Part shown: positions 1-64,000 of the stretch, one piece after another
How positions within the stretch are numbered: the first letter of the stretch is position 1
Layout: each line of letters begins with the position of its first letter
Virus record (IMG/VR): IMGVR_UViG_2529292906_000009
Span: 3,303 to 67,302 of that record
Length of the DNA stretch: 64,000 bases
Source of the DNA: a virus
Lineage: Duplodnaviria > Heunggongvirae > Uroviricota > Caudoviricetes
Strand: one strand, 5' to 3'
Program-made: the position numbers and the translations under genes
Notes under the pieces: generated by a model
What the model saw: the letters and a program-made list of their open reading frames with translations, nothing else
The model's database searches: none
Told to the model about the DNA's origin: nothing

Positions 1-963
1 AGAAGGGCCACCGACGGCTGTTTGCCTTTCCTCATCATCGGTATTGGTCTTAGGAGCACGCAGATCGGCTTTGATTTGCTCCAGCATCAGGGGCGGCACT
101 TTTCCGCCATGCGCCTCGATGAATTCAGCTGCTTCCAGCACTGACCAGTTATTTTCACGCTTTCGTTCGTATGCCAGCTTAACAATGCCAGCTTGCCCCA
201 TAGATAAAGCGTGCTTTTCCGCCTCCCGGCTTTCTTTTCGATAGTTATTCCGGATGCTGTAAATGGTGTTGATCAGGCTGCTTATCTGCGCGGAACAGCT
301 GTTTAGCATGCTCGCGATACGATATTCAGGCGGAGTCCCTTCATCATCGTCTTTTTGCTGATCGCGCATTTCCTGCACCAGACGAATACACGTATCCCTG
401 GCGTTCTCCAGCATAAGGAGATGAGAAAGAGACTTTTCCAGAAGAGTGGTTTCCAGAACATCGGCCCCGGACCGACGCAACATAGCGCGCGCGGCCTTCC
501 GCGCTTCAACGTTATCTATCAGGTAATCGCCAGCTTCGAATTCAAAGCGTTCACCATCATCATCCAGGGTGTCGCGTTCCAGGCGATCACGTAAGGTCCG
601 GTGGGCGCGGGTGATCACGTCATGATCATCAGAACGATCATTTATGCGCTTATTTTGGCGCTTCGCATTCTCGACTGCGGCACTGACAACGGCATTAACC
701 CTTTGTTTTTCCGCTATTTCAGCCGCAATGTGATCACCTGCATGTTGATCATTAGAGTGATCAATGATCATGCTTTTTAGTGGCTTCCTGACTGGCTTAT
801 TTGGCTTGCGGCTGTCCGCTGTCCTGGTGTCTTCTTTGAAGGCACGGAGATAACGACGTGCAGTATTAGGGTTAAGATTAAACTCGGCGGCATACTGTGC
901 GATGGTGTAACCACCATCTCGCGCCAGGCGAGCAAAATTCTTCTTGTGATCGTCCCAGGTCAC
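1..963 (-). CDS. pacA: Terminase small subunit PacA (P1-type), partial: C-terminus lies beyond the window start
   Basis: Open minus-strand frame running off position 1; GTG start at 961-963 preceded by AAGGAAG; N-terminal HTH-like segment ([20 protein letters not shown]); pac hexamer repeats lie inside it; recalled match to P1 PacA N-terminus. Confidence 0.8.
612..770. other. pac DNA-packaging site: seven TGATCA/G hexamers (each with a Dam GATC) in clusters of three (612-640) and four (731-770)
   Basis: Hexamers read directly at 612-617, 623-628, 635-640 (CGATCA), 731-736, 746-751, 758-763, 765-770; 3+4 arrangement matches the described P1 pac site. Confidence 0.75.
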
Positions 964-998
964 TTATGCTTCCTTTCGTAAAAACTCTTTTTGACGCG

Positions 999-1015
999 AG
1001 GGTAACGAAAGTCAC
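999..1015 (-). promoter_or_regulatory. Candidate late promoter for pacA (GTGACTT-N4-TACCCT on minus strand)
   Basis: Between lpa stop and pacA start; same TGACT(T/A)-N4-TANNNT architecture recurs upstream of three other late operons in this window. Confidence 0.4.
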
Positions 1016-1048
1016 ATGTCAAAAGGCCCGGAACGGGCAAGCAATCAA

Positions 1049-1501
1049 TCAGATACGTGCGGATGTGGCATTACCGTAATGACGGTGCTGACGGGCCACC
1101 TTATTGAAAAGTTGACGCGCCATTACCCAAGGCTGGTGCTCCCGGCGTTCCTTTTCGTCCTGCGTCATATAGAGTTCGTTCTGGAGTTTTTCATCAAACC
1201 GGCGCGGAGCGCGGCTACGGCGAAAGAATTCAGGATTCAGAGAGTGGATCTGAAATCTACGTGGGCGTGTACTGTCATCAATCAAAACAGACGAATACTT
1301 AGACACAGCGATAGCCTTTAAGCGCAGATAAACATCGCGCTTATCGACATCCAGATGCGGGTATTCCTTTTCAAGAATTGCTGCGAGTTCTTTCGCTGAT
1401 AGAAGAGATTTAGTGCGGATCATGTAATCCGCAATCTCGTACGATGTTATTCGTGAGTGATTTATTTCCATGAAGTGGCGTCCCTGCCAGTTAAGTAACA
1501 T
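1049..1501 (-). CDS. lpa: Late promoter activator Lpa-like protein (150 aa)
   Basis: Position immediately upstream of pacA as in P1; size about 150 aa; RBS AGGTGA before ATG at 1501; C1-operator-like site just upstream. Confidence 0.55.
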   Translation of the reverse strand: MLLNWQGRHFMEINHSRITSYEIADYMIRTKSLLSAKELAAILEKEYPHLDVDKRDVYLRLKAIAVSKYSSVLIDDSTRPRRFQIHSLNPEFFRRSRAPRRFDEKLQNELYMTQDEKERREHQPWVMARQLFNKVARQHRHYGNATSARI

Positions 1502-1571
1502 CCTGTCACCTACTGATTAGCCCATGTCAACTAATCAACGTGGAATATAATACCCTCGATTAAAGAAATAG

Positions 1572-1588
1572 CAATACATTAGAGCAAT
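1572..1588 (-). promoter_or_regulatory. C1-repressor operator-like 17-mer (14/17 to ATTGCTCTAATAAATTT)
   Basis: caatacattagagcaat read on + strand; sits upstream of lpa, overlapping the stop of the preceding gene. Confidence 0.45.
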
Positions 1589-1589
1589 T

Positions 1590-2633
1590 TTATCTAACGC
1601 TCGACGAGTGACTTGTGATAGCGCCGACTCCAAGCGCGTAATCAAAGAACAATCGTTGATGCATCGCCAGCCTACCGTGCGTCTTCTCCCAATTATCGCG
1701 GTCACGCTCAATATCACGCTGGCATGACTGGCACAGAGGAATAGCATAAATGTCATGCGCGCATAATCGACTATGACGAACGATATAAGGCGTAATGTGA
1801 GCGCCAGCTCCCGCAGCTCCACAGCCACAGCATGGACGGGAAGCCACAAAGTCCATGTACTCGGGCAATTTTAGCGATTGAAGTTTTGGTATTTTGAAAT
1901 GCGCCATACCTGGGTCGGAGTCAACATCCACAGGGCATACTTTTGCACGCATCGGCGCGGCGCGTTCTTCCATCATCTGAACATATGCTGTAGCGCGATC
2001 GTCATACGGGCGAATATCCGCCTCTTTCAGAGGTCCGCTATCCTGCGGAGTAGCCTTCATCTTATTTATTGATATGCGGCAGACTTCTTCCGGCATCAGG
2101 TGCATCATGTTGCGCATGAAAGCCCACCAGCACAGCTCCTGAATACTTAAATCATGGCTATTTGAAAGGCCCATTTCCTGACGGGCGACATCCAGTATCC
2201 AGTTAACGCGATTATTGTGCAGCGTTTCTTTCAGCTCATTAAAACCACGCATCCGGTAATGGTTATCGTGATGCCAGCACAACAACACCGCGCTATTGTC
2301 TCGTTCAGCGTGGACAATATGGTTGTCACACCAACTACGATCTGCGGCCTGGCATTGACCCTCTTTCCTACGCAACCACGCCACCAGCGCGTCAATTCCA
2401 CCAATACGGCGAAACAGTTCATCGCTGTTAAAAAACGGCTGCAACGCCTCATTTGTTGCCATGGTTTGCTCGGTAACAACGAGGCCGTCTTCCATGTGCT
2501 CGATTAACTCACGCGGCACCGGCTCCATGATAAATTTACGGCCAGCCTCCACCAGCTTTCTGACCTCCTGATCCACTTTGAACGTGGCGAGGCCAAGCTC
2601 TTTCTGTACAAAGGGAGTAATTACGGCTTTCAC
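1590..2633 (-). CDS. Hypothetical protein, 347 aa, Cys-rich C-terminus (CCGCG...CxxC, possible zinc-binding/HNH-like); post-doc gene
   Basis: Long ORF in track; C-terminal CxxC pairs; position between doc and lpa. Confidence 0.55.
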
Positions 2634-2660
2634 ATCACACCTTTAATCACTGATTGGGCT

Positions 2661-2840
2661 TTATCTGCTGCCCGGCATTCTCTGTTTAAGCACAACCATT
2701 TCCTGACGGCATAACACAGCAATAGCGGTCCTGACTCCAATTTGCTTACCAACCAGGTATTGCTTTACCTTGCGGCGACTCACGCCATCAAGAAGCATCT
2801 TTAACGCTTCACGGGACAATTTGTTGTATTTGCGTGCCAT
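2661..2840 (-). CDS. Small basic hypothetical protein (post-doc)
   Basis: ORF 2661-2861 in track; start moved to second Met to avoid overlap with doc; weak support. Confidence 0.3.
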   Translation of the reverse strand: MARKYNKLSREALKMLLDGVSRRKVKQYLVGKQIGVRTAIAVLCRQEMVVLKQRMPGSR

Positions 2841-2844
2841 TAAT

Positions 2845-3225
2845 CTACTCCGCAGAACCATACAATCTACGTAACGTGTCGGCGACAGAAGATACAGATA
2901 TCTCGCCAGTCGCAGCGCCTACAGTAAGGTCTGCCAGTTCAGGTGAATCAAATACCTGCACCCCGTTACGGCGTAGAAATAGCAGCGCACTGTTTAGCGC
3001 GGTACGCTTATTGGCATCATTGAATATATGCCCTCTCGCTGTAGCCACCAGGTAGGTGGCGGAGACTTCGAAAAGGTCGGTGATCTCTTCGTAGGCAACT
3101 CTGGCCTGAACTCTCCCGATAATGGCCTCTGCCCTACCCGGATCTGACATTCCCGGCAGGCCGCCGTAGCGGCTTATATTCGCATCATGAAGCGCAATAA
3201 GTTCTTCCGGTGATATATGCCTCAT
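2845..3225 (-). CDS. doc: Doc toxin (Fic/Doc family) of the phd-doc addiction module
   Basis: 126-aa product recalled as identical or near-identical to P1 Doc ([22 protein letters not shown]...); start overlaps phd stop by 1 nt (TAATG). Confidence 0.95.
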
Positions 3226-3446
3226 TATCGGTTAACCAGTTCCTTGTTGGTGGAGTCCAGGGTGTCAAACAGGGATGCAAATTCAGCATCCAGCGCCGCT
3301 TTTTTGTAGGCTTCGAAAGTAGCCTTGCTGACAATTACTGCTGGCTCACGGCCTCTGCGGGTGATTTCAACCTCTTCCCCGGCTTCAACATTGTTGAGCA
3401 CTTCAGAAAGGTTGCCACGCGCGGTACGGAAGTTAATGGATTGCAT
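3225..3446 (-). CDS. phd: Phd antitoxin
   Basis: 73-aa product [32 protein letters not shown]... recalled as P1 Phd; immediately upstream of doc. Confidence 0.95.
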
Positions 3447-3518
3447 AAACACCTCGTGTACTCGTTATGTGTACACAATTATAAACTTCACAGGCATAAA
3501 GCACCAGCACTTTGCAGC

Positions 3519-3908
3519 TTAAATAACCGGACAATCATCAAATTCCCCACTTCGGGCATCATTGATGACATGAGTGATCACACCAAAAACAGCATTACTG
3601 CCCGTGTATCCATCGTCATCTACTGGTAACGCCTCTTTCTTCCCGGTGCTTAAATCCTCCAGGTGCTGGCGCGGATACTTCCTGTATCTCTTTATGCGAT
3701 ATTCACCCTCCATAGCGCACACAAGCAGAGAACCATCAACCGGAGTAAGCGAGGAATCAACCACCAGCAAAGCACCCTGCAATATTCCCTCACGGTGATG
3801 GCTATCAGCTGCCCGCATGAAGTAGGTTGCTGATGGATGCCTGATTAGTTGCTGATCAAGAGAAATTCGGCTTTCAACATAATCCGCCGCAGGAGAAGGG
3901 AAGCCCAT
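3519..3908 (-). CDS. humD: UmuD'-like protein HumD (S24 peptidase fold)
   Basis: GFPSPAADYVE...HPSATYF motif as in UmuD; LexA box directly upstream; P1 order humD-phd-doc. Confidence 0.85.
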   Translation of the reverse strand: MGFPSPAADYVESRISLDQQLIRHPSATYFMRAADSHHREGILQGALLVVDSSLTPVDGSLLVCAMEGEYRIKRYRKYPRQHLEDLSTGKKEALPVDDDGYTGSNAVFGVITHVINDARSGEFDDCPVI

Positions 3909-3927
3909 AGCGTTTTCACCTCAATAA

Positions 3928-3947
3928 TACTGTTCATTTATACAGTA
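3928..3947. promoter_or_regulatory. LexA (SOS) box TACTGTTCATTTATACAGTA
   Basis: CTGT-N8-ACAG palindrome in the divergent region between humD and the rightward ORF at 4083. Confidence 0.8.
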
Positions 3948-4082
3948 TACATTAAAGAGACACCTTTGGTGCAAACGCGTTACGTACATCAACCACCGCT
4001 GATGATTTTGTGCTCTTTGCTACTATTCATCACCAACGGATCAGCGTAACCTCGTTGCCAATCAGTTAATAAGGAATTAGCT

Positions 4083-4667
4083 ATGCCTAATCGCATTCCT
4101 CTCGCTCCTGTATTGCCCAAAAATTTTGACTGCACTCCTAACGAGAAACGCTCTAAAGCTCAGCTGGACGCCTGGTGGGACCATCCATATGGGGTTACAC
4201 AACCTGACGGGAAAATTGTAGTTTATTGTCTGAATGGTGGGGCGTGGGACCGTCCATCCGTGCTTTGTTTGGCAGATAACTATGATGAAGCCTGTGAACT
4301 TGCCGAAAGACAGCAGGCAAGCTGGGTAAAAACACGGTCTGAACCGACATTCATGTTTTCAAAAGAACCGCCATTTATACTGGCGAGGATGCCGCAGCGA
4401 CCGGATCATCAACAAGAAATTGTTGCTGAATTTTCCTCTAGGGATGAGATGAATCTCTTCTCATTAAAGCAGGAAGAAAGGGATCGCGTCGAAGTGTCTC
4501 CAACTCTCGACCACAACCGGATGAACCTGGCCCAACTCGCCTGGTACAGCAAAGAATTAGAGATGTCTATTGCCCGACTTGAAAACGAAAAAGCCGCTAT
4601 CCAAGCCCAGCATGAAGTAGTTCTGAACCGGATTAGAGAAATGCAAAACGATAACAGGGGATTTTGA
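4083..4667 (+). CDS. Hypothetical protein, 194 aa, divergent from humD and probably LexA-regulated (lxr-like position)
   Basis: ORF in track; shares the LexA-box intergenic region with humD. Confidence 0.55.
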   Translation: MPNRIPLAPVLPKNFDCTPNEKRSKAQLDAWWDHPYGVTQPDGKIVVYCLNGGAWDRPSVLCLADNYDEACELAERQQASWVKTRSEPTFMFSKEPPFILARMPQRPDHQQEIVAEFSSRDEMNLFSLKQEERDRVEVSPTLDHNRMNLAQLAWYSKELEMSIARLENEKAAIQAQHEVVLNRIREMQNDNRGF

Positions 4668-5024
4668 ATGGCTAAAATCGAGTACCATCGCGATCGCGGT
4701 AATTACCTGGAAATATACGATCATGAATCTCTTAACGATATCAACGATGCGTTATATGAATACTGTGAAAAAACGAGCATCACAGATGCACCTGATGCAT
4801 TTGTCGAGCTACCGGTATATCTCCGCGACATCTATGCAATACGAACACCGCCCGTATCGGTGATCCACATTGGCTATGTCCGCCTGTCCATCGAAGAAGA
4901 TGAAGATCGTTATATCGTGCGCCACTATACATTGGACAGAAAAGAACTTCCTAATGAATGGAACATGAGTAATTTCTACAACGGTGAATATGGCTTAAAA
5001 TCCACTAATAATTTACGGTCATAA
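4668..5024 (+). CDS. Hypothetical protein, 118 aa
   Basis: ORF in track; start overlaps the stop of the preceding ORF (translational coupling). Confidence 0.5.
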   Translation: MAKIEYHRDRGNYLEIYDHESLNDINDALYEYCEKTSITDAPDAFVELPVYLRDIYAIRTPPVSVIHIGYVRLSIEEDEDRYIVRHYTLDRKELPNEWNMSNFYNGEYGLKSTNNLRS

Positions 5025-5886
5025 TCTATACAGGCATGTATAACAACAACGAGCCTATTAGCTGTCAACAACGTTATTTTCTCAAATAAGAAAAAGCAGA
5101 AAACAAATTGTTTAAGGTCACAAATTGTGGCCTTGATGGAGGAGGGAGGCTTATTGGCTATGGCTAAAAATCAAATTAGACACTTCATGTTGCTGTAGCT
5201 CATCAAGATCCGAGGCCACAAAACCTTTTCCGAAAAACTTCACAAGTAACTCACTAGCCGCATCATTGTCACCTATTACACGAAAGTCATACGGCAACGT
5301 CGCAAGTTGACGATGTAATCCTGCTGAGAAAGTCGAATCTAACAGCGACCAGAATTCCCACCGCAGGATAATACTCGCCTCTTAATACTGTATATATGTT
5401 GTTACGATATGTTTTTCTGTCTCTAAAAAAAGATGTTAATAGAATGCTAACCATTGAAGGGGATAAAAATATACAATTCCAACAAACGTTATTTTTAACA
5501 ATTTTTTTCTTTGCGTTGACTTTCCCGGACACCTTGTCTGACCGAAGGTGCGCGAAAGCCACTTTTTCCTTCCTGAGTTATCCACAAAGTTATGCACTTG
5601 CAAGAGGGCCATTTTCTACATATTGTGGTGGCTAACAGATGAAATGAATGTAGATTAATTGAAGATAAGGAGAAAATTTGAGATGCAATCATGACGTTAA
5701 TAGATAGGGTCTGCATTACAGACCCCATCCGCATCAAGGAATTAGCCGTTCCCTGATGTTGTTCCGAAAACATGTGCCGTAAGCTCACGTTAACGACTTT
5801 CTTTCACCGAATCCAACTATATAGGGGTTGGGTTTCTACGTCAACGTGAGCAAGTGCTCCTTTACATTTGACAAGGAACCACCTTA

Positions 5887-6024
5887 ATGACTGCTTTTTT
5901 TCAGTTCCTGAGTGCATTTTTAGATGCGCCTGTTATTAGCCAGATTCTGGCGATCATCCTCATCATCGTTTTGATTTTGCTTTTAAGGTCAGTAAAAAAT
6001 GGAATTATGCACTGGCTTACTTAA
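5887..6024 (+). CDS. Candidate 45-aa hydrophobic peptide (MTAFFQFLSAFLDAPVISQILAIILIIVLILLLRSVKNGIMHWLT)
   Basis: Not in ORF track (below size cut-off); ATG at 5887 with AAGGA 9 nt upstream; single predicted transmembrane helix. Confidence 0.35.
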   Translation: MTAFFQFLSAFLDAPVISQILAIILIIVLILLLRSVKNGIMHWLT

Positions 6025-6098
6025 TGTTCAGTGAAACATTAAAATCTCCTTGATGTGGAAACAATCATTTTCTGTATGTGCTGGTGGGTACCTGTAGT

Positions 6099-6455
6099 TC
6101 AGCTTTCGTTGGCATTTAACTTCGTCTTTGCTTTCTCCACCAGCAACTTCCAGATGCCTATTTCATTAGCAGCCGCCTTGATGGCGGCATAAAAAGCATC
6201 TTGCTGATCGTAACGCTGAATCTGTTTTTTCAGTTTTGCCTCCACCAATTTAATTTCATTACGTGCTTTCTGAAGCCGAAGCGCCGCCCGGTTACGTCTG
6301 TTCTTGTATAGCGCGTTAATCTCTGACAATTGCTTTAATTTACCAGCCTGACTGCGGATTATCGCCTCTCTGACTTCTGCCGTGCGTCTCATCTGATCTC
6401 TTAAGAGTTCACCGTTTTCGATAATTCTTTCAAGGTGTTTGATGTGATCTGCAAC
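6099..6455 (-). CDS. Coiled-coil hypothetical protein whose first four codons are separated from the body by IS2 (native start ATG at 7798-7796)
   Basis: Native reading ATG AGA GTT GC / [IS2] / continues at 6450; track ORF 6099-6482 borrows a start inside IS2. Confidence 0.5.
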   Translation of the reverse strand, partial: VADHIKHLERIIENGELLRDQMRRTAEVREAIIRSQAGKLKQLSEINALYKNRRNRAALRLQKARNEIKLVEAKLKKQIQRYDQQDAFYAAIKAAANEIGIWKLLVEKAKTKLNANES

Positions 6456-6466
6456 TGGATTTGCCC

Positions 6467-7372
6467 CTATATTTCCAGACATCTGTTATCACTTAACCCA
6501 TTACAAGCCCGCTGCCGCAGATATTCCCGTGGCGAGCGATAACCCAGCGCACTATGCGGATGCCATTCGTTATAATGCTCGAACGCCTCTGCAAGGTTCT
6601 TTGCTGCCGTTAACCCGTCTGGTTTGGGCATGATACTGATGTAGTCACGCTTTATCGTTTTCACGAAGCTCTCTGCTATTCCGTTACTCTCCGGACTCCG
6701 CACCGCCGTGTTCTTCGGTTCAAGTCCCAACATCCGGGCGAACTGGCGTGTTTCATTAGCCCGGTAGCATGAACCATTATCCGTCAGCCACTCCACTGGA
6801 GACGACGGAAGATCGTTGCCGAAGCGGCGTTCCACCGCTCCCAGCATGACGTCCTGTACTGTTTCACTGTTGAAGCCGCCGGTAGTCACCGCCCAGTGCA
6901 GTGCCTCACGATCACAGCAGTCCAGCGCGAACGTGACACGCAGTCTCTCTCCGTTATCACAGCAGAACTCGAACCCGTCAGAGCACCATCGCTGATTGCT
7001 TTCTTTCACGGCCACTCTGCCTGTATGTGCCCGTTTCGATGGCGGTACAGCAGGTTTTCGCTCAAGCAACAGCGCATTCTGGCGCATGATCCGGTAAACA
7101 CGTTTGGCATTGATCGCAGGCATACCATCAAGTTCTGCCTGTCTGCGAAGCAGCGCCCATACCCGACGATAACCATACGTGGGCAGCTCTCCGATAACAT
7201 GGTGTATACGGAGAAGCACATCCGTATCATCAGTGTGACGACTGCGGCGGCTATCCATCCAGTCATCGGTTCGTCTGAGAATGACGTGCAACTGCGCACG
7301 CGACACCCGGAGACAACGGCTGACTAAGCTTACTCCCCATCCCCGGGCAATAAGGGCGCGTGCGCTATCCAC
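6467..7372 (-). CDS. insD: IS2 transposase InsD (OrfB, DDE)
   Basis: 301-aa ORF recalled as IS2 InsD; overlaps insC in the -1 frame. Confidence 0.9.
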
Positions 7373-7695
7373 TTTTTTGCCCGTCCATATTCAACGGCTT
7401 CTTTGAGGAGTTCATTTTCCATCGTTTTCTTGCCGAGCAGGCGCTGGAGTTCTTTAATCTGCTTCATGGCGGCAACAAGTTCAGAGGCAGGAACAACCTG
7501 TTCTCCGGCGGCGACAGCGGTAAGACTTCCTTCCTGGTATTGCTTACGCCAGAGAAATAACTGGCTGGCTGCTACACCATGTTGCCGGGCAACGAGAGAG
7601 ACCGTCATCCCCGGTTCAAAGCTCTGCTGAACAATTGCGATCTTTTCCTGTGTGGTACGCCGTCTGCGTTTCTCCGGCCCTAAGACATCAATCAT
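7330..7695 (-). CDS. insC: IS2 InsC (OrfA, HTH)
   Basis: [26 protein letters not shown]... recalled as IS2 InsC, 121 aa. Confidence 0.9.
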
Positions 7696-7793
7696 CTGTT
7701 CTCCAATGACTAGTCTAAAAACTAGTATTAAGACTATCACTTATTTAAGTGATACTGGTTGTCTGGAGATTCAGGGGGCCAGTCTAGCAACTC

Positions 7794-8471
7794 TCATACT
7801 TCACCCTCGCTTGTATCGCCAGCATCCACCAGCGGCAATAAAGCCCTGGCCATCTTATGAACCAATAGTGCATCAATAATGCCAAGCGTATGCCCCGGCT
7901 TAATGTTTAATGCCGCCTCAAGGTGACACCTTTCCAAGCCACTTTTCTCGGCTTGTTTATGATGATCTGGCGTAATAACGTCGCCCAAAACACGGCTAAT
8001 TCTTTCTCGTAATTGCTGGGTGCCCGCACACTTGATCGCTGTATCGTGGAGACGGTTAACCAGTTCGCGATAAACATGCGGTTTAATGCGGATACGTTCA
8101 CCGGTGACGCCCTTTCCTGGCCCTGGCACCGAACTATCCGGAATATCCGGATAGTTGCCAGCCTCGTAAGCTACCCGCAGCCAGTGCATGAATGTTTCCG
8201 CAGACACACAACCGCAGTCCACATCGATTTCCCCGCGTTGCTGCTCCAGCCATTGCTCAAAATCTAACTTGTAAGCATCACTTCCAAGTTGCTCTTTTTG
8301 TCTCAATGTCAGCACCTGTTGGGCTAGTTCCAGAACGATACCGGGTGACGCTAACCTCTCAAATTCCAATAAATAGTTTGCGTCTGGATGACAAGTAGCT
8401 TCCCCTGCAAAAAATACCAGTTGCTGTAAGTATGCTGTCGTTATTGCGGTCATAACTTTATCTCCTTGCAT
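7794..8471 (-). CDS. Hypothetical protein, 225 aa
   Basis: ORF in track; stop overlaps native start of the IS2-interrupted gene. Confidence 0.55.
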   Translation of the reverse strand: MQGDKVMTAITTAYLQQLVFFAGEATCHPDANYLLEFERLASPGIVLELAQQVLTLRQKEQLGSDAYKLDFEQWLEQQRGEIDVDCGCVSAETFMHWLRVAYEAGNYPDIPDSSVPGPGKGVTGERIRIKPHVYRELVNRLHDTAIKCAGTQQLRERISRVLGDVITPDHHKQAEKSGLERCHLEAALNIKPGHTLGIIDALLVHKMARALLPLVDAGDTSEGEV

Positions 8472-8680
8472 GGTTCGCCTTTACGGCAAACAGCTACACG
8501 GTCATTTCTTACATTAACCACAGTCACCGTTCCGTCATCGCATTGAATAACGATGAAAGGGTGTTCATTCTCTTTTGTGCAATGTTGCTGTTCCCCTGCT
8601 GTAACAGTGAGGGGAATTAATAAAATAATAATTACTGCGAATTTACTAAATGTTGTCATAGCAATCTTTCTGTTTTTCAT
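8450..8680 (-). CDS. Small secreted Cys-containing protein, 76 aa (N-terminal signal peptide)
   Basis: MKNRKIAMTTFSKFAVIIILLIPLTVTAGE signal-like N-terminus. Confidence 0.5.
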   Translation of the reverse strand: MKNRKIAMTTFSKFAVIIILLIPLTVTAGEQQHCTKENEHPFIVIQCDDGTVTVVNVRNDRVAVCRKGEPCKEIKL

Positions 8681-8973
8681 TATGGTTGAATCCAGTTATC
8701 TTCAATAGCAATGCTCAATCTTTGTAACCATTCTGCTAATTTCAGCATTGCTTCTCTTTCGCTTAAACCACACGGAAAATCATCAAGCGATATTGTTGGC
8801 TTGAAGTTTCCCAAATTATCCATTTCAACGGTCAGATTTTGCTCCAGCACGGTATTCCTTACGCGGCTATTGTGCCGAAGCAAATATACTGAACGTGATT
8901 TATTGGTTTTGTGGTCGAACGTATATTCGGTAAGTATCATCTGGCTTCCGCCATGATTATTACCGCGCCACAT
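8680..8973 (-). CDS. Hypothetical protein, 97 aa
   Basis: ORF in track within a tightly packed minus-strand operon. Confidence 0.45.
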   Translation of the reverse strand: MWRGNNHGGSQMILTEYTFDHKTNKSRSVYLLRHNSRVRNTVLEQNLTVEMDNLGNFKPTISLDDFPCGLSEREAMLKLAEWLQRLSIAIEDNWIQP

Positions 8974-9319
8974 AATTACTCCGTGTTAATTTTACTTTTA
9001 TCGCGAACACCTTTACCGGTTTATCGCCGAAGTGGGGATGTGTGATTGTCTTGATTTCATATCCGTCATACGGGACGTTAATTCTGCGGCTGGAGTCGTC
9101 GCGCTTCGGATATCCCTTTGTGATAATCAGGCGGTCATACTTACGGTTAACGAGGCGCTTATTCCAATAGTCATTACACAGGCGATACTCTTCCGTTTTC
9201 TCTCTGCGAATCATGGCATCGAAGTATTCACCTTTGACGGCAAGTTGCAGGTTAGCCACGGTTAACCTCCTGCGGCGGTTCCGGTAGCGGCATCCAGTGA
9301 GTTGCTTGCTCAATACCAT
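8960..9319 (-). CDS. Hypothetical protein, 119 aa, possible ASCH-like fold
   Basis: FDAMIRREKTEEYR resembles the ASCH GxKxxExR motif; weak. Confidence 0.45.
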   Translation of the reverse strand: MVLSKQLTGCRYRNRRRRLTVANLQLAVKGEYFDAMIRREKTEEYRLCNDYWNKRLVNRKYDRLIITKGYPKRDDSSRRINVPYDGYEIKTITHPHFGDKPVKVFAIKVKLTRSNYVAR

Positions 9320-9890
9320 TACCCGGCTTAATCGTTGCTTCTCCTCGCCGAAAGGTGCTTCCGGTATAGCGTGCGGAGCATATTAGCGGCTCAACCAGAT
9401 CGCTATCGAAATTCACCGAAATAAGTACGTTCTGATTCTTTTTCGGCATTCGCTCACTACAGCTTATCCAACCATCCGGAGTTACCGGAGAGTTGCCATT
9501 TACATCGAAGTTTGGCTCTGCGTCCTGAACCAGGAGGATGTAACCATTCTTGGCTGTATCAAGTTCTAACGCCTCGGTGACGGTGCCGAAATAGCGATTA
9601 CCTAAATCAGCATCACAAGTGCTTACATCAATGGAAACTTCCATGCCTTCGATTAATTCTGGCAAGTTGTAAGTTTGGCTTACAGGCTCTGCTTCCAGCG
9701 ATGCCAGCACAATTCGTGCCAACTCACGCACAACTTCAGGGGGCGCGTGACGGTCATTCAGGTCATCCCACAGACGTAGCATGTTATCGCTACCAGGGTG
9801 AACATCCTCATTAGTTCCGGCCAGCGCACTAATAACCTCATCGGCTGCTTCAATAATTTTCTGTGCCTGTTCTCTGGTAATAGTGGTCAT
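9252..9890 (-). CDS. DUF551-like phage protein, 212 aa
   Basis: C-terminal WMPLPEPP motif typical of DUF551 prophage proteins. Confidence 0.6.
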   Translation of the reverse strand: MTTITREQAQKIIEAADEVISALAGTNEDVHPGSDNMLRLWDDLNDRHAPPEVVRELARIVLASLEAEPVSQTYNLPELIEGMEVSIDVSTCDADLGNRYFGTVTEALELDTAKNGYILLVQDAEPNFDVNGNSPVTPDGWISCSERMPKKNQNVLISVNFDSDLVEPLICSARYTGSTFRRGEATIKPGNGIEQATHWMPLPEPPQEVNRG

Positions 9891-10096
9891 TTGTTAATCC
9901 TCAAAACTTTATGCCCGGGCGCAAAAGCACGTGTTTTGTCTTTACTTATTCGCCACCCGTCTTTACGGGCCTCTTTTGCACAACCAGACCATGACGTACC
10001 GATATACTCACCGAAGTCTGGCACTGGATATACACCTTCCGTACACTGGCGGCAGTCACAATAGAGATGCATGGTGTAACTTGCAGCGATAGCCAT
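9887..10096 (-). CDS. Small Cys-rich protein (start set at internal Met)
   Basis: Track ORF 9887-10177 overlaps upstream gene; internal ATG at 10096 removes the overlap. Confidence 0.35.
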   Translation of the reverse strand: MAIAASYTMHLYCDCRQCTEGVYPVPDFGEYIGTSWSGCAKEARKDGWRISKDKTRAFAPGHKVLRINK

Positions 10097-10097
10097 A

Positions 10098-10688
10098 TCA
10101 CTCTCCTTTGATGCGAATGCCAGGGGCGCGTGGCACATTAACTTCCACGATGCGCACAGTTGGTTTGTACATCTCAATCGCAGTCAGCCAGTCAGCGCCA
10201 GTCATGCGCTTTTCTGCATCGCCATTAGTCCACTTAACCGGTACACCAATAGCCTTCATCGCGATTTCTATTTCCCCGGCAATGGCGCTTTTTCCGCAAC
10301 CAGTAAAACCAGATACAACGACCAGAACTTCACCTTTGGCTGGTTTTATTTCCCGCGCTTCCAGTTCTGCTATGCGCTTACTTCCATCCGAGATAACACC
10401 TTCGTAATACTCACGCTGCTCGTTGAGTTTTGATTTTGCTTCCTCAAGCTCAACTCTCAGCTTCCCTACCGTTAGCGCAATATCCTCGTTCTCCTGGTCG
10501 CGGGATTTGATGTATTGCTGGTTCCTTTCCCGTTCATCCAGTAGTGCCAGCACGGTTTCTGGCGAAAAGTGCTTCATAAAATCGTTAAGCGCATTAATTC
10601 GCTGATCGAAAGGCATTACAGGTGCTTCACCAGCAATTTTTGTTTTTTCAGCGATTTCACGAAGCTTTTGATAATCAATCTTGCTCAC
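10098..10688 (-). CDS. Ea22-like coiled-coil protein, 196 aa
   Basis: N-terminus MSKIDYQKLREIAEK and coiled-coil core resemble lambdoid Ea22/ead family. Confidence 0.55.
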   Translation of the reverse strand: MSKIDYQKLREIAEKTKIAGEAPVMPFDQRINALNDFMKHFSPETVLALLDERERNQQYIKSRDQENEDIALTVGKLRVELEEAKSKLNEQREYYEGVISDGSKRIAELEAREIKPAKGEVLVVVSGFTGCGKSAIAGEIEIAMKAIGVPVKWTNGDAEKRMTGADWLTAIEMYKPTVRIVEVNVPRAPGIRIKGE

Positions 10689-11419
10689 TGGTTGCCTCCT
10701 TTGCGAAGCTGGGCAGCAAAGTCAACTAACCACTCAGTCATTTCAACCTTCCCTACCAGGTCTGAACCAGGGTGCATACAGCAATCACTCTGCGCCGCTT
10801 TGAAATCCTTATACTCATATTCTTGGGCCACCAGATTTTTTGCAGCTTCTATAGCAGCATCCACGCCCTGCGCCCGCACTTCAGCCAGGAAAGCATCGGT
10901 GGCTGGCATATTTCCTGTTGCCTTCATGGCCTCCAAAATAACCAGAACGCCATCTCGCCCAACCACCTCAGCGATAACCTCGGTGTTGTCGCCAACAACA
11001 TCGCAGAATGCCTGAACTGCCTTACGAGCCAGCTCATTCTCCACTGCCAGCGCCGTGCGATTACCCTCCAGCTCTGCAATGCGCTGTTTTGCGGCATCCA
11101 GTTCAATCGACAATTTTTCCAACTGCTCTTGATGCTTCTTGTATTCCTGATATGCGTGCCAAGACTGACCTTTGCGCACACTATCAGTGATATCAGTAAT
11201 CTGTTCTGGTGTTAGCGTGATCAGTGGCTGTGATGGGAAAATAAGCACTTTCCCGGAATCCCAATCAAAACCAGCGTGAATTGACTGAACCTCAACTGAA
11301 GGTGTTGAACCAATGCTGCCAGGCGAATGAACAACGATTGTTACATCCATATCGCGACGATGGCTGTGGTTGTTGGACAAAATACGATTCACCAACTCAG
11401 AAAATTTGGAAAATTTCAT
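10685..11419 (-). CDS. Hypothetical coiled-coil protein, 244 aa
   Basis: ORF in track; coiled-coil segment similar to neighbours. Confidence 0.55.
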   Translation of the reverse strand: MKFSKFSELVNRILSNNHSHRRDMDVTIVVHSPGSIGSTPSVEVQSIHAGFDWDSGKVLIFPSQPLITLTPEQITDITDSVRKGQSWHAYQEYKKHQEQLEKLSIELDAAKQRIAELEGNRTALAVENELARKAVQAFCDVVGDNTEVIAEVVGRDGVLVILEAMKATGNMPATDAFLAEVRAQGVDAAIEAAKNLVAQEYEYKDFKAAQSDCCMHPGSDLVGKVEMTEWLVDFAAQLRKGGNQ

Positions 11420-11706
11420 GCTGATTCCCCTTTCTCTGCTCTCTCCTGTCGGAACATCACTATCATCAGGTCGCCTTTTGTCGCTATCCTGGCTGTTGTA
11501 CCTGGTTCAATGCGGCTAAGCTCAAATGCGTCATAGAACGCTTCTAATGCCTTCTGGCGTAGTTCCTGTTTGCGCCGTTTTTTCCACTGTTTTAGGAAAA
11601 TGGAACCCAGCCATCGCCATGTGCGGGACATGATGTAAAGCCAACCGAGAAGTGCCAGACCGGTATTTAGGAGCGTATCGATCGTTATTGTCGTGTCGAT
11701 ATTCAC
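11416..11706 (-). CDS. Small membrane protein (GTG start overlapping upstream stop)
   Basis: Hydrophobic segment LLNTGLALLGWLYIM; GTGA start/stop overlap. Confidence 0.4.
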   Translation of the reverse strand: MNIDTTITIDTLLNTGLALLGWLYIMSRTWRWLGSIFLKQWKKRRKQELRQKALEAFYDAFELSRIEPGTTARIATKGDLMIVMFRQERAEKGESA

Positions 11707-12578
11707 TGGCTGCTTCCTTTGCGAATCTGTTCCGCCCATTCTTCAAGGGATTTCTCCGCATATTCACCAGACAGGCCATCAATCGGATGCGCTTCATTAG
11801 CCAACTCTTCTTTCGCTGACAAAATCATGCGTGTAACGTCGAAAACTTCACGCAAAGACTTATTGATAAATCCGTGATTGAACGCAGCAGCAAGACGGCT
11901 GGCGGTATAGTTAATCCCCTCGTTGCGTGCTTCCGCACGAATTTCAGACAGGAAAGCATCGGTGGCTGGGGTTTCGACATTAGGTCGAAGCTCATAATCA
12001 CAAACTCTTTCAATCCATGGTGATACTCTGTCGCATTTCCTCTTCTTGCGTTCACCGACCTTGGTTGCCTGCTGAATAATTACCCCCCAGCAAATGCTTT
12101 CGACCTCTTCGCTCCATCCATCGCAAGCATCGCCTCTATAGTCGTCAATTGCAGCCTCAGCAGCAGCGATAGCCTCCTCAGCAGTTTTGTGACACTCGAA
12201 ACTAAATTCAGAGCCATATGAGAAATACATAGCCCCGGCCTTCAGCGCCGCATTCTCCGCTGCCAGCGCCGCGAGATTAGTCTCAAGCTCTGCAATTCGA
12301 CACATAGCATCAATATTTGTGTCCTCCAGGCGCTTAATTTCACCAAGCAGCTCCAGTGCAACCTTTGGGTTGAACGCGGCAACATAACGAGCGTTGTTCT
12401 CTGCATTTTTCTGTCCATCAAAGCCGGTCCATTTGATAACGTCTTCACATCGTTCATCACCGGGCGTGTGCACCGCATAAGTACCAGTATCCGTCGAAAT
12501 AAATGCGACCCATTCGTCTGGTGTTGCCTTTTCTGCCGCCTCACGCAGTACCTGATAGTCAATTGTCATTCTCGCCAT
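11703..12578 (-). CDS. Ea22-like hypothetical protein, 291 aa
   Basis: MARMTIDYQVLREAAEK N-terminus parallels the 196-aa paralogue. Confidence 0.55.
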   Translation of the reverse strand: MARMTIDYQVLREAAEKATPDEWVAFISTDTGTYAVHTPGDERCEDVIKWTGFDGQKNAENNARYVAAFNPKVALELLGEIKRLEDTNIDAMCRIAELETNLAALAAENAALKAGAMYFSYGSEFSFECHKTAEEAIAAAEAAIDDYRGDACDGWSEEVESICWGVIIQQATKVGERKKRKCDRVSPWIERVCDYELRPNVETPATDAFLSEIRAEARNEGINYTASRLAAAFNHGFINKSLREVFDVTRMILSAKEELANEAHPIDGLSGEYAEKSLEEWAEQIRKGSSQ

Positions 12579-13210
12579 CCTTCACAGTTGTAATCACTAC
12601 AGCCTTCAAAATCATATGGGCTGTACTGCCAGGTTATTTTTCCGCAATGCGGACAATTCCAACGCACCTTCCCGCTTCGCGACTTCTTTCTTCTGTTTTG
12701 CTTTTTCAACCAGTCAGGCATGACCAAACCTGCGCCCTGAACCATTGTTCTGCGGTTAAAGTTATTGATATTGAACGTCCGGCGCTTTGCTGCATCAGCA
12801 ATGGAAAATGGCAACCAAACTATTCCTGGTTCGTTTTTGTTGGCGACGCTAAAGATGGTCGCTTTACTGAAGTCATCTGTTGGCAATCCACCGTGTTGAA
12901 GCCAGTAAACATCGTTGCCGTTCCAGCTACCTTTTTTGTAGGCCACATACGCAGTGCAATCTGACTCAATCAGGCTTTCTGTAGGGATGTACTGGCAATC
13001 AACGTGCCACACAGCCATTGCATCCACGCTATCAGCGCAAACAGGCTGATCGATATCTCGTCCACAATTCCAGGCTTTTTGGGCTGCTTCCAGCGTGTAA
13101 ACATGAGCGCGATCGATATCAGAACTGTAACCATTGCCGTTATGGCAATGGAATGAGGCGTTATTACCCACAGTTTCACGCAAGCACATCATGTAAAAGC
13201 GGTTATTCAC
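12566..13210 (-). CDS. Hypothetical protein, 214 aa, C-terminal CxxC zinc ribbon
   Basis: CPHCGK...CEGW at C-terminus. Confidence 0.5.
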   Translation of the reverse strand: MNNRFYMMCLRETVGNNASFHCHNGNGYSSDIDRAHVYTLEAAQKAWNCGRDIDQPVCADSVDAMAVWHVDCQYIPTESLIESDCTAYVAYKKGSWNGNDVYWLQHGGLPTDDFSKATIFSVANKNEPGIVWLPFSIADAAKRRTFNINNFNRRTMVQGAGLVMPDWLKKQNRRKKSRSGKVRWNCPHCGKITWQYSPYDFEGCSDYNCEGWRE

Positions 13211-13418
13211 TGGATGCCTCCCAGCAAATTTGTCTTATATAAGAACTGTTAACGCGCTTTACTTTCCCGTCGAACTCCAGTTTCTTTAGACGACGCAAAA
13301 CGTATGCCGTTTTGAGTGTGCGATATTTATCCCTAAGCCAGTTGGTCACGACGTAAGTCATACAGCGCCCGTGTTCTTCCAACACCCGAACTATTTCTTC
13401 GTCGGTTGGCTTGCTCAT
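13203..13418 (-). CDS. Small basic winged-helix-like protein, 71 aa
   Basis: ORF in track, overlapping neighbours by a few nt. Confidence 0.45.
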   Translation of the reverse strand: MSKPTDEEIVRVLEEHGRCMTYVVTNWLRDKYRTLKTAYVLRRLKKLEFDGKVKRVNSSYIRQICWEASSE

Positions 13419-13636
13419 TTTGTCGCTCCTTCAGCTTTCTCTACTTTCGCTGCCATGATTTCCAGCTTTTGTGCTGCCGATGCCGCTAACCTGTGAAATT
13501 CTTCATCTGTTTCAACTGGAATTGGTACAAACCTGACACCAATTTGAGCAAGGCTATGCGCCATTTCGAGACTTGCTCTTAACTCTGCTGGGGATGCTTT
13601 ATTCAGGCCGACTTCCTCACAAATAACTGATTGCAT
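13415..13636 (-). CDS. Hypothetical protein, 73 aa
   Basis: ORF in track. Confidence 0.45.
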   Translation of the reverse strand: MQSVICEEVGLNKASPAELRASLEMAHSLAQIGVRFVPIPVETDEEFHRLAASAAQKLEIMAAKVEKAEGATK

Positions 13637-13645
13637 ACGCTCGCC

Positions 13646-14251
13646 CTACTGAATACGCTCAAACTCGATTACCCAAACCCAGGGATTAGCACTCCAGCTT
13701 TCTTCGCCGTAGATGGATTCCCACAGGCGCTGGAACGCAACCTTGGCCATTGCGAAATCCCCCTTGGGAGTAAGGAATGTTCCCGGGTGATCAGGAAGCA
13801 AACTTCCAGCAGGCGGAACGCCCTCATCCCTTGCATCGCATTCGCTGATATCGTTCAACCGCTCAACGCGCACGTTGGTAATTTCCAGAAGAATGCGCGA
13901 TGCCCAGCGCGGCATGTGAATTGATGGCGTCCACTTTTCTGATACTGGTTTATTACAAACCTCGACCGGAACCCGGTGCGTTTGTTCTGTCCAGGAGTTA
14001 CGCACGCTTGCGCGATAAACCAGCGTTGCGACGTCCGTCGCTTTGCCATGTACCCGGTAGGTTTCGCGAACCCAAATACGATCGCCCGGTTGACCATATG
14101 GACAATGCTTGGCAAGCAACTCTGCGGCCACTGCCCGTCCATAGAATTTTTCTTCAACAATCCTGCGAGTCTGTGTTTTATTCCCGCCAAGAATTGCCCG
14201 GACCATCTCATCGTTAAAAATCATGCCGCGCTCTTTCACTTCGCCTTTCAT
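13646..14251 (-). CDS. ASCH-domain protein, 201 aa
   Basis: ILGGNKTQTRRIV matches ASCH GxKxxExR motif; strong RBS AAGGGGGA before ATG at 14251. Confidence 0.6.
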   Translation of the reverse strand: MKGEVKERGMIFNDEMVRAILGGNKTQTRRIVEEKFYGRAVAAELLAKHCPYGQPGDRIWVRETYRVHGKATDVATLVYRASVRNSWTEQTHRVPVEVCNKPVSEKWTPSIHMPRWASRILLEITNVRVERLNDISECDARDEGVPPAGSLLPDHPGTFLTPKGDFAMAKVAFQRLWESIYGEESWSANPWVWVIEFERIQ

Positions 14252-14260
14252 GCATCCCCC

Positions 14261-14347
14261 TTACCCATGTGCGACGATGCCGCCAAAAGTGATAGAGAAC
14301 AGCCAGAAATAGATCGCGGCCATAATGATTTTGAATGCCGTGTTCAT
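14261..14347 (-). CDS. Candidate 28-aa hydrophobic peptide (MNTAFKIIMAAIYFWLFSITFGGIVAHG)
   Basis: Not in ORF track; AGGAG 8 nt upstream of ATG at 14347; stop 10 nt before the next gene; stable hairpin in its leader. Confidence 0.35.
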   Translation of the reverse strand: MNTAFKIIMAAIYFWLFSITFGGIVAHG

Positions 14348-14429
14348 ATTTTCAGCTCCTGTGATTGATTGGATACATGCCGCGCCTTGCGGCATGTTTT
14401 TATTTTCACTTTCTCTGTTTTAAAAATCA

Positions 14430-14446
14430 AGATTTATTAGAGCAAT
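14430..14446 (-). promoter_or_regulatory. C1-operator-like 17-mer (16/17)
   Basis: agatttattagagcaat on + strand, overlapping the stop of the HAD phosphatase gene. Confidence 0.5.
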
Positions 14447-14952
14447 TATTGTTGATGGAGAAGCGCGTTTTCATACTCCCTGACCATTAACGTAAGTACG
14501 CCGTGACTCCTGAAAACACGCGCCACGTCAATCTTATCTTCCAGCGCGAACGCAATTTTACTTAGACCAATTTTCTTCAGGAGATCAATCTTTGCTGGAC
14601 CGTCATTTCTGTCATCGGTGGCAGGACGCATAGATAGCAAAGGCTCAGTCCCATTTGTTACGTGCTTACGCAACCAGGCTCGTGTTTTATCCCTGGCTAT
14701 CTCACAGCGCCCGGTTACAAACCAGAGGGTGTAAATGCCGGACAACTGGCGCACCATATCAATAACTGGAGTGATGGGAGCATCAGTGTCACAGGCAAGG
14801 TTAAACTCGTTCCAGTGCTCTGTTAATGCACCTTTGCCAGGTGGTGGAAGTAAATGCAGCCTGTCTTCCGTTGCCTCTGATATCGTCCCATCAATATCTA
14901 CTATGACGATGTACGGACGTTCCTGGTGTGCGTGTTTATTGAAAATACTCAA
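14446..14952 (-). CDS. HAD-superfamily phosphatase-like protein, 168 aa
   Basis: VDIDGT motif I of HAD hydrolases near N-terminus. Confidence 0.6.
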   Translation of the reverse strand: MSIFNKHAHQERPYIVIVDIDGTISEATEDRLHLLPPPGKGALTEHWNEFNLACDTDAPITPVIDMVRQLSGIYTLWFVTGRCEIARDKTRAWLRKHVTNGTEPLLSMRPATDDRNDGPAKIDLLKKIGLSKIAFALEDKIDVARVFRSHGVLTLMVREYENALLHQQ

Positions 14953-15024
14953 ATGCCCTCCTCATTGGACGAAAAAAATGCTGGTGGGAGCACTCCACCA
15001 GCATTAAAAGTGACACTGTAACTA

Positions 15025-16287
15025 TCAGCGAACGTAAATAGTGCCGCCGTTCTCTTTTTCCCATGCATCGCTACGTGCATAGCAAACATCGAGAAGTCTT
15101 CTTGCCGCAGTTTCCTCTAAACCCAATTCGACAACCAACTGCTCATGACGGCGGGTAACCACATCAAACAGGGTATGCAGCCCTTTAGTTGCCAGATCAT
15201 CAATGAATTCCGGTTCGAACGGAAGCTCTGCATCTGCCAACATAACCTCTTGCGCCCACTCAACTCGACGGACCAATTCCGGGCGGCGGCTTTCCATCTC
15301 TTTACAGATCAATTCATGGAAGAACTCTACCCAACCTTCCGGCTGGAACTCGCGGAAAATTGCCAACGGCTGGAAGTTTGGCATCAACCATTCGTTGATT
15401 CGGATATCAATGGCATAGCCCATGTCGCAGCAGAACTGATAAGCAAAGTCCAGCTTAGACACGATATAAGGACGCTCGTTATTGAACTCTTTAGGCGATG
15501 AGATCCCATAAGCCAGGAGGCGCGGGAAGAAGGATATTTGCCCTAACGTCGGATGAAGTTTGCTTGCAGGGAAACGGCGCTCAGTAATGCCATACATTTC
15601 CTTCTTGAGCGTCGCAAATTTGGCATTCTCATTAACCAGCGCGGTAACCTCTGCTTTTTTATTAGCAAATGCCACGCGCGCTTCGTTTGCATCTTTAATA
15701 GTTTTTTTGAGCTGTTGGTTAAGGTCGGCGACCTGCTTACGCAGTTCCTGTCGCTCGCTTTTAGCTTTGTTATAGCGTTTCTCAAGGTTAAAAGGATCAA
15801 GTTTCATGATCTCTTTATATTGAGATTTTAGCGTTGAAATCTGTGAGTTCCGCAGTTCAACCATCGCGGTCATTTCATTGAGTTTTGTTTCCAGCTCAAT
15901 GCTTATACGTTCGGCATTATCAGCACGCTGGTTGGCGTCATGCGTCGCATCGTCGATCGCGTCCTGTTGCTGGCGTTTCAAATGTTCAATTTGCAGCTGA
16001 AGCTCTTCAATTTCTTTATCCTTCAGACCGAGATCCAACTGCATATTTTCAGCTGCATCTACCAGGGAGTTATGGCTATCAGCTTCTGCGTTATAAACAT
16101 CAATAAGCTGTGCGTGAAGCATCTCCGCTGACTGAACCGCATTATCAAAAAAACGCGCTGTGAGGTCATCACAACTAACGCGGCGTTGCGCGGCCCGGAT
16201 GTTCTGGATAATGGCCGGGATACCGGCATTCAGGACGTCAGGGATAGATACATTTTCGATTGATTGGTTTTGTGCTGAAGTGATCAT
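15025..16287 (-). CDS. Coiled-coil protein, 420 aa
   Basis: Long heptad-rich N-terminal half, globular C-terminal half; no recognised catalytic motif. Confidence 0.55.
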   Translation of the reverse strand: MITSAQNQSIENVSIPDVLNAGIPAIIQNIRAAQRRVSCDDLTARFFDNAVQSAEMLHAQLIDVYNAEADSHNSLVDAAENMQLDLGLKDKEIEELQLQIEHLKRQQQDAIDDATHDANQRADNAERISIELETKLNEMTAMVELRNSQISTLKSQYKEIMKLDPFNLEKRYNKAKSERQELRKQVADLNQQLKKTIKDANEARVAFANKKAEVTALVNENAKFATLKKEMYGITERRFPASKLHPTLGQISFFPRLLAYGISSPKEFNNERPYIVSKLDFAYQFCCDMGYAIDIRINEWLMPNFQPLAIFREFQPEGWVEFFHELICKEMESRRPELVRRVEWAQEVMLADAELPFEPEFIDDLATKGLHTLFDVVTRRHEQLVVELGLEETAARRLLDVCYARSDAWEKENGGTIYVR

Positions 16288-16288
16288 T

Positions 16289-16507
16289 TCAAAGTTCCGT
16301 ATTAGCTTGTGCTTCGGTCATTTTTCCTAAGTATGAAGGAGGAAGGACTACGCAATTTGTATCCAGTCCCTCACCTATGGCAGCCTGTAAAATTCTGGCT
16401 AAGGTGAGTCTCTTGTTGCGATACCTGGTGATGACATGCCTGATACCGCCGGTCGGCGTAACAAAGGCGATCAGCCAGTAGTGATATTTCCGTCGGAATG
16501 GCCACAT
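16289..16507 (-). CDS. Hypothetical protein, 72 aa
   Basis: ORF in track, immediately downstream of operator pair. Confidence 0.4.
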   Translation of the reverse strand: MWPFRRKYHYWLIAFVTPTGGIRHVITRYRNKRLTLARILQAAIGEGLDTNCVVLPPSYLGKMTEAQANTEL

Positions 16508-16521
16508 AGTGCACCTTGTAT

Positions 16522-16587
16522 ATTGCTCTAATAAAAAACGTGATGAGTGTACATCACGTTTTAAAAATATGGAATTATTAGAGCAAT
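16522..16587. promoter_or_regulatory. Pair of C1-operator-like 17-mers in inverted orientation (16522-16538 + and 16571-16587 -) flanking a 20-bp hairpin
   Basis: attgctctaataaaaaa and ggaattattagagcaat, each 14/17; cgtgatgagtgtacatcacg palindrome between. Confidence 0.45.
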
Positions 16588-16588
16588 A

Positions 16589-17290
16589 TTATTCTGATTC
16601 TCGCTCAAAAAATGAGCTGATAAGGGGAAGCCAATCCTCTGACACTTCGCGAGGTCGCGGTTTGCCGTGGAAAAAGATTATTCGGCAGTCTTTTGGTAAT
16701 GCCCCATTCCCCCTGGAGTAACGCGCGCTCGCATATTTTGAACCAGGTTCCACAACATCGGCCTTGTAACTTACAAACCATCCTGGATACAGATCCTGAA
16801 ATGCTGGTGTATCATCGCCCATAACCTTTCGTAAGAACCCCTGGTCACCCCAACACTCAGTAGTGACACAACGAGAAATCCAACCTTCCGGATCTTGCCA
16901 GAATGAACTCCAGATATGCGCTTTAACACTATTTGGTATCCACAGGGCACCGCTGCCACGATATTGTGGATGGTAAAAATCCCTAAGCATGGTGAAGCTG
17001 GTTGGTGGATGCTCTAGGATTGGGCGTATATCACCGGCAATAACCGTGTCCAAATCCAGATAGAACAGATCATCGGTTATATCCGGTCGGAACAACTCGA
17101 TTTTCGCCCACCAGCCACGGCACTTTTGCCACTGGTTGATCAATGGGATAACTTTGACGCCAGGTACATGTAAACACTTCAGGTCTGTCAGGCAAATAAT
17201 TTCATAGTCTTTTGGCAGTTGATTAACCAGCCACTGCACATCGGAAGCGTTATAGTCACCACCAGAGCGAAGAACTAAAGCAATCTTCAT
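16589..17290 (-). CDS. Putative glycosyltransferase-like protein with DxD motif, 233 aa
   Basis: YLDLDTV (DxD-like) in a predicted alpha/beta N-terminal half; family not confirmed. Confidence 0.4.
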
Positions 17291-17979
17291 GCTGCACCAT
17301 CACCTTTCACTTTCATCAATGTCAGGTTTCCGCAAAATACGGCACCAGTGTCGATATACTGCTGATTCCAGAATGTCTTCGGGCTTTTCACCGGAGTGTG
17401 ACCAAAGATAAAACGATCTGCGCCCGAAATTTCGCCACCAATATCATCCATCGAATCACTGATACGCTCGCGCGCCCAGACAACGTTGAAAAGCGGTACC
17501 TCCTTACCGAATTGGTATTCATTATCCGGATAGTCGGCATGGGCTATAACGATAGTTTCTTGCCCGGTGTTCAACTCAATGATATAGGGCAGACGCTTTA
17601 CCAGCTCCACCAGCGCCCAGGCTAATATTTCCTGATCAGTGTCCAGCATGAAGAACCATTGTCCGCCATTCATTAGCCAGTTATTCACGTTGCCATCTGG
17701 ACTTAACGCATCAATCATCAGCCGCTCATGGTTCCCCATCACTGCCCTGAACCAGGGCATCTGCAATAGTTCCAGACATTCGACATTTTCAGTACCGCGA
17801 TCGATAAGGTCGCCGACCGATATCAGTAAATCCTGCGCCGGGTCAAAATCCACACGATGGAGTTCGGACATCAGTCTGGTGTAGCAACCATGCAGATCAC
17901 CAACAACCCAGACATTCCTGTATTTGGTACCGTCGATACGGTGATAAATTGTGGGTGCCATCATGTATTCTTCAGCCAT
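17287..17979 (-). CDS. ppp: Ser/Thr protein phosphatase, lambda-PPase family
   Basis: GDLHG, GDLIDRG and GNHE metallophosphatase motifs; P1 carries ppp in this region. Confidence 0.85.
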
Positions 17980-18587
17980 TCTTTAAGAGTCATCTGCGGA
18001 ATACCTCCCATTTTCCCGCATGAAACAACGTCAATCCGTTCACGCGCAGACTGGAATAACAAAGGCAGGTGACTTAGATTTTTTGGCGTGCCGCCGGAGT
18101 GAACGCGTGGTTCTTGTGTAGCGTCAACGCCCACCAGGGCGACATGTTTGAATCCGATATGGAAAGCCAGGTTCAGAGCACCATATGCACTATTGCCGCT
18201 GGCAATTTCATTCTCATCTTCGCAAAGTCCGAAATGTGCGGACCAGCGCCACGCCCACCACTCGGGAGAATTCGTATTTTTTGGCTCCATGCCACGTTCA
18301 GCCACACGACGGAAGCACAGAACGCCGTCTCTGACTTCACGTTCTTTAACATCGGGTAGTGCCATGCAATAACAAACACCACGGCGACGGCGGCCACGAC
18401 CAACGCGCCGCATATTGTCTGGCGATGGATCAAGTGTGAAAAAATAAGAAGCGCGGTTCAGCCAGTCGATGGCCCCATTGACCGCTATAATCGGCACTCC
18501 GCGCGGCGCAACAAAGTTTGCGGCGCTTGGGCCACTGCCGACGATAATAACGCGATCACTGCCTCTAAATTTATTCTTGGGAAACAT
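17961..18587 (-). CDS. Sialyltransferase-fold (GT42 / DUF115 Maf-like) protein, paralogue B, 208 aa
   Basis: [10 protein letters not shown]...IIAVNGA...[24 protein letters not shown] mirrors the Cst-II/Maf motif order. Confidence 0.5.
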
Positions 18588-19147
18588 TGAATTGCACTGC
18601 TCCTACTTGCATTCAAAATATGTAAATCTGCGTGTTTTTTGCGGGTATCCAGGAACTGCTGTTGCCATTTTGAAATAGACACCTGCGTTGGATTCCGTAG
18701 GGCTTGAGGGTGCGCGCCATGCCAATGAAGGCCGTTTTGCAGAGAACAGTCATAGCCGACTAATACAACTACTTCAGCCCCTGATTCAGCAGCCAGACTG
18801 ATAGCCTGCGCGCCGCTATTTACCCCTTCCGCCGGTCCACAATATCGCCTGTACTCCAACGAAAATGATTTCGCCGCCGCCAGGTTGGCTGTCACTTTGC
18901 GGAATTTCCCTCCCGGTATGGTGGATCCGTATTGCTTCCACCATGACAAATCACCGGCGTATAAGGCATAAATGTCATCGAACATCTGCCAGGAATTGTT
19001 AACCGCGATGATTGAACAGCCAGTTTTTTCTATAGCAGCACAGTCCTCACGAGTGAGTGACGGACCGCTACCGACACAAAAAACAGTCCTAGTCGCCCTG
19101 GGTGGTATGTTCATTCTCAGCTGCAAATTCAGCCTCCAGGCGAGCAT
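18485..19147 (-). CDS. Sialyltransferase-fold (GT42 / DUF115 Maf-like) protein, paralogue A, 220 aa
   Basis: VFCVGSGPSL...IIAVNNS...NSGAQAISLAAESGAEVVVLVGYD; C-terminus overlaps paralogue B by about 100 nt. Confidence 0.5.
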   Translation of the reverse strand: MLAWRLNLQLRMNIPPRATRTVFCVGSGPSLTREDCAAIEKTGCSIIAVNNSWQMFDDIYALYAGDLSWWKQYGSTIPGGKFRKVTANLAAAKSFSLEYRRYCGPAEGVNSGAQAISLAAESGAEVVVLVGYDCSLQNGLHWHGAHPQALRNPTQVSISKWQQQFLDTRKKHADLHILNASRSSAIQCFPRINLEAVIALLSSAVAQAPQTLLRRAECRL

Positions 19148-19311
19148 TCATTTCAGCGATTACCGGGTCCACTACAGCATCTGCTTCCTGTTCATTACGC
19201 GGCATGATCGATGCCAGCGATTCATAATTAGCCTTGGATGACACGATTATTCTCCCGATGTTAATGTGCGCTGTATCAAAGATACACATATGCACTAATT
19301 AATTTATTATT

Positions 19312-30555: not shown

Positions 30556-32810
30556 ATACCTAAAACGTCATGAGCTACACCTCGAGTGTCCCCCTTACAA
30601 GACACAGAACGTCTGGCAAAAAGAGGTTCCACTCTGAAGCCACTGTCATGATAAAGCTCTCTGATATTTGGCGCGCCACTGTTAGTAATGAGAACCTTTG
30701 CACCTCGACGATGAGCATCCGTCAACAGAGACACCAGGCGTTTTTGCTCTTCAAACTTAAAGTCATGACCGGAATAGTTCGTGAATCCCTCTGTATTTGG
30801 AAGCGGTTCATACGGCGGATCGCAAAAGATGACATCTCCTTCTCCGGCAGCTTCAATCACCGCTGCAAAATCACCGCATACAAACTCAGACCGCCCTTCC
30901 GCACCGAGGAAGGCTTCCATCTCCTGTAATGGGAAATACGGAGTTTTATACTTCCCATAACCGACATTGAACTCACCGGCCTGGTTGTAACGCGTCAATC
31001 CGTTAAAACAATGTCGGTTCAGGAACAAAAACGCCGCTGCGCGATGTAAATCATCATAGACTTGTTTGTTAAACGCATTCCGTACTGCCAGGTATCCTTC
31101 CTGTGTGTTGTAGTCCTGGAAGAAACGATGTGCCAGAGTGATAAGTGAATGCGCCTCGCGTTGCAGAGTCTTGTAAAAGTTAATCAGGTCAGCATTCACA
31201 TCATTTAGCAGATTTTCCTGGTATCCGGCATTCATGAAGACAGCTCCGCCACCAACGAAAGGTTCAATCAGGCGCTTCCCTTCTGGCAAATAGCGAAAGA
31301 TTTGTTCCAGAACACCAAATTTTCCACCAGCCCATTTGAATATGGACCGTTCGAATTCTGCCGCTGGTTTAACTTTTCGCTCTTTTGTTTTACTTCCTTC
31401 TTTCTGCCGACATACGGCCTTAGTAATCCGATCGCCAATCCAGCGCATTACTGGTATTGCCATACTATTGCCGATCGCTTTGTAACGCGGTCCGTCAGCT
31501 GCAAGCATCGCGGCCTCTTCTTCGCTTAAATCTGGATAGTGATTGCGAAGATATGCCAGTTCATCTGAATTAACTTTTTTACGCTTTTCCGTCGGGATCA
31601 ACGTATGCCCATCAGGAAAACCTTGCAGCCTTTCACATTCGACAGGGGTAAGACGGCGGACAGCTACTTCTGCGTTTCTTACTTCATAGCAAACAGCTGT
31701 TGGATTTTTAGCCATTAGAGATGGTGAAGTATTCTTAGTTGCAGCATGTTGTGTACCGCTCATACGCTCAGGAAAAGCCAATGTAACAAGATGCTCATGG
31801 CTTTCTTGCTCACGTGCCCGCAATGTACCATGCCCTTCTGACCAAAAACCTGCTCCTGTGCTGCTAAAAACGGCAAGGTCAGTGGCATCTTTAAAATCTC
31901 TTGCCTTTACTGTCGATGCGGTTTCATCGTCAATATATTCCCCAAATGCTGCCATCCTGAAAGCGTTTACGGCTTTCGTCGATTTCATACCGGGTGGAAT
32001 GTCAGCGTGTAGGCATGGATTTAGGCTTTCGCCACTGATTGCAGCGCCATTTGCAATAATGGCGGAAGCGATTTCCTTCTTTTTTCGGCTCGGCGCAATA
32101 TCCCGGCGCACGCCTTCGAACTCAAAAAGTACCGTTGCGGGATCGAGGTCTGTTCGAGCACTTGCGACAACAAACACGCGTCGGCGTCGTTGTGCCACTC
32201 CGAAGTATTGGGCATCAAGGATTCTCCAGGCCACCTTTCGCTGCGGTCCATAAATACAACCACACTGCGGCCACTTTGGAGCATGGCAACCGGTTTTGCC
32301 ATCCCACCGCCAGAACGCGTTACTTTTTCCTGATTCAGGTCGATCACCTGGTTCAAATGGCGCATCTTCTCCAGCCAATCCGGCAAGGAAACATCCGAAG
32401 GCGTTATCTGCCGATGACAGGACTCCTGGGACATTTTCCCAGACGATAACTGTCGGTTTGAGGAAGGACTCAGACCGTTTGTCGTCAATTGCATTTGCAA
32501 GCTCCACATACTTCAAAGTTAGCGCGCCGCGTTCATCATCAAGCCCACCACGTAAGCCCGCGATACTGAATGCCTGACAAGGTGTTCCCCCGACGAGCAC
32601 ATCAGGGGATTCGATTTCCCCAGCCAGGACTTTTTTGGCAAGTTTTGTCATGTCGCCAAGGTTGGCGACATGGGGCCAGCGGTGCGCAAGAACGGCAGAT
32701 GGAAAAGGCTCGATTTCAGCAAACCACGCCGGACGCATACCCAACGGTTCCCAGGCAATACTCGCGGCTTCAATTCCACTGCAAACAGATCCATAGCACA
32801 GCTCTTTCAC
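30546..32810 (-). CDS. dmt: Bifunctional DNA methyltransferase Dmt: N-terminal C5-cytosine MTase, C-terminal Dam-like N6-adenine MTase
   Basis: 754 aa; GGTPCQAFS and ENV motifs in N-half, DPPY motif in C-half; P1 Dmt has this size and architecture. Confidence 0.9.
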
Positions 32811-33712
32811 TGCTTAGCCTCTCCACCAAGGGCATTTACCAGAGCATCAACCAGGCACGAAATTTCACTGGTTAACAGGAAGAAATCTGCGTCCAGTCGC
32901 TGCGCAACATCTTCACTATCAATATCAGAGTTCTGCTCAAGCAATTCATCCGCAAATTTGACGCTGGTAAGGCTGAAGTTATGGTCCAGTGTAAATTTAA
33001 TGCGGTTCTGCCAGTCGAGTGCCAACTTAGTGACGAGCTTGCCAGCTTCCAGGTGTGTGGAAATTTCATCGCTTCCCAAATCCTGCTTTTTCACTCGGGC
33101 AATACCGCCATCCTCAAGCACTGCCTTAAGTTCTGCCGCATCCCCCATTTGAAATCCCTGTGGAGCACTACCATCACGTACCCAGTCGGTCAGCGTTAAT
33201 TCAATGGGATTTTCAACACTCAGGGGAACAACAGGAAGAGAACCAAGAGACTTACGCATAAGCGCGAGCATATCCTCTGCCTGCCGCGCGCTGGCATTGA
33301 TATAGATACGTTTAGTTGAACCGTCGTAGATCGCCTGGATAACAGAAAACTTTGAAAAAGCCCGTGGCAGAAGAGAATGCAGAACTTCGTCTTTCAGGGA
33401 GTCCTTCTCTGTTTTCTTCAGTTTACGCGCTTGTTCTTGCTCAAGTTTTTCAATTTTTTCTTGAATAGCTCGCTGGATAACCGGCGGGGGAAGAATTTTT
33501 GTTTCGCGCTTTGCTTCAACAAGGATAAAACCATTTCCATGCATAGCGATAACTTCGGAATTATCACCAAATGGCGATACAAAACCGAACTTAGCCATAT
33601 CCTGACTACCGCATGGCGTGAAAAGGATCATTTTCTTTTTATCTTCTAAGTCGGTCAGATCCGCCTCACGAGAAAGTTTATAAATAGTAATGTTTTTCCA
33701 GTGCTTAAACAT
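32807..33712 (-). CDS. hrdC: RdgC-like recombination-associated protein
   Basis: [14 protein letters not shown]-terminus resembles RdgC; track ORF extended upstream to 33826. Confidence 0.75.
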
Positions 33713-33989
33713 GTTGTAACCCTTGAATATCAACCACAGAAAGCTCGTCTTTGTAGAAAAAGGCCAGGTTGTGGCACCCCCTCGTTTGAGCGTATGAGCT
33801 GGGACCAATTTCGTTCTTCCAGACAAATGGCTTCAAATCCGTACGGCGAAGCATAAAAACGCGATTTGTTCCGCTCTGATTCCCAATGAGGCAAAAGCCT
33901 TCTTTCACCTTGATAGCCTGCAAGTTGTCGAGTTCACCGCTGGTTACACGGCTATCGAACTCTTTGCGGCTTATTAGCTCCATCTGCAT
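33705..33989 (-). CDS. Hypothetical protein, about 94 aa (start uncertain)
   Basis: Track ORF 33705-34061 begins at a TTG inside the operator; internal ATG at 33989 has GGAG upstream. Confidence 0.4.
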
Positions 33990-34060
33990 CTGACGACTCC
34001 AAACAAATGCCCATTGAAGGGCGATGGCTGAATGGTACCGAAAATACGACATAAAAAACA

Positions 34061-34077
34061 ATATTTATTAGAGCAAT
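34061..34077 (-). promoter_or_regulatory. C1-operator-like 17-mer (16/17)
   Basis: atatttattagagcaat in the divergent region between the hrdC/dmt operon and the rightward PAAR-like operon. Confidence 0.5.
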
Positions 34078-34158
34078 TTTACAATAGTTGAACTCCATGT
34101 AGACCACAAACAACCTGAGTTAAAATAACGAAAATCAGAGCAAATAATTGGTGATGAC

Positions 34159-34443
34159 GTGGCAAGTATTGCAACAAAAGACAGCATTTGTTCGGGGCAC
34201 GGAGGATTCCCATCCAGGCCTCCCGTAGAGAGCGAACCACTACTTAAAGTCAACGGAGTCGAAGTGTTAGTTGATGGTAAGCAATATGCACAGCATACCG
34301 ATGGGAACAGCACGCACGGCGGGCAAGCTATATCAACCAGGGCATGGTTTACCGTCAACGGGAAAGGGATCGTATGCGTTGGTGATCCTGTTTCATGCGG
34401 CTCTACCGTAGCGTCCGGAGACGGCCTGGTTCAGGTAAGTTAG
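34159..34443 (+). CDS. PAAR-like domain protein, 94 aa (GTG start)
   Basis: KVNGVEVLVDGKQYAQHTDG... and FTVNGKGIVCVGDPVSCGSTVASG resemble PAAR repeats. Confidence 0.5.
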   Translation: MASIATKDSICSGHGGFPSRPPVESEPLLKVNGVEVLVDGKQYAQHTDGNSTHGGQAISTRAWFTVNGKGIVCVGDPVSCGSTVASGDGLVQVS

Positions 34444-34451
34444 GAGATATC

Positions 34452-35240
34452 ATGCTGGAAAAAGACTACCAGTTATCCGCATATAAAAAATTGGCCGCCG
34501 CCGGTGGGATGAAAACACCTGGTGCCATAACATCGGCACGAAACAGTGCTAACACAGCAAAACTGCTTGCAGAAGAATTGACCGGATTAATTCTGGATAC
34601 AATTGTCTATCCCGACACTATTACCAGCTATGTTTCAACGATCAGAACAACCGCAACCGGTTTAACGAATATTGGAGGGCTGGCAACTCAGCACGCGGAC
34701 CTGTTGGCTGGTTATGCTGATCTGTCAATGCTCCTTCAACTCGATATTGGTTGGGATGTTTACTGTCGTGCTAATGAGCGAGAAGTTTCAGAACTGCCGA
34801 TCTCTATTGCCATTGGTGATGTGACTATTACTAAATCGCTTGAGGACGCTGTAAACGCGCTTAATACATCAAGTTTAGTCGCTGCTATGGGGGAGATTAA
34901 CCAGACCCTTAACACTGGCTCAGGAAGCTCGTCAGGCTCTGGTTCAGGCGGCGGCACTGCCACTCCCCCACCAGCACTAACAGAAGAGCAAATTGAATCT
35001 CTGAAAGTAGCAACTGAACAGTTTGGGATTGTTTTCAACCAGACAACAGCACCCACAACTGCGTTACAACAGCAGTATGAACGAGCGAATGAAAGCGCCA
35101 ACGTAGCCATAACTGCTTATAACCATGCTATCGGTATCGCGCTTGCGGAAGCATCAGCAAATAAGGCCAGCACAGCCAGCGCAGTTGCCGCTTTGGTTCC
35201 TGATTCTGTTCTTGATGAATTAAACAAAGCGGCACAGTAA
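34452..35240 (+). CDS. Hypothetical protein with Gly/Ser-rich linker, 262 aa
   Basis: ATG at 34452 with AGGAGA RBS; GSGSSSGSGSGGG linker. Confidence 0.5.
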   Translation: MLEKDYQLSAYKKLAAAGGMKTPGAITSARNSANTAKLLAEELTGLILDTIVYPDTITSYVSTIRTTATGLTNIGGLATQHADLLAGYADLSMLLQLDIGWDVYCRANEREVSELPISIAIGDVTITKSLEDAVNALNTSSLVAAMGEINQTLNTGSGSSSGSGSGGGTATPPPALTEEQIESLKVATEQFGIVFNQTTAPTTALQQQYERANESANVAITAYNHAIGIALAEASANKASTASAVAALVPDSVLDELNKAAQ

Positions 35241-35279
35241 CAAAGGACTTCATTGATAATTTTTCTTCAGGAGGAAGAC

Positions 35280-35702
35280 ATGTCATTCTTTTCTACGTTA
35301 AAAACAGCTTTGTCTTTGAAGGAGAAACTTGCTGCTACTGGTGTTCTTGTTCTGATTTGCGCACTTGTTGGTGCTGGGTTTGCATGGGAACGTCATCAGC
35401 TAAAGCAAGCCATAGAGAAAATTGGCAGTCTTGATCAGGCTGTTAAGGAACGTGATAAGTCAATAATGGATCTTAACCAGACCATTGAGACGATGAACAA
35501 AGCAGAGCAACATTTTCACAGCCAGGAAGTGAAAAATGAATCAGAACAAGCCAAGTATGCTGACAGGCAAATGGAACGAAAAGCTGAAGTTCAGAAACAA
35601 CTGGTTGCGGCGGGTAATGTTCGCCAGCGTATTCCTGCTGACACTCAGCGGTTGCTCCGGGAGTCGATCAGCGAATTTAACGCCGACGCCGACAAAGGTT
35701 AA
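35280..35702 (+). CDS. Putative i-spanin (Rz-like): N-terminal TM helix plus coiled coil
   Basis: AGGAGG RBS before ATG 35280; TM segment GVLVLICALVGAGFAW; o-spanin-like lipoprotein ORF in +1 frame at its 3' end. Confidence 0.5.
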   Translation: MSFFSTLKTALSLKEKLAATGVLVLICALVGAGFAWERHQLKQAIEKIGSLDQAVKERDKSIMDLNQTIETMNKAEQHFHSQEVKNESEQAKYADRQMERKAEVQKQLVAAGNVRQRIPADTQRLLRESISEFNADADKG

Positions 35703-35868
35703 CCACCCTGCCCCCAAAAGTGCATTTATGTGCAGGATGCCAGAGTTTAGCAGTGAATATTTTGATGATCTGCCAGCTTATATCCTCGATACAGAAACGA
35801 TGCTGATGGGGATTAACAGGAAGAATCGCAACGTTAATGATTACAACCGAGCTATTAGCGGTAACTAA
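35617..35868 (+). CDS. Putative o-spanin (Rz1-like outer-membrane lipoprotein), overlapping the i-spanin gene
   Basis: MFASVFLLTLSGC lipobox followed by Pro-rich LTPTPTKVNHPAP. Confidence 0.45.
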   Translation: MFASVFLLTLSGCSGSRSANLTPTPTKVNHPAPKSAFMCRMPEFSSEYFDDLPAYILDTETMLMGINRKNRNVNDYNRAISGN

Positions 35869-35879
35869 AAGGGATTTTT

Positions 35880-36272
35880 ATGTCTGATAAAGTAACAGTA
35901 AAGCAAACTATCAACAAAGCGACTTCAATCTACAAAATTGAGCAAATCACTGTTGGCAAGCCAGGATCTGAACAATACCGTCGTGCTTTCGAGCTTGCCG
36001 ATCAGCTTGGTTTAAAACACCCGGATTGCATTGAGCATGTATTTCCGACCTATGCTGATGAGCAATGTACTCATGTTCTTACCGAAGAGGATTTTTTCAG
36101 CACTGAAGAACGAGAAGGCGTTGATCGCTGCATTGGTGTGATTTGTTCTTCGGTAAGTGATGAGTTATTCCCTAATGTGCCTGAATATGGTGGTATTGGA
36201 TACCAATTCCTGTACGAGGGCGATGAGCTTAAATGCTATGAACATGGTCTTCTCATCGAAAGCGTAGAATAA
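35880..36272 (+). CDS. Hypothetical protein, 130 aa
   Basis: ORF in track; followed by a terminator. Confidence 0.5.
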   Translation: MSDKVTVKQTINKATSIYKIEQITVGKPGSEQYRRAFELADQLGLKHPDCIEHVFPTYADEQCTHVLTEEDFFSTEEREGVDRCIGVICSSVSDELFPNVPEYGGIGYQFLYEGDELKCYEHGLLIESVE

Positions 36273-36286
36273 TACGACTCCCTTCC

Positions 36287-36310
36287 AACCGGCTACGTTG
36301 GCCGGTTTTT
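36287..36310 (+). terminator. Rho-independent terminator before oriR
   Basis: AACCGGC-TACGTTG-GCCGGTT hairpin followed by TTTTT. Confidence 0.6.
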
Positions 36311-36590
36311 CACTTATCCACATTATCCACTGGATAGATCCAATAATCAGGTCCATACAGATCCCAATTAGATCCATATAGATCCCTGATCGTTGCAGGC
36401 CGCGCCACGTCTGGCTTAGAAGTGTATCGCGATGTGTGCTGGAGGGAAAACGATGTGTGCTGGAGGGATAAAAATGTGTGCTGACGGGTTGCTAATGTGT
36501 GCTGGCGGGATATAGGATGTGTGCTGACGGGAAAGCCTGGGTAGTTATCACCACTTATAAAAACTATCCACACATTTCGGAAAAAGTAAT
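36305..36590. other. Plasmid replication origin oriR: tandem DnaA boxes, five GATC sites in AGATCC heptamers, incC iterons
   Basis: TTATCCACA/TTATCCACT at 36314-36331; GATC cluster 36335-36395; iterons 36431-36535; DnaA box at 36565-36573. Confidence 0.8.
36431..36535. repeat. incC: five direct iterons (GATGTGTGCTGGAGGGAAA type)
   Basis: Five roughly 19-bp repeats at about 21-bp spacing directly upstream of repA. Confidence 0.85.
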
Positions 36591-37451
36591 ATGAATCAAT
36601 CATTTATCTCCGATATTCTTTACGCAGACATTGAAAGTAAGGCAAAAGAACTAACAGTTAATTCAAACAACACTGTGCAGCCTGTAGCGTTGATGCGCTT
36701 GGGGGTATTCGTGCCGAAGCCATCAAAGAGCAAAGGAGAAAGTAAAGAGATTGATGCCACCAAAGCGTTTTCCCAGCTGGAGATAGCTAAAGCCGAGGGT
36801 TACGATGATATTAAAATCACCGGTCCTCGACTCGATATGGATACTGATTTCAAAACGTGGATCGGTGTCATCTACGCGTTCAGCAAATACGGCTTGTCCT
36901 CAAACACCATCCAGTTATCGTTTCAGGAATTCGCTAAAGCCTGTGGTTTCCCCTCAAAACGTCTGGATGCGAAACTGCGTTTAACCATTCATGAATCACT
37001 TGGACGCTTGCGTAACAAGGGTATCGCTTTTAAGCGCGGAAAAGATGCTAAAGGCGGCTATCAGACTGGTCTGCTGAAGGTCGGGCGTTTTGATGCTGAC
37101 CTTGATCTGATAGAGCTGGAGGCTGATTCGAAGTTGTGGGAGCTGTTCCAGCTTGATTATCGCGTTCTGTTGCAACACCACGCCTTGCGTGCCCTTCCGA
37201 AGAAAGAAGCTGCACAAGCCATTTACACTTTCATCGAAAGCCTTCCGCAGAACCCGTTGCCGCTATCGTTCGCGCGAATCCGTGAGCGCCTGGCTTTGCA
37301 GTCAGCTGTTGGCGAGCAAAACCGTATCATTAAGAAAGCGATAGAACAGCTTAAAACAATCGGCTATCTCGACTGTTCTATTGAGAAGAAAGGCCGGGAA
37401 AGTTTTGTAATCGTCCATTCTCGCAATCCAAAGCTGAAACTCCCCGAATAA
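36591..37451 (+). CDS. repA: Plasmid replication initiator RepA
   Basis: 286 aa; recalled match to P1 RepA; flanked by incC and incA iterons. Confidence 0.9.
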   Translation: MNQSFISDILYADIESKAKELTVNSNNTVQPVALMRLGVFVPKPSKSKGESKEIDATKAFSQLEIAKAEGYDDIKITGPRLDMDTDFKTWIGVIYAFSKYGLSSNTIQLSFQEFAKACGFPSKRLDAKLRLTIHESLGRLRNKGIAFKRGKDAKGGYQTGLLKVGRFDADLDLIELEADSKLWELFQLDYRVLLQHHALRALPKKEAAQAIYTFIESLPQNPLPLSFARIRERLALQSAVGEQNRIIKKAIEQLKTIGYLDCSIEKKGRESFVIVHSRNPKLKLPE

Positions 37452-37740
37452 GTGTGTGCTGGAGGGCAGCTGCATTTGAAAAATGTGCGCTGCCGGGAAT
37501 GCCTGCCCATTTTCCTGTTTTTGGTGTGCGCTGGAGGGTTGCGCCACGCAGTTTGCCCAGACATTCCCTCCAGCACACATCTAACCATCCAAGTTTCCCT
37601 CCAGCGCACATCTAATCTTCTATCTTTCCCTTCAGCGCACATATTTGATACCAGCGATCCCTCCACAACACATAATTCAATGCGACTTCCCTCTATCGCA
37701 CATTCTGGTCCTGCATCATCCCTCCAGCACACATCTAATA
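37452..37740. repeat. incA: nine iterons (three forward, six reverse) downstream of repA
   Basis: GTGTGCTGGAGGG-type repeats and their reverse complements CCCTCCAGCACACA counted directly. Confidence 0.8.
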
Positions 37741-37844
37741 GCCTCATCGCTATTTCTTTACGTGCAATAATTTACGCACGAATCAAAATAAGTTGCACGT
37801 AGCAGAATCAAACGTACAATTCACTCATACGAAATGATAAGGAG

Positions 37845-39056
37845 ATGATGATGAAACGCGATTACGGCGGTGTCGGCACCATAGCTCTTCGTGCAAGCGC
37901 ATTACTTAAGGCCATGAGTCAGGATATTGAAGATCAGCGCAAAGAGTTCAATCAGACCGAGTATTATCAGACGTTCACTCGTAACGCTGTGGCAAAGTTG
38001 CCGAAGCTGAGCCGCCGCATTGTGGAGCAGGCCATCAAAGAGATGGAAGATGATGGGTACCAGTTCAACAAGAAACAGGTCGGTAACGTTGAACAGTACG
38101 CGCTGACCATCCAGAACGTCATTGATATCTATGCCCACCGTAAGATCCCAAAATATCGCGACATTCACAAATCGCCTTACGTTATTTTTGTCGTAAACCT
38201 GAAGGGTGGCGTATCCAAAACGGTTTCCACAGTCACGTTGGCGCACGCTCTGCGTGTGCATCAGGATTTACTGCGTCACGATCTGCGCATTCTGGTAATT
38301 GACCTTGACCCTCAGGCATCCAGCACAATGTTCCTCGACCATACTCACAGTATTGGTTCCATCCTGGAAACCGCCGCGCAGGCGATGCTGAACGACCTGG
38401 ACGCGGAGACGCTACGCAAAGAGGTGATTCGTCCGACCATCGTTCCTGGCGTAGACGTGATTCCAGCCTCTATCGACGATGGCTTTGTTGCCAGCCAATG
38501 GAAAGAGCTGGTTGAAGAGCATCTTCCCGGACAAAATCAGTACGAAATCCTTCGACGCAATATCATTGATCGTGTTGCGGATGATTATGACTTTATCTTT
38601 ATTGATACCGGTCCACACCTGGATCCGTTCCTGCTCAACGGTCTGGCGGCCAGCGATTTGCTGCTTACCCCTACCCCACCAGCCCAGGTTGACTTCCACT
38701 CAACACTGAAATATCTCACCCGTCTGCCAGAAATGCTGGAGCAACTGGAGGAGGAAGGCGTAGAACCGCGTTTAAGCGCCAGCATTGGTTTTATGTCGAA
38801 GATGACCGGCAAGCGCGATCACGAGACATCACACAGCCTTGCGCGTGAGGTTTACGCCAGCAACATTCTGGACTCTTCTCTACCTCGTCTGGATGGATTT
38901 GAGCGATGCGGCGAGTCTTTCGACACCGTAATCAGTGCCAACCCGCAATCGTATCCAGGCAGTGCAGAGGCGCTGAAGAAGGCTCGAACCGAGGCCGAGC
39001 GTTTCACTAAGGCTGTGTTTGATCGAATTGAGTTTGTTAGGGGTGAGGCGGCATGA
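37845..39056 (+). CDS. parA: Partition ATPase ParA (type Ia)
   Basis: 403 aa; NLKGGVSKT deviant Walker A; N-terminal HTH extension; parB follows. Confidence 0.9.
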   Translation: MMMKRDYGGVGTIALRASALLKAMSQDIEDQRKEFNQTEYYQTFTRNAVAKLPKLSRRIVEQAIKEMEDDGYQFNKKQVGNVEQYALTIQNVIDIYAHRKIPKYRDIHKSPYVIFVVNLKGGVSKTVSTVTLAHALRVHQDLLRHDLRILVIDLDPQASSTMFLDHTHSIGSILETAAQAMLNDLDAETLRKEVIRPTIVPGVDVIPASIDDGFVASQWKELVEEHLPGQNQYEILRRNIIDRVADDYDFIFIDTGPHLDPFLLNGLAASDLLLTPTPPAQVDFHSTLKYLTRLPEMLEQLEEEGVEPRLSASIGFMSKMTGKRDHETSHSLAREVYASNILDSSLPRLDGFERCGESFDTVISANPQSYPGSAEALKKARTEAERFTKAVFDRIEFVRGEAA

Positions 39057-40018
39057 AAAAAATAGTTTCCCGTGGACGAGTGCTGGGCAAGAATAGCTCC
39101 GAGTTTGCTCGCATGCTTGAAGGCAGTGAAGGCACCAAAACCTTTACCCTAAAATCTGGCCGCCAGGCTAAATTTTTGCTTACCGTTGTGCTGAGTGGTG
39201 AGATTGAGTCGCGCACGTTCGTTGACCCGGCAGTTAACGGCCGCGATCAGTCTCTGCTCACCCCTGAGTCGGTAAGCGATATTTCCCGCACCATTAAATT
39301 GCAACAGTTCTTCCCGGCTATCGGTCGTATGGTTGGGGAGCGCATTGAGGTATTGGACGGATCACGTCGCCGCGCTGCGTGTATCTTCAATGAAACGAAA
39401 TTTGAGATTCTGGTGACGAAAGATGAGATCAGCCTGGCGGATGCACGCCAGCTGGCCATTGATATCCAGACAGCCCGCGAACACACCCTGCGCGAACTGG
39501 GTAAACGCTTCGAGGTTATGTATGGTAAGAGCATGACCAAAGAAGAGATCGCCCGCGCTGAGAACATTTCAAAGGCTAAAGTTACGCGCGCGTTCCAGGC
39601 GGCAGCGGTGCCGGATGAGATGATTGCTGTCTTCCCTGTTGCCAGCGATCTCGCCCTGCCAGATTACCAGTTACTGCTCCAGATCTCCGAGGATGCCAAC
39701 GCTAAAAGCGTGCCTATTGAAGAGCTGGTTGATACGGTGCGCGAACGAATTGCAGAGACTGAGGGCGCGAAAGAGGATAAAGCGAAGATACTGGCTATCT
39801 TCAAAGCGGAAAGCAAAAGCCTGAAGCCCGCGCCGGTTAAATCTGTGGTGGTTGAGAAGCTGCGAGACTTCTCTGACCGTCGCCAATATGCTCGAAAGAA
39901 GTCCGATCCGAAAAAACGGGTTGTCGCCTACGAGTTCTCCAGACTCCCGTCTGAAGTGCAAACTGAAATTGACGAAGCAATAAAAAAAATCATTGGGAAA
40001 ATGTCTGCTGGGGAATAA
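39053..40018 (+). CDS. parB: Partition protein ParB
   Basis: 321 aa; ILDGSRRR ParB box; start overlaps parA stop. Confidence 0.85.
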   Translation: MKKIVSRGRVLGKNSSEFARMLEGSEGTKTFTLKSGRQAKFLLTVVLSGEIESRTFVDPAVNGRDQSLLTPESVSDISRTIKLQQFFPAIGRMVGERIEVLDGSRRRAACIFNETKFEILVTKDEISLADARQLAIDIQTAREHTLRELGKRFEVMYGKSMTKEEIARAENISKAKVTRAFQAAAVPDEMIAVFPVASDLALPDYQLLLQISEDANAKSVPIEELVDTVRERIAETEGAKEDKAKILAIFKAESKSLKPAPVKSVVVEKLRDFSDRRQYARKKSDPKKRVVAYEFSRLPSEVQTEIDEAIKKIIGKMSAGE

Positions 40019-40069
40019 TCCCGCTGGTGGGAGGTGGTGTTAGCCCCTCCCCTTCCTAAAATGTCCCGC

Positions 40070-40150
40070 ACCAATTTCATTGCTAACATTATGATTTGCA
40101 TGTGTTTTTTAGGAGAATTTCAGACTGAAATTCCCACGATTTAACGCCTG
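40070..40150. other. parS-like centromere region (ATTTCA-type heptamers and TTCCCA hexamer)
   Basis: ...AATTTCATTGCTAACATTATGATTTGC... and ...TGAAATTCCCACGATTTAAC... downstream of parB; boxes assigned by eye. Confidence 0.45.
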
Positions 40151-40213
40151 CATTCACCGTCCACTTCCCCGCACAAAAAATTTAAAAATTACTTTTCGCG
40201 AGAAAGTCAACAA

Positions 40214-40230
40214 GTGACTTTCAATAAAAT
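40214..40230 (+). promoter_or_regulatory. Candidate late promoter GTGACTT-N4-TAAAAT
   Basis: 52 nt upstream of the large late ORF; preceded by AGTCA-N5-TGACT inverted repeat. Confidence 0.4.
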
Positions 40231-40281
40231 CTCTTCCGAAAAGGGATTCACACAAGTGCCTTGTGTTTAAGGAAGAGTAAC

Positions 40282-41988
40282 TTGAGTAACTTACGCGAAT
40301 ACCAGAATCGTATTGCAGATATCGCAAAACGCTCTAAAGCCGTTCTTGGCTGGGCAAGTACAGCACAGTTCGGTACTGATAACCAATTCATCAAAGATGA
40401 TGCCGCGCGTGCCGCATCTATCCTTGAAGCTGCACGTAAAGACCCGGTTTTTGCGGGTATCTCTGATAATGCCACCGCTCAAATCGCTACAGCGTGGGCA
40501 AGTGCACTGGCTGACTACGCCGCAGCACATAAATCTATGCCGCGTCCGGAAATTCTGGCCTCCTGCCACCAGACGCTGGAAAACTGCCTGATTGAGTCCA
40601 CCCGCAACAGCATGGATGCCACTAATAAAGCGATGCTGGAATCCGTCGCAGCAGAGATGATGAGCGTTTCTGACGGTGTTATGCGTCTGCCTTTATTCCT
40701 CGCGATGATCCTGCCTGTTCAGTTGGGGGCAGCTACCGCTGATGCGTGTACCTTCATTCCGGTTACGCGTGACCAGTCCGACATCTATGAAGTCTTTAAC
40801 GTGGCAGGTTCCTCTTTTGGTTCTTATGCTGCTGGTGATGTTCTGGACATGCAATCCGTCGGTGTGTACAGCCAGTTACGCCGCCGCTATGTGCTGGTGG
40901 CAAGCTCCGATGGCACCAGCAAAACCGCAACCTTCAAGATGGAAGACTTCGAAGGCCAGAATGTACCAATCCGAAAAGGTCGCACTAACATCTACGTTAA
41001 CCGTATTAAGTCTGTTGTTGATAACGGTTCCGGCAGCCTACTTCACTCGTTTACTAATGCTGCTGGTGAGCAAATCACTGTTACTTGCTCTCTGAACTAC
41101 AACATTGGTCAGATTGCCCTGTCGTTCTCCAAAGCGCCGGATAAAGGCACTGAGATCGCAATTGAGACGGAAATCAATATTGAAGCCGCTCCTGAGCTGA
41201 TCCCGCTGATCAACCACGAAATGAAGAAATACACCCTGTTCCCAAGCCAGTTCGTTATCGCGGCTGAGCACACGGTACAGGCGGCGTATGAAGCACAGCG
41301 TGAATTTGGTCTGGACCTGGGTTCCCTACAGTTCCGCACCCTGAAAGAATACCTGTCCCATGAACAGGATATGTTGCGTCTCCGCATCATGATCTGGCGT
41401 ACTCTTGCGACCGACACCTTTGACATCGCTCTGCCGGTTAACCAGTCCTTTGATGTATGGGCAACCATCATTCGTGGCAAATTCCAGACTGTATATCGCG
41501 ACATTATTGAGCGCGTTAAATCTTCTGGTGCGATGGGGATGTTTGCTGGCGCTGATGCAGCATCTTTCTTCAAACAGTTGCCGAAGGATTTCTTCCAGCC
41601 AGCCGAAGACTATATCCAGACTCCGTATGTTCACTACATCGGTACCCTGTTCGGTAACGTGAAAGTGTACGAAGTACCTGCTGGTATTTGTAAGAACTTA
41701 ACGACAGAGAACATTCAGTTCAGCTCGATGGATGTGCTGTGCTACGTCCGTGATGAAAATCCGGGTAAAGCAGGCTTCGTGACTGGTGATGCTGTCCCGG
41801 CCATCCCGTTCCAGCATCCGACCACTCCGGCGCTGGTCAACCGTACCACGCTGTGGGGTTCGGCTATCAACGATATGCACCCACGCAACGGCGCTGATTA
41901 CTTCACTCGTGTAACGCTGACAATGGCCAAAAAAGGCGGGCTTAACTTTATAAGCGGCGACACGATTGATGCCGGTGACTCTGAGTAA
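40282..41988 (+). CDS. Large late structural protein, 568 aa, probably major head protein precursor (P1 gene 23 position); TTG start
   Basis: TTG at 40282 with AAGGAAG RBS; first gene after parS as in P1; function by synteny only. Confidence 0.5.
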   Translation: MSNLREYQNRIADIAKRSKAVLGWASTAQFGTDNQFIKDDAARAASILEAARKDPVFAGISDNATAQIATAWASALADYAAAHKSMPRPEILASCHQTLENCLIESTRNSMDATNKAMLESVAAEMMSVSDGVMRLPLFLAMILPVQLGAATADACTFIPVTRDQSDIYEVFNVAGSSFGSYAAGDVLDMQSVGVYSQLRRRYVLVASSDGTSKTATFKMEDFEGQNVPIRKGRTNIYVNRIKSVVDNGSGSLLHSFTNAAGEQITVTCSLNYNIGQIALSFSKAPDKGTEIAIETEINIEAAPELIPLINHEMKKYTLFPSQFVIAAEHTVQAAYEAQREFGLDLGSLQFRTLKEYLSHEQDMLRLRIMIWRTLATDTFDIALPVNQSFDVWATIIRGKFQTVYRDIIERVKSSGAMGMFAGADAASFFKQLPKDFFQPAEDYIQTPYVHYIGTLFGNVKVYEVPAGICKNLTTENIQFSSMDVLCYVRDENPGKAGFVTGDAVPAIPFQHPTTPALVNRTTLWGSAINDMHPRNGADYFTRVTLTMAKKGGLNFISGDTIDAGDSE

Positions 41989-42048
41989 TCAGGGGAAGTT
42001 CTCCGTTTAACATAGCGCCCCCGTGCGGGGCGCATAACAGGGAAAGTT

Positions 42049-43638
42049 ATGTCTCAATATTCAATTCAACAGTCATTAGGTAATGCATCCGGCGTCGCTG
42101 TTAGCCCGATCAATGCCGATGCGACGTTATCTACCGGTGTTGCATTAAATAGCAGCTTGTGGGCTGGTATTGGCGTATTTGCGCGTGGCAAGCCGTTTAC
42201 TGTTCTTGCGGTTACTGAGTCCAATTACGAAGATGTTCTCGGCGAACCGCTGAAGCCGTCTTCCGGCTCACAGTTCGAACCAATTCGCCACGTATACGAA
42301 GCTATTCAGCAAACGTCAGGTTATGTTGTTCGTGCTGTTCCGGATGATGCGAAGTTCCCGATTATTATGTTCGATGAATCAGGCGAACCGGCTTACAGTG
42401 CGTTGCCATACGGTTCTGAAATTGAACTTGATAGTGGCGAAGCCTTTGCTATCTACGTTGATGATGGTGATCCGTGTATTTCACCTACCCGTGAGTTAAC
42501 CATCGAAACGGCAACAGCGGACAGCGCGGGTAATGAACGCTTCCTCTTAAAACTGACCCAGACGACTTCGCTCGGCGTGGTAACGACCCTGGAGACACAC
42601 ACTGTGTCTTTGGCGGAAGAAGCGAAAGATGACATGGGCCGCTTGTGTTATCTGCCTACGGCTCTGGAAGCCCGTTCTAAATATCTGCGCGCGGTTGTTA
42701 ATGAAGAGCTGATTTCGACGGCGAAAGTAACAAATAAAAAATCGCTGGCGTTCACTGGCGGTACCAACGGCGATCAGTCGAACATTTCCACTGCTGCTTA
42801 CCTGCGTGCGGTGAAAGTGCTGAACAATGCGCCGTACATGTACACCGCTGTTCTCGGCCTGGGCTGCTATGACAATGCGGCTATCACCGCATTAGGTAAA
42901 ATCTGTGCAGATCGCCTGATTGATGGCTTCTTTGATGTCAAACCGACATTGACGTATACGGAAGCGCTCTCTGCTGTTGAAGATACCGGTTTACTTGGTA
43001 CCGATTATGTAAGCTGTGCTGTCTATCACTTCCCGTTCTCCTGCAAAGACAAATGGACCCAATCCCGTGTGGTCTTCGGTCTGTCTGGCGCGGCGTATGC
43101 GGCGAAAGCTCGTGGCGTCAAGAAAAACTCTGATGTCGGCGGTTGGCATTACTCACCGGCTGGTGAAGAACGTGCCGTCATTGCTCGTGCGTCAATTCAA
43201 CCGCTGTATCCGGAAGATACCCCGGACGAAGAAGCAATGGTTAAGGGCCGCCTCAATAAAGTATCTGTTGGCACCTCTGGCCAGATGATCATCGACGATG
43301 CTTTAACTTGCTGCACGCAGGATAACTATCTGCACTTCCAGCACGTCCCATCCCTGATGAATGCAATCAGCCGTTTCTTTGTCCAGTTAGCCCGCCAGAT
43401 GAAGCATAGCCCTGACGGTATTACTGCCGCTGGTCTGACTAAAGGGATGACCAAACTTTTGGATCGCTTTGTCGCCTCCGGCGCTCTGGTGGCTCCTCGT
43501 GATCCTGATGCTGACGGTACAGAACCGTATGTGCTGAAAGTTACGCAGGCGGAATTCGATAAATGGGAAGTAGTCTGGGCCTGCTGCCCGACTGGCGTAG
43601 CCCGTCGTATCCAGGGCGTACCGCTGCTTATTAAGTAA
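42049..43638 (+). CDS. Late structural protein, 529 aa (P1 gene 22 position; possibly tail sheath)
   Basis: ORF in track; function assigned by synteny only. Confidence 0.45.
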   Translation: MSQYSIQQSLGNASGVAVSPINADATLSTGVALNSSLWAGIGVFARGKPFTVLAVTESNYEDVLGEPLKPSSGSQFEPIRHVYEAIQQTSGYVVRAVPDDAKFPIIMFDESGEPAYSALPYGSEIELDSGEAFAIYVDDGDPCISPTRELTIETATADSAGNERFLLKLTQTTSLGVVTTLETHTVSLAEEAKDDMGRLCYLPTALEARSKYLRAVVNEELISTAKVTNKKSLAFTGGTNGDQSNISTAAYLRAVKVLNNAPYMYTAVLGLGCYDNAAITALGKICADRLIDGFFDVKPTLTYTEALSAVEDTGLLGTDYVSCAVYHFPFSCKDKWTQSRVVFGLSGAAYAAKARGVKKNSDVGGWHYSPAGEERAVIARASIQPLYPEDTPDEEAMVKGRLNKVSVGTSGQMIIDDALTCCTQDNYLHFQHVPSLMNAISRFFVQLARQMKHSPDGITAAGLTKGMTKLLDRFVASGALVAPRDPDADGTEPYVLKVTQAEFDKWEVVWACCPTGVARRIQGVPLLIK

Positions 43639-43647
43639 GGGAATACA

Positions 43648-44463
43648 ATGAGCAAAAACTTTTTTCAATCCGGGGCATTTTTGGGGAATGGACTGTCCCG
43701 TTTCGCTTTGAACTCTGATCCTGTGCAGCTGATGGAGTCTGCCCGAGCAAGCGCCGAACCGCCAACAGATCCGGTTATTAATAATAATCCGGAACCGGCG
43801 GCACAGACTAACGATAACGTTCCATCTGCCCCGGCTCCTGAGCAAATCCTGGAAGGGAAAGACGGTAAAGAATGGACCGTCGAACAGGCGCACCAGATGA
43901 TTCTGGAAGCTGCAAATCGAAGTGCTATGCAGAATGCGTTGAGTGATGCGGCCGACGCCGTTTTCGCCTGGGCTGATAGCGGTGATCTGACTTTCGACTC
44001 CCTTGATGGTTTCGTTCAGGCTATCGCTGGTATCTCTGATGACGACGACTCCGAAGTTACAGAAGAACAGGACGATGCCTATAACGAAGCATGGGCAAAT
44101 GTTGCTGACTTCCTCGCAGCATGCGGTGTAGATGATGACCTGATCGAAGCACTGGCTGACGATGAAGACGACGACGCAGCCGCTGATGTTGGTGCCTCTA
44201 TCGCTGGTTTAGATAGCGACGACCGTGACGAACTGGAAGCGGCGTTTGTTGTTGCTGGCACTTCTGATGAAATGCTGACTGAAGCATTTAAGAAGGTTGT
44301 TCGTAACGGTGAGATCAAACTCATCCGTAAACGCCTGCGTAAAAAACGTCTGACTGCGGCTCAAAAATCGGCGCTGAAAAAAGCGCGTCGAAAAGCCCAG
44401 ACCGGCGCGGCAAAACTTGCCCGCAAAAAGTCAATGAAACTGCGCCGTAAGCGCCTTGGCTAA
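43648..44463 (+). CDS. Late protein, 271 aa, acidic core and Lys/Arg-rich C-terminus
   Basis: DDDSEVTEEQDD and DDEDDDAAAD stretches; KKRLTAAQKSALKKARRKA tail. Confidence 0.55.
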   Translation: MSKNFFQSGAFLGNGLSRFALNSDPVQLMESARASAEPPTDPVINNNPEPAAQTNDNVPSAPAPEQILEGKDGKEWTVEQAHQMILEAANRSAMQNALSDAADAVFAWADSGDLTFDSLDGFVQAIAGISDDDDSEVTEEQDDAYNEAWANVADFLAACGVDDDLIEALADDEDDDAAADVGASIAGLDSDDRDELEAAFVVAGTSDEMLTEAFKKVVRNGEIKLIRKRLRKKRLTAAQKSALKKARRKAQTGAAKLARKKSMKLRRKRLG

Positions 44464-44498
44464 AGGAGGAGGCCGGAGAACTCCGGCCTTTAACTTGA

Positions 44499-45080
44499 AT
44501 GGCACCTATACCTTATGGGGTTTACAGCCAGGCTGACGGTGTATCGCCATATCTGAAAGTTACTTTAACGAACTCTCAGTACCAGGTTACCGGATATATC
44601 AGCCAGGGAGCGGCAATGAACATGGCCCAGAATTGGGAAGCGCCGTTTACCGGTATGTCCATGGGATCTGTTTCTGGTGCTCTGGGTGGTTTTGTGCAAG
44701 TAGGTACTGAAACAACATCGGTTGCCCGTTGGAATAGCTTAATGGTTTGGGAAGGGGGGACTCCGCCGACGTTCACGCTGCCTGTAACTTTCATTGCTTT
44801 GAACAATCCATTCATTGAAGTTTCAGGCGCTATCGCCGCGTTGACAGCCATGATTAGCCCGGAACTAAAAGCGGCCAATGTTGGTGGTCGAATCCCGGAG
44901 CGCGTGACGCTAAACATTGGTCGCCGGATCAACATCACCGATGTCGCCATCCAGGACTTAAGTTTTGATCTCGATGCGCCAAGGGACAGTAATGGATATT
45001 TCCTGAAAAACACCGTCAACCTCCAGTTGACCGGTTCTTCGATATATAACAGCTCCGATATTGTTCGGGCGTTCCAGTAA
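44499..45080 (+). CDS. Late protein, 193 aa (possible tail tube-like)
   Basis: ORF in track; preceded by hairpin GGCCGGAG-AACT-CTCCGGCC. Confidence 0.45.
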   Translation: MAPIPYGVYSQADGVSPYLKVTLTNSQYQVTGYISQGAAMNMAQNWEAPFTGMSMGSVSGALGGFVQVGTETTSVARWNSLMVWEGGTPPTFTLPVTFIALNNPFIEVSGAIAALTAMISPELKAANVGGRIPERVTLNIGRRINITDVAIQDLSFDLDAPRDSNGYFLKNTVNLQLTGSSIYNSSDIVRAFQ

Positions 45081-45091
45081 AAGGATTTTAT

Positions 45092-45601
45092 ATGGGGCAC
45101 AATAACACTAAGGGAAACCGTAAATTTATTAAGGGCCGCTATACTGCCAACGCGGCCAAAGGTGAACGACTGGTATCTTCTGAATTCCAGCTCACTTTTG
45201 CTGGCCATGAAGATATCAGCGTACTGGTTCGCACGTCGCAAATCCCTGAAATGACCCGCGAGGATGTGGAGGACTATGGTCCGAATGGTGTGAAGTTCAA
45301 CCAGCACGGTCCAATTCGAAACTCTGGGGAAATCCAGGTCCAGTGCGTGGAGACTATCGAAGGTGATATTCTTCAGTTCATTAAGGATCGCATTGCGGCG
45401 AAGGACTATGTTGATATCACGATGGCTGCGACCCCTGAATCCAAATCTTCCGGGGTTAACGCTGTGACAAAAGCTGCTACAACAATTGAAATGTTGGACT
45501 GCAAAATCTACAGTGATGCAATCGACTTTAGTACCGAAGATGTGACTGCCGCTGTGCGCCCGTCACTTCGTATCGTCTACAACTGGATTGATTGGGATTA
45601 A
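45092..45601 (+). CDS. Late protein, 169 aa
   Basis: ORF in track; followed by a strong terminator. Confidence 0.5.
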   Translation: MGHNNTKGNRKFIKGRYTANAAKGERLVSSEFQLTFAGHEDISVLVRTSQIPEMTREDVEDYGPNGVKFNQHGPIRNSGEIQVQCVETIEGDILQFIKDRIAAKDYVDITMAATPESKSSGVNAVTKAATTIEMLDCKIYSDAIDFSTEDVTAAVRPSLRIVYNWIDWD

Positions 45602-45620
45602 GAGTCATCCCTTGTATTTT

Positions 45621-45644
45621 AAAGCTCCTACGGGAGCTTTTTTT
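45621..45644 (+). terminator. Rho-independent terminator ending the head/tail late operon
   Basis: AGCTCC-TACG-GGAGCT hairpin followed by T7. Confidence 0.7.
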
Positions 45645-45772
45645 ATAACTATTTTATATAAAAATGCATCGATAACATTGTCTGGAGTTTTATGTTAGAT
45701 TATTAATGTTCTAATAAACTACAATTATTGAGGTAGATGTTTGTGCCTGTACTGTTAAAGGGGGACTCTAAA

Positions 45773-46369
45773 ATGGCTGTGATTCCAATGTCGTACTCCC
45801 CGGGTACTGTCGCTCGTCGATTTTCGATCCTGGACGGAGTTACCATCCAGGGTGTGCTTTACCAGGTTATATGGGATTCCAAAACCCCATTTGCAGCTGT
45901 AATAGAGGCTGCGCCTTCTGTTATCGATGGTGATATGCGCCATAAGGTTGTCGCTACTCTTGAACTTCAACGTCGTCCGCAGCTTGAAGGCGTACTGGTA
46001 AGGAAGTTTTGGGAGGATAGCGATGTTGCCCAGATTGAAGGTATTGTGGTTGATGGAACTGTCCGGGATGTAGGTTTAGCTACTTTTGTTTACGAAACCG
46101 TAGCCTCAAAAGCTGGTGTTGTTTTGCTCAGTGATAATGAGCAATACGAAGGTGGAAAAGCTCTTTGGCAACACATCGCCCGTCGCTCTTCCGAGCTAAA
46201 AGTGTTTATCCTCGACACCGATGCCGCTCAGTATTACCCGTTTGACGGCGAACGTGTTTGCTATGACGGGGTAAGTATTCCTGAATCCGAGATATGGAGT
46301 GAACACCCAGATCGAAGTAAGCATGGGGTTGTTCTGGTCGCTGAATCCATAACTGGAAAGGCGGCATAG
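45773..46369 (+). CDS. Hypothetical protein, 198 aa
   Basis: Second ATG (45773) has AAGGGGGA RBS; no convincing domain. Confidence 0.5.
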   Translation: MAVIPMSYSPGTVARRFSILDGVTIQGVLYQVIWDSKTPFAAVIEAAPSVIDGDMRHKVVATLELQRRPQLEGVLVRKFWEDSDVAQIEGIVVDGTVRDVGLATFVYETVASKAGVVLLSDNEQYEGGKALWQHIARRSSELKVFILDTDAAQYYPFDGERVCYDGVSIPESEIWSEHPDRSKHGVVLVAESITGKAA

Positions 46370-46659
46370 CAGTAAAAAATTCCTTACCCCTTAAAAGGGG
46401 AGAGGGTTAATCTACGTATGCTAAGCATAGATGTGGCCTCAGATTAATGTTAAGCGTCTTGCCGGACGCGTAATGTTATCTGGGGCTTTCTTCTGTTATT
46501 TGTTTGAGTGCTAGGTAGCAAAGAGAGCTAGTATTCATCAGGCAAATCTATCAATAAATAGCGTTAGTTTTTGTTGTGTGTATGTTTCTTTATTGTTATT
46601 GTGCTGTTTGTTTTTTAGGCGGCACAATTCCTATAATCTATAGAATAAAGGAAGTATAT

Positions 46660-46947
46660 ATGGCTGATGTACGCATTACTTGCATTACCCTCTCCGGCTC
46701 GCAATCAATCCATGAGCATATTACTCATGTGGGAAGTCCTCAATTTAATACTGGCAATGGGAAATGGACTGTTGAGCAGGTGATTAATGCTATTGATAAT
46801 AATCTCCATACATTCTATGTAACAGATAATGCAGGTAATCGTGTAGAAGTTGGGGTCGTTAATCCTGGTAATGGTGGAAGGCAGTTTATTAGAACGTATG
46901 CAGACAATCGATGGAATAATAATTTACTATCGCTACCAATCTGTTAA
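46660..46947 (+). CDS. DUF3892-like small protein, 95 aa, with its own sigma70-like promoter and terminator
   Basis: MADVRITCI...HEHITHVG...FYV.D..G..VEVGVV motif pattern; perfect TATAAT at 46632-46637; AAAGGAAG RBS. Confidence 0.55.
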   Translation: MADVRITCITLSGSQSIHEHITHVGSPQFNTGNGKWTVEQVINAIDNNLHTFYVTDNAGNRVEVGVVNPGNGGRQFIRTYADNRWNNNLLSLPIC

Positions 46948-46956
46948 TGTAATTTT

Positions 46957-46992
46957 ATAAAAAAGGCTGCAACCTCTGTTGCAGCCTTTTTT
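46957..46992. terminator. Bidirectional rho-independent terminator
   Basis: AGGCTGCAAC-CTCT-GTTGCAGCCT 10-bp stem flanked by A6 and T6. Confidence 0.75.
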
Positions 46993-47017
46993 CAGCCATT
47001 ATGACTGAGATAAGCCA

Positions 47018-48073
47018 CTATAAACTCTGAACAAGACGTTCAATTGCTGCACCATATCTTTCTAATGGTTCATTATTGATTTGTGGCTCAGTGTCATGGA
47101 TCTGATATCTGCCGGGTTTTATATCAAATAGAGGTCTTCCTAGATGGGAAGATACTATAGCTACGGAATGGTTATCTGGCACAGTAAACGTTTTTAAATT
47201 TCCGCCTTGGAACGCTGTTGGTTTATTCGTCCGCAGATTTTCAGCTCTATCCCTGATTTCGTCGAACATTGCCGAAAACGCTTTACTTGCTCGTTTGTCA
47301 TACTCTGTCGAACGATTAAAAACTAGAGAATGAATGACAGGAACCGCTAGACCAAACTGTTGACACCGATCGTAAAAGTTAACAGAACGATAATCGTTTT
47401 GTACTCCAACGCCATAAACCAACTGGCTTAGGTTATCCACTGCTCGAGCCGAAGAACCATCACTTGAGCAAGGTATTATAATTGCATTTGCTGCTATCAG
47501 TGATAGTTCGGTATAGGCAGAGAAACTGGGGTTGCAATCAATAAAGCAAATGGTTTCTTCGATACCTTGTTGTTGTGCACATGCAACAAGCAAATCTCGT
47601 AGCCACAGGTGGATGCTTTTCCATGAGTCAACTGGTAAGTTTACGCTGCTTAACTGATTGATTACTTGCGCCTGAACTTCCAGGCTTGGGTCGCCTGCAA
47701 TCAAAAATACATTGTCAGGGACATGCCCGTTAATTTCAGAGACATGAATTAAGAAACTTGTTTCTGAACCGGTAAGCATGTGGGGGCTGCGAGTTCTTCT
47801 GTCAAAGTACCCACCGACAGTTTTTCGTTGTTGAATTAAGCTCGCGAGGTTAGCAGCACCAGTACCGTTACCGCCGAGCAATATTTCAGATAAGTTAGCC
47901 TGCGGACACATATCTGCAAAAATAATACGCTTTTCTGGATTTTGCCTTGCGTATTCACAGGCCATAGCGAAAGATAAGTAGGTCTTTCCTACGCCACCTT
48001 TATTATTCCAAATAGCATACGATTTCATGGTATCCCCGGCGTTATCTGCTGTTTGTGTGCCAGCATAAGTCAT
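47018..48073 (-). CDS. ParA/MinD-family ATPase, 351 aa, no adjacent ParB-like partner
   Basis: KGGVGKT deviant Walker A, DMCPQANLS Walker A', ICFIDCNPS Walker B; GGAG RBS before ATG 48073. Confidence 0.7.
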   Translation of the reverse strand: MTYAGTQTADNAGDTMKSYAIWNNKGGVGKTYLSFAMACEYARQNPEKRIIFADMCPQANLSEILLGGNGTGAANLASLIQQRKTVGGYFDRRTRSPHMLTGSETSFLIHVSEINGHVPDNVFLIAGDPSLEVQAQVINQLSSVNLPVDSWKSIHLWLRDLLVACAQQQGIEETICFIDCNPSFSAYTELSLIAANAIIIPCSSDGSSARAVDNLSQLVYGVGVQNDYRSVNFYDRCQQFGLAVPVIHSLVFNRSTEYDKRASKAFSAMFDEIRDRAENLRTNKPTAFQGGNLKTFTVPDNHSVAIVSSHLGRPLFDIKPGRYQIHDTEPQINNEPLERYGAAIERLVQSL

Positions 48074-48336
48074 TATGCATCTCCATTACTATCCATGAAT
48101 TGAGTCAAAAAATATGTAAAAGTAGCAATGTATCACTCTTTTACTCATTATAAACGTTACAAGTTGTGATGGTTAGCTGTGTTTTTATCAGTACAAGTTT
48201 TGATCTGGCTTTGGGTTTTTATATATGGATATGTCTCAAAGATGCCCTGCAAAAGCGATCGCTAACTGTAAAAAATCAGATTGCATCTCCGACCTCAAAC
48301 TGAAAACGCCAGGTGACTCCAGATTAGAGCAATCTA

Positions 48337-49181
48337 TCACCCTCTGAATCCTGCCGGTATACCCCATTGTTCGTTATCTTTATTTTTGGCTAAAACCGCA
48401 TTAAGAGCTTCGTTTACCGTCATGCAATGCGGCAGATTATCGAAGTTTGATATCCCGCCAATATCAGGAGAACGCTTGTCCTTCAGGTAAGCATATTTCC
48501 GCGCTGCCGCCTCTACTTTCTGCTTGAACTCATGTTTTTGAGCGCGTTTTTTGGATAACCGCAGATTGTCAGCCTTTGCTTTTGCCTCAGCGATCCATGA
48601 AGTCAATTTTTTGAGTCTGGTCGTTCCGGCACCGCCGGAAACTGATCTTTTTGTTTTTTAACTTGTGACTTCTTATTCTTTATTGCCACGTCATCCTGAC
48701 AGGGGGAGGGGGTATCATTTTGACATGGGGGTGTGGATAAAAAATTAAATAAAGCCAATGTCTTAGCGAGAACAGCTTTAACCTTGGTTGCCGCTGAAGA
48801 GATCTTTAATTTGCTTTCAATCAGCGCATTTTTGGCTTGTTGTGCGAAGGCCAAAAAGGATGGTGTAAACCGGTACAGGTTAGCGCGACGTTCACGGTGA
48901 TCGCCGATAACAATCTCTACAGACAGGATTCCTTTGTTTACAGCTTCACGGAATGCACGAACGACGGTTGATTGGCTATAACCAGTTTCTGCCGCGATCA
49001 GGCGGTGAGGCTTGTGAATGAAGTATTCACTGGTTGTTGCCGCGAGATTTGCACATTGCGACAGGATATGCCAGGCGCTACGGGATAGACCGGAGTGTGT
49101 TACAAAGCAGGCCAATTCATAGCCAGAAAAAGTAAAATCGCTCATCGTTATACAGCTCAGGAAAGTGACTTTAGCCAGCAT
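48337..49181 (-). pseudogene. repL: RepL-like lytic replication gene, apparently split into 192- and 89-codon ORFs at a T6/A6 run (48607-48612)
   Basis: Two abutting ORFs; downstream one starts at a TTG inside the homopolymer with no RBS; combined length about 281 codons as recalled for P1 RepL. Confidence 0.4.
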
Positions 49182-49785
49182 TACAATGCTGGTGGTTCTT
49201 ACTACGTCTGTTAGCGCGTTGCCGCGACAGGTACCAGCACACCAGCATCAAGCAATCGCTTCATCAGCCACTGCTGACCCTTGCCGGTTATACGAGTCGT
49301 GAAAGAAATCCTGCTTCCATTGCTTGTATCGATCACGGTTTCTTTAAGGGTGAAATACCCACGGGATATGTATTCTTGTTTGGGGACGTTCCTGCGTTCA
49401 CCGGTTGCGATCAGAATTCCGTTATCACGCAACCAGGTGAAGAGATAGTTTTGGCCCAGGCCGAGCACTTTGGCATAGTTGCCGATTAGAACCCCGCTGG
49501 CGGTAGCAACGCGTTCGGCGAATTCGACTTTAGGTGCATCCATAAGCATTTTTTGCTCCAGCCGTTGCTTTTGCTCTGCCAGGTCGGCAGCCAAACGGAG
49601 AGCTTCAGGGAGACTCTGCGGAATAGCAGGTTGTAATCTTCCGGCTCGATAGTCGATAAATGTCTGGTTTACCTTCAGCCGAAACGCGGGAGAAATCCAG
49701 CCTGCGTACTCCACAGCGAGCAATTCATGGGCAAAAGTGCCGCCGCCACGGCCTTCGAACGAAACTATGCAATTCTGCATAGTTT

Positions 49786-50494
49786 CTTTTTGTGCACAGA
49801 AAACCCCCAGCTAGGCTGGGGGTTCCGGAAAGCTTTCAGCTTTGAGCCAGTTATTAAAACCCCTTTTGATTTGTTAAAACACCTTGCGGTCTGGCAACTG
49901 CAAGTGTCAAACAAGAAATCAAAAGGGGGTCCCAATGGGGAACGAAAAGAGCTTAGCGCACACCCGATGGAACTGTAAATATCACATAGTTTTTGCGCCA
50001 AAATACCGAAGACAAGTGTTCTACAGAGAGAAACGTAGAGCAATAGGCAGTATTTTGAGAAAGCTGTGCGAGTGGAAAAGCGTACGGATTCTTGAAGCTG
50101 AATGCTGTGCAGATCATATCCATATGCTTGTGGAGATCCCGCCCAAAATGAGCGTATCCGGCTTTATGGGATATCTGAAAGGGAAAAGCAGTCTGATGCT
50201 TTACGAGCAGTTTGGTGATTTGAAATTCAAATACAGGAACAGGGAGTTCTGGTGCAGAGGGTACTACGTCGATACGGTGGGTAAGAACACGGCGAAGATA
50301 CAGGATTACATAAAGCACCAGCTTGAAGAGGATAAAATGGGAGAGCAGTTATCGATTCCCTATCCGGGCAGCCCGTTTACGGGCCGTAAGTAACGAAGTT
50401 GGATGCAAATGTCAGATCGTGTGCGCCTGTTAGGGCGCGGCTGGTAAGAGAGCCTTATAGGCGCATTTGAAAAACCTCCGGCTATGCCGGAGGA
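49786..50494 (+). mobile_element. IS200 (IS200/IS605 family), about 0.7 kb; ends approximate
   Basis: tnpA inside; terminal hairpins CCCCCAGC-TAGG-CTGGGGG (49801-49820) and CCTCCGG-CTATG-CCGGAGG (50475-50493). Confidence 0.8.
49935..50393 (+). CDS. tnpA: IS200 transposase TnpA (HUH Y1), 152 aa
   Basis: MGNEKSLAHTRWNCKYHIVFAPKYRR... with HxH motif (HIHML); recalled match to IS200 TnpA. Confidence 0.9.
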   Translation: MGNEKSLAHTRWNCKYHIVFAPKYRRQVFYREKRRAIGSILRKLCEWKSVRILEAECCADHIHMLVEIPPKMSVSGFMGYLKGKSSLMLYEQFGDLKFKYRNREFWCRGYYVDTVGKNTAKIQDYIKHQLEEDKMGEQLSIPYPGSPFTGRK

Positions 50495-50792
50495 TATTTA
50501 TTTCAAGCTCTTCGATGAGCTGTTTTGCTGACAGCGTTCTTAGCCATTGAGCTGGCGCTTTATGGGCACCGAGTCCGCTCGCTCTGTGTAGAGCATTAAG
50601 GTTGTAACGGCCAGCGCGGTCGGTCGTAATTTCAACACCACAAATAACGGGCAGAGTGGTTGAAGGATCGACATTTTGATGAAGGTTTGATATATTCATA
50701 TCCGCATTGAATGTTTGTTGCATTTTTTCTCCAAATTTGCATCAACCTTCAATCACCAGCTCGAAATGGTGATTCTTTGCACTTAGAAAACG

Positions 50793-50809
50793 AAATTTAT
50801 TAGAGCAAA
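50793..50809 (-). promoter_or_regulatory. C1-operator-like 17-mer (16/17) upstream of kilA
   Basis: aaatttattagagcaaa; position corresponds to the C1-controlled promoter of the lytic replicon. Confidence 0.5.
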
Positions 50810-50887
50810 TTTTTCTGACTCGATCCAGATCGGGTTGGACGATCTGCTCAGAAACCTGCCAGTTTGCTGGCAGGTTTTTTTCTTTTG

Positions 50888-51934
50888 TTAACCTATTGCT
50901 ACTGGTTTTAACAAACCAGCATCAAGTAGCTTGCGAGTTAACCACTGCTGGCCTTTACCCGTTAATTGGGGCGTCAGCCGTATCTGGTAGCCATTTTCAT
51001 CATCCAGCACCACTTCTTTCACCGTGAAATACCCGGCGTTGATGTACTGTTGGCGCGGTACGTTTTTGCGCGCACCAAAAGCCATGAGAATGCCGTTCTG
51101 GCGCAACCATGAGAAAAGGGCGTTTTGCTTAAGTCCAACGACCTTTGCAAAGTTCCCGATCAGGATTCCATTAGCCACTGATACCCGGTCGGCAAAATCG
51201 ACTTTAGGGGCTGCGGCCACCAGCTGTTGTTCCAGCTGCATTTTCTGTTCTGCCAACTCGGCAGCCAGGCGTAGAGCTTCTGGTAATGTTTGGGGGATCG
51301 ATGGGGCAGGGGAGTTTGCCTGCTGCAATTCTTCCAGTTTGTCGATCAGCGAACGGCGGACCGCTTTCGATTCGCGAGCAGCAACGCGCAGGGCTTGTTT
51401 GTATGTCATTACTATAACTACCTGATCCGCTCCACCTTTTTTCTTATCCATAGGGGTTACGAAGATTTCGTAACCCTCCCCATCAAGCTCATCCTTAACT
51501 CTGGCAATGAAATCATTGTTGCGAACTGGTTTTTCGCTACATAATTTCCGTGCCTCATTGACCATCTTTAACAGTGTCAGGCTGTCGATTGTGTCTCCGG
51601 TGTTGGGGATAATATTCACGGCTGGTGCTGGCGTAGCTGACGTAACAGGTGCTGGTTTTTCAACATTCAAATTATTACCGGTCATTCTATGTGCCTCCTT
51701 TCTCATTTCTGCTGCCACTGTTGCGTAACGTAGACGTCCTTGTTCAATCAAATAATCCCTGATCTCGGCTATCAGTAGCCTGTTGATCACAGCCTTATCT
51801 GTTCGGGTATAAAAACGCCTGGTTATCATGAAATAGTTAGCAATTGCGCCGGGGATCTCCCGTGTCGGCATACAGGCAGTATGCAAAGCGATCGCTTCGG
51901 CTATTTCATTACGGGTGACGAGAGGTTTTTTCAT
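50888..51934 (-). CDS. ant: Antirepressor-like protein (N-terminal Rha-like region, C-terminal KilAC domain), 348 aa
   Basis: C-terminal APKVDFADRVSVANGILIGNFAKVVGL...QQYINAGYF KilAC motif paralogous to kilA C-terminus; immI-like position. Confidence 0.6.
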   Translation of the reverse strand: MKKPLVTRNEIAEAIALHTACMPTREIPGAIANYFMITRRFYTRTDKAVINRLLIAEIRDYLIEQGRLRYATVAAEMRKEAHRMTGNNLNVEKPAPVTSATPAPAVNIIPNTGDTIDSLTLLKMVNEARKLCSEKPVRNNDFIARVKDELDGEGYEIFVTPMDKKKGGADQVVIVMTYKQALRVAARESKAVRRSLIDKLEELQQANSPAPSIPQTLPEALRLAAELAEQKMQLEQQLVAAAPKVDFADRVSVANGILIGNFAKVVGLKQNALFSWLRQNGILMAFGARKNVPRQQYINAGYFTVKEVVLDDENGYQIRLTPQLTGKGQQWLTRKLLDAGLLKPVAIG

Positions 51935-52152
51935 AAAACCCCCTGAACGTCGGCAGAGAAGGGGAGGTTCCAGTAACTAAGTGAATTGCGCGAGTTAGTT
52001 GAAAAACGGGCAGTAAAAATGCAGGGGCCATCAGGCAATTGGGAGCGTGCTTCGTCTTCTGTTGCTGCGATAACGAAGTGATAGTGGTGTTTTTTACAGG
52101 AATAGAAACGCCAGATGAATTCTTGGCGTGCGCAAGGATTGGCATTAACCAT
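51931..52152 (-). CDS. Small protein, 73 aa, overlapping the antirepressor start (icd-like position)
   Basis: ATGA start/stop overlap with ant; size and position as recalled for P1 icd. Confidence 0.4.
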   Translation of the reverse strand: MVNANPCARQEFIWRFYSCKKHHYHFVIAATEDEARSQLPDGPCIFTARFSTNSRNSLSYWNLPFSADVQGVL

Positions 52153-52159
52153 AGTTACG

Positions 52160-52460
52160 GCCTCGTAAGTTGATAAACAACCTGCGACCCGCTGTCAAAC
52201 AGGTGGCAGGACGTGACAGGGTTGACAGACTGGCACTTACGAAACCAGCAGGCCGAAGCCTCCCCATCACGCCCCACCATAATTCGGGCGTAACGTGGTT
52301 TTACGGACACAAAAATACCGCAATATCGGAAATGTGCGGTTGTCCGCGTAAGTATTCAGGCTGTCAAACCTGGTCGCAGAATTTGCTGCGACGGCGGAAC
52401 TATAAGCCTGAACGATTAAAAGGTCAATATGATGCGAAAAGATAGCATTCGTGACTTAAA
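52160..52460 (-). ncRNA. Region expected to encode a c4-like antisense immunity RNA and its targets; exact gene not delimited
   Basis: Leader of icd/ant contains repeated GTTTGACAGC and complementary CTGTCAACC elements and several short hairpins. Confidence 0.3.
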
Positions 52461-52465
52461 AATAC

Positions 52466-52482
52466 AAATTTATTAGAGCATT
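52466..52482 (-). promoter_or_regulatory. C1-operator-like 17-mer (16/17) upstream of the immI-like operon
   Basis: aaatttattagagcatt. Confidence 0.5.
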
Positions 52483-52550
52483 GTTTGTTTAATAAATACA
52501 CAAATGGATCTAATAACCTCTTTTTTTAAAGGCGAAAATATGTACCCTAA

Positions 52551-53225
52551 ATGAGTTATAAGGCAGGTGAGGTTATAATGAGAAAACTATTACTACCGTT
52601 ATTATTTATGGCTGGGACTGTTAATGCAGCATCAAGCGTAAAGGAGATTTGTACCGATTATACGAAATACCTTGGGCACGTTTACGGCTTTGCTGTCAGT
52701 CAAGACGAATCCATGCGCAAGAAGTTACTGTCAGATATGAAACGCCTTAAACTTTCTGAAGCGATGGTGCAGCAAGAACTGTATAAAGTCGCAACCAACG
52801 AAAATGCTAAATATCAATATTCTCGCCTGTTAAATCCCGACGCAAACGAGATCAATCGAAGCTCTTTCGATTATATGGTAAAGGCATGCGAAACCGCTCC
52901 TGATTTTGCTATCCCTAGCTGGGGTGTGCTGGTGGCGAGCAATGCCGTTAATAAAGAAGACGTTGGAAGAAATGGCATTGATTCAATCAGAAACGCCCCG
53001 GGAATGCGCCATCAAAACGTGCAGGGTACGCTTGAAGAGCGGGCCAGGGGGCCGGGTACAAACTCCCCAATGGGAAACCTCTCACCAGAGGAATTGCAAG
53101 AGTATAACCAACGGATGGAGCAGTATGAGAAAGCGGCACGCGAACAAATGGAACAACAAAAGAACGGCTCACTTAATACCTTCCAGCAAGGTTTAAAAGC
53201 GCTTAATTTACCCTATGAATGGTAA
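52551..53225 (+). CDS. Secreted protein, 224 aa, carrying a motif shared with Sit
   Basis: Signal peptide MRKLLLPLLFMAGTVNAASS; IRNAPGMRHQNVQGTLEERARGPGT matches two segments of Sit. Confidence 0.6.
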   Translation: MSYKAGEVIMRKLLLPLLFMAGTVNAASSVKEICTDYTKYLGHVYGFAVSQDESMRKKLLSDMKRLKLSEAMVQQELYKVATNENAKYQYSRLLNPDANEINRSSFDYMVKACETAPDFAIPSWGVLVASNAVNKEDVGRNGIDSIRNAPGMRHQNVQGTLEERARGPGTNSPMGNLSPEELQEYNQRMEQYEKAAREQMEQQKNGSLNTFQQGLKALNLPYEW

Positions 53226-53286
53226 ATATATTATGGATAACCAATTAAAATATTGATAATCGTTAATATCCAAAGGAGATAAATTA

Positions 53287-53763
53287 ATGCGCATCAAACG
53301 ATTTTTTCTAATTCTTGCTTTGCTTACTCCATTTTCATCAATGGCAAATGTAAGCAAATGGTCAACCGGCGAGACTCATGGTGTTCGTTCTTATGCTGTT
53401 TCCAGCAAAGATAATTATACGCTTACATTTGAGTGCGATGTTGGATTTAATAATACGGATCCCAATCAAGTAGGAACACGACTACTCACTCTCATGAAAA
53501 CAGAACCTGGCGGTGAGTCATTTGATGCTAAAAAAGAACAAATAACGCTGAAAGTTGGTGATGATGAATATCCTATCAGTTCTATCGGTTCCTCTGTGGG
53601 TGATAGTTACTGGTATGGTTTTTGGTCAGATACCCCTGATATGGAAGTTAAAACATTCGATGCATACGTAGACGGAAAAAAAATCGCAACATTTACGCTA
53701 CGTAAGGCCGCAGAGCTTTTCAACGCGGCACCTGAAGATGGCTGCCTGAAGCGCGCAAAATGA
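53287..53763 (+). CDS. Secreted protein, 158 aa
   Basis: Signal peptide MRIKRFFLILALLTPFSSMA. Confidence 0.6.
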   Translation: MRIKRFFLILALLTPFSSMANVSKWSTGETHGVRSYAVSSKDNYTLTFECDVGFNNTDPNQVGTRLLTLMKTEPGGESFDAKKEQITLKVGDDEYPISSIGSSVGDSYWYGFWSDTPDMEVKTFDAYVDGKKIATFTLRKAAELFNAAPEDGCLKRAK

Positions 53764-53774
53764 CCTGTCACAAA

Positions 53775-53790
53775 TGACTACTCGTAGAAT
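53775..53790 (+). promoter_or_regulatory. Candidate late promoter TGACTA-N4-TAGAAT
   Basis: Same sequence architecture as 20240-20255; 32 nt upstream of the next ORF; -10 lies in an 11-bp inverted repeat. Confidence 0.45.
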
Positions 53791-53797
53791 CGGTTAA

Positions 53798-54388
<591 letters not shown>

Positions 54389-54398
54389 GGGGGCTGAT

Positions 54399-55010
54399 AT
54401 GGGGCTTAATGTTGCTTCAGTAAAGTCTTATGTATCTTCGGCATTAACGACGACATTATTTGGCTCCGGCGTTGGTGAGCGGGAAGTTGGTAAGCTGACG
54501 TCAATCATCATGAACAAAATGCTGTTCGCGCAAGGATGGCAGTTCTCTGTCGAAGTTGATGGTCTGGAGGGGGCAGACTTCTTTGCTAAAGACATTACCT
54601 ACCACGATTACAGCATCGAATATGAAACGATTAAAATCGGCGGAGGGAATATCCTTCAACCAACGGAGCGTTCGCCAGGGCAGATAACAATGATGGTCAG
54701 GGATACCGTTGATGGCCTCGTTTTGGACTGGTTTAAGACGGCAAAAAGTCGGGTGATTAATCCAGACGGTACCGGGAATATACCGTCTAAATATTTGCTC
54801 AATGTGCGTATTTATCGGTTGCTGTCTTCCGGCTTAACCAAACTGGAAAATGAGATGACGGTATTCCCGGTCACTACCGGCGATGTCACCTATGCGCGAG
54901 ATCAGGTTACGGAATTTAAGTCATTCCCAATGACCTTCGCATTGCACAGCACGTTTAACCAATCCTCAAGTTCTTTAGCTTCCCTTCTGGGCTTTAGTTT
55001 TTCTCTTTGA
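54399..55010 (+). CDS. Late morphogenesis protein, 203 aa
   Basis: ORF in track. Confidence 0.55.
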   Translation: MGLNVASVKSYVSSALTTTLFGSGVGEREVGKLTSIIMNKMLFAQGWQFSVEVDGLEGADFFAKDITYHDYSIEYETIKIGGGNILQPTERSPGQITMMVRDTVDGLVLDWFKTAKSRVINPDGTGNIPSKYLLNVRIYRLLSSGLTKLENEMTVFPVTTGDVTYARDQVTEFKSFPMTFALHSTFNQSSSSLASLLGFSFSL

Positions 55011-55024
55011 ATTAAGGAGCAAGG

Positions 55025-55906
55025 ATGCTTTTACCTCTTTTCCCGCTACCATCGCGGCCAACTGAATTGATCCAGTTCCGTCAGCCAAATATTGCTGATG
55101 CGATGCGTTTCAACTCGATAACACCGGAGGAACAAGAACAACAGACAACGGCGTATTTAAAAGCCTTGCTGGCTGAACCCGCGAAACATGATCCCCTGAC
55201 ATGGACGGCGCAGGACCGGATTACCGCGTTATGGTGGATATTTACCGGCTCCCGTGAAACACCGGTCGAGACATTCACCTACACCTGTAAACATTGCGGT
55301 AAAGAGCATTATTACGATTGCGATATGAATGCTCTGGCTGAAGATATCCAGGTCCTGGAAGTGGAACCTTTCATTGACGATATTGAGGTGTCTGTAGAGG
55401 GAGTACCTTATCAATGGCGTATCGTGCCGCTTGATGGTTGGGCAATGGAAATGCTGGAGATGCGCCGTGCAGCATTGCCACCTGAAGACGACGCGGAATT
55501 CAAAGAAGCGATCGTTGATTTGCGTTTTTGGGAATTCGCTTATCAGTGTGAACTTTATAACGATGTTAGCGGTACTCGTGAAGAGCAGGCTGAGCGTCGT
55601 TATGAAACGATCAAACGGATGGCCATTGATACTGAATTTATGAAGCTGGCGGCACACATCCGGCTGGCTCATGAAAAGCTCGAACATGGTTTACCGTGCT
55701 ACATCGATAAAGGCGAAATGCGTCTTCGTCTCCCGCCGCACAAATGCCCAAACCAGGATACAAAGGAGTCCACAGAGGGTGCGTATACCCGTCTGTGGGT
55801 GCCCTTTCGGGCTACCGACTTCATTCCACAGGTGGGGATTGAAAAGCTATCAGACCTTAGTGTCCAACCTGGTTTTGTATGGGGGTATACCGATTCAGGA
55901 CGCTGA
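55025..55906 (+). CDS. Late morphogenesis protein, 293 aa
   Basis: ORF in track. Confidence 0.55.
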   Translation: MLLPLFPLPSRPTELIQFRQPNIADAMRFNSITPEEQEQQTTAYLKALLAEPAKHDPLTWTAQDRITALWWIFTGSRETPVETFTYTCKHCGKEHYYDCDMNALAEDIQVLEVEPFIDDIEVSVEGVPYQWRIVPLDGWAMEMLEMRRAALPPEDDAEFKEAIVDLRFWEFAYQCELYNDVSGTREEQAERRYETIKRMAIDTEFMKLAAHIRLAHEKLEHGLPCYIDKGEMRLRLPPHKCPNQDTKESTEGAYTRLWVPFRATDFIPQVGIEKLSDLSVQPGFVWGYTDSGR

Positions 55907-55987
55907 AAGGCTCACTGAATCCTATGCGTTTTTCCTGTTGGAGAAACTGGAAGAAAAACTTAAACCGAAGCGGTAGGCGATAAGATC

Positions 55988-58900
55988 ATGGAAAGAAAAA
56001 ACGCCAACATTGACGATGTGATAAGGACGGTTGAAACCGCCAGCGCAAAAGAGCTGGAAGAGCTTGCAGGTATTCGGGAAGCCGTTGAAGATTTGAAAGG
56101 GGGGCGAGTTGCTACAGTTGATCCTGTCTCTCGCAGTGTGTCGGCATTAAATCGCACAATCGAAAATTCCCGGCCAGACTTTGTGGCCAATGCGCCATCA
56201 GTGGACCCTATTGTTGAGGCAATGAAACGGCTTAATTTAGGGGACGTTTCTCGTGTAGTTCAGGAGGATGTTGCTCTACAGGAACCGCAGGCCAAATCAA
56301 CTACGCGAAAGGGTAAAAAACGACGCAAGAAGGCTATAACAGAAGATGTAAAGGCGCAACGGACCGAAGCAGCCGAACACGCTCGCGAAATGTTCGGTCA
56401 AAAAGGCGGTGCGCAAAAAAGCCAAAACCAACGCGATGCGCGTGGTCGTTTTATTGGAAAGTCAGGGAGTAAGGCCGCAGCGGAAGATGCCCGTGCTGAA
56501 CGTGCTGAAAAGGCCTGGCGCAAAGAGGATGATGAGCGTCTAAATGCTGAATCAGGTTTATTAAAAAAACTGTCAAAAGTAGCTGAAGGCATAGGTAACC
56601 CTTCAGAGACTCGTGCCGTCGATGCGTTAGGTTATGCCGTTGCTGGTCCATTGTGGGCAGCAGGGAAGGAGCTTGGCGGGATATCAAAAGAAGTTGGTGG
56701 ATCGCTTAATGGTGCCAGAAAGTCTATTGCCGATGTGATTCGTGGCAATGACGATAACAGCCGTAGAAAAGGTTTTTTTAGGCGTAAATCGCAAAATAGT
56801 GCCGATGTCGTTCAGGTTAACACCCAAAAACGGACGGTTCAGGAACTTCAGGAGCAGACCAGCGAAATTAAAGAGGGCAATGACAAGATTCTCAGCGCCC
56901 TTGATCAGATAGCCAAAAACACCGGGAAAAAGAAGGGCGGCTTGCTGTCCAAACTATTTAGCCTGTTAGGGAAGGGGGACGGTGGCGTCGCGTCGTTGTT
57001 AATGGGGCGTGGCATGCTGAAAAAAGCTGGAGCACTCGCTTTTGGCGCTCTGGGGGCAAAGAAACTTGTAGGGATGCTACGCGGTGGTGGCAAGAAGGCT
57101 CTCGCCCATGAAGGCGGAGATTTGGCTGCCCGGGCAGCAGGTAAACTTGGATTAAAGGCCGTTGGTAAAGGAGCGTTACGCGCAATTCCCCTAGTCGGCA
57201 CAGTGGCTGGAGGTATTTATGATGCGGTAACCGGTTGGAATGATACAGAAGCGCAACGTCGAGCGTTTGGGCTTAAATCAGGACAAGATCCATCATTCCA
57301 GCAAAAAGCCGCTTATACGTTAGCTAATGTTCTTGATATGGGGGGACTGGTATCTGGTATTAGCAGCGCCATTGGTGAGGTTCTCAAATCACTTGGATTT
57401 GAGGATATCGGCAATATGTTGCAATCATTTTCGACGGAAAGTATTGCCCTGGCCATTGATAGTGGGATTACCAACTTAGAAACTTATATTTCTAACCTTG
57501 GCGACACCATTTCTACCAAGTTCGATGATTACACAGCAAAGATTGGTGATGCTGTTTCAGCATGGTTTAGCGATACATCTAATAAGCTGCTTGAAAAGCT
57601 GGATGCCATCAAAGACTTCTTTACTGTCGATAACCTGAAACAGGTTTTCAGTGATGCAATTGATAGTGCAATTGATTTCATTAAGAACCCAGGGAAACAC
57701 ATTAAAGAGGCGGCTGGTAATATTTGGGATGGGGTTAAAAATTTACCCGGTAAAGCATTAGATGCAGCGGTTGATGCCGTTAAAAATACCCCTGCGGCAA
57801 TGATTGTATCAAAAATACCCAATCCGATCGGCGAGGCTAATGCGAAAGAAATCACTCCAGAGTTAAAAGCTCCGGTTAATAGCCACCAGGAGACGTCTAA
57901 TTCTAAAACTGAATCCGATGCCAAACAGAGTAATATTGCTACCCGCGTGATAAATGCGGCACTGGACACGGCGAAAGATAGCAATAAAACAGTAAAACAA
58001 ACTGCCAATCAGATTATCAATGCAAATGCCGTAGAAACGGGCAATAGCGCGTTGCAGAAAATTGATAAAGCTATTGGTCAAAATAGCTCGTCATCATCGT
58101 CGCTTAATACCACTGGCACCAGGAATGACATTCAGAAAGCTGCGGATACCTACAACAATGGCAACTTGGATGTAAAAGTCGGAAGTCTTGGCGCTGAAGG
58201 TAAGGCTAATCTCGATAAGTTGGCTCCGTATTTTGCCGAACTAGAGAATAAATACGGTCTTCCAGAAGGCACTCTTTACGCGATTGCTGCAACTGAATCT
58301 GGTGGTAATCCGTATGCAAAATCCCAAACCGGTGCTCTGGGGATGTTTCAGTTCACGGGGATTGCTCGTGAAGAGACTGGCTTAGCTGAAGGTGAATCGT
58401 TTGATCCTGTGAAATCGGCAGAAGCTGCGGCTCTTCTCATGAGCAAATATCTGAAGCAAGCCAATGGAGACTTAAACGAGGCCATCACTGCATATAATGC
58501 TGGGTTTGGCACTATCAATAAGTGGAAAAAAGGCACAGGTGACTTATCGAAAGAAAACCGTGAGTACGCGATCAAGGTCAATACTCATCGTGCTCGCTAT
58601 TTAGGTGGTGAAATCTATACACCTGGAGCAGGAGCACAGGGTGGGGCGCAATATGGAGTGAGGGGACCACTGCCTGATAACGCTGTTATCGATCAGTCTA
58701 CTGGCCTGGCGTTTACCCCTGGTGATAGCCCGTTTGAGAAAGGCGGTCTGGTAGACAAAATTGGCAATGCTGTTGGCGTTAACGATCTGGTCAACAAATT
58801 CATGAATGGCCGGGGTATGCGTCGGGAAGTCGTTCAGGGAACGCTCGAAGAACGTGCACGAGGGAGGGGGACCGCAACAGCTGCTGGCAATGTGTATGTT

Positions 58901-59380
58901 GATACTCCGATGCCAGTCGAAGAGGCGCGTCCGGTGGCCAGCAACTCAAGTTACTTTGACCAACTCGGCGCACAAATGGGGATTGATGGACTATTCGATA
59001 AACTCCGCAACTCGCCGGGGATGCGGAAAAATAATGCGCCTGAACCAGCCTCCACGTCCCAGGTGACGACTGCCGCCAACGATTTGCAGCAACCAACCGG
59101 TCGTATGCAGATAGACGGGCAGGTTATTAGTGACCTTGGTGGTTCCGGTGCCAAGCCGACAATGCAGTTGGCTGATAATACCGTTTCACTTGATGGTGAA
59201 ACGAAGCGGCTGTTTGCGCAGATGACCTCATTGCTTGCCAGGATTGAGGAGCACACCAAAGACTCGGCGAAAGGCCAGGGAACTGTCGTAAAGGTCAGCA
59301 CGCCTCAGCCGGGCGTTATGCGCACGGTACCACTGTCAATTGATGATCCGTTGATGAATGACTACGCGAGAGTTGATTGA
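55988..59380 (+). CDS. sit: Tape-measure-like injection protein with lytic transglycosylase domain (Sit)
   Basis: 1130 aa; SLT motif AIAATESGGNPYAKSQTGALGMFQF; Gly/Ala-rich repeats. Confidence 0.85.
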   Translation: MERKNANIDDVIRTVETASAKELEELAGIREAVEDLKGGRVATVDPVSRSVSALNRTIENSRPDFVANAPSVDPIVEAMKRLNLGDVSRVVQEDVALQEPQAKSTTRKGKKRRKKAITEDVKAQRTEAAEHAREMFGQKGGAQKSQNQRDARGRFIGKSGSKAAAEDARAERAEKAWRKEDDERLNAESGLLKKLSKVAEGIGNPSETRAVDALGYAVAGPLWAAGKELGGISKEVGGSLNGARKSIADVIRGNDDNSRRKGFFRRKSQNSADVVQVNTQKRTVQELQEQTSEIKEGNDKILSALDQIAKNTGKKKGGLLSKLFSLLGKGDGGVASLLMGRGMLKKAGALAFGALGAKKLVGMLRGGGKKALAHEGGDLAARAAGKLGLKAVGKGALRAIPLVGTVAGGIYDAVTGWNDTEAQRRAFGLKSGQDPSFQQKAAYTLANVLDMGGLVSGISSAIGEVLKSLGFEDIGNMLQSFSTESIALAIDSGITNLETYISNLGDTISTKFDDYTAKIGDAVSAWFSDTSNKLLEKLDAIKDFFTVDNLKQVFSDAIDSAIDFIKNPGKHIKEAAGNIWDGVKNLPGKALDAAVDAVKNTPAAMIVSKIPNPIGEANAKEITPELKAPVNSHQETSNSKTESDAKQSNIATRVINAALDTAKDSNKTVKQTANQIINANAVETGNSALQKIDKAIGQNSSSSSSLNTTGTRNDIQKAADTYNNGNLDVKVGSLGAEGKANLDKLAPYFAELENKYGLPEGTLYAIAATESGGNPYAKSQTGALGMFQFTGIAREETGLAEGESFDPVKSAEAAALLMSKYLKQANGDLNEAITAYNAGFGTINKWKKGTGDLSKENREYAIKVNTHRARYLGGEIYTPGAGAQGGAQYGVRGPLPDNAVIDQSTGLAFTPGDSPFEKGGLVDKIGNAVGVNDLVNKFMNGRGMRREVVQGTLEERARGRGTATAAGNVYVDTPMPVEEARPVASNSSYFDQLGAQMGIDGLFDKLRNSPGMRKNNAPEPASTSQVTTAANDLQQPTGRMQIDGQVISDLGGSGAKPTMQLADNTVSLDGETKRLFAQMTSLLARIEEHTKDSAKGQGTVVKVSTPQPGVMRTVPLSIDDPLMNDYARVD

Positions 59381-59736
59381 TGGCCAACAATAACGAAATT
59401 GATCCTTTACTGACGCTGGAGTTATCCGGCGTAAAAACGTATGAGTCCCAGGAGGAGGCCTGGGGCGCTCGTTTATATGAGTGGCTGAACACTTATCAGG
59501 GTGAGGTATACGGAGATCCGTCATGGGGCAATGTTTTGCCGCAGTTTAAACACGAACCGACCAACTTGTCGTATGTTCAAATTGCGGTTGAGGCAATGCT
59601 GTTGCAAAAACTGACGGTAGATTTACCTGACATACCGATTTCTGGCTTGTCAGTAGCCGAGGGAGATGCTTTTGATAAGTTGAAAATATCCATTCGTATC
59701 AGGGATATAACTATCACACAGGACGTGGTGCTATGA
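59377..59736 (+). CDS. Late protein, 119 aa
   Basis: ORF in track; start overlaps sit stop. Confidence 0.55.
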   Translation: MMANNNEIDPLLTLELSGVKTYESQEEAWGARLYEWLNTYQGEVYGDPSWGNVLPQFKHEPTNLSYVQIAVEAMLLQKLTVDLPDIPISGLSVAEGDAFDKLKISIRIRDITITQDVVL

Positions 59737-61166
59737 GTAAAACAACACCGACTAAAGACAGTATTCGTGCAGAGTTTGAAGAGCTTGTCGAGAAAGATTC
59801 ATTCTGGTCGAAGTTTGTCGGCTCTCAATTTGTCTCGATGCTGACATTGTTTATTACCCAGATTGTCTACAGGTGCTTTCAGTATGCCGATGCGGCGCTG
59901 GCTGAAGGCTTTATATCGACCGCGACGCGGCGTTCCTCTATCCTGGCTGCGGCAGAAACGAACAGTTATGTTGGTACCAAGCCAACACCGTCATCGGGGA
60001 TGATTGAGATCACCGCCACAAGTGAAGATGCCCCAGCGGTAATCCCCAAAAACATGCCTTTAATATCTGACGACCAGTACCCTTACATGACTATGGATGT
60101 ATGCAGGTTGGTTGACGGCACCGGTACGGTAGAAGTGGCACAGTTGGAAATCCAGGAGGTGACATATACCGTTACGGCAGCCAAAGAATTTCTGGAAGTC
60201 GTGTTATCAAAGGCTCTTACTGCTGTCTGCTATAAGCTGGAAGTATTCGTGACGACCGATGGGAAGACCACGCAGTGGTCTTCCAGCACTATGTTCCGGT
60301 TAGCCGGTAGTAAAAGCCAGGTCTACGTTGAGTTTTATAAACCATCCGAGCAGTTGGGGGTTCGATTCGGCGATGGGCTAATTGGGCAAATACCGCCAGA
60401 AGGTTCGACAATTACGCTTAAGGTATGGTGCACCAACGGCGATATAACCCTGGTTGCTGGCCAAAACCTGACGCCTGTCGATTCTGCGGCTGATTTAGCT
60501 AATTTGATTTCAGTTAAGACAACGACACCTATAACCGCAGGTACCGATGCTGAAACAACGGAGATCACACGTAACCGTGCACAATATTACCTTGCCTATG
60601 ATGATCAGGTCGTATGGGGCGGGGACTATACGTATTTTCTGGTTCGTAACATCCCGGGGCTGTCCTGGGTAAAGGCATGGGGCGAAGGCCAGCAAGAGAA
60701 ATTAGATGGTGCTTATAATGTTCAGAATATCAATAAGATATTTATTTCAGGATGGCATCCGAATAAAAGTCAGTCAGAGCTTGAAGAAATGATCCTGACC
60801 GCCTTTAAGAAGGTGCCGAATGAGTTGAACAAGAAATTCTCGTATAAAGAGGTCAGAAAACTACCATTTAAGATAACCATCACCGGACGGATATCGGCAA
60901 GCCTGACCATTGAGAATGTGACCGATGAGCTGAAGTCGGCACTGGAAACAAAATTTGGGCGCGATTCAACTTTCTTTGATCCGAACCGCGTCGGAAAGTA
61001 CATCCTGATTAAGAAAAAAGACGTTTGGGCGTTTATCGAAACGCTGGGTTATTTCCGCGACTTTTATCTGGAATTTGTCGAGTGGAATGAGTCCAACGGC
61101 TTTTACGATTTCGTTTATCTGGATACAGAAAACTCCACCTTTAATATTTCGTATGAGGAGGAGTGA
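59733..61166 (+). CDS. Late structural protein, 477 aa (probably baseplate)
   Basis: ORF in track; position between sit and tail-fibre genes. Confidence 0.55.
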   Translation: MSKTTPTKDSIRAEFEELVEKDSFWSKFVGSQFVSMLTLFITQIVYRCFQYADAALAEGFISTATRRSSILAAAETNSYVGTKPTPSSGMIEITATSEDAPAVIPKNMPLISDDQYPYMTMDVCRLVDGTGTVEVAQLEIQEVTYTVTAAKEFLEVVLSKALTAVCYKLEVFVTTDGKTTQWSSSTMFRLAGSKSQVYVEFYKPSEQLGVRFGDGLIGQIPPEGSTITLKVWCTNGDITLVAGQNLTPVDSAADLANLISVKTTTPITAGTDAETTEITRNRAQYYLAYDDQVVWGGDYTYFLVRNIPGLSWVKAWGEGQQEKLDGAYNVQNINKIFISGWHPNKSQSELEEMILTAFKKVPNELNKKFSYKEVRKLPFKITITGRISASLTIENVTDELKSALETKFGRDSTFFDPNRVGKYILIKKKDVWAFIETLGYFRDFYLEFVEWNESNGFYDFVYLDTENSTFNISYEEE

Positions 61167-62002
61167 TGCAGCGTTCCTGGTTTAATAACCGGCTTACATC
61201 AGCTAAGCAAAAGTCATTGCTCTATAAATCATTGGCTGATTTGGTTCAGTCAATGATGGACACCTTTGTTGACCCATGGTTGGAGCGAATTACCAACCGG
61301 AAGTCTATTTTCTCCATGAGCAAGGAGGATCTGGAGACCAGGACAAATGAACTTGGCCAGTTCTTTACTATCAGAACCTCGAACTCATCTTCCGTTCCGA
61401 TGTTGTTACAACAGCGGCTTGATGAGATCCACTTTAAGGGAACTGAACGTCCTATAAACCAGACAATTTACCGCGAATTTAACGGTATTTCTGTTTTATG
61501 GGATCCGATATATGCACCGGTGGACCTTGAGCGTCATCCCTATGGCACAGTTCTAATACCAGAAAGCACACTGGAGACTACCGGCGGCACATTCGGCGAG
61601 ATGTTTCTGACTTCCAGAGGGATGATCAGTATTCCCATAAACGACCTGGCCCGGACAATGGGTATTACTGGCACGATAGATCAGTCCGCAATTACAGAAG
61701 AAATTCTCAGAAAGTTTAATCAGTTCGTAAAGCCTCTACTGCCACTGCATATAGTGTTTGATGGGCTTACGCTCTATTTGTCGGTTGTTTTAAATGAACA
61801 GGCCGACATGATCACTTTGAACGAGATTTCTGATACCGAAAAAGCATTCTGCTGGTTTGAAACTTCGGATACAACTTCGCTTACTGGAGTTACGTCGATT
61901 AGCGCCCCGATCACCGCAACGCCTGGTGGCACTATTGTGAAAGCGACACCTACGTTTGATCGCACACGCGCAGATGATTTGTTGCTGGATAGCGACGCCT
62001 GA
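61163..62002 (+). CDS. Late structural protein, 279 aa
   Basis: ORF in track; followed by an 11-bp-stem hairpin without T-tract. Confidence 0.55.
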   Translation: MMQRSWFNNRLTSAKQKSLLYKSLADLVQSMMDTFVDPWLERITNRKSIFSMSKEDLETRTNELGQFFTIRTSNSSSVPMLLQQRLDEIHFKGTERPINQTIYREFNGISVLWDPIYAPVDLERHPYGTVLIPESTLETTGGTFGEMFLTSRGMISIPINDLARTMGITGTIDQSAITEEILRKFNQFVKPLLPLHIVFDGLTLYLSVVLNEQADMITLNEISDTEKAFCWFETSDTTSLTGVTSISAPITATPGGTIVKATPTFDRTRADDLLLDSDA

Positions 62003-62080
62003 CAATCACCCCGTCCGTAGGGCGGGGTGACAAGTTACTTCTCTTACAATGAGGCTTCACAACATTGATTAGGGAAAATC

Positions 62081-62515
62081 ATGTCTGACGTCTCAACAAA
62101 CCTCTATAAGAGTCAGTTGTTGGACTATTACTATCAGCGGCGCGCTGAATCGTCCATTAACAAAGGCTCTCGATTTTTAATCAGCAAGGCCGTTTTCGGT
62201 ACCAGTTCACTGGTTACTAAGAAAGGAGATGGCACTTATGAGATTGGAGAACTGCCAAAGGCTTTCGATCTGGCAGAACTGACCAGTCAATTTTGCACCA
62301 TCAACCTCGTCCCAACCTACTCAGGCGGGATAATTACTGTCCGAATGGACCTTGATCAAAGCCAGTTGCAGGAAGGGAAAAACTACCCATTCAACACTCT
62401 GGTTGTTCTGGATAACGAGAACAAGCCAATCGCCATTATTTGTGTCCAGGAAGACTCGCTGTATGTGGGCAAAACATATACCGCAGTTATGGCCATAAAC
62501 ACGACAACAGCATAA
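62081..62515 (+). CDS. Tail-fibre-associated protein, 144 aa (P1 gene R position)
   Basis: Immediately precedes the tail-fibre gene. Confidence 0.5.
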   Translation: MSDVSTNLYKSQLLDYYYQRRAESSINKGSRFLISKAVFGTSSLVTKKGDGTYEIGELPKAFDLAELTSQFCTINLVPTYSGGIITVRMDLDQSQLQEGKNYPFNTLVVLDNENKPIAIICVQEDSLYVGKTYTAVMAINTTTA

Positions 62516-62526
62516 GGATATGCTTG

Positions 62527-64000
62527 ATGAATGACGTTACAGTTGTTACATCAGTTACTTACCCATCACCCGAGTCGTTGGCTCTGGTGGCTGATGTGCA
62601 ATACCACGAACCATATCTGTCAGCCGCGCTAAACCGAAAATTCAGGGGGATTGTTGACCCGGGATTTTATGCCGGTTTCTTACCTAAGCCTGGCGGTGGG
62701 ATGAACCTGTTAATCACCTCAGTGGATGGTGATAAAACCGCAGGCGCGGCGTCGGTGGATATTGGTGAATTCTACCAGGTAACTATTCAGCATCGTAAGG
62801 ATATTTCTCTTGCACTTAGCGCAGGTAAGAAATATGCAATTGTGCTGAAGGGAAGATATCTCCTTGGAGAGGATACCTATCAGGTTAATACAGCGTCACA
62901 TATTCATGCGGCTGAATTTGTTACCAGAACCTATACCGATTCATATCAGTTGGGAGATGGGGAACTGCTTGTTTGTACGGTGAATATCCCTGCTGGCGTA
63001 TCTGCCATTACCCAGGAGATGATTGATACATCCGAGCGTATTAACCGCACGATCGGCATTGATATTTCAGACTCTGTAACCAGTACCAGAAGTGATGTTG
63101 CGGCAAGTTCGCTGGCGGTTAAAAAAGCCTACGATCTGGCAAAAAGCAAGTATACGGCGCAGGATGCAAGCACAACGCAAAAGGGATTAGTTCAGCTCAG
63201 TAGCGAAACTAACAGCGACAGCGAAACAATGGCGGCGACCCCTAAAGCCGTTAAGTCTGTAAAAGATCTTGCTGATACCAAAGCGCCAATAGAAAGCCCG
63301 AGTCTGACAGGAACGCCAACCGCGCCGACGGCAGCGCAAGGTACAAACAGCACGCAGATCGCAAATACAGCCTTTGTTAAGGAAGCTATAACTGCACTTA
63401 TCAACGGTGCGCCTGGCACACTGGATACGCTGAAAGAAATAGCGGCTGCGATCAATAACGACCCGAATTTCAGCACAACTATCAACAATGCCCTGGCTCT
63501 CAAAGCGCCTTTGGCAAGCCCTGCATTAACGGGTGTCCCTACTGCGCCGACCGCCGCACAGGGCACAAATAATACGCAGATTGCTACGACCGCTTATGTA
63601 AGAGCTGCCATATCCGCATTGGTTGGTTCATCACCAGAAGCTCTTGATACCCTGAATGAGCTTGCCGCAGCACTTGGCAATGACCCGAACTTTGCGACAA
63701 CAATGACAAATGCGCTGGCAGGCAAACAGCCTCTGGATGCAACTTTAACCGCGCTCGCTGGCCTTGCGACTGGTGCAAACAAACTGCCTTATTTCACTGG
63801 TAAGGATACGGTAGCTCAGACTGATTTAACGTCAGTCGGTCGCGATATTCTGGCTAAAACAAGCACACTGGCCGTTATCCAATACCTTGGTTTAAGAGAA
63901 CTCGGTACCAGCGGTGAAAAGATCCCCCTGTTGAGCACGGCTAACACATGGAGTGCACGCCAGACTTTCAACGGCGGGATCACCGGGGCGCTGACAGGGA
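62527..64000 (+). CDS. Tail fibre protein (S-like), partial: continues beyond the window end
   Basis: ATG 62527 with AAGGA RBS; open frame to the end; two tandem copies of a PxxSPxLTGxPTAPTAAQGTNxTQIA...NDPNF block typical of Mu/P1/T-even tail fibres. Confidence 0.8.
   Translation, partial: MNDVTVVTSVTYPSPESLALVADVQYHEPYLSAALNRKFRGIVDPGFYAGFLPKPGGGMNLLITSVDGDKTAGAASVDIGEFYQVTIQHRKDISLALSAGKKYAIVLKGRYLLGEDTYQVNTASHIHAAEFVTRTYTDSYQLGDGELLVCTVNIPAGVSAITQEMIDTSERINRTIGIDISDSVTSTRSDVAASSLAVKKAYDLAKSKYTAQDASTTQKGLVQLSSETNSDSETMAATPKAVKSVKDLADTKAPIESPSLTGTPTAPTAAQGTNSTQIANTAFVKEAITALINGAPGTLDTLKEIAAAINNDPNFSTTINNALALKAPLASPALTGVPTAPTAAQGTNNTQIATTAYVRAAISALVGSSPEALDTLNELAAALGNDPNFATTMTNALAGKQPLDATLTALAGLATGANKLPYFTGKDTVAQTDLTSVGRDILAKTSTLAVIQYLGLRELGTSGEKIPLLSTANTWSARQTFNGGITGALTG

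Follow-up and report, generated by a model that had tools for sequence, protein, structure and literature searches.

The closest described systems to the two clusters of Dam sites (GATC) analyzed here are the packaging site (pac) and the plasmid replication origin (oriR) of bacteriophage P1. P1 pac was reportedly studied by Sternberg & Coulby in 1987/1988 and by Skorupski et al. in 1994, and P1 oriR/incC by Abeles & Austin in 1987 and Brendler et al. in 1995. P1 pac comprises approximately 161 bp with seven TGATCA/G hexamers that contain Dam sites (PMC10028697). The pacase was proposed to bind hemimethylated pac, further methylation being proposed to promote cleavage, and IHF and HU help by bending pac (PMC10028697, citing Sternberg & Coulby and Skorupski et al.). 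For replication of plasmid P1, methylation of the origin is essential and the initiator sites are devoid of GATC, the reason for the methylation requirement having been called 'not clear' (PMC2865523). The DNA-unwinding element of P1 adjoins the DnaA-box array (PMC4980987), and a reference in PMC2691817 names SeqA as a protein whose binding to the P1 origin core is methylation-specific.

The window, i.e., the complete stretch of 64,000 nucleotides that was analyzed, is collinear with P1 at approximately 98% identity, with several non-P1 segments interspersed. With high confidence we regard it as a P1-like (Punavirus) plasmid prophage and its two GATC clusters as the packaging site and the plasmid origin of this element (Table 1). 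In the preliminary description of this DNA both regions had been named as GATC-dense and as indicative of the methylation-sensitive control of packaging and replication known for P1; nowhere else in the window is GATC indeed as densely clustered, and both regions match annotated and experimentally characterized elements of P1, namely pac and oriR. The biology of both clusters has long been established for P1 and would be carried over to this element by near-identity. Dependence on methylation would likewise follow from the experiments with P1, the window itself providing the GATC sites and a Dam-type dmt gene.

Table 1. Coordinates of the features of the packaging site, the methyltransferase gene and the plasmid origin in the window.
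Feature	Position	Strand	Remarks
pacA, first 321 codons	1..963	-	98.1% amino acid identity to P1 PacA; continues past the left end of the window
Eighth TGATCG hexamer	584..589	-	Outside the seven-hexamer site
pac, packaging site	612..770	-	Inside the 5' part of pacA; seven TGATC(A/G) hexamers; 99% identity to P1 pac
HEX3, three-hexamer group	612..640	.	TGATCA at 612-617 and 623-628; TGATCG (minus strand) at 635-640
Primary pac cleavage positions (P1-equivalent)	679..688	.	P1 annotation 90804-90813; sequence identical to P1
Predicted IHF site of pac	696..708	-	P1 annotation 90784-90796; 12/13 bases identical
HEX4, four-hexamer group	731..770	.	TGATCA at 731-736, 746-751, 758-763 and 765-770
LPpac, late promoter upstream of pacA	999..1017	-	P1 annotation; 940-1060 100% identical to P1
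lpa, late promoter activator needed for LPpac	1049..1501	-	Intact 150-aa ORF at the position of P1 lpa
dmt, bifunctional DNA methyltransferase	30546..32810	-	Intact 754-aa ORF at the position of P1 dmt
oriR, plasmid replication origin	36293..36534	+	P1 rep_origin annotation; identical to P1 over 36290-36523
Two tandem DnaA boxes, TTATCCACA and TTATCCACT	36314..36331	+	Left edge of the origin, as in P1 oriR
A+T-rich heptamer array, five GATC	36336..36393	.	39% G+C
G+C-rich stretch of the origin core	36395..36412	.	69% G+C over 36395-36420; kept in relatives
Five 19-bp RepA iterons (incC)	36431..36534	+	Overlap the repA promoter; no GATC
repA, initiator gene (286 aa)	36591..37451	+	
incA, nine RepA iterons, copy-number control	37452..37734	.	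P1 annotation

Sequence comparison of positions 400-1000 with phage P1 showed 99.0% identity, in reverse orientation. The GATC sites of pac start at 613, 624, 636, 732, 747, 759 and 766, and the two hexamer groups (3+4) flank a core of 90 bp, with the inner GATC sites 96 bp apart, in the arrangement of a P1-type pac; both the number of seven hexamers and their outer edges at 612 and 770 are exactly as had been described beforehand. The P1 pac annotated in AF234172 has the same 4+3 hexamers, spacing, cleavage sequence, IHF site, location in pacA and late promoter, whereas two substitutions in the 259 aligned columns of 560-820 (at 631 and 700), both outside the hexamers, distinguish the window from it. 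According to the P1 annotation, the four mapped primary cleavage positions would all fall within 679-688, and this putative cleavage region as well as the predicted IHF site are located between the hexamer groups, as in P1-type pac. The IHF consensus is WATCAANNNNTTR, and the change at 700 falls within its NNNN. In some pac haplotypes of P1-like relatives, the CAA of this consensus is replaced by CAG. The eighth hexamer is present in P1-like genomes but missing in Cronobacter phage JK004, and is therefore probably no part of the functional site. Codons 1-321 of pacA, LPpac and lpa are covered by the window, and the 3' end of pacA and pacB lie beyond its edge.

Following the P1 experiments, we propose that the PacA/PacB pacase would recognize the hexamers only with methylated adenines, the methyl groups coming from Dam of the host or from the Dmt that the phage encodes, that IHF and HU would bend the core and that the pacase would cut in the middle of the core, by which headful packaging would be started. 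On freshly replicated DNA, hemimethylated pac would be bound and left uncut, so that only a fraction of the pac sites of a concatemer would be opened, and from an opened site packaging would run processively. With regard to the source of methylation, Pfam searches recognized in Dmt a D12 N6-adenine methyltransferase domain (PF02086, 1e-56) and a C5 methyltransferase domain (PF00145, 4e-36), and since this Dam-type gene is intact, the element probably carries its own source of GATC methylation.

The origin region shows 99.4% identity to P1 over 36200-36700. In comparison to P1 oriR/incC (IncY RepA replicon), no base differs over the stretch that includes the DnaA boxes and the first four and a half iterons, repA and incA following. 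Two substitutions, both common to P7, lie within the fifth iteron or behind it; the adjacent partition genes are of the P7 type, unlike those of P1. As in P1 oriR, the heptamer array with its five GATC sites is followed by the G+C-rich stretch and then, in this order, by the incC iterons, repA and the nine incA iterons. The GATC sites are found at 36337, 36360, 36371, 36381 and 36388, i.e., with spacings of 23, 11, 10 and 7 bp, and coincide with the sites annotated in P1 as 'Dam methylation site 1-5 in the region of incC'. In our description, which was derived from the sequence itself, the units of the array are in order AGATCCA, AGGTCCA, AGATCCC, AGATCCA, AGATCCC and TGATCGT. Five GATC heptamers had been noted at 36335-36395; the number of GATC sites and their position hold, but only four of them lie in AGATCC[A/C] units (36336, 36359, 36370 and 36380), the fifth being part of TGATCGT (36387), and AGGTCCA (36349-36355) is a heptamer-like unit without GATC.

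The five sites are arranged approximately one helical turn apart between the DnaA boxes and the G+C-rich stretch, and the heptamers occupy the place next to the DnaA boxes that is given for the unwinding element of P1 (PMC4980987). As judged from the experiments with P1, the core would have to be Dam-methylated for the origin to fire, and a just-replicated, hemimethylated core would be bound by host SeqA, which would delay re-initiation. Because the iterons contain no GATC, we propose that methylation exerts its effect at the opening region rather than on the binding of the initiator. Escherichia coli oriC is similar in its dense, helically phased GATC sites in the origin-opening region and in the binding of SeqA, documented for the P1 core by a reference in PMC2691817; however, methylation is not intrinsically required at oriC, whereas it was reported to be essential at oriR (PMC2865523). 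RepFIB-type origins (pColV-K30 REPI, Yersinia pestis pMT1 and Klebsiella IncFIB phage-plasmids) have the layout of the origin core in common with P1, i.e., DnaA boxes, GATCC heptamers with a spacing of about 11 bp, and a G+C-rich stretch, but differ in their iterons and initiator specificity, and Dam dependence was reported for ColV-K30 (PMC2865523). IncFIB-type replicons from Klebsiella, Y. pestis, Escherichia albertii and Pantoea could be aligned with the oriR core at an identity of 73-85% (36296-36440 against loci L096-L099, including a Y. pestis pMT1-like plasmid). These relatives have three to six GATC sites in register, most of them with a GATC at the position of AGGTCCA in P1, and all six aligned sequences fully agree in the first GATCCAATAA unit and in the AGATCCC unit that precedes the G+C stretch.

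Beyond the two sites, the element is distinct from the P1 reference and is a P1/P7 mosaic with insertions. Its partition module (parA, 403 aa; parB, 321 aa; and the parS side; 37740-40120) shows 99% identity to P7 and about 65% to P1, while the adjacent repA/oriR is nearer to P1 (99.4%) than to P7 (97%), which makes the element a P1/P7 mosaic with P7 partition specificity. In PLSDB and among the complete E. coli records of RefSeq, the coverage of the window's first 25 kb by any single record did not exceed 88-89%. A block of 5.5 kb (8169-13676) which is missing in P1, where the insertion point is 85182/85183, carries genes for a DUF551 protein and for two Ead/Ea22-like proteins, together with several ORFs that have no Pfam match; blocks resembling it are present in other P1-like plasmids. 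Two segments without P1 homology, 45643-48323 and 52717-53770, replace the rlfA/rlfB-pmgF and simABC regions, the former with an ORF for a ParA/MinD-like ATPase (47018-48073) and the latter with an ORF whose weak phosphatase-like match is under the Pfam cut-off.

The state of the prophage bears on whether both GATC clusters are in use. It may be that pac, although intact, is a relic in a prophage defective for lytic growth, in which only the oriR cluster would still be used; we regard this as unlikely, yet of the alternatives considered here it is the one to be taken most seriously. The lytic replication module (kilA, repL) looks damaged. In kilA, an insertion of about 710 bp (49792-50500) is found at P1 position 50117 without target duplication, and it carries an ORF (49884-50393) for a Y1 transposase of the IS200 type (Pfam PF01797, 5e-38). 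The gene repL (48337-49182, minus strand), which encodes the lytic replication initiator and also contains oriL, has a run of A6 around 48660 in place of A7 in P1, and this deletion of one nucleotide leaves two ORFs, of 192 and 89 aa, where the gene has 281 codons. Taken together, the insertion in kilA and the deletion in repL mean that pac may be unused in this element. A further insertion, of 1331 bp (6457-7787), is located at the pmgU/pmgV junction relative to P1 and belongs to the IS3 family, with ORFs for HTH_Tnp_1 (7330-7740) and an rve integrase (6467-7372) and a size consistent with IS2. On the other hand, the repL change lies in a homopolymer and could be either a real frameshift or a sequencing error, and kilA is not known to be essential. 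Moreover, pac, LPpac, lpa and dmt are undamaged, and the pac haplotype of the window is the commonest one (10/83) among the 83 P1-like pacA genes compared here, which represent 71 distinct alleles.

Since pac is located within a gene, its hexamers might also be a mere by-product of coding for a run of Asp-His/Asp-Gln, in which GAT-CAx codon pairs create GATC. Five of the seven hexamers can indeed be read as xxT-GAT-CAx/CGT, and D-H/D-Q peptide repeats occur in P1 as well as in distant homologues, e.g., in Pantoea ('DHNHDHSSDHASDHQNDH'). However, the other two hexamers are in another frame, xTG-ATC-Axx (ATG-ATC-A, coding for M-I-I, and GTG-ATC-A, coding for V-I-T), the flanking T and A/G are fixed as well, and Asp at hexamer positions is never encoded by GAC. 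Neighboring codons vary while the hexamers stay conserved: in the 83 genes, 4 of 42 hexamer columns are variable as compared to 41 of 119 columns in the rest of pac (Fisher p = 0.0014). HEX4 is invariant in this sample with the exception of the 731-736 hexamer, which is altered in 5/83 genes, and 34% of the columns are polymorphic in the pac core (641-730), about twice the 17% for pacA as a whole. When hexamer and non-hexamer columns were compared across the whole of pacA in these 83 genes, the difference in variability was not significant (p = 0.22), since the pac core varies more than the rest of pacA. Cronobacter phage JK004 has a PacA of 67-70% identity, and in its gene hexamers 2-7 are kept at the same offsets as in the window (201, 213, 228 and 324, 336, 347) and the HEX3 spacing of 11 and 12 bp is exactly preserved, whereas the intervening sequence has diverged; hexamer 1 and the eighth, outlying hexamer are absent there. 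In distant relatives the same hexamers occur also in non-coding DNA upstream of the gene. Finally, synonymous mutations of the hexamers reduced the titer of P1 about nine-fold (PMC10028697). An origin as a coding by-product is hence largely refuted and in our judgment very improbable; reading frames, population variation, the JK004 comparison and the synonymous-mutation experiment point to the hexamers being a signal at the DNA level.

For this DNA-level signal, more remote homologues of PacA were informative as well. A search with the PacA alignment yielded five loci in genome contigs and 80 loci in viral contigs, all of the latter being close relatives at 95-100%, and distant comparators were therefore few (six). 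The homologues with lower identity are those of 'Ca. Pantoea alvi' (53%), an Enterobacter kobei plasmid (33%) and three Pantoea plasmids (27-28%). A Citrobacter plasmid carries a homologue that a Tn3-family transposon has truncated, and this homologue gave no information as a comparator. In all PacA homologues of 27-53% identity examined, TGATCA clusters begin 144-213 nt into the gene, the arrays lying at +144 to +246 nt and some of them reaching into upstream non-coding DNA. When JK004 is included, the six loci have three to eight TGATCA within a span of 261 nt, which corresponds to 4-17% of each locus. The Pantoea type is characterized by six or seven TGATCA with a strict period of 12 bp. 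Further TGATCA pairs precede its start codon by about 75-85 bp and follow the main array at a distance of about 150 bp. The arrays in the Pantoea loci L010, L014 and L015, in the E. kobei locus L008 and in locus L013 probably represent a variant pac architecture. From these homologues we are inclined to think, with some reserve, that Dam-site arrays in the 5' part of pacA, a small-terminase-like gene, would be an ancestral packaging signal of the whole family and no peculiarity of P1.

The density of GATC was also evaluated statistically. The window contains 257 GATC sites as compared to 253 ± 16 in shuffled sequences, i.e., it shows no overall enrichment. Among 2000 dinucleotide-preserving shuffles, at least seven GATC in 158 bp were found in 11 (p 0.0055) and at least five GATC in 56 bp in 14 (p 0.007), and each of these scan-statistic p-values is modest by itself. 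Elsewhere in the window 28% of the GATC sites have the context TGATCR, as compared to 7/7 sites in pac (p ~1.5e-4). That a tetramer as common as GATC would cluster in this way by chance within 64 kb, as the lack of overall enrichment and the recurrence of each cluster alone in about 0.6% of shuffles might suggest, has next to no probability in view of the occurrence of two such clusters together, the fixed hexamer context, their exact coincidence with the annotated functional sites of P1 and their conservation in relatives at 27-70% protein and 73-85% DNA identity. Unannotated groups of three to four GATC sites in coding sequence, at 41154-41211 (gene 23) and 51761-51900 (ant1), have a density within the range of the shuffles and were rejected as further candidates. 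A third cluster absent from the preliminary description, with three GATC in 23 bp (50822-50844), overlaps the -35 region of PkilA (P53), the C1-controlled promoter of kilA-repL, and is the equivalent of the three Dam methylation sites (1-3) that the P1 annotation places in the kilA regulatory region.

As the start of packaging and the start of plasmid replication, the two sites mark the window as a P1-like plasmid prophage. In practice they can serve as landmarks when the direction of transduction is predicted, when natural variants are made into P1 phagemids or PAC-type vectors and when methylomes are interpreted; beyond correct annotation, their significance is small. New here are the comparative data, i.e., the hexamers as conserved islands in 83 pacA genes and the TGATCA arrays in homologues down to 27% identity. 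If these arrays are pac sites, methylation-gated packaging would be general in this group of plasmid prophages, with variant site architecture. Taken all together, the hexamer islands, the arrays of the distant PacA homologues and the GATCC array shared with IncFIB replicons suggest that the control of packaging and of origin firing by adenine methylation is older and wider than P1.

Follow-up and report, generated by a model that had tools for sequence, protein, structure and literature searches.

The closest described counterpart of the locus analysed here is the phd-doc addiction module of bacteriophage P1 (Lehnherr et al. 1993; M95666, AF234172). In that system the antitoxin gene phd and the toxin gene doc overlap by one base, are preceded by the promoter Pphd and a palindromic operator, and are followed by the downstream genes pdcA and pdcB; the proteins are identical to those found here. 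P1 Doc is described, in a passage of PMC9207808 that cites Castro-Roa 2013, as phosphorylating EF-Tu on a conserved threonine and thereby blocking translation. The C-terminal helix of Phd binds Doc, and how far the resulting complex represses the operon depends on the Phd:Doc ratio, a behaviour known as conditional cooperativity (PMC3920265).

The neighbouring gene humD encodes a homologue of UmuD'. In a passage of PMC7092418 that cites McLenigan et al. 1999, HumD is called an 'already activated, shorter version of UmuD', and PMC9603915 states that 'humD is a LexA-regulated gene'. According to the latter source, P1-like phage-plasmids also have the 'humD-phd-doc cluster' in common, and the 21 genes of P1 that are extremely conserved include phd and doc. 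When P1 was screened genome-wide by CRISPRi (PMC10695390), lytic growth did not require lxr, humD, phd or doc, which accords with their being accessory cargo. The placement of phd-doc beside humD is already known and is the textbook arrangement of phage P1.

In this work, we analysed 64,000 nucleotides of viral DNA (positions 3,303 to 67,302 of IMG/VR record IMGVR_UViG_2529292906_000009), hereafter the window. An earlier, sequence-only reading had described an intact addiction module next to an SOS-regulated UmuD' homologue and had regarded the pair as known biology for P1-type plasmids. The P1 record, the cluster described in PMC9603915 and the occurrence of the segment in 486 of 5,426 complete E. 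coli genomes all agree with this assessment, and alignment confirms the identity of the parts (Doc and Phd at 100% and HumD at 128 of 129 residues against P1; 99.8% DNA identity to Salmonella phage-plasmid SJ46). Overall, the minus strand of this P1/SJ46-type phage-plasmid almost certainly carries two well-characterised modules of cargo here, independent of each other and arranged head to tail. What is mildly new is comparative only. That is, the LexA box appears to travel with humD and not with lxr, and the boundary of phd-doc is sharp at the humD stop codon.

The phd-doc operon and its control region

The genes and regulatory elements of the operon, together with the gene that follows it, are listed below.

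2845-3225, minus strand: doc, encoding the Doc toxin (126 aa), a Fic-fold kinase
3225-3446, minus strand: phd, encoding the Phd antitoxin and repressor (73 aa)
3455-3477, minus strand: phd operator region, between the -10 element and the phd ATG, read directly from the sequence
3478-3506, minus strand: Pphd, a sigma-70 promoter taken from the P1 annotation (locus 3379-3407, offset 99)
2661-2840, minus strand: pdcA (post-doc gene A), directly downstream of doc on the same strand, as in the P1 and SJ46 annotation

Both reading frames are full length, and their products are the crystallised P1 proteins. Doc is 100% identical to Doc of P1 and of SJ46 and to chain A of PDB 3K33 (residues 1-126), and Phd is 100% identical to Phd of P1 and of SJ46 and to PDB 3HRY/3K33 (residues 1-73). 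The family models agree: Doc reaches 38 bits with Pfam Fic/DOC (cut-off 24) and 133 bits with NCBIfam DOC_P1 (cut-off 38.65), and Phd reaches 49.7 bits with Pfam PhdYeFM_antitox (cut-off 29.8) and 48.1 bits with NCBIfam phd_fam (cut-off 20.8). Calls from PHROGs name a Doc-like toxin, a Phd-like antitoxin and, for the third gene of the cluster, a UmuD-like protein. Moreover, residues 66-74 of Doc read HIFNDANKR, which fits the variant Fic motif of the Doc branch, H-x-F-x-(D/N)-(A/G)-N-(K/G)-R.

The organization of the two genes is that of P1-type Phd-Doc systems, with the antitoxin gene directly upstream of the toxin gene in one translationally coupled operon. The TAA stop codon of phd and the ATG of doc share one base (TAATG, at 3225). 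The ATG at 3446 yields the 73-aa P1 form of Phd; the open reading frame list also offers a GTG start two codons upstream. Across both genes only three bases differ from P1 (2917, 3145 and 3417), and all three changes are synonymous. A 139-aa open reading frame on the other strand (3210-3629, plus strand), which overlaps phd and humD, was set aside as spurious, as it is annotated in no related record.

The control region lies in the spacer between the humD stop codon and the phd start codon, which reads TAAGCTGCAAAGTGCTGGTGCTTTATGCCTGTGAAGTTTATAATTGTGTACACATAACGAGTACACGAGGTGTTTATG on the minus strand. Pphd combines a perfect -10 element, TATAAT (3478-3483), with the -35 element TGGTGC (3501-3506). 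Immediately downstream of the -10 element is the first operator site, a perfect 10-bp palindrome, TGTGTACACA (3468-3477), followed by a second, imperfect site, CGAGTACACG (3455-3464). The order TATAAT, TGTGTACACA, CGAGTACACG, ATG places two putative Phd sites between the -10 element and the start codon, as is typical of P1-type operons. There are zero differences from P1 across window positions 3418-3524, so promoter and operator are base-identical to those of the phage. In line with Magnuson et al. 1996 and Magnuson and Yarmolinsky 1998, both cited in PMC3920265, we take TGTGTACACA and CGAGTACACG to be the binding sites of Phd/Doc. Both the operator palindrome and the LexA box discussed below were located by direct pattern search. 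A generic promoter scan of 2500-4700 missed Pphd, its -35 element being weak, and an inverted-repeat finder run over 3400-4100 returned nothing, its settings being such that loop-less short palindromes are missed. Rfam gave no match in 2500-4200 even at E-values up to 1, and hence no sign of a hidden small RNA or antisense element in the module.

These observations leave virtually no room for the idea that phd-doc is a decayed or inactive remnant, similar in sequence to the P1 module and non-functional. The frames are full length, neither Phd nor Doc carries a protein change relative to functional P1, the few DNA changes are synonymous, and promoter and operator are those of P1; at the sequence level the idea is refuted. 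The module is thus intact by every sequence criterion. The claim of an intact addiction module stands on the full-length frames, on proteins equal to the crystallised P1 Phd and Doc, on the Fic-type motif, on the TAATG overlap and on the P1 promoter and operator.

Given this identity, phd-doc would act as a type II toxin-antitoxin addiction operon. Doc, the stable partner, would phosphorylate EF-Tu on one conserved threonine and bring translation to a stop, unless neutralised by the C-terminal helix of Phd. Phd together with Doc would repress Pphd at the palindromic operator, to a degree set by the Phd:Doc ratio (conditional cooperativity). Phd would be the unstable partner. Its degradation by ClpXP is reportedly what leaves plasmid-free segregants poisoned; a daughter cell that fails to inherit the plasmid would run short of Phd and be poisoned by leftover Doc, and such killing on loss would keep the low-copy prophage plasmid in the population. 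From the 100% identity to the P1 proteins we infer that post-segregational killing, ClpXP decay of Phd and EF-Tu phosphorylation would apply here as well.

Downstream of doc, the start of pdcA can be placed in two ways. The 2004 P1 annotation uses an ATG at 2861, which gives a 66-aa protein and a 17-nt overlap with the end of doc. Newer records support the start at 2840, and phrog_3345 matches only residues 8-66 of the 66-aa form; the 59-aa form of PdcA (start 2840) would be the likelier one. The next gene, directly downstream of phd-doc-pdcA, encodes PdcB (347 aa; 1590-2633, minus strand), which matches DUF968 at 170 bits and is labelled 'HNH endonuclease' in RefSeq phage records.

humD, its LexA box and lxr

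Upstream of phd lie humD and, across a divergent regulatory region, lxr:

3519-3908, minus strand: humD, encoding HumD (129 aa), a pre-truncated UmuD' homologue
3928-3947, no strand assigned: LexA (SOS) box TACTGTTCATTTATACAGTA, in the 174-bp divergent intergenic region between humD and lxr
4083-4667, plus strand: lxr ('LexA regulated function'), encoding a 194-aa protein; divergent from humD, with a regulatory region common to both

HumD is identical to the SJ46 protein at 129 of 129 residues and to the P1 protein at 128 of 129. The one difference, C103G, is common to SJ46 and falls in a poorly aligned C-terminal insert. P1 humD (McLenigan et al. 1999; annotation of Lobocka et al. 2004) has the same length and the same truncated, UmuD'-like N-terminus. 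The NCBIfam HumD equivalog NF051876 is matched at 220.2 bits (cut-off 120) over positions 1-129 of 129, and Pfam Peptidase_S24 is also matched, whereas the score with the autoproteolytic UmuD subfamily model (87.9) stays under its cut-off of 110. In a phmmer comparison with UmuD' (1UMU; E 2.4e-23), Gly2 of HumD aligns to residue 1 of UmuD', also a glycine, and the start of HumD likewise aligns with residue 25 of full-length UmuD (8GMT_B). HumD lacks the N-terminal tail of UmuD and the Cys24-Gly25 cleavage site, that is, it has the UmuD' form, and since its start corresponds to residue 1 of UmuD' it is made in the post-cleavage form. The full-length equivalog match and the alignment from UmuD' residue 1 uphold the earlier assignment of a UmuD' homologue adjoining phd-doc.

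The likeness to UmuD and UmuD' (PDB 1UMU, 1AY9, 8GMT) lies in the S24-peptidase fold family and in a common N-terminal motif, GFPSPAADYVE. Presumably the Ser and Lys of the UmuD catalytic dyad also have counterparts in HumD, as the two positions align with Ser and Lys. The differences are the missing 24-residue tail with its cleavage site, a longer C-terminal region and the genetic setting: the gene after humD is phd, and no umuC-like gene follows. None of the nine open reading frames of at least 400 aa, nor one of 338 aa, encodes a Y-family polymerase or UmuC-like protein in the 64-kb window, about a third of the element being outside it. This fits a dependence of HumD on host UmuC.

In the 64 kb, only the LexA box differs from the LexA consensus TACTGTATATATATACAGTA at three positions or fewer; shuffled sequences give an expectation of 0.01 such sites. 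TACTGTTCATTTATACAGTA matches the consensus at 17 of 20 bases; both arms are perfect and all three mismatches lie in the central AT-rich spacer. Likewise, the pattern CTGT-N8-ACAG occurs in the window at this box only. The 20 bp are base-identical to the feature annotated in AF234172 as 'LexA binding site in the regulatory region of lxr and humD' (locus 3829-3848, offset 99) and lie at an equal distance from humD in P1, although the flanking base 3948 is C in P1 and T here. The sequence-only reading had placed a LexA site at 3928-3947, and it is both unique in the window and a match to the annotated P1 site; the two ends which that reading gave for the whole locus are exact, as the doc stop codon ends at 2845 and the box at 3947.

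The box is upstream of both genes, at 19 nt from the ATG of humD and 135 nt from that of lxr. Its assignment was examined in three elements with a diverged humD, namely phage D6 (HumD 95% identical), phage Cyrano (92%) and the IncFIB phage-plasmid pEcoFMU073332c (91%). All three keep CTGT-N8-ACAG about 20 nt upstream of the humD ATG, at the following places:

3362-3381 of locus L008: LexA box of D6, TACTGTTTATTCATACAGTA
2897-2916 of locus L004: LexA box of Cyrano, TACTGTATACACATACAGTA
1908-1927 of locus L006: LexA box of pEcoFMU073332c, TACTGTTTATCCATACAGTA

The spacers of these boxes differ, the sequence upstream of them is unrelated, and no lxr homologue is present within the flanks that were fetched. 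Conserved arms, a variable spacer and unrelated flanks form the pattern expected of a functional operator belonging to humD, and since the box is kept with humD in three elements that lack lxr in these flanks, the box belongs with humD. The D6 box is contained in the 3' end annotated for a short hot-like coding sequence, which suggests that the call of this coding sequence is doubtful.

A different reading would have the box serve lxr, with humD transcribed constitutively or from a distant promoter and its closeness to the box incidental. The P1 record does place a predicted promoter, PhumD, about 480 nt upstream of humD inside lxr (window 4386-4412), far from the box, and lxr takes its name from being a 'LexA regulated function'. 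On the humD strand, moreover, a sigma-70 consensus scan found no good site at the box, so that no strong consensus overlaps it; the same scan also missed the annotated Pphd, with its weak -35 element. However, the box is far closer to the start of humD than to that of lxr, the three elements whose fetched flanks are free of lxr keep it at the same distance from humD, and a transcript from the predicted upstream PhumD would still have to cross the bound box. We consider this reading very improbable. Control of humD by LexA is supported by the annotation, a secondary citation and the conservation of the site.

For humD under the control of its own box, we infer from published P1 work the following course of events. 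LexA bound just upstream would keep humD off and would also repress the divergent lxr, whose regulatory region holds the same box. DNA damage would remove LexA, and HumD, a UmuD' look-alike made without the tail, would need no RecA-mediated self-cleavage before it joins host UmuC in a pol V-like translesion polymerase.

On the far side of the box, Lxr is of the SJ46 type. It has 194 aa, compared with 190 aa in P1, and is identical to the SJ46 protein at 192 of 194 residues; against P1 Lxr there are 177 aligned identities and 13 substitutions. Neither Pfam nor NCBIfam assigns Lxr to a family, and it matches phrog_6164.

Adjacency of humD and phd-doc

The 1.1-kb segment that carries doc, phd, humD and the LexA box is present at a coverage of at least 80% in 486 of 5,426 complete E. 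coli genomes, and is therefore ordinary; a further-reaching count that includes partial matches gives 1,397 of the 5,426. Most of the matching places in these genomes (1,465 of 1,561) are on plasmids. Among plasmids, 1,425 records match the segment, and in 477 of them the coverage is 80% or more. When the ranking was sampled evenly, most of the remaining records proved to carry only 2845-3522/3528, and these are often conjugative IncF plasmids. There are 190 plasmid records in the band of 80-90% identity, and those sampled are diverged matches to humD only.

It is conceivable that the adjacency is functional, with SOS transcription from the humD promoter running on into phd-doc-pdcA-pdcB so that damage raises or rebalances Phd and Doc. 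The genes are co-directional and the spacer between humD and phd is only 72 nt. A generic terminator scan of 2500-4700 found no terminator-like site between the two genes, nor does the spacer hold a stable hairpin (minimum free energy -17.9 kcal/mol, z = +1.2 against shuffles), and read-through is therefore physically plausible. The three genes are also kept together in 477 plasmid records and 486 E. coli genomes. On the other hand, most plasmid matches beyond those 477 consist of phd-doc with Pphd only and end exactly at the humD stop codon (3522/3528). In phi456, phd-doc occurs with no humD; the reverse is seen in Cyrano and in SSU5-like plasmids, where humD is present and phd-doc is not. 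D6 has an extra 140-aa open reading frame between humD and phd. Autorepression at the operator downstream of Pphd would, in addition, tend to buffer any transcript that arrives from humD. We found no published evidence for or against read-through from humD into phd-doc. If it did occur, antitoxin might for example be pre-loaded under stress, or Doc-mediated growth arrest might be modulated. On this evidence a functional adjacency is unlikely, and it is decidedly unlikely that SOS-derepressed read-through transiently alters the Phd:Doc balance in P1-type plasmids.

We read the adjacency instead as modular cargo placement, functional coupling being a low-probability idea. As phd-doc and humD are found apart from each other, the two modules work and travel independently.

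The junction between the modules is a sharp mosaic breakpoint. At window positions 3519-3528, which take in the humD stop codon and the upstream edge of Pphd, the humD-like gene of other phage-plasmids begins exactly, with phd-doc absent. The P1 record notes the same cassette boundary, with locus 2746-3424 being 98% identical to a conjugative plasmid. The humD stop codon is also the point where conjugative plasmids picked up the phd-doc cassette.

A stability module (phd-doc) and an SOS-inducible mutagenesis helper (humD) are both intact here, which has little import beyond correct annotation. In E. coli and Salmonella, elements of the P1/SJ46 type commonly carry resistance genes, and their persistence is explained in part by an intact addiction system.

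The P1-like element and its other features

From its DNA identity, its gene order and its backbone genes, the window is recognizable as a section of a P1-like phage-plasmid (SJ46/P1 type). Over 2600-4100 no phage record is closer than SJ46 (KU760857), whose Doc, Phd and HumD are identical to those found here. DNA identity over this interval is 99.8% to SJ46 and 98.8% to P1 (98.8-99.1% across several P1 records and P7). The gene order is pacA-lpa-pdcB-pdcA-doc-phd-humD, followed by the divergent lxr, as in the annotated records of P1 (AF234172) and SJ46; pacA is cut off by the start of the window. Elsewhere, the P1 backbone is represented by a DnaB-type helicase (Ban-like), a fused Dam/Dcm-type methyltransferase, ParA, a 1130-aa protein with an SLT domain and three tRNAs. 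The C4 antisense RNA with its a1b1 targets is also in the window.

To the right of lxr, the window shares the genes by which SJ46 differs from P1. The interval 4617-5548 is SJ46-like and replaces P1 hot (a homologue of the pol III theta subunit), upfO and part of the upfN region. A 118-aa open reading frame (4668-5024, plus strand; phrog_5797) stands in place of hot and starts at the lxr stop codon. This interval falls in 'highly variable region 8' of PMC9603915.

One difference from SJ46 is an IS2 element (IS3 family) at 6457-7782, where the homologues of pmgV and pmgU meet, with two open reading frames:

7330-7740, minus strand: IS2 orfA
6467-7372, minus strand: IS2 orfB

IS2 is absent from SJ46 at this place. 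Both SJ46 and P1 are colinear over the site, and 9 bp of their sequence are found on both sides of IS2. The insertion gives the pmgV homologue an altered N-terminus (a 127-aa open reading frame, 6099-6482). The insertion appears to be specific to this element, because no PLSDB plasmid spans both of its junctions. Finally, within the P1-like backbone, the Rfam family STnc490, an Hfq-binding small RNA, is matched at 49802-49925 (plus strand) with 146 bits against a gathering score of 56.

Follow-up and report, generated by a model that had tools for sequence, protein, structure and literature searches.

Judged by its sequence, the gap at positions 5025-6098 of the 64,000-nucleotide stretch of phage DNA analysed here (the window), which belongs to a plasmid prophage of the P1/P7 type, is half gene wreckage and half compact, conserved cassette. 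We tentatively favour the reading that this cassette, at 5572-6086, is a self-contained unit of ~0.5 kb that has type I toxin-antitoxin (TA)-like anatomy, represents a new family and is under DnaA control. The DnaA box and the 45-aa ORF to which the initial annotation had drawn attention are probably the two ends of one transcription unit. A broader reading, possible but held less firmly, is that, next to phd-doc, the P1 family has another killer module, under RNA control and of a new type I TA family, whose nrdAB-derived promoter reads DnaA-ATP and replication status, the same portable promoter preceding other small cargo in Cyrano-type phages.

P1 is among the most studied phages and a model plasmid prophage, and phd-doc is its known addiction system. 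If our reading is right, an RNA-regulated membrane toxin has been overlooked in P1-family elements, which occur in ~4% of complete E. coli genomes; the three 'unknown protein' genes upfM, upfN and upfO would have to give way to a single peptide gene on the plus strand and a small RNA gene; and type I toxins would gain a DnaA input through a captured nrdAB promoter, beside the known LexA-controlled examples. Even if it is wrong, half of the gap has been identified as gene wreckage, and the presence of the DnaA box is accounted for by the host-derived promoter around it, which had already been annotated in 1993 and 2004.

Limits of the gap and of the cassette

The gap is real, being bounded by the stop codon of an Upf93.6 homologue on the left (4668-5024, plus strand) and by that of a pmgV homologue on the right (6099-6482, minus strand). 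Its longest minus-strand ORFs comprise 97, 91 and 58 aa, and the longest plus-strand ORF has 79 aa. The initial annotation described the gap as AT-rich; the AT excess is mild, with a GC content of 0.38-0.41 compared with 0.44-0.49 in the adjoining phage genes and 0.54-0.57 in IS2. As it also noted, the gene next to the gap is cut by IS2, because the element (~6457-7782) inserted at the pmgU/pmgV junction.

Three roles had been suggested for the interval: a small-protein locus, a regulatory region or a remnant. Each of them fits a separate segment, and none fits the whole. The remnant role applies to the left 375 bp only; the regulatory role agrees with the position of the DnaA box inside a homologue of the host nrdAB promoter; and the small-protein role is borne out by the peptide ORF, which is conserved together with its ribosome-binding site. 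Comparison with P1 and P7, which had been proposed as a check, reveals the nrdA-like promoter and the DnaA box already annotated in the P1 records, and an IS903 copy in the left part of the P7 interval.

The right-hand segment occurs in two lineages, A and B. Their homology is confined to ~5572-6086, where they are ~79% identical, and these limits define the cassette. The accessory hot spot that holds it adjoins the phd-doc addiction genes, which lie ~2 kb off.

A candidate small membrane peptide behind a long leader predicted to fold

The 45-aa ORF (MTAFFQFLSAFLDAPVISQILAIILIIVLILLLRSVKNGIMHWLT; 5887-6024, plus strand) lies exactly where it had been reported, and the AAGGA ribosome-binding site ascribed to it was found at 5873-5877, 9 nt upstream of the ATG; in lineage B this SD reads GAGGA. 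The encoded peptide reads as a single hydrophobic span with a basic tail at its C-terminus and has a mean Kyte-Doolittle hydropathy of 1.6-1.7. The locus thus contains what is generic to type I TA systems, an ORF for a hydrophobic membrane peptide of <60 aa with its own SD (8-9 nt upstream). All 45 codons are intact in 77/77 copies (6 variants), the SD is kept and the ORF is free of indels, which between lineages A and B are restricted to the sequence outside it; stops are present in all five other frames across the same stretch. Constraint at the protein level is weak, with a dN/dS of 0.45 and 11/8/12 differences by codon position. In simulations, random substitution left the ORF open in 44% of cases and reached the observed BLOSUM score in 6.5% (p ~0.07). 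PGAP names the ORF as hypothetical protein WP_000123562.1 in some plasmids, and it is unannotated in P1 and P7. The peptide had no family match in Pfam, NCBIfam, PHROGs or PADLOC, and protein database searches with it returned just truncated or frameshifted copies of the same two lineages.

The peptide would be translated from a predicted mRNA of ~450 nt (5634-6080, plus strand), whose extent was deduced from the promoter described below, from pairing between its 5' and 3' ends, and from the conservation limits at 5572 and 6086; no obvious terminator of this mRNA was seen. Alignment delimits a leader core (5664-5850) that is 92% conserved between the lineages and includes a strong SD, AAGGAG (5667-5672). 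Several mini-ORFs occupy the same strand of the leader: one of 9 aa with a TTG start (5678-5707), and two with ATG starts, of 21 aa (5691-5756) and 25 aa (5772-5849), both of which are open in both lineages. The leader RNA is predicted to form hairpins at 5707-5725 and 5732-5758 and, directly upstream of the peptide SD, a large stem-loop at 5779-5865 (CTCACGTT/AACGTGAG plus GAATCCAAC/GTTGGGTTTC). The apical helix of this stem-loop has three G-U pairs and would therefore be much weaker on the minus strand.

The plus-strand sequence past the ORF contains further structural elements. A hairpin right after the stop codon (6023-6040) shows a compensatory change in lineage B. It is followed by a conserved anti-SD, TCCTTG (6047-6052), with CAAGGA at 5872-5877 as its predicted partner, and by a 3' pairing element (6061-6075), for which the mRNA 5' end (5635-5651) is the predicted partner. 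Both the SD/anti-SD pairing and the 5'-3' closure are predicted in both lineages, although pairing strength varies and covariation is sparse. The lineage B 5'-3' duplex comprises 14 contiguous base pairs, at -20.8 compared with -11.4 kcal/mol for the next best partner; the pairing is strong only in this lineage, being outranked by one alternative partner in the window and by two in P1. The mRNA folds have z scores of -2.9 and -3.4, and 5'-3' closure was reached independently in both single-sequence folds. Counted on a structure derived from the same alignment, covariation amounts to two compensatory pairs and 14 one-sided changes that preserve pairing, with essentially none broken, and it has little power because there are just two independent lineages.

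The same anatomy would equally suit a non-toxic small membrane protein, for example a modulator of host membrane proteins or an exclusion factor, whose expression is tuned by the nrdAB-like promoter, the antisense RNA and the leader. This alternative, which we consider unlikely, is consistent with the failure of the peptide to match any toxin family and with its length, slightly above that of many enterobacterial type I toxins. It sits less well with the joint occurrence of SD sequestration, 5'-3' closure and promoters that are weak for the mRNA and strong for the antisense RNA, a combination typical of genes that are kept tightly off, such as hok, tisB and aapA1, and with the location of the cassette in an accessory hot spot beside phd-doc.

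A predicted antisense RNA within the leader

The minus strand of the leader carries a sigma-70 promoter (5816-5844; TTGACG, 17 bp, TATAGT) that agrees with the consensus at 10/12 positions and is the element that P1 annotation lists as the predicted 'PupfN'. Both of its hexamers are invariant across all aligned copies. It would give rise to a cis-antisense small RNA, predicted by folding to span 112 nt (5697-5808, minus strand) and to consist of a 12-nt 5' tail and three stem-loops; the lack of a clean U-tail behind it makes its 3' end uncertain. The MFE of this RNA is -43.8 kcal/mol (z -6.3) in the window and -37.5 kcal/mol (z -4.1) in lineage B. The same stretch on the plus strand reaches -30.2 and -24.5 kcal/mol, respectively, so that the minus strand is ~13 kcal/mol more stable in both. 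An Rfam E-value scan of 3000-9000 returned nothing, including Sok and rdlD, and a scan of the Cyrano and lineage B loci gave just sub-threshold AgrB and RNAI matches, both in Cyrano.

Existing annotations fill the interval with minus-strand ORFs, namely upfM, upfN and upfO in P1 and the upf91.x series, including upf91.3-91.7, in P7. We rejected these as real genes because lineage B does not keep the frames open, those that we checked being closed there. Only fragments of 31 and 28 aa stand in place of the 97-aa (Upf91.4/upfN-type) and 37-aa (upfM) ORFs of the window, and 1-nt indels are located at ~5757 and ~5877. The papers that we searched describe no type I system, small RNA or transcripts for the locus, and the P1 RNA-seq reports among them make no mention of the region.

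The best conserved stretch of the whole cassette, with 2 differences in 87 nt (5764-5850), consists of the antisense promoter and the 5'-terminal 45 nt of its predicted RNA. Together with the minus-strand fold (z -6.3) and the weak protein-level constraint on the ORF (p ~0.07), this would suit a cassette whose product is RNA only, in which phage or host targets are regulated by the small RNA of the minus strand (5808 to ~5697) or by the leader on the plus strand and the ORF is incidental. We regard such a function as rather improbable, given that the ORF is intact in all 77 copies without indels while its flanks have several, that its SD is kept or improved, that the anti-SD past its stop is conserved, and that conservation runs to 6086, well past the small RNA.

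Distribution of the cassette and decay of its left flank

The cassette is present in 216/5426 complete E. coli genomes, and PLSDB contains ~230 copies of it. No third lineage emerged: distant DNA searches against plasmids and E. coli genomes gave just two bands of identity, at 95-100% and 80-82%, and scans of viral and metagenome contigs returned the same two lineages. Three genome-contig matches in unrelated metagenome-assembled genomes were set aside as chance, as were three further contigs (L062, L064, L065) that matched a degenerate peptide pattern. Self-BLAST detected no paralogues of the cassette within the window. Identity between the lineages reaches 92% in the leader and 77.5% in the ORF, compared with 33-36% just beyond the boundaries. 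The leader between the DnaA box and the ORF is thus the most conserved sequence, above the ORF itself.

The segment to the left of the cassette, 5025-5400, is decayed DNA. What is left there, all on the minus strand, is the 3' portion of a primase-like gene with its probable terminator, and the scar of a second humD/LexA-box region. A pseudogene fragment at 5154-5351, identified by tblastn and PHROGs, corresponds to the C-terminal 66 residues of a Toprim/primase-like protein. It is identical at 57/66 positions to the intact 174-aa PhiR41_1 protein XSB42472.1 (tblastn, E 6e-37) and matches phrog_17952 'DNA primase' (E 2.4e-26). Sequence comparison shows that homology to the stretch downstream of the PhiR41_1 primase-like gene begins at 5098-5134, and a hairpin at 5114-5134 (AAGGTCAC-AAATT-GTGGCCTT), with a U-rich run next on the minus strand, is probably the old terminator of that gene. 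The scar (5361-5400), recognized in an alignment with the humD-proximal sequence of phage Cyrano, retains the 5' end of a second humD along with one half of a LexA box; relative to Cyrano, it has a 13-bp deletion, with which the start codon is gone, and an 11-bp deletion inside the LexA box. In P7, according to its annotation, IS903 interrupts this part at a site equivalent to ~5288 of the window.

Decay of this kind might be extended to the whole interval, such that the DnaA boxes and the ORF hitch-hike as non-functional remnants in a recombination hot spot. The left part is plainly wreckage and tolerates IS903 in P7, and the interval counts among the regions that vary between P1-like plasmids (PMC9603915) and is dispensable for lytic growth, which in the literature is unaffected by upfN or upfO knockdown or by a reported deletion of the region. 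The latter results are compatible with the TA-like model and lend no support to a function. A remnant is nevertheless improbable for the cassette: its boundaries are sharp in two lineages with different right-hand neighbours (either pmgV or a type I restriction-modification gene), it recurs in the 216 genomes, and its leader stands out in conservation from the sequence just outside, with substitutions that keep base pairing.

A host-derived promoter with two DnaA boxes

The perfect DnaA box of the initial annotation exists, but lies 3 nt to the right of where it had been placed, at 5578-5586 (TTATCCACA, plus strand) rather than 5575-5583; it is labelled 'dnaA box' in M95666. It belongs to a homologue of the E. 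coli nrdAB promoter region (5485-5623, plus strand), which is identical to NC_000913.3 2344608-2344748 at 132/142 aligned positions (93% over 142 bp) and stops at the -10. A second, imperfect box on the same strand (TTATGCACT, 5590-5598) overlaps the -35 by one base. The promoter core (5598-5626, plus strand), recognized by homology to PnrdAB, consists of the -35 TTGCAA (5598-5603), a 17-bp spacer and the -10 TATTGT (5621-5626), with a predicted transcription start at ~5632-5636. It agrees with the consensus at only 8/12 positions and was therefore missed by a consensus scan. Homology to PnrdAB, two DnaA boxes abutting the -35 and the 17-bp spacer place it among nrdAB-type promoters. The P1 record NC_005856 likewise annotates an nrdA-like promoter with 'two predicted DnaA boxes', and M95666 also annotates the element. 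Regulation of E. coli nrdAB itself by DnaA is established (PMC8203912).

In a five-way alignment, DnaA box 1 is kept in the window, P1, lineage B and E. coli, and Cyrano has a single A/G difference just past it. Across the four phage-plasmid lineages (window, P1, lineage B and Cyrano), both boxes and the -35 are nearly invariant, whereas the flanks have diverged, and in Cyrano-type phages the same promoter core stands before different cargo. A search with an NrdR box consensus recovered the E. coli box (L004 773-788) and none in the cassette of the window. One contig joins window positions 1-5616 to chromosomal nrdA; this junction occurs in no complete E. coli genome, and the contig is a probable assembly chimera.

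The 64-kb window contains 3 perfect DnaA boxes compared with 0.62 expected by chance, a number reached by 4/100 shuffles. The other two are located in oriR/incC and within repL, so that all three look like more than chance occurrences. Although these locations could suggest that the cassette boxes also act on DNA, by titrating DnaA or by assisting replication or partition of the plasmid prophage as an auxiliary element, this is very improbable, since the cassette boxes are joined to the -35 and -10 of a known promoter in exactly kept geometry, no iterons or AT-rich unwinding element were noted alongside when the sequence was read, and that core precedes different cargo in Cyrano-type phages.

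Proposed mechanism

Returning to the TA-like reading, we propose that a promoter copied from host nrdAB by phage-plasmids, with two DnaA boxes abutting its -35, would fire rightwards to produce an RNA of ~450 nt. The long conserved leader of this RNA would fold, and its 3' half would encode the presumably toxic 45-aa single-span membrane peptide. In the full-length RNA, the peptide RBS would pair with the anti-SD past the stop and the 5' end with the 3' end, which would leave the primary transcript translationally silent. Within the leader, a stronger promoter facing the other way would yield a tightly folded RNA of ~110 nt, fully complementary to the mRNA ~79-190 nt upstream of the start. This antisense RNA may keep the peptide off, either by blocking ribosome loading at the leader ORFs or a standby site or by triggering cleavage. 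The nrdAB-like character of the mRNA promoter would put its output under DnaA. If it behaves as nrdAB does, it would be repressed when DnaA-ATP is high and activated when DnaA-ATP is low or by DnaA-ADP. Peptide expression would thereby be tied to the replication state of the host.

Comparison with known systems

The locus shares several features with hok/sok of R1. In both, an mRNA of ~400-450 nt, here predicted, carries the ORF in its 3' half, and a cis-antisense RNA with a strong promoter, likewise predicted here, lies inside the 5' leader, which also has one or more leader ORFs behind a strong SD. Pairing of the 5' and 3' ends together with SD sequestration silences full-length hok mRNA and is predicted to do so here. 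The promoter pattern is alike, weak for the mRNA (8/12 here) and strong for the antisense RNA (10/12 here), and both systems reside on a low-copy plasmid. The peptide, in contrast, is unrelated, with no Hok/Gef match (Pfam, NCBIfam; E up to 10 or 0.1), and there is no Sok match. The predicted antisense RNA of the locus is longer (~110 nt) and has three hairpins, and there are DnaA boxes in the mRNA promoter. With their ends at 5707, 5756 and 5849, all leader ORFs stop >35 nt short of the peptide ORF, which starts at 5887, so that translational coupling of the mok type is impossible. Membership of the Hok/Gef-Sok family was rejected by profile, by RNA and by mok-type overlap.

In ldr/rdl, as predicted here, the antisense gene is located in the 5' UTR, with rdlD lying 49-112 nt upstream of ldrD compared with ~79-190 nt at this locus. 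The peptides resemble each other only in a short motif, L-x-A-P-V-I-x-x-I-L-A, which surrounds a proline of the hydrophobic span (shuffle p 0.005-0.14 against K-12 Ldr sequences). The peptide is, however, 45 aa long rather than 35 aa, and the ldrD locus shows no similarity at the DNA level. Ldr membership was rejected as well: PF13940 Ldr_toxin did not match any of three variants at E up to 10, whereas the LdrD control scored 6.5e-27.

The 'nrdA-like promoter', 'dnaA box' and 'PupfN' of the P1/P7 annotation are the same elements as those described here, and the plus-strand ORF is missing there. With the E. coli nrdAB promoter, the locus has in common both DnaA boxes, the -35 TTGCAA and the 17-bp spacing; it differs in the -10 (TATTGT compared with TATCTT in E. 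coli), in the cargo downstream, and in that the nrdA leader with its NrdR box is absent.

Finally, tisB/istR-1 and dinQ/agrB have peptides unrelated to the present one, and their antisense RNAs are divergent with a short complementary patch, whereas the antisense RNA predicted here is fully cis-overlapping. In these systems, as proposed for our locus, the antisense target lies far upstream of the toxin SD, in the style of a standby site, and the toxin promoter is tied to a host regulator that reports on DNA status; here, this regulator would be DnaA, acting through an nrdAB-type promoter, instead of LexA.

Genomic context and extent of the conserved cassette

The window is a plasmid prophage of the P1/P7 family, and the interval at 5025–6098 has been listed as variable between P1-like plasmids (PMC9603915). 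Near it lie doc (2845–3225), phd (3225–3452) and humD (3519–3908), all on the minus strand, and directly on its left are plus-strand homologues of P7 Upf94.2 (lxr-like) and Upf93.6 (4083–5024). On the right follows a pmgV homologue (6099–6482, minus strand) whose 5′ end is cut by IS2 (about 6457–7782) at the pmgU/pmgV junction, in agreement with the initial annotation, which had placed the gap beside an IS2-interrupted gene. IS2 is flanked on both sides by 9 bp matching 3901–3909 of the compared P1 sequence, and the 127-aa ORF at 6099–6482 results from the pmgV frame running on into the IS2 end. Plasmid pQ502 (NZ_CP127257.1) has no IS2; the stretches compared with it, in the right-hand part of the gap (5560–6100), show 100% identity. 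The proposed comparison with P1 and P7 gave a divided answer: P7, like Salmonella phage SJ46, matches the entire interval at ~98%, but the P1 match (97.7%) begins only at 5548 and runs rightwards, the hot gene occupying the left side in P1 instead. The gap is AT-rich as described, but only mildly (GC 0.38–0.41).

On its left side the gap consists of decayed DNA. Phage PhiR41_1 has an intact 174-aa primase-like protein, of which only the C-terminal 66 residues are encoded here, on the minus strand of 5154–5351 (57/66 identical, E 6e-37). This remnant also matches a PHROG “DNA primase” fragment family (2.4e-26) and is interrupted by IS903 in P7, and a hairpin at 5114–5134 is likely the terminator of the gene. 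Two short deletions mark 5361–5400, the scar of what was another humD start and LexA box; in phage Cyrano, the sequence close to humD matches it.

A conserved, sharply delimited cassette makes up the right part. When ~72,000 plasmids were searched for distant DNA matches, 229 records contained the region, and they form two identity bands only: 95–100% (lineage A, the P1, P7 and SJ46 types) and 80–82% (lineage B, in which the cassette lies between hot and a type I restriction–modification gene, not beside pmgV). Homology between the lineages extends from about 5572, just ahead of the DnaA boxes, to about 6086. Identity is 87% in the promoter with its DnaA boxes (5572–5626, no indels), 76% past the predicted start (5627–5663, with a lineage B insertion of about 16–19 nt), 92% in the leader core (5664–5850, one 1-nt indel), 63% near the Shine–Dalgarno (SD) site (5851–5886, one 1-nt indel), 77.5% in the 45-aa ORF (5887–6024) and 73% in the 3′ region (6025–6086, several indels); immediately outside (5560–5571 and 6087–6100) it is 33–36%. 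The cassette is present in 216/5426 complete E. coli genomes, nearly always plasmid-borne, and scans of viral, metagenome and representative-genome collections revealed no third lineage. One main rival reading, a remnant without function, has to be set against this sharply bounded conservation on the one side and the decay of the left part on the other. It also has to be weighed with a CRISPRi knockdown of upfN and upfO (upfM not included), which found the region dispensable for lytic growth (PMC10695390); a deletion survey of upfM, upfN and upfO is described to the same effect where that paper cites it.

A host-derived promoter with DnaA boxes

Every element listed in the initial annotation is present in the gap, with the perfect DnaA box at 5578–5586, 3 nt to the right of the site given there. 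The window holds 3 perfect boxes against 0.62 expected by chance, and of the other two (36314–36322 and 48732–48740), one lies in the plasmid origin oriR/incC, annotated as carrying a DnaA site in both P1 and P7, and one inside repL, which argues against a chance site. Window positions 5485–5623 match the sequence that precedes nrdA in E. coli K-12 (132/142 identical, 93%) up to the −10 and carry two DnaA boxes, TTATCCACA and TTATGCACT. By this homology, the plus-strand promoter core consists of a −35 TTGCAA, a 17-bp spacer and a −10 TATTGT, and would direct rightward transcription from about 5634.

The DnaA box is thus part of a host-derived, already annotated promoter. P1 records list the box and the promoter and also predict the one on the minus strand: in GenBank M95666 (the P1 phd-doc deposit) the site carries the labels “nrdA-like promoter” and “dnaA box”, and the P1 genome record gives 56 bp at 94% identity to an E. 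coli region with two DnaA boxes. When the sequences from E. coli, the window, P1, lineage B and Cyrano are aligned, the flanks have diverged but the boxes and the −35 have hardly changed, with one A/G difference between the boxes in Cyrano. A search for an NrdR box found none in the cassette; that of the nrdA leader falls past the end of homology. nrdAB is regulated by DnaA, being repressed by high DnaA-ATP and activated by low DnaA-ATP or DnaA-ADP (PMC8203912), and the phage copy of the promoter may be under DnaA control as well.

K-12 ypaB (b4605), P1 upfO and P7 upf91.6 share the same nrdA-upstream DNA and are oriented antisense to the promoter (595–738 of the K-12 nrdA region; window 5436–5612). 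The three annotations seem to go back to a single piece of promoter DNA and not to be independent support for a protein. Viral contig IMGVR_UViG_2778261537_000017 (4365–10440) matches window 1–5616 at 99% and then continues into chromosomal nrdA, switching within the promoter homology. Such a junction occurs in 0/5426 complete E. coli genomes; the contig is probably an assembly chimera across a 64-bp identical stretch, or else a rare plasmid–chromosome recombinant.

Cyrano (OV696614.1, 2437–3240) and 13 similar viral contigs have the same DnaA-box promoter core beside humD, with other cargo downstream. In Cyrano, a strong bidirectional terminator lies ~85 nt past the core (around 2776–2800), with a sub-threshold AgrB-like Rfam match on the minus strand (27.6 bits). 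Two copies of a 16-nt direct repeat, TAAGTATCTGGCGACT, are present, as is a 27-aa ORF, MVNLLFKIVPPMFAIIKAIIEYVNQRP (3101–3184), which has its own SD and terminator and matched no Pfam or NCBIfam family. The locus may be a further small-peptide cassette at the same hot spot.

Predicted mRNA and antisense RNA

The predicted plus-strand RNA (5634–6078) folds with a z-score of −2.9, and its lineage B homologue with −3.4. In single-sequence folds of both lineages, the first nucleotides of the transcript pair with a 3′ element at 6061–6075. This duplex comprises 14 contiguous pairs in lineage B (−20.8 kcal/mol; the second-ranking partner reaches −11.4). The counterpart of this 3′ site comes second among the partners in the window and third in P1. 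Consensus folding predicted four further plus-strand elements: a hairpin at 5707–5725 in which a U-A pair is replaced by C-G (a compensatory change), a large stem-loop spanning 5779–5865 whose apical helix contains three G-U pairs, favoring the plus strand, a pairing of the SD-region CAAGG with a conserved CCTTG shortly past the stop codon, and a post-stop hairpin with a compensatory change. Among 99 predicted pairs, 2 changed on both sides, 14 on one, and essentially none is broken. This covariation is supportive, not decisive, since it comes from only two lineages and the structure was derived from the same alignment. Both lineages keep open two short leader ORFs, of 21 codons (5691–5756) and 25 codons (5772–5849). 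Ahead of a 9-codon TTG ORF lies a strong SD, AAGGAG (5667–5672), which also precedes an ATG followed by a stop three codons on in lineage A and at once in lineage B.

The minus strand carries the region's single strong consensus promoter (TTGACG–17 bp–TATAGT, 5844 to 5816, 10/12), and both hexamers are invariant in all aligned copies. From 5808 to 5697, the 112 nt downstream are predicted to form three hairpins behind a 5′ tail (−43.8 kcal/mol, z −6.3; lineage B, −37.5, z −4.1), whereas the plus-strand reading reaches just −30.2 in the window and −24.5 in lineage B. The predicted antisense RNA is fully complementary to the leader 79–190 nt upstream of the peptide start codon; it spans the 21-codon ORF and most of the 9-codon one, sparing their SD. 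No clean U-tail terminator follows, so the 3′ end given here is tentative. The papers searched gave no description of a type I system, small RNA or transcripts at the locus.

The 45-aa ORF

The putative membrane-peptide ORF and its ribosome-binding site are conserved: the frame is intact in 77/77 complete copies compared (six variants), of equal length and free of indels in both lineages, with the SD retained as AAGGA in lineage A and GAGGA in lineage B. All five alternative frames contain stops, and in some plasmids the 45-aa ORF has a PGAP gene call as a hypothetical protein (WP_000123562.1). The annotated minus-strand ORFs upfM and upfN (P1) and upf91.3 and upf91.4 (P7) are not open in lineage B and were rejected.

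Between lineages, 27/45 residues are identical and 34/45 similar, dN/dS is 0.45, and differences fall 11/8/12 by codon position. When substitutions of the same number and kind were placed at random, the frame stayed open in 44% of runs and the observed BLOSUM score was reached in 6.5%. Protein-level constraint is therefore weak, a point to be considered with another main rival, a locus working through RNA only. Coding is nonetheless likely, if not proven, given that the copies are intact and free of indels and that an SD with a predicted anti-SD partner is present. An exhaustive HMMER search of 1.84 billion representative proteins brought up nothing beyond copies with altered C termini, all of lineage A or B. 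Public gene calls include copies with frameshifted or truncated C-terminal tails, one departing after residue 31; these could be sequencing errors or naturally inactivated alleles.

Relation to known type I systems

In the arrangement we propose, a weak regulated promoter would make an RNA with a long folded leader and, in its 3′ half, the ORF for a short hydrophobic peptide; a sequestered SD and 5′–3′ closure would keep this mRNA silent; and a strong opposing promoter would supply a structured cis-antisense RNA inside the leader. We tentatively regard the cassette as a new type I-like family with a DnaA-box promoter captured from nrdAB, giving this reading slightly less than even weight; a main rival is a small membrane protein that is controlled in this way but is not toxic.

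The peptide belongs to neither Ldr nor Hok: it matched neither Pfam Ldr_toxin nor Hok/Gef (LdrD control, 6.5e-27), the ldrD locus shares no DNA similarity with the cassette, and an Rfam search found neither Sok nor rdlD. LdrD and the peptide have a short common motif, L-x-APVI-x-x-ILA, with a shuffle p of just 0.005–0.14. In its predicted features, the cassette has the same type I toxin–antitoxin anatomy as hok/sok and ldr/rdl, the latter represented in K-12 by rdlD, 49–112 nt upstream of ldrD.

Follow-up and report, generated by a model that had tools for sequence, protein, structure and literature searches.

A predicted transmembrane micro-protein as the probable first cistron of the C1-controlled Op88 unit in P1-like phage-plasmids

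Immediately behind the C1 repressor operator Op88/OpmgT of P1-like phage-plasmids there is a 28-codon open reading frame which is probably a protein-coding micro-gene, the first cistron of a C1-repressed early unit, whose mRNA would carry a stem-loop at its 5′ end and whose product is predicted to be a transmembrane (TM) peptide. The DNA under study, here called the window, is a stretch of 64,000 nucleotides from a tailed-phage record (IMG/VR IMGVR_UViG_2529292906_000009, positions 3,303 to 67,302), and it belongs to a P1-like phage-plasmid of the punavirus type. A short ORF for a hydrophobic 28-aa peptide, with an AGGAG site and lying close before the next gene, had been proposed here from the letters of the sequence, and it is indeed present (14347-14261, with a gap of 9 nt). 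The accompanying claim that it stands directly behind a C1 operator was also correct: the operator has one mismatch to the consensus, is annotated as OpmgT in P1, and is accompanied by a predicted promoter. The module is near-identical across P1, P7, SJ46, JL22 and the window, where it is arranged as follows, in the direction of transcription of the ORF:

14446..14952, minus strand: pap, for a HAD-type polynucleotide 3′-phosphatase (Pfam PF25109, E=3.6e-11), the conserved gene upstream of the module
14430..14446, minus strand: C1 repressor operator Op88/OpmgT, ATTGCTCTAATAAATCT, one mismatch to the consensus
14402..14430, minus strand: predicted sigma-70 promoter, P1pmgT of the P1 annotation, with TTGATT (14430-14425), a 17-nt spacer and GAAAAT (14407-14402)
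14398..14406, plus strand: T-run TTTTATTTT, which with the hairpin makes an intrinsic-terminator-like site for plus-strand transcription
14375..14397, minus strand: stem-loop of 9 bp with a 5-nt loop, predicted at the 5′ end of the mRNA
14361..14372, minus strand: C/A-rich leader motif CCAATCAATCAC (CCAATCAC in some lineages), directly preceding the ribosome-binding site
14356..14360, minus strand: Shine-Dalgarno sequence AGGAG, 8 nt before the ATG
14261..14347, minus strand: 28-codon ORF plus TAA stop, predicted single-TM micro-protein, translated as MNTAFKIIMAAIYFWLFSITFGGIVAHG
13646..14251, minus strand: next cistron, 201 aa, phrog_874, function unassigned, at the start of variable region 8

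The elements are tightly packed. The first base of the operator is the last base of the pap stop codon, so that pap ends inside the operator, the −35 hexamer in turn abuts the operator and shares one base with it, and the 9 nt between the ORF stop and the ATG of the next gene read GGGGGATGC. Around the ORF lie pap and ea/nin-type accessory genes (DUF1382, Ead/Ea22).

The operator is a 17-bp asymmetric site matching ATTGCTCTAATAAATTT with one mismatch. Sites with up to three mismatches to the C1 operator consensus occur ten times in the window, compared to 0.35 expected by chance. The P1 record (AF234172) annotates the same site as OpmgT, formerly Op88, and gives two predicted promoters there, P1pmgT and P2pmgT; in P7 the site is called Op(hea). 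The promoter in the window, TTGATT-17-GAAAAT, scores 8/12. When considering the diverged lineages described below, the C1 operator is kept in all of them, and an equivalent 8/12 pair of −35 and −10 elements (TTGATT or TTGTTT, a 17-nt spacer, then GAAAAT, AATAAT, CAGAAT or CATCAT) is seen in 7 of 8 lineages, the end of the −10 and the ATG lying 54-60 nt apart. Judged by these motifs, the promoter of the 28-codon ORF is a C1-controlled, early one and is not among the late promoters of P1. Repressor control in the lysogen, which the original prediction read from the operator, is thus a reasonable expectation from operator and promoter together, as is early expression.

The ORF is absent from the reference annotations of P1 and P7 and from most PGAP records. 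In SJ46 and JL22 a 44-aa form is annotated, starting at an ATG at 14395 inside the hairpin stem. We rejected this longer form, as it has no ribosome-binding site, as the equivalent ATG is missing in the other, diverged lineages, and as a common +2-nt insertion in the hairpin loop breaks its frame in plasmids of the hsd type while the 28-aa ORF stays intact. The 28-aa peptide has one predicted TM helix, with a GRAVY of 1.30 and a best 19-residue Kyte-Doolittle mean of 2.10. The same 5-kb stretch is overlapped by 93 ORFs of at least 20 aa, so that a 28-codon ORF is, taken alone, no more than chance would provide; what makes this one significant is its ribosome-binding site and its conservation in diverged relatives. 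In the literature searched we found no direct evidence on its transcription start, its translation or the membrane localisation of its product.

Among close copies there are signs of selection on the protein. The 154 P1-type loci contain 18 variants of the ORF, with 9 synonymous changes on 18.3 sites and 9 non-synonymous changes on 65.7 sites, a per-site ratio of about 0.28, though these are only 18 changes in all, and the signal would be weaker were transition bias allowed for. No frameshift or nonsense mutation was found in the ORF in the 154 loci (one contig is rearranged after codon 19), codons 1-9 are invariant, and such indels as there are fall either in the hairpin loop or shortly behind the stop codon. 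Searching with the 28/44-aa peptide, either by a word-indexed search or by exhaustive phmmer (1.84 billion representatives), gave only copies at least 92% identical.

As protein searches returned only these near-identical copies, relatives were sought by synteny through pap. In the Cronobacter phage JK004, whose Pap is 71% identical, the same operator, hairpin and CCAATCAATCAC-GGAGC leader are followed by a 53-codon ORF (L012, 3087-3248), of which the first 23 residues align with the window peptide; JK004's own annotation starts this gene at an internal Met and gives 38 aa. A search with the JK004 protein, followed by one with a family profile, found six further clusters (P0023-P0028), all with an identical layout and on P1-like contigs, several of them longer than 90 kb and the longest about 94 kb. 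The seven diverged lineages (JK004 and L176-L184; proteins P0022-P0028) share the order pap, operator, −35/−10, hairpin, CCAATCA..GGAGC and ORF, and the ORF is always exactly 53 codons long, overlapping the next gene (102-104 aa) through ATGA. Other scans were less productive: Pap retrieved two P1-type loci only in GTDB and P1-type loci only in IMG/VR, PLSDB contained no JK004-type plasmid, and the JK004-type leader motif had one chance match in IMG/VR, inside a coding gene.

Between pairs of the 53-codon ORFs dS is 0.40-0.80 and dN/dS is 0.22-0.39, which argues for purifying selection on the protein. Comparing the P1-type peptides to the 53-aa family by hhalign gives a probability of 92% (E=6e-7), with residues 1-23 in register with residues 1-23, and K6, A11, W15 and the hydrophobic periodicity are conserved across lineages while the codons differ. 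AlphaFold2 applied to the alignment of the 53-aa family predicts a confident helix for residues 2-23 (pLDDT around 86-92) and has low confidence for the tail that follows a K-P break. This tail is hydrophilic, 30 residues long and conserved (SFKPDANM.AS..LGNLS.SYDCDQ). The window ORF does not have it, and ends at residue 28 with GGIVAHG. The alignments establish the 28-aa and 53-aa forms as homologous, and we conclude from them that the ORF represents a real gene family of which the window copy is a tail-less form, reduced to the predicted TM segment. Loss of the peptide from related elements had been named beforehand as evidence against the gene; it is instead conserved, as 53-aa orthologues in seven diverged lineages.

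The leader of the ORF contains a hairpin, as originally predicted. The 9-bp stem is there and is perfect, while the coordinates and arms quoted for it at the time were slightly off: the arms are ACATGCCGC / GCGGCATGT at 14375-14383 / 14389-14397. Perfect stems of at least 9 bp with loops of 3-8 nt are found at about 14 places in the window, compared to about 1.1 in Markov-shuffled copies. A hairpin stands at the same position in every lineage, with a different sequence in each:

P1 type: 5′ arm ACATGCCGC, 3′ arm GCGGCATGT
JK004: 5′ arm GGCCGC, 3′ arm GCGGCC
L180: 5′ arm AGCCGC, 3′ arm GCGGCT
L176: 5′ arm TTGGCAGTCAC, 3′ arm GTGACTGCCAA
L177: 5′ arm TTGGCGGTCGC, 3′ arm GTGACCGCCGA
L182: 5′ arm GGGCACT, 3′ arm AGTGCCC

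RNAalifold could not be applied directly to all lineages, where MAFFT put the hairpins out of register, and we replaced this alignment by sub-alignments and by one centred on the hairpin by hand. In the hand-centred alignment, which by construction leans towards structure, 85% of cells are paired compared to 27-46% when the partners are slid, and 10 of 11 pairs change on both sides. The unbiased MAFFT sub-alignments also contain compensatory changes in the stem, both A-U to G-C and G-C to A-U. Taken together the alignments indicate that the hairpin is conserved as a structure, independently of its sequence. The sub-alignments additionally have five G·U cells in the stem, which in an antisense RNA would be A·C mismatches; this points to a structure of the mRNA. 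In all lineages the hairpin begins 3-8 nt after the predicted −10. As far as can be read from these positions of promoter and stem, it is thus most likely a 5′-terminal stem-loop, expected right at the beginning of the mRNA.

Between hairpin and ribosome-binding site, all lineages share the motif CCAATCA(ATCA)C, although the sequence on either side of it has diverged. Folding predictions leave the motif single-stranded, with probabilities of being unpaired of 0.46-0.97, and it plausibly serves as a translational enhancer or standby site. A role as a repeated regulatory site was ruled out, as CCAATCAATCAC is unique in the window and has no repeats there above chance. The GGAG that follows is invariant in all lineages and correctly spaced to the start. 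It is predicted to be partly base-paired (probabilities of being unpaired 0.02-0.41), so that expression could be lower or more regulated than assumed, and its pairing partners vary between lineages without covariation. With the phage C4 RNA or the STnc490 sRNA, the leader gives duplex energies no better than those of shuffled leaders.

Read on the plus strand, the hairpin and the T-run TTTTATTTT score as an intrinsic terminator with 10 pairs and the tail TTTTATTTTC, a detail that the first reading of this DNA had missed. The T-run is confined to the P1 lineage, being absent in L176-L184 and weak in JK004, and corresponds to the A-rich −10 and start region read in reverse complement. Within the window there is no plus-strand gene upstream of this site. 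A search of the region against Rfam gave no family at threshold; the best match is weak and GcvB-like (plus strand, 14320-14403); it reaches 20 bits, with the gathering score at 42, and is driven by the terminator.

What lies beyond the ORF differs from one element to another. The genes after it correspond to variable region 8 of P1-like phage-plasmids, a hotspot for cargo that includes resistance genes (PMC9603915). P1, P7, JL22 and the window carry different cargo after a few shared codons of the next gene; in the window pmgT is replaced by other cargo, and none of the downstream genes of the 53-aa lineages, the 102-104-aa gene included, is found there. In the hsd plasmid group the homologous stretch does not continue past the stop codon (TAAGGGG), no other reading frame follows Op88, and the ORF meets a convergent type I hsdR. 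Of the ORF, many IncF plasmids retain no more than 84 bp from its 3′ end, which lie downstream of hsdR and beside an IS1 element that appears to have cut it. By these comparisons the small ORF is the one constant member of the operon, and its 3′ end is a recombination boundary. The full module is found in 564 of 5426 complete E. coli genomes (about 10%). The neighbouring genes are non-essential and dispensable for lytic growth in CRISPRi and deletion surveys (PMC10695390), so that an accessory role is to be expected for the ORF, and any phenotype may be subtle.

A different reading, suggested in the original prediction, is that the ORF is a type I toxin, a depolarising membrane peptide whose translation would be blocked by a plus-strand cis-antisense RNA arising within the ORF and ending at 14375-14406. 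We consider this very unlikely, although the peptide is small (below 60 aa) and very hydrophobic, the plus-strand terminator is of textbook form in a region with a plus-strand folding z-score of −2.6, and the ribosome-binding site is predicted to be partly paired, with an unpaired C/A-rich stretch ahead of it that resembles a standby site. The 53-aa form is even Hok-like in having an N-terminal TM helix and a tail containing Cys, and there is the weak, sub-threshold GcvB-like match at 14320-14403, on the plus strand. However, no plus-strand promoter of at least 9/12 is present in the window, the best candidate being AGAACA-19-CATAAT, and the other lineages have no antisense promoter at a conserved position. 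The T-run is missing from L176-L184, and in P1 it is explained as the other strand of the A-rich −10 and start region; only a sense RNA accommodates the G·U wobbles of the stem, and the partners of the ribosome-binding site differ by lineage and do not covary. Moreover, a toxin promoter here would be repressor-controlled rather than constitutive, and the protein in the relatives carries the conserved 30-residue hydrophilic tail. Toxin families give no match in Pfam (models for Hok/Gef, Ldr, TisB and Ibs included), NCBIfam or PADLOC: the 28-aa peptide has nothing at E<=10 in any of the three, and the 53-aa forms have nothing in NCBIfam or PADLOC and only sub-threshold, unrelated families in Pfam (YAF2_RYBP, YxzE-like). 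A search of PHROGs likewise gave nothing meaningful for the peptide. The toxin reading is thus not borne out. A role as a holin modifier, also raised in the original prediction, is neither favoured nor disfavoured by the evidence. A holin or antiholin would be expected in a lysis cassette under late control; no lysis genes are adjacent to the ORF, and its promoter is of the early, C1-controlled kind.

Two other explanations concern the protein itself. The P1-type ORF might be what was left of a 53-aa gene cut by an exchange at variable region 8, selection keeping operator, promoter, hairpin and leader as a platform for the expression of cargo, with a functionless peptide whose translation may aid coupling or suppress polarity. 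This fits with the missing tail, with the lack in the window of any gene found downstream in the 53-aa lineages, and with homology that, in several plasmid types, breaks off exactly at the stop codon or directly behind it. Some isolates also carry polar or charged substitutions within the helix (L16Q, G22D or G23D), and since divergence among P1-type copies does not exceed about 7%, an intact frame says little about function. We nevertheless think it unlikely, given the per-site ratio of non-synonymous to synonymous changes, the invariance of the first nine codons, and the lack of a single frameshift in 154 loci despite indels just outside the ORF; in addition, ORF and ribosome-binding site are retained even where the ORF faces a convergent hsdR and no other frame follows Op88. 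That the leader is purely non-coding, the ORF being untranslated and its conservation due to RNA or DNA constraint on the leader of the Op88 operon, is scarcely credible. It would account for the fact that the curators of P1 and P7, and usually PGAP too, left the ORF unannotated, and 28-codon ORFs are common by chance; it does not explain why the length should stay at exactly 53 codons in lineages whose dS reaches 0.8 and whose dN/dS is low, why GGAG is invariant at the correct spacing, or why the amino-acid pattern is kept while the codons change.

We thus favour a protein-coding first cistron, for which the following sequence of events can be proposed. In the lysogen, C1 bound at 14430-14446 would block the abutting promoter. 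Upon induction or infection, transcription would start at the base of the hairpin, about 5-8 nt beyond the −10, and the mRNA would thus begin with a stable 5′-terminal stem-loop which, by analogy with stem-loops of the ompA type, may protect the transcript from 5′-end-dependent decay. The unpaired C/A-rich stretch and the GGAG site would then drive translation of the 28-residue peptide, which, being essentially one TM helix, is expected to insert into the inner membrane. It would represent an N-terminal, TM-only version of a 53-residue bitopic protein made of a TM helix and a hydrophilic tail, the reading frame of the P1 lineage ending where the recombination-prone variable region 8 begins. 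It could be that the TM helix suffices for function without the tail or, equally, that what the truncation left is a tolerated remnant. The most likely role of the peptide is that of an early, non-essential factor modulating a membrane protein of host or phage, and not that of a killer. A more far-reaching version, which we regard as quite improbable, is that the cassette encodes an early-lytic membrane effector common to all P1-like phage-plasmids, acting in superinfection exclusion, in anti-defence or as a modulator of envelope or division, with the TM helix alone being sufficient in the P1 lineage; the plus-strand terminator of P1 could here also end a cis-antisense regulator.

Comparison to known systems places the module among these early units. 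It is itself one of the C1-controlled early units described for P1 (AF234172), having the same operator, predicted promoter and position after pap; in the P1 annotation the promoter is followed directly by pmgT, and the 28-codon first cistron and the 5′ hairpin are both missing. The 53-aa family is its positional orthologue, with the same operator, promoter geometry, hairpin position, C/A-rich motif and ribosome-binding site, and differs in having the 30-residue tail and the ATGA-overlapping 102-104-aa gene, neither of which is found in the window. The module resembles the type I toxins (Hok/Gef, Ldr, TisB, Ibs, ShoB, ZorO) in size, hydrophobicity, a single TM helix and a structured 5′ end of the mRNA, and is unlike them in having no conserved antisense or trans-acting sRNA, no family match, and an ORF that is placed under phage repressor control as the first gene of a polycistronic operon. 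The hairpin in the 5′ UTR of E. coli ompA is reportedly a 5′-terminal stem-loop that stabilises its mRNA, and the hairpin described here may be comparable in that it is predicted to be stable and to lie a few nt from the 5′ end, and is kept in structure while not in sequence. Small regulatory peptides with a single TM segment include SidA of Caulobacter (29 aa) and MgrB, AcrZ and KdpF of E. coli. These are likewise around 30 residues long, are essentially one TM helix and are expressed under a specific regulatory signal; they have no sequence relationship to the window peptide. On present evidence the module is of the type of phage early-operon micro-proteins, involving no new mechanism, and is not a type I toxin.

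Although P1 is a reference phage whose curated map holds 117 genes, the first cistron of its Op88 operon is missing from this map. PGAP usually misses the ORF as well, and where it is annotated, in SJ46, JL22 and JK004, the start codon is wrong. The comparison yields a well-defined family of small proteins predicted to reside in the membrane, a naturally covarying 5′ stem-loop and a conserved C/A-rich leader, and it places the left boundary of variable region 8 at the end of the ORF. If the reading as a membrane effector is true, P1, among the most thoroughly annotated of phages, would gain a functional gene and perhaps an RNA as well.

Directly 5′ of the ribosome-binding site of the 28-codon peptide ORF lies a C/A-rich motif, CCAATCA(ATCA)C (window 14361-14372, minus strand), which is kept in all lineages (the window, Cronobacter phage JK004 and the other diverged P1-like lineages, L176-L184) despite the divergence of the leader around it. 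The motif may serve as an enhancer or a standby site, or be the target of an sRNA. The start codon of the peptide family is annotated in several ways. In the JK004 locus (L012, from MZ188976), gene_94 is annotated at 3132-3248 (38 aa) from an internal Met; the conserved ORF, with its ribosome-binding site, starts at 3087 and runs to 3248 (53 aa). The annotations of J46_0098 in SJ46 and gp98 in JL22 are over-extended, each to 44 aa.

Other elements elsewhere in the window, the RNA genes being Rfam matches, are as follows.

16522-16538, plus strand: C1-operator-like site, 3 mismatches
16571-16587, minus strand: C1-operator-like site, 3 mismatches
28010-28082, minus strand: tRNA gene
29722-29794, minus strand: tRNA gene
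29800-29872, minus strand: tRNA gene
49802-49925, plus strand: strong match to STnc490, an sRNA that binds Hfq, 146 bits (gathering score 56)
52199-52284, minus strand: C4 antisense RNA of the immI region, 69.6 bits
52353-52405, minus strand: a1/b1 target element of C4, 61.2 bits

The two operator-like sites are oriented toward each other between a 72-aa ORF (16289-16507) and a 233-aa ORF (16589-17290), with a perfect 9-bp hairpin (16536-16561) between them. A perfect hairpin of 9-10 bp also stands at the start of the STnc490 match, and duplex prediction found no specific pairing between this RNA and the leader behind the C1 operator Op88. Both C4 and its target element exceed their Rfam thresholds, and the three tRNA genes are as expected of a P1-like genome.

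Among 154 P1-type loci the only non-colinear copy of the peptide ORF is that of a P1-like contig (L069/L162, IMGVR_UViG_2695420521_000002), where it is rearranged beyond codon 19, to MNTAFKIIMAAIYFWLFSINKKTLIVSIV....

A remnant of this ORF, 84 bp long and reaching from codon 3 to the stop, is found in about 280 PLSDB records, for instance at 2501-2584 of the loci from the IncF plasmids NZ_CP026474 and NZ_CP110194 (L006 and L007). It lies about 75 bp 3′ of a type I hsdR gene and is followed by an IS1 element, whose transposase gene begins about 55 bp beyond. This remnant beside hsdR and IS1 represents a fossil P1-like junction that conjugative plasmids carry. In P1-like plasmids (L008-L011, positions 1-1700; e.g., NZ_CP058713), hsdR, a type I restriction gene, is convergent with the peptide ORF, and P1 homology stops directly after the stop codon of the latter. 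The inverted repeat 3′ of hsdR in these loci lacks a T-run, and read-through from hsdR would therefore cross the peptide ORF, giving antisense RNA over it up to the P1 hairpin and its T-run.

Follow-up and report, generated by a model that had tools for sequence, protein, structure and literature searches.

The pmgO-pmgP-pmgQ genes of phage P1 as a conserved candidate glycosylation module

The locus raises a simple question: what do pmgO, pmgP, and pmgQ, which are among the roughly one-fifth of genes of the workhorse phage P1 that have no function, do for the phage? We addressed it in a window of 64,000 nucleotides, the whole stretch of DNA analyzed, which is from a P1-type phage that shares 99% identity with P1. 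The annotation itself is not new, as RefSeq and PHROGs already label PmgO "alpha-2,3-sialyltransferase" and PmgQ "glycosyltransferase," and the "putative morphogenetic function" attached to the pmg genes is a placeholder that describes no function. Published deletions and CRISPRi showed that pmgO, pmgP, ppp, and pmgQ are all dispensable, and the P1 deletion mutants plated normally and retained antirestriction activity (PMC9024508, PMC10695390). A collection of P1 single-gene deletions has been published, and pmgO, pmgP, and pmgQ are among the nonessential deletions in reference 73 of the CRISPRi work. Our literature searches found no experimental function for the three genes, in agreement with the original prediction that the module matched no described phage function. 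The alternative of conserved P1-family genes with an already described, unrelated role was borne out in its first half only: the genes are conserved in P1 phages, but no function has been described for them. What is new here is that unrelated phages carry O-P-Q as a conserved module that lacks ppp, that O and P occur as natural fusions, that the module is often placed between capsid and connector genes, and that in three capsid lineages the capsids of its carriers have Ser-rich C termini.

The open reading frames lie on the minus strand where they had been predicted. pmgO (18485..19147, 220 aa) encodes the first of two paralogues, with a predicted Maf/GT42/MptE fold, and pmgP (17961..18587, 208 aa) encodes the second, which has an insertion of ∼35 residues (EP..SPEWWxWRW). 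They are followed on the same strand by ppp (17287..17979, 230 aa), for a lambda NinI-type Ser/Thr phosphatase, and pmgQ (16589..17290, 233 aa), for a GT8-like DxD glycosyltransferase. The pmgO-pmgP-ppp-pmgQ DNA is 99.0 to 99.5% identical to that of P1, SJ46, and RCS47. The first gene of the operon, mapped from the P1 annotation, is the small ORF pmgN (19089..19244, minus strand), which overlaps the start of pmgO by 59 nt. The earlier description of the operon as early rests on the P1 record, where the C1 operator Op83 (Oppp) and the promoter PpmgN are annotated upstream of pmgN; Op83 in the window (19289..19305, plus strand; TATGCACTAATTAATTT) agrees with the consensus in 13 of its 17 positions. 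Just downstream of pmgQ, the P1 annotation and operator matches at 16522-16538 (plus strand) and 16571-16587 (minus strand) place the C1 operators Op86b and Op86a (16522..16587), the start of a separate pmgR-pmgS unit. pmgR, pmgS, and these operators keep pmgQ and pap apart in the P1 annotation, and the HAD phosphatase pap, originally noted after the glycosyltransferase-like ORF, belongs to a separate C1-controlled unit. Of the predicted flanking functions, the lambda-type phosphatase (ppp product; Metallophos, 9e-16; Ser/Thr phosphatase NF008516, 3e-81) and the HAD phosphatase (pap product; HAD_PNKP, 4e-11) stood, but the VRR-NUC match of the pmgM product is weak (3e-4). The P1 operon lies between tail/baseplate genes and pmgR/pmgS; for a reading that involves the virion, it is to be kept in mind that its promoter is of an early, C1-controlled type and that it is not within the capsid operon.

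The overlap of ∼100 nt between pmgO and pmgP is real. It spans 103 nt (18485..18587, minus strand), with pmgP in the −1 frame relative to pmgO, and is the same in the P1 reference annotation. This region encodes the conserved GSGPS block of PmgP and also the C-terminal tail of PmgO, whose residues are not conserved and have low pLDDT. Homologous pmgO/pmgP pairs overlap by 4 to 148 nt, with the same −1 relation in 19 of 21, a shared frame that is due to common descent. The overlap had been called unusual; it is instead a conserved trait of the family, neither an oddity of P1 nor an assembly problem. Heptamers of the X XXY YYZ form occur at two places in the P1 overlap (T TTC CCA at 18584 and A AAT TTA at 18572), and we considered a programmed −1 frameshift yielding an O-P fusion. 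This candidate was rejected, as most other lineages have no heptamer in the overlap; the TTTCCC in the heptamer merely codes for a conserved Cys-Phe-Pro.

Judged from their profiles, PmgO and PmgP are distant paralogues, as had been proposed. BLASTP aligned only the N-terminal 36 residues (E = 0.003), whereas an hhalign profile-profile comparison, made with the O-P fusion left out of the alignment, covered 163 columns with 98.2% probability (E = 3.9e-14). The predicted V(F/I)xVGSGPS, IIAVN, and NSG...LVG(Y/V)D motifs are present and form the conserved core of each family. Invariant in the PmgO family are G28 P29 S30, N50, D66, S111 G112, G131 Y132 D133, H141, and H143; conserved in the PmgP family are S18 G19 P20 S21 (at least 90%), V36 N37 G38, D53, N132 S133, G153 D155, and H173. 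Both families show GxGPS, VN, D, NSG, G(Y/V)D, and His in a succession that is invariant or nearly so. In an inferred mapping, the invariant His after G(Y/V)D would fall roughly where the catalytic His of GT42 sits.

Both proteins fit the modified GT-A/Rossmann-like fold of Cst-I/II and the fold of the Maf central domain and MptE, and their models consist of the core alone (220 and 208 residues), without the large flanking domains of the Maf type. ATP pyrophosphokinases have the same fold and scored nearly as high, with alignments of 129 to 136 residues for MptE versus 148 to 165 for Maf and Cst-I. At the sequence level, a Pfam search at E up to 0.1 found only the MptE-like family, and not CST-I. 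PmgO (23.6 bits) and PmgP (21.0 bits) fall below the gathering threshold of PF01973 (MptE-like/DUF115; 34.6 bits), but some homologues pass it, including the natural O-P fusion P0051 (44.6 bits), and many relatives carry precomputed PF01973 matches; the two families thus lie at the edge of PF01973. The PmgO profile matched Cst-II sequences in the PDB weakly (E = 0.14 to 0.67), the alignment at E = 0.14 falling exactly on the first and fourth motifs, and the PmgP profile gave no match. Searches of PDB sequences with the single proteins and with the O-P fusion returned nothing useful. The proposed likeness to GT42 and Maf proteins holds for the fold, but not for sequence membership. In Maf, the critical residues are E324, D415, and a Ser.

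A further candidate relative is WaaZ, the LPS Kdo-III enzyme of Escherichia coli, which itself matches the MptE-like family at 7e-7. The fusion P0051 has faint precomputed matches to both MptE-like and WaaZ_KDO_III (PF27901), and the PmgO and PmgP family profiles aligned to the single E. coli WaaZ sequence at the G-x-D block with a weak 11 to 14% probability (hhalign). When expressed in E. coli, Maf enzymes draw on CMP-Kdo (bioRxiv 10.1101/2020.06.03.131540).

The third gene product was predicted to be glycosyltransferase-like, and this proved well founded. PmgQ matches phrog_1962 ("glycosyltransferase") at 1e-127, and the PmgQ family profile matched Skp1 alpha-galactosyltransferase (6mw5, 4.7e-8), glycogenin-1 (7e-6), and the GT8 structure 5gvv (6e-5) in the PDB. 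D79-L80-D81 and D149 are invariant in the family, and H208, G209, P211, and P213 nearly so; the DxD, GDQG, and HxGxxKPW blocks align to their counterparts in 6mw5 and glycogenin. Pfam Glyco_transf_8 was not matched by P1 PmgQ and was matched weakly by 5 of 43 relatives (best E = 0.026). By motif blocks and significant similarity alike, PmgQ is classed as a GT8-like DxD transferase.

The module is conserved well beyond P1. Among loci with enough flanking sequence, P and Q occurred together in 15/15 species-level genome loci and 23/23 IMG/VR loci, and the O-P-Q order was found in phages of Citrobacter rodentium, Pseudomonas, Zhongshania, Brevundimonas, and others. ppp, originally noted beside the paralogue pair, does not separate P from Q in any non-P1 locus or in the P1-like relatives L113, L120, L122, L123, and L131, which all have O-P-Q contiguous; ppp is a lineage-specific insert between pmgP and pmgQ. 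With a cutoff of E up to 1e-30, the PmgO family alone counts 493 cluster representatives, and with one of E up to 1e-3 it counts 7,685. PmgO-type proteins occur in natural fusions: O with P, tandem O-like domains, O with a TylF-type O-methyltransferase, and O with a GT9-like domain. The module also has other GT-A proteins as partners, as well as methyltransferases (SAM or FkbM). In D3-type phages the partner is a protein of 275 residues (phrog_6804), GT9-like by the depositors' annotation and by our reading of its motifs, which had no Pfam or PDB sequence match. No sugar-activation genes were found among the neighbors examined, and all hosts with a name or trace belong to diderm, LPS-bearing lineages.

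In HK97-like phages the module sits between capsid or connector genes and head-completion genes, with gene boundaries that overlap or abut; this structural-operon placement was seen in L007, L008, L099, L100, a JGI contig, and phage D3. Across 11 non-P1 loci, the 58 flanking proteins belong mostly to portal, terminase, capsid, protease, connector, and head-completion families, and in D3 the PmgO homologue orf7 is one small ORF after the capsid gene orf6. The module is sometimes beside methyltransferases. In other genomes its genes follow a lysis cassette, adjoin ribonucleotide reductase genes (in one Bacteroidota phage), or are scattered in chromosomal islands. Since O-P-Q is found in many unrelated phages of Gram-negative bacteria, often among head genes, these phages may sugar-coat their own particles.

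The capsids of module carriers have Ser-rich C termini in three capsid lineages. D3/L008-type capsids end in G-S-(L/F) (e.g., GSLTAS or GSLSES) in 31/32 carriers, compared to 1/38 noncarriers; D3 gp6 itself ends in ...FVTGSLTAS. Among L007-type capsids, the SGATGS end is found only in the carrier, and seven of its eight closest noncarrier relatives (57 to 81% identical) have A-rich tails (AAA, AE). The closest L099-type carriers (77 to 94% identical) have GNLSGAS-like tails; more distant carriers have different ones, e.g., SGSF and GNLTL. The correlation draws on some three independent lineages, and relatedness is a confounder. The C terminus of the P1 capsid protein gp23 (...FISGDTIDAGDSE) showed no clear acceptor motif. 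Glycan-related terms were absent from the two P1 cryo-EM papers searched for them, a weak counterargument, as flexible glycans seldom show up. Literature searches turned up no phage capsid modified with Kdo or a nonulosonic acid and no report that the D3 capsid is glycosylated.

Taken together, these data suggest that pmgO-pmgP-pmgQ is a conserved three-enzyme glycosylation module that uses host-supplied sugars, with a virion protein as the likeliest acceptor, a reading to which we assign a probability of about 0.4. PmgO and PmgP would be paralogous catalytic cores of ∼200 residues with the nucleotide-binding fold of Maf, GT42, and WaaZ (MptE-like), and they probably work as a heterodimer. The donors of the known transferases with this fold are CMP-activated ulosonic acids (sialic, pseudaminic, and legionaminic acids and Kdo). 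PmgQ would be a GT8-like, DxD, metal-dependent hexosyltransferase. We infer CMP-Kdo as the donor for PmgO/PmgP and UDP-hexose for PmgQ, both presumably supplied by the host, because the neighbors examined include no sugar-activation genes and all traceable hosts are diderm. The module may then act in the cytoplasm in the course of lytic growth, assembling a short glycan and transferring it to a virion protein, in HK97-like relatives most plausibly the major capsid protein at its C-terminal tail. The P1 version is C1-repressed, lies next to head and tail genes, has acquired the unrelated ppp, and is dispensable for laboratory plaques. The more specific proposal that many phages of Gram-negative hosts, including P1 and D3, attach Kdo-containing glycans to their capsids or to other virion proteins, by means of a dedicated Maf/WaaZ-like plus GT8-like enzyme set that draws on the host LPS precursor pool, is tentative, and we consider it somewhat doubtful.

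In the main rival reading, the acceptor would instead be the LPS core or another host-surface glycan. The LPS core is the P1 receptor, and if PmgO and PmgP acted as WaaZ-like (Kdo-type, inner-core) enzymes and PmgQ like WaaO/WaaJ, the changed or truncated core would keep progeny from being lost on debris or infected cells. The WaaZ relationship within the MptE-like superfamily, with its faint trace in P0051, is consistent with this, as are the inclusion of LPS core glucosyl- and galactosyltransferases in GT8 (CAZy), the GT9 (heptosyltransferase)-like partner in D3-type phages and fusions, the LPS-bearing diderm hosts, the normally plating mutants, and an early C1-controlled P1 promoter that would leave time to act. 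We nevertheless regard LPS remodeling as unlikely. In many phages the module is tightly embedded between capsid and connector genes, which suggests a late, assembly-linked role with little time left to replace surface LPS; the co-variation with capsid tails would go without explanation; and the closest solved relatives (Maf, Skp1-GalT/glycogenin) modify proteins. The P1 operon is also repressed in the lysogen, making classical lysogenic conversion unlikely. Superinfection exclusion by a lysogen, a role originally suggested, is a poor fit for the same reason, and because in other phages the genes share a strand with late structural genes that they overlap or adjoin. Protein glycosyltransferases as closest relatives would also suit a nonstructural host or phage protein as the target, for instance to disable a host defense or reprogram a host factor. 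The early-type promoter, the protein phosphatase in the same operon, the lack of a plating phenotype on laboratory K-12, and the accessory-gene-like copies after lysis cassettes or in islands agree with such a target. It is made distinctly unlikely by the head-operon contexts and capsid-tail co-variation, which favor a structural acceptor, by the fact that no defense genes were seen adjoining the module, and by the unchanged antirestriction activity of the deletion mutants (PMC9024508).

The sole Pfam match of PmgO and PmgP, the MptE-like family, would also fit ATP-dependent pyrophosphokinases of the MptE or thiamin pyrophosphokinase kind, or nucleotide-binding regulators, with a small-molecule substrate. 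This is improbable given the GT8-like transferase, other GT-A proteins, and sugar-type methyltransferases to which the module is constantly linked, the longer alignments to Maf and Cst-I, the invariant His near the presumed counterpart of the GT42 catalytic His, and the absence of pterin or thiamin pathway genes nearby. Glycosylation of phage DNA has a precedent in GT-A/GT8-like phage enzymes that can glycosylate 5hmC in DNA (bioRxiv 10.1101/2023.12.21.572611). The module lies beside ribonucleotide reductase genes in the Bacteroidota phage, but its contexts are mostly head genes, and no locus examined has a 5mC dioxygenase gene near it. We know of no hydroxymethylated base in P1 DNA that could take a sugar, and we consider a DNA acceptor very improbable.

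Should virion glycosylation be correct, this would be the first such system outside the actinobacteriophages, with a different enzyme chemistry and a new use for CMP-Kdo beyond LPS and capsule synthesis. Glycan shielding, which blunts antibody recognition of mycobacteriophages and has so far been shown for them alone, could then be widespread in phages of enterobacteria and Pseudomonas, with a bearing on the immunogenicity of therapeutic phages, particle stability, and receptor interactions. If LPS remodeling were instead correct, the module would provide receptor masking in the lytic cycle of a phage that uses the LPS core as its receptor.

Compared with known systems, PmgO and PmgP are bare, paired cores of ∼200 residues, whereas Maf proteins (DUF115/PF01973 central domain; PDB 5mu5) have ∼600 residues with extra N- and C-terminal domains, are 16 to 19% identical to them, and belong to a Pfam family whose threshold the P1 proteins do not reach. 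Relative to Cst-I and Cst-II (GT42) of Campylobacter jejuni, significant sequence membership is lacking (E = 0.14 to 0.7 against PDB sequences). E. coli K-12, to our knowledge, makes no CMP-sialic acid, and the donor of PmgO/PmgP would therefore have to differ from that of GT42. WaaZ (CAZy GT73) is similar in its MptE-like superfamily and its motifs (SGP(S/T), IIAVNG, (T/L)D, and G(L/V)D), and its donor, CMP-Kdo, is the one CMP-sugar expected in all hosts of the module, but it is encoded on the chromosome, in the waa operon, as a single 283-residue enzyme, and it acts on lipid A-core. The PmgQ family profile matches GT8 retaining transferases (glycogenin, Skp1 alpha-galactosyltransferase, and WaaO/WaaJ; E = 5e-8 to 1e-5), and PmgQ is shorter than these. 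A precedent comes from mycobacteriophages, whose own transferases add sugars to capsid and tail-tube proteins, Corndog having methyltransferase and glycosyltransferase genes within its structural operon (PMC12363180, PMC4351075). Che8, Corndog, and Myrna encode glycosyltransferases (with methyltransferases in Corndog) in the structural operon that are themselves not in the virion. The mycobacteriophage enzymes reportedly modify the capsid and tail-tube subunits at their C termini. The O-P-Q module differs in its diderm hosts, in its putative donors (a CMP-ulosonic acid and a UDP-hexose), and, in P1, in a C1-controlled operon in place of the capsid operon; in many phages, it shares with the mycobacteriophage systems its placement in the structural operon, and the C-terminal tails of the capsid proteins co-vary with it.

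Positions 16589-19147 of the window, a P1-type phage-plasmid, share 99.0-99.5% identity with phage P1, SJ46, RCS47 and relatives. Four mechanically called minus-strand ORFs coincide with P1 reference genes: pmgO (18485-19147), pmgP (17961-18587), ppp (17287-17979), encoding a lambda-type Ser/Thr phosphatase, and pmgQ (16589-17290). Ahead of them lie the gene for PmgM, a weak VRR-NUC protein, and the small gene pmgN (19089-19244), which runs 59 nt past the annotated start of pmgO. In the P1 record, Op83, an operator of the repressor C1, and a predicted promoter lie upstream of pmgN; two more C1 operators, Op86a/b, lie directly downstream of pmgQ, where a separate pmgR-pmgS unit starts. The HAD phosphatase gene that the original prediction counted with the module is present (pap), but it lies beyond this unit. 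The C1 operator consensus ATTGCTCTAATAAATTT had ten matches at ≤3 mismatches in the whole window, against 0.35 expected by chance, including a perfect site (30539-30555) overlapping a second on the opposite strand (30528-30544); annotated Op83, with 4 mismatches, is not among them. The minus-strand ORF at 30546-32810 (754 residues), C5-cytosine methyltransferase-like in its N-terminal half and Dam-like in its C-terminal half, is presumably P1 dmt. Two strong terminator-like hairpins, each followed by a T-run (14977-15005, minus strand, 11 pairs; 14375-14397, plus strand, 10 pairs), lie one directly downstream of pmgS and the other directly downstream of pap on the opposite strand. The ORF at the pmgT place (13646-14251) has 201 residues (phrog_874) versus 309 codons for P1 pmgT, so the window diverges from P1 around this point; a comparative study counts the pmgT region as one of those that vary strongly between P1-like phage-plasmids (PMC9603915).

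The letters "pmg" stand for "putative morphogenetic function", a placeholder from genome annotation. A misspelling of it, "putative norphogenetic function", occurs in the P1 record under pmgM and has passed via NCBI/RefSeq, as "norphogenetic protein", to P1 pmgP (window 17961-19890 for the genes concerned) as well as to homologues across many genera. The similarity at annotation level had been made public before, with PmgO called "alpha-2,3-sialyltransferase" and PmgQ "glycosyltransferase" in RefSeq and PHROGs; we found no published function for these P1 genes in the literature searched. In a CRISPRi essentiality map, pmgO, pmgP, ppp and pmgQ all scored as non-essential, in agreement with the single-gene deletions that it cites (PMC10695390), and a deletion study saw no plaquing or antirestriction defect for 24 of 29 knockouts (PMC9024508). 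pmgN was essential by CRISPRi (plating efficiency 1.4e-2) but non-essential in the deletion study, and genes downstream of it in the same operon were non-essential by both (PMC10695390).

The motifs first noticed in PmgO and PmgP proved to be the conserved core of two protein families, and the proposed paralogy was borne out by profile-profile comparison (163 aligned columns, 98.2% probability, E 3.9e-14), computed from an alignment without the fusion protein, which inflates the score. BLASTP confined the link to the first 36 residues (E 0.003); the main difference of PmgP from PmgO is an insertion of ∼35 residues. Confident AlphaFold models of PmgO and PmgP (pLDDT 85.5 and 91.7) showed that the GT42/Maf-type fold had been called correctly. 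Foldseek placed Maf as the top match of the PmgO model (E 3e-5), and the fold comparison gave, in two value columns without headings, 14.0 and 13.1 for the Maf flagellin glycosyltransferase (5mu5), 11.7 and 13.1 for the archaeal MptE hydroxymethylpterin pyrophosphokinase (8sd5), 11.0 and 10.8 for Campylobacter Cst-I (2p56), 8-10 in both for thiamin pyrophosphokinases, and 7-9 and 7-10 for animal GT29 sialyltransferases. Because ATP pyrophosphokinases have the same fold, the fold alone does not prove sugar transfer. Sequence membership in Pfam MptE-like was marginal (21-24 bits versus a threshold of 34.6), and Cst-II matched the PmgO profile only at E 0.14-0.7, aligned exactly at the GxGPSL and (T/N)SG...G(I/Y)D blocks. 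WaaZ, the LPS Kdo-III enzyme of E. coli, also matches MptE-like (7e-7) and has the motif pattern common to the PmgO and PmgP families, whose profiles it matched weakly when compared directly.

PmgQ by itself had no Pfam match. A family profile from 43 relatives matched the Skp1 alpha-galactosyltransferase (4.7e-8), glycogenin (7e-6) and a streptococcal GT8 enzyme (6e-5) across the DxD, GDQG and HxGxxKPW blocks, so that the predicted DxD glycosyltransferase-like ORF is GT8-like; PmgQ is probably a DxD hexosyltransferase, presumably metal dependent.

The 103-nt overlap of pmgO and pmgP is real and agrees with the reference annotation. Within it lie the codons for the conserved nucleotide-loop of PmgP and for a PmgO tail that is unconserved and modelled with low confidence; in homologous pairs the overlap ranges from 4 to 148 nt, and pmgP is in the -1 frame in 19 of the 21 cases. 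Programmed frameshifting into an O-P fusion was rejected because the slippery heptamers of P1 are not conserved. The PmgO family (493 representatives at E ≤1e-30; 7,685 at E ≤1e-3) includes a natural PmgO-PmgP fusion in a single chain (P0051, locus L004, 10001-11131), tandem two-domain proteins, and PmgO-like domains fused to a TylF-type O-methyltransferase, to Ig-like Big_1 domains, or to a ∼300-residue domain homologous to D3 orf12 and annotated by others as a GT9 heptosyltransferase or the like (fusions and tandems among proteins P0051, P0302, P0321, P0380, P0346, P0393, P0296, P0401 and P0310). Taken with the natural fusions and the tandem-domain relatives, the overlap suggests that PmgO and PmgP are co-translated and function jointly.

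Relatives of O, P and Q, as we call the three proteins and their homologues, occur jointly in unrelated phages. P and Q were found together in all 15 of the sufficiently flanked loci from 18 species-level genomes and in all 23 judgeable loci among 25 diverse IMG/VR loci, an association close to universal; O was present in most. A Citrobacter rodentium prophage carries O, P and Q in order after the lysis cassette, and a podovirus-like contig encodes an O-P fusion of 376 residues, then Q and a further GT-A-like protein, the last also seen in a Pseudomonas HK97-like prophage after capsid, O, P and Q. The module often has methyltransferases and additional GT-A proteins beside it. Since ppp was absent from all non-P1 loci examined, and five diverged P1-like phage-plasmids have contiguous O-P-Q without it, ppp is a late insertion in the P1 sublineage. 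The nameable hosts are all diderms (Gamma-, Beta- and Alphaproteobacteria, one Bacteroidota and one Gemmatimonadota). In the chromosomal loci L093-L097 (Pseudescherichia and an Enterobacteriaceae MAG) and L003 (Serratia plymuthica), the homologues are scattered on both strands around very large proteins (999-1178 residues) and Big_1 Ig-like proteins, by an integrase fragment; this layout indicates an island and not a phage operon, and the Ig-like proteins could be acceptors.

Among HK97-like phages, at least five independent lineages have the module flanked by the major capsid or connector gene on one side and by head-completion genes on the other. In an Ochrobactrum prophage, for example, the order is capsid, connector, P, Q and head-completion protein, and neighbouring genes overlap or abut. 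When 58 proteins flanking the module in 11 non-P1 loci were tallied by Pfam, portal, terminase, connector, capsid, protease and head-completion families dominated, with methyltransferases in addition. Pseudomonas phage D3 and relatives have a variant module (D3 orf6-orf13, NC_002484 4459-9143; IMG/VR locus L205, 4459-8701), with the PmgO homologue orf7 one small ORF past the capsid gene and, among the head-tail joining genes, the methyltransferase orf13 and orf12 (275 residues, phrog_6804), GT9-like by others' annotation.

We compared capsid C-termini between module carriers and non-carriers. Among 80 relatives of the D3/L008-type capsid, Gly-Ser-(Leu/Phe) stood near the C-terminus in 31 of 32 carriers (GSLSES, for instance, or the GSLTAS that ends D3-type capsids) versus 1 of 38 non-carriers, the remainder of which had GPL, GAL, GDL or GEL instead; the carriers form at least two clades with non-carriers between them. 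In the Ochrobactrum type, the extension SGATGS ends the capsid of the carrier alone; of the eight closest non-carrier relatives (57-81% identity), seven have A-rich tails such as AAA or AE and the eighth, L343, ends ...SLSATTV. The closest Zhongshania-type carrier group has GNLSGAS or the like, and more distant carriers have other tails. These roughly three independent contrasts, confounded by relatedness, are suggestive, not proof, of a link between module and tails. Mycobacteriophage glycans are said, in Freeman et al. 2023, to sit on C termini.

With the fold, paralogy, GT8 kinship, module conservation, contexts and fusions established, we propose that PmgO and PmgP would pair as a heterodimer that transfers a CMP-activated ulosonic acid, and that a UDP-sugar would supply PmgQ with the hexose that it adds. 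CMP-Kdo would be the obvious donor, since no sugar-activation genes were found among the module neighbours examined and all hosts are diderms; Maf enzymes in E. coli expression use CMP-Kdo (bioRxiv 10.1101/2020.06.03.131540). A pyrophosphokinase role, which the shared fold would allow, is improbable: the fusions and the methyltransferase and GT-A company favour glycan building.

As the acceptor we favour a virion protein, with a probability of about 0.4, somewhat lower for P1 itself, where the early-type promoter, the normal plating of deletion mutants, a capsid C-terminus with no obvious acceptor motif and the lack of glycan-related terms in the P1 cryo-EM papers searched speak against it. 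LPS core or another surface glycan is an unlikely acceptor, about half as probable, and another protein target is less likely again, only a little ahead of the pyrophosphokinase role. DNA is a very improbable acceptor, and no 5mC dioxygenase was noticed in the loci examined. The fold-level interpretation of the original prediction is supported; its idea of superinfection exclusion by the lysogen is disfavoured.

Beyond annotation, O-P-Q emerges as a widespread phage module that excludes ppp, whose two MptE-like members are counted as obligate partners, which is repeatedly embedded among head genes and whose presence suggestively tracks Ser-rich capsid C-termini. Together these features make virion glycosylation in phages of Gram-negative bacteria a concrete, testable hypothesis. 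The D3-type arrangement resembles that of mycobacteriophage Corndog, where the portal and protease genes are separated by genes for an O-methyltransferase and three proteins of glycosyltransferase type, and in mycobacteriophages such enzymes glycosylate capsid and tail-tube subunits (PMC4351075, PMC12363180).

Follow-up and report, generated by a model that had tools for sequence, protein, structure and literature searches.

The window, by which we mean the whole stretch of 64,000 nucleotides that was analyzed, contains five consecutive rightward genes just before a plasmid origin. Judged by sequence comparison, it is the DNA of a P1-family phage-plasmid, and the ORFs that had been flagged at this position are upfC, upfB, ppfA, and mlp of P1. 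The features of the locus are as follows.

34061-34077, minus strand: C1 repressor operator (P1 Odmt/Op68), between the divergent uhr and upfC; annotation transferred from L001 3262-3278
34108-34126, plus strand: candidate degenerate Lpa-type late promoter of upfC, AAACAACCT-gagt-TAAAAT, lying 51 nt upstream of the start codon
34159-34443, plus strand: upfC, GTG start, 94 amino acids; PAAR/gp5.4-type spike-tip protein by profile and PDB matches
34452-35240, plus strand: upfB, 262 amino acids, all-alpha, two domains, disordered Gly/Ser linker; phrog_1559
35242-35260, plus strand: candidate Lpa-type late promoter of ppfA-mlp(-upfA), AAAGGACTT-catt-GATAAT, beginning 38 nt before the ppfA ATG
35280-35702, plus strand: ppfA, 140 amino acids, predicted i-spanin; transmembrane helix at residues 17-35 (nt 35328-35384); phrog_89 at 5e-25
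35536-35868, plus strand: mlp, 110 amino acids, +1 frame, predicted o-spanin lipoprotein; mature form of 71 amino acids
35880-36272, plus strand: upfA, 130 amino acids, fifth gene of the operon; identical to P1 UpfA
36287-36312, plus strand: intrinsic terminator, AACCGGC-loop-GCCGGTT (stem-loop 36287-36307) followed by a T-run, at the left edge of oriR

The P1 gene content was taken from the GenBank annotation, to which the locus corresponds gene for gene; across this locus, the two sequences are 97.7% identical. The PpfA, Mlp, and UpfA proteins are identical to those of P1, and UpfC differs from P1 UpfC (PDB 9vyi_A) at one residue only (S86 here, Ala in P1). The locus is the well-known upfC-upfB-ppfA-mlp-upfA cluster of the P1-type plasmid prophage. 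Thus, the sequence-only reading was right, and the finding is an ordinary one: the observation is confirmed and its interpretation is supported. For P1, the relevant publications date from 2007 (spanin prediction for the ppfA/mlp pair), 2022 (assignment of UpfC), and 2025-26 (cryo-EM of UpfC together with the UpfB "tripod").

The same reading described a rightward operon that ends at a terminator just before oriR. Both the operon and the terminator were found, but the operon does not end at 35868, since upfA follows mlp and, like the terminator, is located shortly beyond the flagged interval. The slot of upfA is variable: it is occupied by a PF13876 protein in lineages L015 and L017 and is empty in L016 and in phage D6. 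UpfA gave no family or structure match in the Pfam, NCBIfam, and PDB searches, and it may be an exchangeable passenger gene product. In 63 haplotypes, the stem of the terminator is invariant and its loop is variable. The annotated oriR (L001 5494-5735) maps to positions 36293-36534 of the window, and the stem-loop terminator would stop late transcription at its edge.

A predicted pair of overlapped spanin genes

The transmembrane/coiled-coil ORF reported from the sequence is ppfA. The transmembrane segment of PpfA has a mean hydropathy of 2.35, and its N-terminal 18 residues contain three Lys/Arg and one Asp/Glu, as in proteins of N-in/C-out topology. A heptad pattern extends over about residues 38-82. 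The AlphaFold2 monomer model, with a mean pLDDT of only 67, consists of a helix (residues 3-110), a break (111-119), and a second helix (120-138).

The start of mlp is preceded by an AGGAAG Shine-Dalgarno sequence 6 nt upstream. Its lipobox, LSGC (35644-35655, residues 37-40, within ...LLTLSGC), satisfies a PROSITE-like rule, and the residue at +2 is Ser, not the inner-membrane retention residue Asp. The +1-frame lipoprotein ORF with the LLTLSGC sequence stands as described from the letters, but its description as embedded does not: mlp and ppfA overlap by 167 nt (35536-35702), and the last 166 nt of mlp lie past the stop of ppfA (35702), so that the arrangement is of the 'overlapped' and not of the lambda-style 'embedded' kind.

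Profile searches for spanin and PAAR families, which had been suggested as a check, gave matches to both. PpfA matched phrog_89 at 5e-25 over residues 21-139, and P2 LysB falls in the same family (5.8e-61). The Mlp family aligned with P2 LysC in hhalign with a probability of 94.9% (E 4e-8), and Mlp matched phrog_456, the LysC family, at 2.7e-5. The scores in NCBIfam were under the cut-offs, namely 18 bits for PpfA against TIGR03495 LysB (cut-off 92.75) and 14.7 bits for Mlp against NF038368 (cut-off 27). In Pfam, neither protein had a spanin match, and only coiled-coil noise was obtained. When a thin PpfA profile (Neff about 2) was compared with single sequences in hhalign, the probabilities were 0.7% for lambda Rz and 2.9% for P2 LysB; this comparison was uninformative, and the PHROG profiles were needed for the link between PpfA and LysB. 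Together, the matches support the assignment of PpfA and Mlp to the P2 LysB and LysC spanin families, and a spanin function is predicted for the pair. The earlier proposal of an Rz/Rz1-type spanin pair is upheld as to spanins (phrog_89 and the P2 LysC match), but the type is the 'overlapped' one of P2 LysB/LysC rather than that of lambda. The literature also names ppfA and mlp as predicted P1 spanins. At least one periplasmic cysteine for intermolecular disulfides is found in 507 of 528 known spanin pairs; here, PpfA has none, whereas mature Mlp carries C66 besides C40, the predicted site of lipidation.

PpfA would be anchored in the inner membrane by its single N-terminal helix, and its long helical rod would span the periplasm. 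For Mlp, export would be followed by lipidation at Cys40 and, given the Ser at +2, by sorting to the outer membrane. After the Lyz endolysin removes the peptidoglycan, a PpfA-Mlp bridge would fuse the inner and outer membranes and complete lysis.

PpfA and Mlp may instead be envelope proteins with a role other than lysis, such as superinfection exclusion, protection of the lysogen envelope, or an entry function linked to the spike tip. We consider this unlikely, although several observations agree with it. In P1, JK004, D6, and three other lineages, the two genes are always in one operon with the spike-tip module and never with endolysin or holin genes; the absence of linkage to lyz and lydAB is unusual for spanin genes. 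The original annotation went no further than 'possible periplasmic function' and 'membrane lipoprotein precursor', and a published CRISPRi knock-down of the genes, in a study in which lambda Rz was scored as essential, caused no plaque defect (efficiency of plating 1.3 for ppfA and 0.24 for mlp). However, no other candidate for the P1 spanin is named in the literature. A role outside lysis is also difficult to reconcile with the full-length membership in both the P2 LysB and LysC profile families, with the presence of all architectural hallmarks of two-component spanins, and with an expression that is late and not of the prophage type. Moreover, lambda Rz/Rz1 genetics has established that spanin mutants plaque normally unless divalent cations stabilize the outer membrane.

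The spike-tip gene upfC and its neighbor upfB

A PAAR-like ORF of 94 amino acids was correctly recognized at 34159-34443. UpfC matched the chain 'UpfC' of PDB 9vyi at 1.7e-60 in a sequence search of the PDB and phrog_281 at 2e-30 in the PHROG profile search. The match to Pfam PF05488 (E 8.5e-6, 26.4 bits) was 0.6 bits under the gathering score, and that to NF033420 (4.5e-9) was under the NCBIfam cut-off; the best NCBIfam match was the PAAR domain of type VI secretion systems (T6SS). In the PDB search, UpfC was nearer to T4 gp5.4 (PDB 5iv5 and 4ku0, about 1e-7) than to T6SS PAAR proteins (4jiv, 3.7e-4). Residues H14, H46, H53, and C80 align with the His/His/His/Cys residues of T4 gp5.4 and of the PAAR protein 4jiv_D. 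In the published PAAR structures, these positions are the metal ligands near the apex of the cone, and the alignment indicates that the 3-His/1-Cys metal site known from T4 gp5.4 and T6SS PAAR proteins is retained in UpfC.

Two cryo-EM studies (one of them PMC12810830) placed a UpfC monomer on the P1 gp5 trimer. UpfC was not detected in virions by LC-MS/MS, and deletion of upfC caused no plaquing defect. UpfC would form a PAAR/gp5.4-type cone, a single copy of which would cap the trimeric beta-helix spike of gp5 at its tip and sharpen the membrane-piercing end of the tail. The partner spike gene in the window, the gene 5 homologue at 24404-25036, directly follows the gene 6 hub and lies 9 kb from upfC, a distance to which the sequence-only reading had rightly drawn attention. 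As the operon position is the normal gene order of P1, this seemingly surprising placement is explained.

It is very improbable that UpfC is a moron-type PAAR protein for a host type VI secretion system, or a toxin carrier, with no part in the virion. In PHROG, the category of phrog_281 is 'moron, auxiliary metabolic gene and host takeover'; this, the T6SS domain as the top NCBIfam match, the distance from the baseplate genes, and the failure of virion mass spectrometry to detect the protein would all agree with such a role. However, a near-identical protein is a modelled chain in the solved P1 structure PDB 9vyi, and both cryo-EM studies put it on the gp5 spike. Its better match to T4 gp5.4 than to the PAAR proteins of T6SS, its form as a bare 94-residue cone lacking an effector extension, and its late expression together with the tail genes likewise argue for a spike tip.

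The Gly/Ser-linker protein seen in the sequence is UpfB. Its ORF (34395-35240) is present, and the linker comprises G156-G168 and runs on to P174 (nt 34917-34973). The ORF opens at 34395, and the P1 record annotates the longer form from there. The ATG at 34452 is the most probable start of upfB: a Shine-Dalgarno sequence, AGGAG, lies across the stop codon of upfC, and the 262-residue form matches phrog_1559 from end to end. The upfB ORF annotated in P1 is probably 19 codons too long at its start.

UpfB has been reported as a 'tripod' attached to the spike tip, on the basis of an AlphaFold3 model fitted into medium-resolution density (PMC12810830), and was not detected in virions by LC-MS/MS. 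It may be translationally coupled to upfC and would form three trimers (the 'tripod') at the tip. AlphaFold2 gave a model of UpfB with high confidence (pLDDT 84). When the PDB and BFVD were searched with this model in Foldseek, nothing significant was obtained (best TM 0.41, E > 1e-3), and no known fold could be assigned. A scan of viral contigs for UpfB gave only relatives of at least 91% identity.

Late expression and conservation of the operon

In published RNA-seq data, the log2 expression of the five genes rises from 4.1-5.6 at 10 min to 10.5-11.2 at 30 min, which is the pattern of the late genes gene 23, lyz, and gene 5, whereas the flanking early genes have already reached 7.4-9.5 at 10 min. 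The locus would be a late-expressed accessory operon, flanked by the early uhr-hrdC-dmt operon on one side and by the plasmid origin oriR/repA on the other.

The Lpa late promoter pattern consists of a 9-bp -22 box (AAGTnACTT), a 4-nt spacer, and a -10 sequence (TAnnnT). A matrix was built from eight annotated P1 late promoters; on it, these eight reach scores of 13-21 bits. Scanning with this matrix gave no canonical late promoter upstream of upfC. The candidate box there, which is not annotated in P1, scores 6.8 bits, and boxes of the same type in five other lineages score 7.0-11.8 bits at 48-52 nt before the start; the -10 sequence TAAAAT is invariant in 63 haplotypes. The site upstream of ppfA, for which the P1 annotation gives no more than a predicted sigma-70 promoter, scores 8.1 bits here, and the orthologous sites score 12.9 (JK004), 9.6 (L015), and 13.8 (L017); that of L016 reaches 18.0 bits with a perfect AAGTGACTT box. 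The -22 box of ppfA is invariant in the 63 haplotypes, which vary in the spacer only. Both boxes of the window are therefore below the range of the annotated late promoters, although orthologous sites attain up to 11.8 and 18.0 bits, respectively. The conserved boxes upstream of upfC and ppfA are candidate Lpa-type late promoters. These promoter-like boxes make the late switch-on of the operon directly testable.

Two other sources of control were rejected. Read-through from the LP26 operon was rejected as the source of upfC expression because about 9 kb of opposite-strand genes intervene. The C1 operator (atatttattagagcaat, the reverse complement of the C1 operator consensus) is annotated as Odmt/Op68, controlling the leftward Pdmt promoter; sole control by this operator was rejected because the C1-controlled neighbors uhr-hrdC-dmt are early in the RNA-seq data and the operon is late.

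The block of PAAR, UpfB, and spanin genes is kept in the distant phages D6 and JK004, and the identity of UpfB falls to 27% across the P1, JK004, and D6 lineages. The overlapped +1-frame ORF is kept in D6, JK004, and three other lineages, and the lipobox codons of mlp are invariant in 63 haplotypes. The features described from the sequence are thus far beyond chance, a +1 ORF with a lipobox being kept in six diverged lineages. That mlp is an unexpressed chance ORF is effectively refuted by this conservation: automatic gene callers do often shorten it (44-52 amino acids in JK004, L015, and L017) or skip it (L016), but each of the six lineages has an ORF of 109-110 amino acids in this place and frame, with the lipobox and the CRMPE...YFDDLPAYI motifs kept where PpfA identity is only 22-64% (JK004, D6, and the 59-64% group). 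Of 63 haplotypes, 62 have the ORF intact; it also has the AGGAAG sequence before its start and encodes a homolog of P2 LysC. Large protein searches with PpfA, UpfB, and UpfA gave P1-family relatives only, with no distant context outside the P1/D6 group, and the PDB sequence search gave no match for these three proteins.

The best explanation of the locus, to which we assign a probability of about 0.88, is a late P1 operon that encodes the UpfC spike tip, the UpfB tripod, predicted spanins of the LysB/LysC type, and the passenger UpfA. The direct evidence consists of gene identity with P1, profile family membership, the hallmarks in the sequences, the conserved gene order, and a solved structure for a near-identical UpfC, and the virion location and the late RNA timing come from the literature; the spanin activity, the tripod role of UpfB, and the two late promoters are what we infer. 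A broader proposal, that UpfC/UpfB and PpfA/Mlp are a co-inherited 'envelope-crossing' module with two non-annotated late promoters and a swap-in fifth slot by oriR, has in our view an even chance of being correct.

The value of the locus is small beyond its correct annotation. P1-type phage-plasmids encode the spike tip and the predicted spanins beside the plasmid origin, away from the baseplate and lysis cassettes, and their overlapped, predicted o-spanin gene is routinely overlooked or shortened by automatic gene callers. The present analysis adds the conservation in D6 and JK004, the late RNA-seq pattern of the five genes, the promoter-like boxes, and the correction of the upfB start.

Comparison with P1, T4, P2, and lambda

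Gene order, orientation, and terminator match those of the P1 locus (NC_005856, 62950-65063), and the neighbors are also common to both, with uhr/hrdC/dmt on one side and oriR/repA on the other. The differences are allelic only: 20 of the 262 UpfB residues are not those of P1 and are grouped in a mosaic patch (34800-35100, residues 121-220), and the downstream par region is an allele other than that of P1.

Like the tips of T4 gp5.4 and PAAR proteins (PDB 4ku0, 5iv5, and 4jiv), UpfC is a single-domain cone of about 95 amino acids with a 3-His/1-Cys site, and like T4 gp5.4, it would cap a trimeric beta-helix spike. Unlike in T4, the tip gene of P1 lies 9 kb from the spike gene 5, in a separate operon with predicted spanin genes, and the P1 spike does not have the lysozyme domain of T4 gp5. 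The UpfB tripod appears to be a P1 addition, with no counterpart found in T4 or by fold searches.

In family and architecture, PpfA/Mlp resemble P2 LysB/LysC, with phrog_89 and phrog_456, the 'overlapped' +1-frame arrangement, and similar lengths (141/96 amino acids in P2, 140/110 here), although the match is under the NCBIfam equivalog cut-offs. P2 lysB/lysC are located in the lysis cassette after holin, endolysin, and lysA, whereas P1 ppfA/mlp have no linkage to lyz or lydAB. Lambda Rz1 is wholly embedded in Rz, and the lambda proteins belong to other families (phrog_13 and phrog_3198); in predicted mechanism and topology, however, PpfA/Mlp resemble Rz/Rz1, as a type II inner-membrane protein paired with a +1-frame outer-membrane lipoprotein.

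The upfC-upfA locus and its conserved unit

Across 33800-36600 the sequence shares 97.7% identity with bacteriophage P1 (NC_005856, in reverse orientation) and 96-97% with P7, SJ46, RCS47, and other P1-like phage-plasmids, and the P1 annotation transfers onto it gene for gene. All the ORFs claimed in the sequence-only reading were found in an ORF check of the window sequence. What that reading observed is real, and its interpretation has support; this is the standard gene arrangement of the P1 locus, already published.

Table. Features of the locus (P1 annotation)
Upstream of upfC, minus strand: uhr-hrdC-dmt
34159-34443, plus strand: upfC
Between upfC and ppfA, start in the P1 record 34395, plus strand: upfB
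35280-35702, plus strand: ppfA
35536-35868, plus strand: mlp
35880-36272, plus strand: upfA
After upfA: oriR with DnaA boxes and RepA iterons
36591-, after oriR: repA

PpfA, Mlp, and UpfA show no residue change relative to their P1 counterparts; UpfC has one, and UpfB has 23 (in the annotated 281-aa form). Among 63 distinct haplotypes taken from viral contigs, each of the five ORFs is intact in at least 61, and the 2.2-kb operon is present in 760 plasmid records (near full length in 495). The operon had been described as ending, after the lipoprotein gene, at a terminator before oriR. An intrinsic terminator (36287-36307 and a T-run), the sole plus-strand one found, does abut the annotated oriR, but a fifth gene, upfA, precedes it. 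The stem is unchanged and the loop variable among the 63 haplotypes. repA and oriR are nearly identical to those of P1, unlike the region 37400-39600, where the end of incA and parA/parB are strongly diverged (~35-50 mismatches per 100 nt, plus indels); the partition allele therefore differs from that of P1.

The PAAR gene, upfB, a gene for a transmembrane/coiled-coil protein, and an overlapped lipoprotein gene in the +1 frame, with the lipobox L(L/M)TLS(G/A)C, also stand together in phage D6 and Cronobacter phage JK004, whose UpfB proteins are 27% and 58% identical, respectively. The D6 block proteins match spanin PHROGs, and the D6 block differs from that of P1 in not adjoining repA. The block also occurs in three further enterobacterial lineages (L015, L016, and L017). 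Between mlp and oriR, P1 and JK004 have upfA, the Salmonella-type lineages L015 (3100-3453) and L017 (3101-3466) have a gene for a PF13876 (gp49/66-like) protein unrelated to UpfA, and L016 (3090-3478) and D6 have nothing. As the fifth gene varies, only the other four make up the conserved unit, with upfA as cargo. Searches for a family, structure, or function of UpfA (130 aa, 5 Cys) gave no match.

In the relatives, gene callers either shorten the overlapped gene of the predicted o-spanin, to 44-52 aa, or skip it entirely (4773-4907 in L004, the JK004 entry; 2931-3089 in L015; 2949-3089 in L017; 2760-3089 in L016). The lipobox in L015 and L016 is LNGC or LNAC, and with Asn at -2 it does not satisfy the strict pattern.

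Late expression and candidate late promoters

In the P1vir RNA-seq table of PMC8201110 (log2 values), the five genes from upfC to upfA rise from 4.1-5.6 at 10 min to 10.5-11.2 at 30 min, a late-gene pattern that they share with gene 23 (5.4 and 12.1), lyz (6.1 and 11.3), and gene 5 (4.2 and 9.9); the flanking early genes uhr, hrdC, dmt, repA, parA, and parB are already at 7.4-9.5 at 10 min.

Annotated late promoters are absent from the operon region in the P1 record, where the site at 35242-35260 is listed just as a predicted sigma-70 promoter. We used a position matrix made from eight annotated P1 late promoters (own scores 13-21 bits; consensus AAGTGACTT-N4-TAnAAT).

Table. Matrix scores of the boxes before upfC and ppfA
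Window: upfC, 34108-34126, 6.8 bits (weak); ppfA, 35242-35260, 8.1 bits (weak)
JK004: upfC, 7.0 bits; ppfA, 12.9 bits
L015: upfC, 11.8 bits; ppfA, 9.6 bits
L016: upfC, 11.4 bits; ppfA, 18.0 bits, with a perfect AAGTGACTT -22 box
L017: upfC, 10.2 bits; ppfA, 13.8 bits

At these positions the diverged relatives have much stronger boxes than the window. The box before upfC always lies 48-52 nt ahead of the start codon, and both boxes are conserved across the 63 close haplotypes, with changes confined to the spacer. We infer two late promoters, before upfC and before ppfA, that would be degenerate in P1 itself; they are the sole element here for which we found no precedent in the literature read. 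Elsewhere in the window, the matrix gave two more strong matches, AAGTGACTG-gtga-TAACCT at 21942-21960 (plus strand, 16.2 bits), close to the 5' end of the gene 7 homologue, and ATGTGACTT-tcgt-TACCCT at 1017-999 (minus strand, 14.7 bits); for the former, the P1 stretch inspected has no late-promoter annotation at the matching position.

UpfC at the spike tip and the proposed UpfB tripod

The proposed PAAR-like nature of UpfC was borne out by its matches to phrog_281 'PAAR motif' (2e-30), PDB 9vyi_A 'UpfC' (1.7e-60, single substitution), T4 gp5.4 (5iv5, 4ku0; about 1e-7), and the PAAR protein 4jiv (3.7e-4). Pfam PF05488 (26.4 bits; cut-off 27) and the NCBIfam T6SS PAAR model (4.5e-9) matched under their cut-offs. 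H14, H46, H53, and C80 of UpfC line up with three His and one Cys in gp5.4 and in 4jiv. The gene at 24404-25036, read as the baseplate-spike gene, is indeed the homologue of P1 gene 5, directly after the gene 6 hub. UpfC was named the spike tip by HHpred in 2022, gp5.4/UpfC is the sole matching pair in a published BLAST of T4 against P1 tail proteins, and two cryo-EM studies describe the gp5 trimer as carrying a UpfC monomer. According to the 2022 literature, upfC deletion leaves plaquing unaffected and UpfC was undetected in LC-MS/MS. The spike-tip mechanism is well supported for UpfC, whose structure is solved.

The upfB start in the P1 GenBank/RefSeq record (34395; 281 aa, 49-nt overlap with upfC) is probably wrong. 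We favour ATG 34452 (262 aa) because AGGAG lies just upstream, overlapping the upfC stop codon, because the 262-aa protein matches phrog_1559 over its entire length, and because the D6 and JK004 homologues begin directly after the PAAR stop. The AF2 model of UpfB is confident (pLDDT 84) and all-alpha, with two helical domains and a disordered Gly/Ser linker (residues 158-169); a search with it found no fold match in PDB or BFVD. A 2026 paper (PMC12810830) assigns UpfB to the spike tip, as three trimers forming a 'tripod'. As this assignment comes from an AlphaFold3 model fitted to a medium-resolution map, and UpfB is absent from the 2022 virion proteome, the role is plausible but not firm.

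A mosaic patch at 34800-35100 (UpfB residues about 117-216) has 40 mismatches per 300 nt relative to P1, with 0-1% divergence in the flanks. Among the 63 haplotypes, nucleotide diversity in the middle of upfB is 0.051, about 2.5 times that of neighbouring genes (~0.02). This variability may mark an exposed or host-interacting surface of a tip-attached protein.

PpfA and Mlp, a predicted spanin pair

PpfA has a single N-terminal transmembrane helix (residues 17-35, N-side positive) and a periplasmic domain of 104 aa with a heptad pattern; a low-confidence AF2 model gives helices at 3-110 and 120-138 separated by a break. Mlp has the lipobox LSGC (Cys40) with Ser at +2, one further Cys, and a Pro/Thr-rich start of the mature protein; the lipobox codons are unchanged in the 63 haplotypes. 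The sequence-only reading rightly placed the start of mlp within ppfA, in the +1 frame (167-nt overlap), but the gene is 'overlapped', not 'embedded' as stated there, because it runs 166 nt beyond the ppfA stop.

PMC9025707 names ppfA and mlp as P1 spanins, crediting the prediction to Summer et al. 2007 and calling the function unverified; its Introduction terms ppfA the o-spanin and mlp the i-spanin. Judged from the transmembrane helix in PpfA and the lipobox in Mlp, these two labels are swapped. A spanin mechanism for the pair is strongly predicted. Spanin mutants have a conditional phenotype. The normal plaquing reported after CRISPRi knock-down of either gene is compatible with this.

The suggested profile searches recovered spanin families for both proteins. 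These differ from the PHROGs of lambda Rz/Rz1, and an attempted alignment of lambda Rz with PpfA gave none. The closer likeness is to P2. PpfA matches phrog_89 over its full length (5e-25), the family in which P2 LysB scores 5.8e-61, and Mlp matches phrog_456, which holds P2 LysC (94.9% probability by hhalign with the Mlp family). The best NCBIfam matches, both under cut-offs, are again LysB and LysC, and lysB/lysC of P2 have the same overlapped layout as ppfA/mlp.
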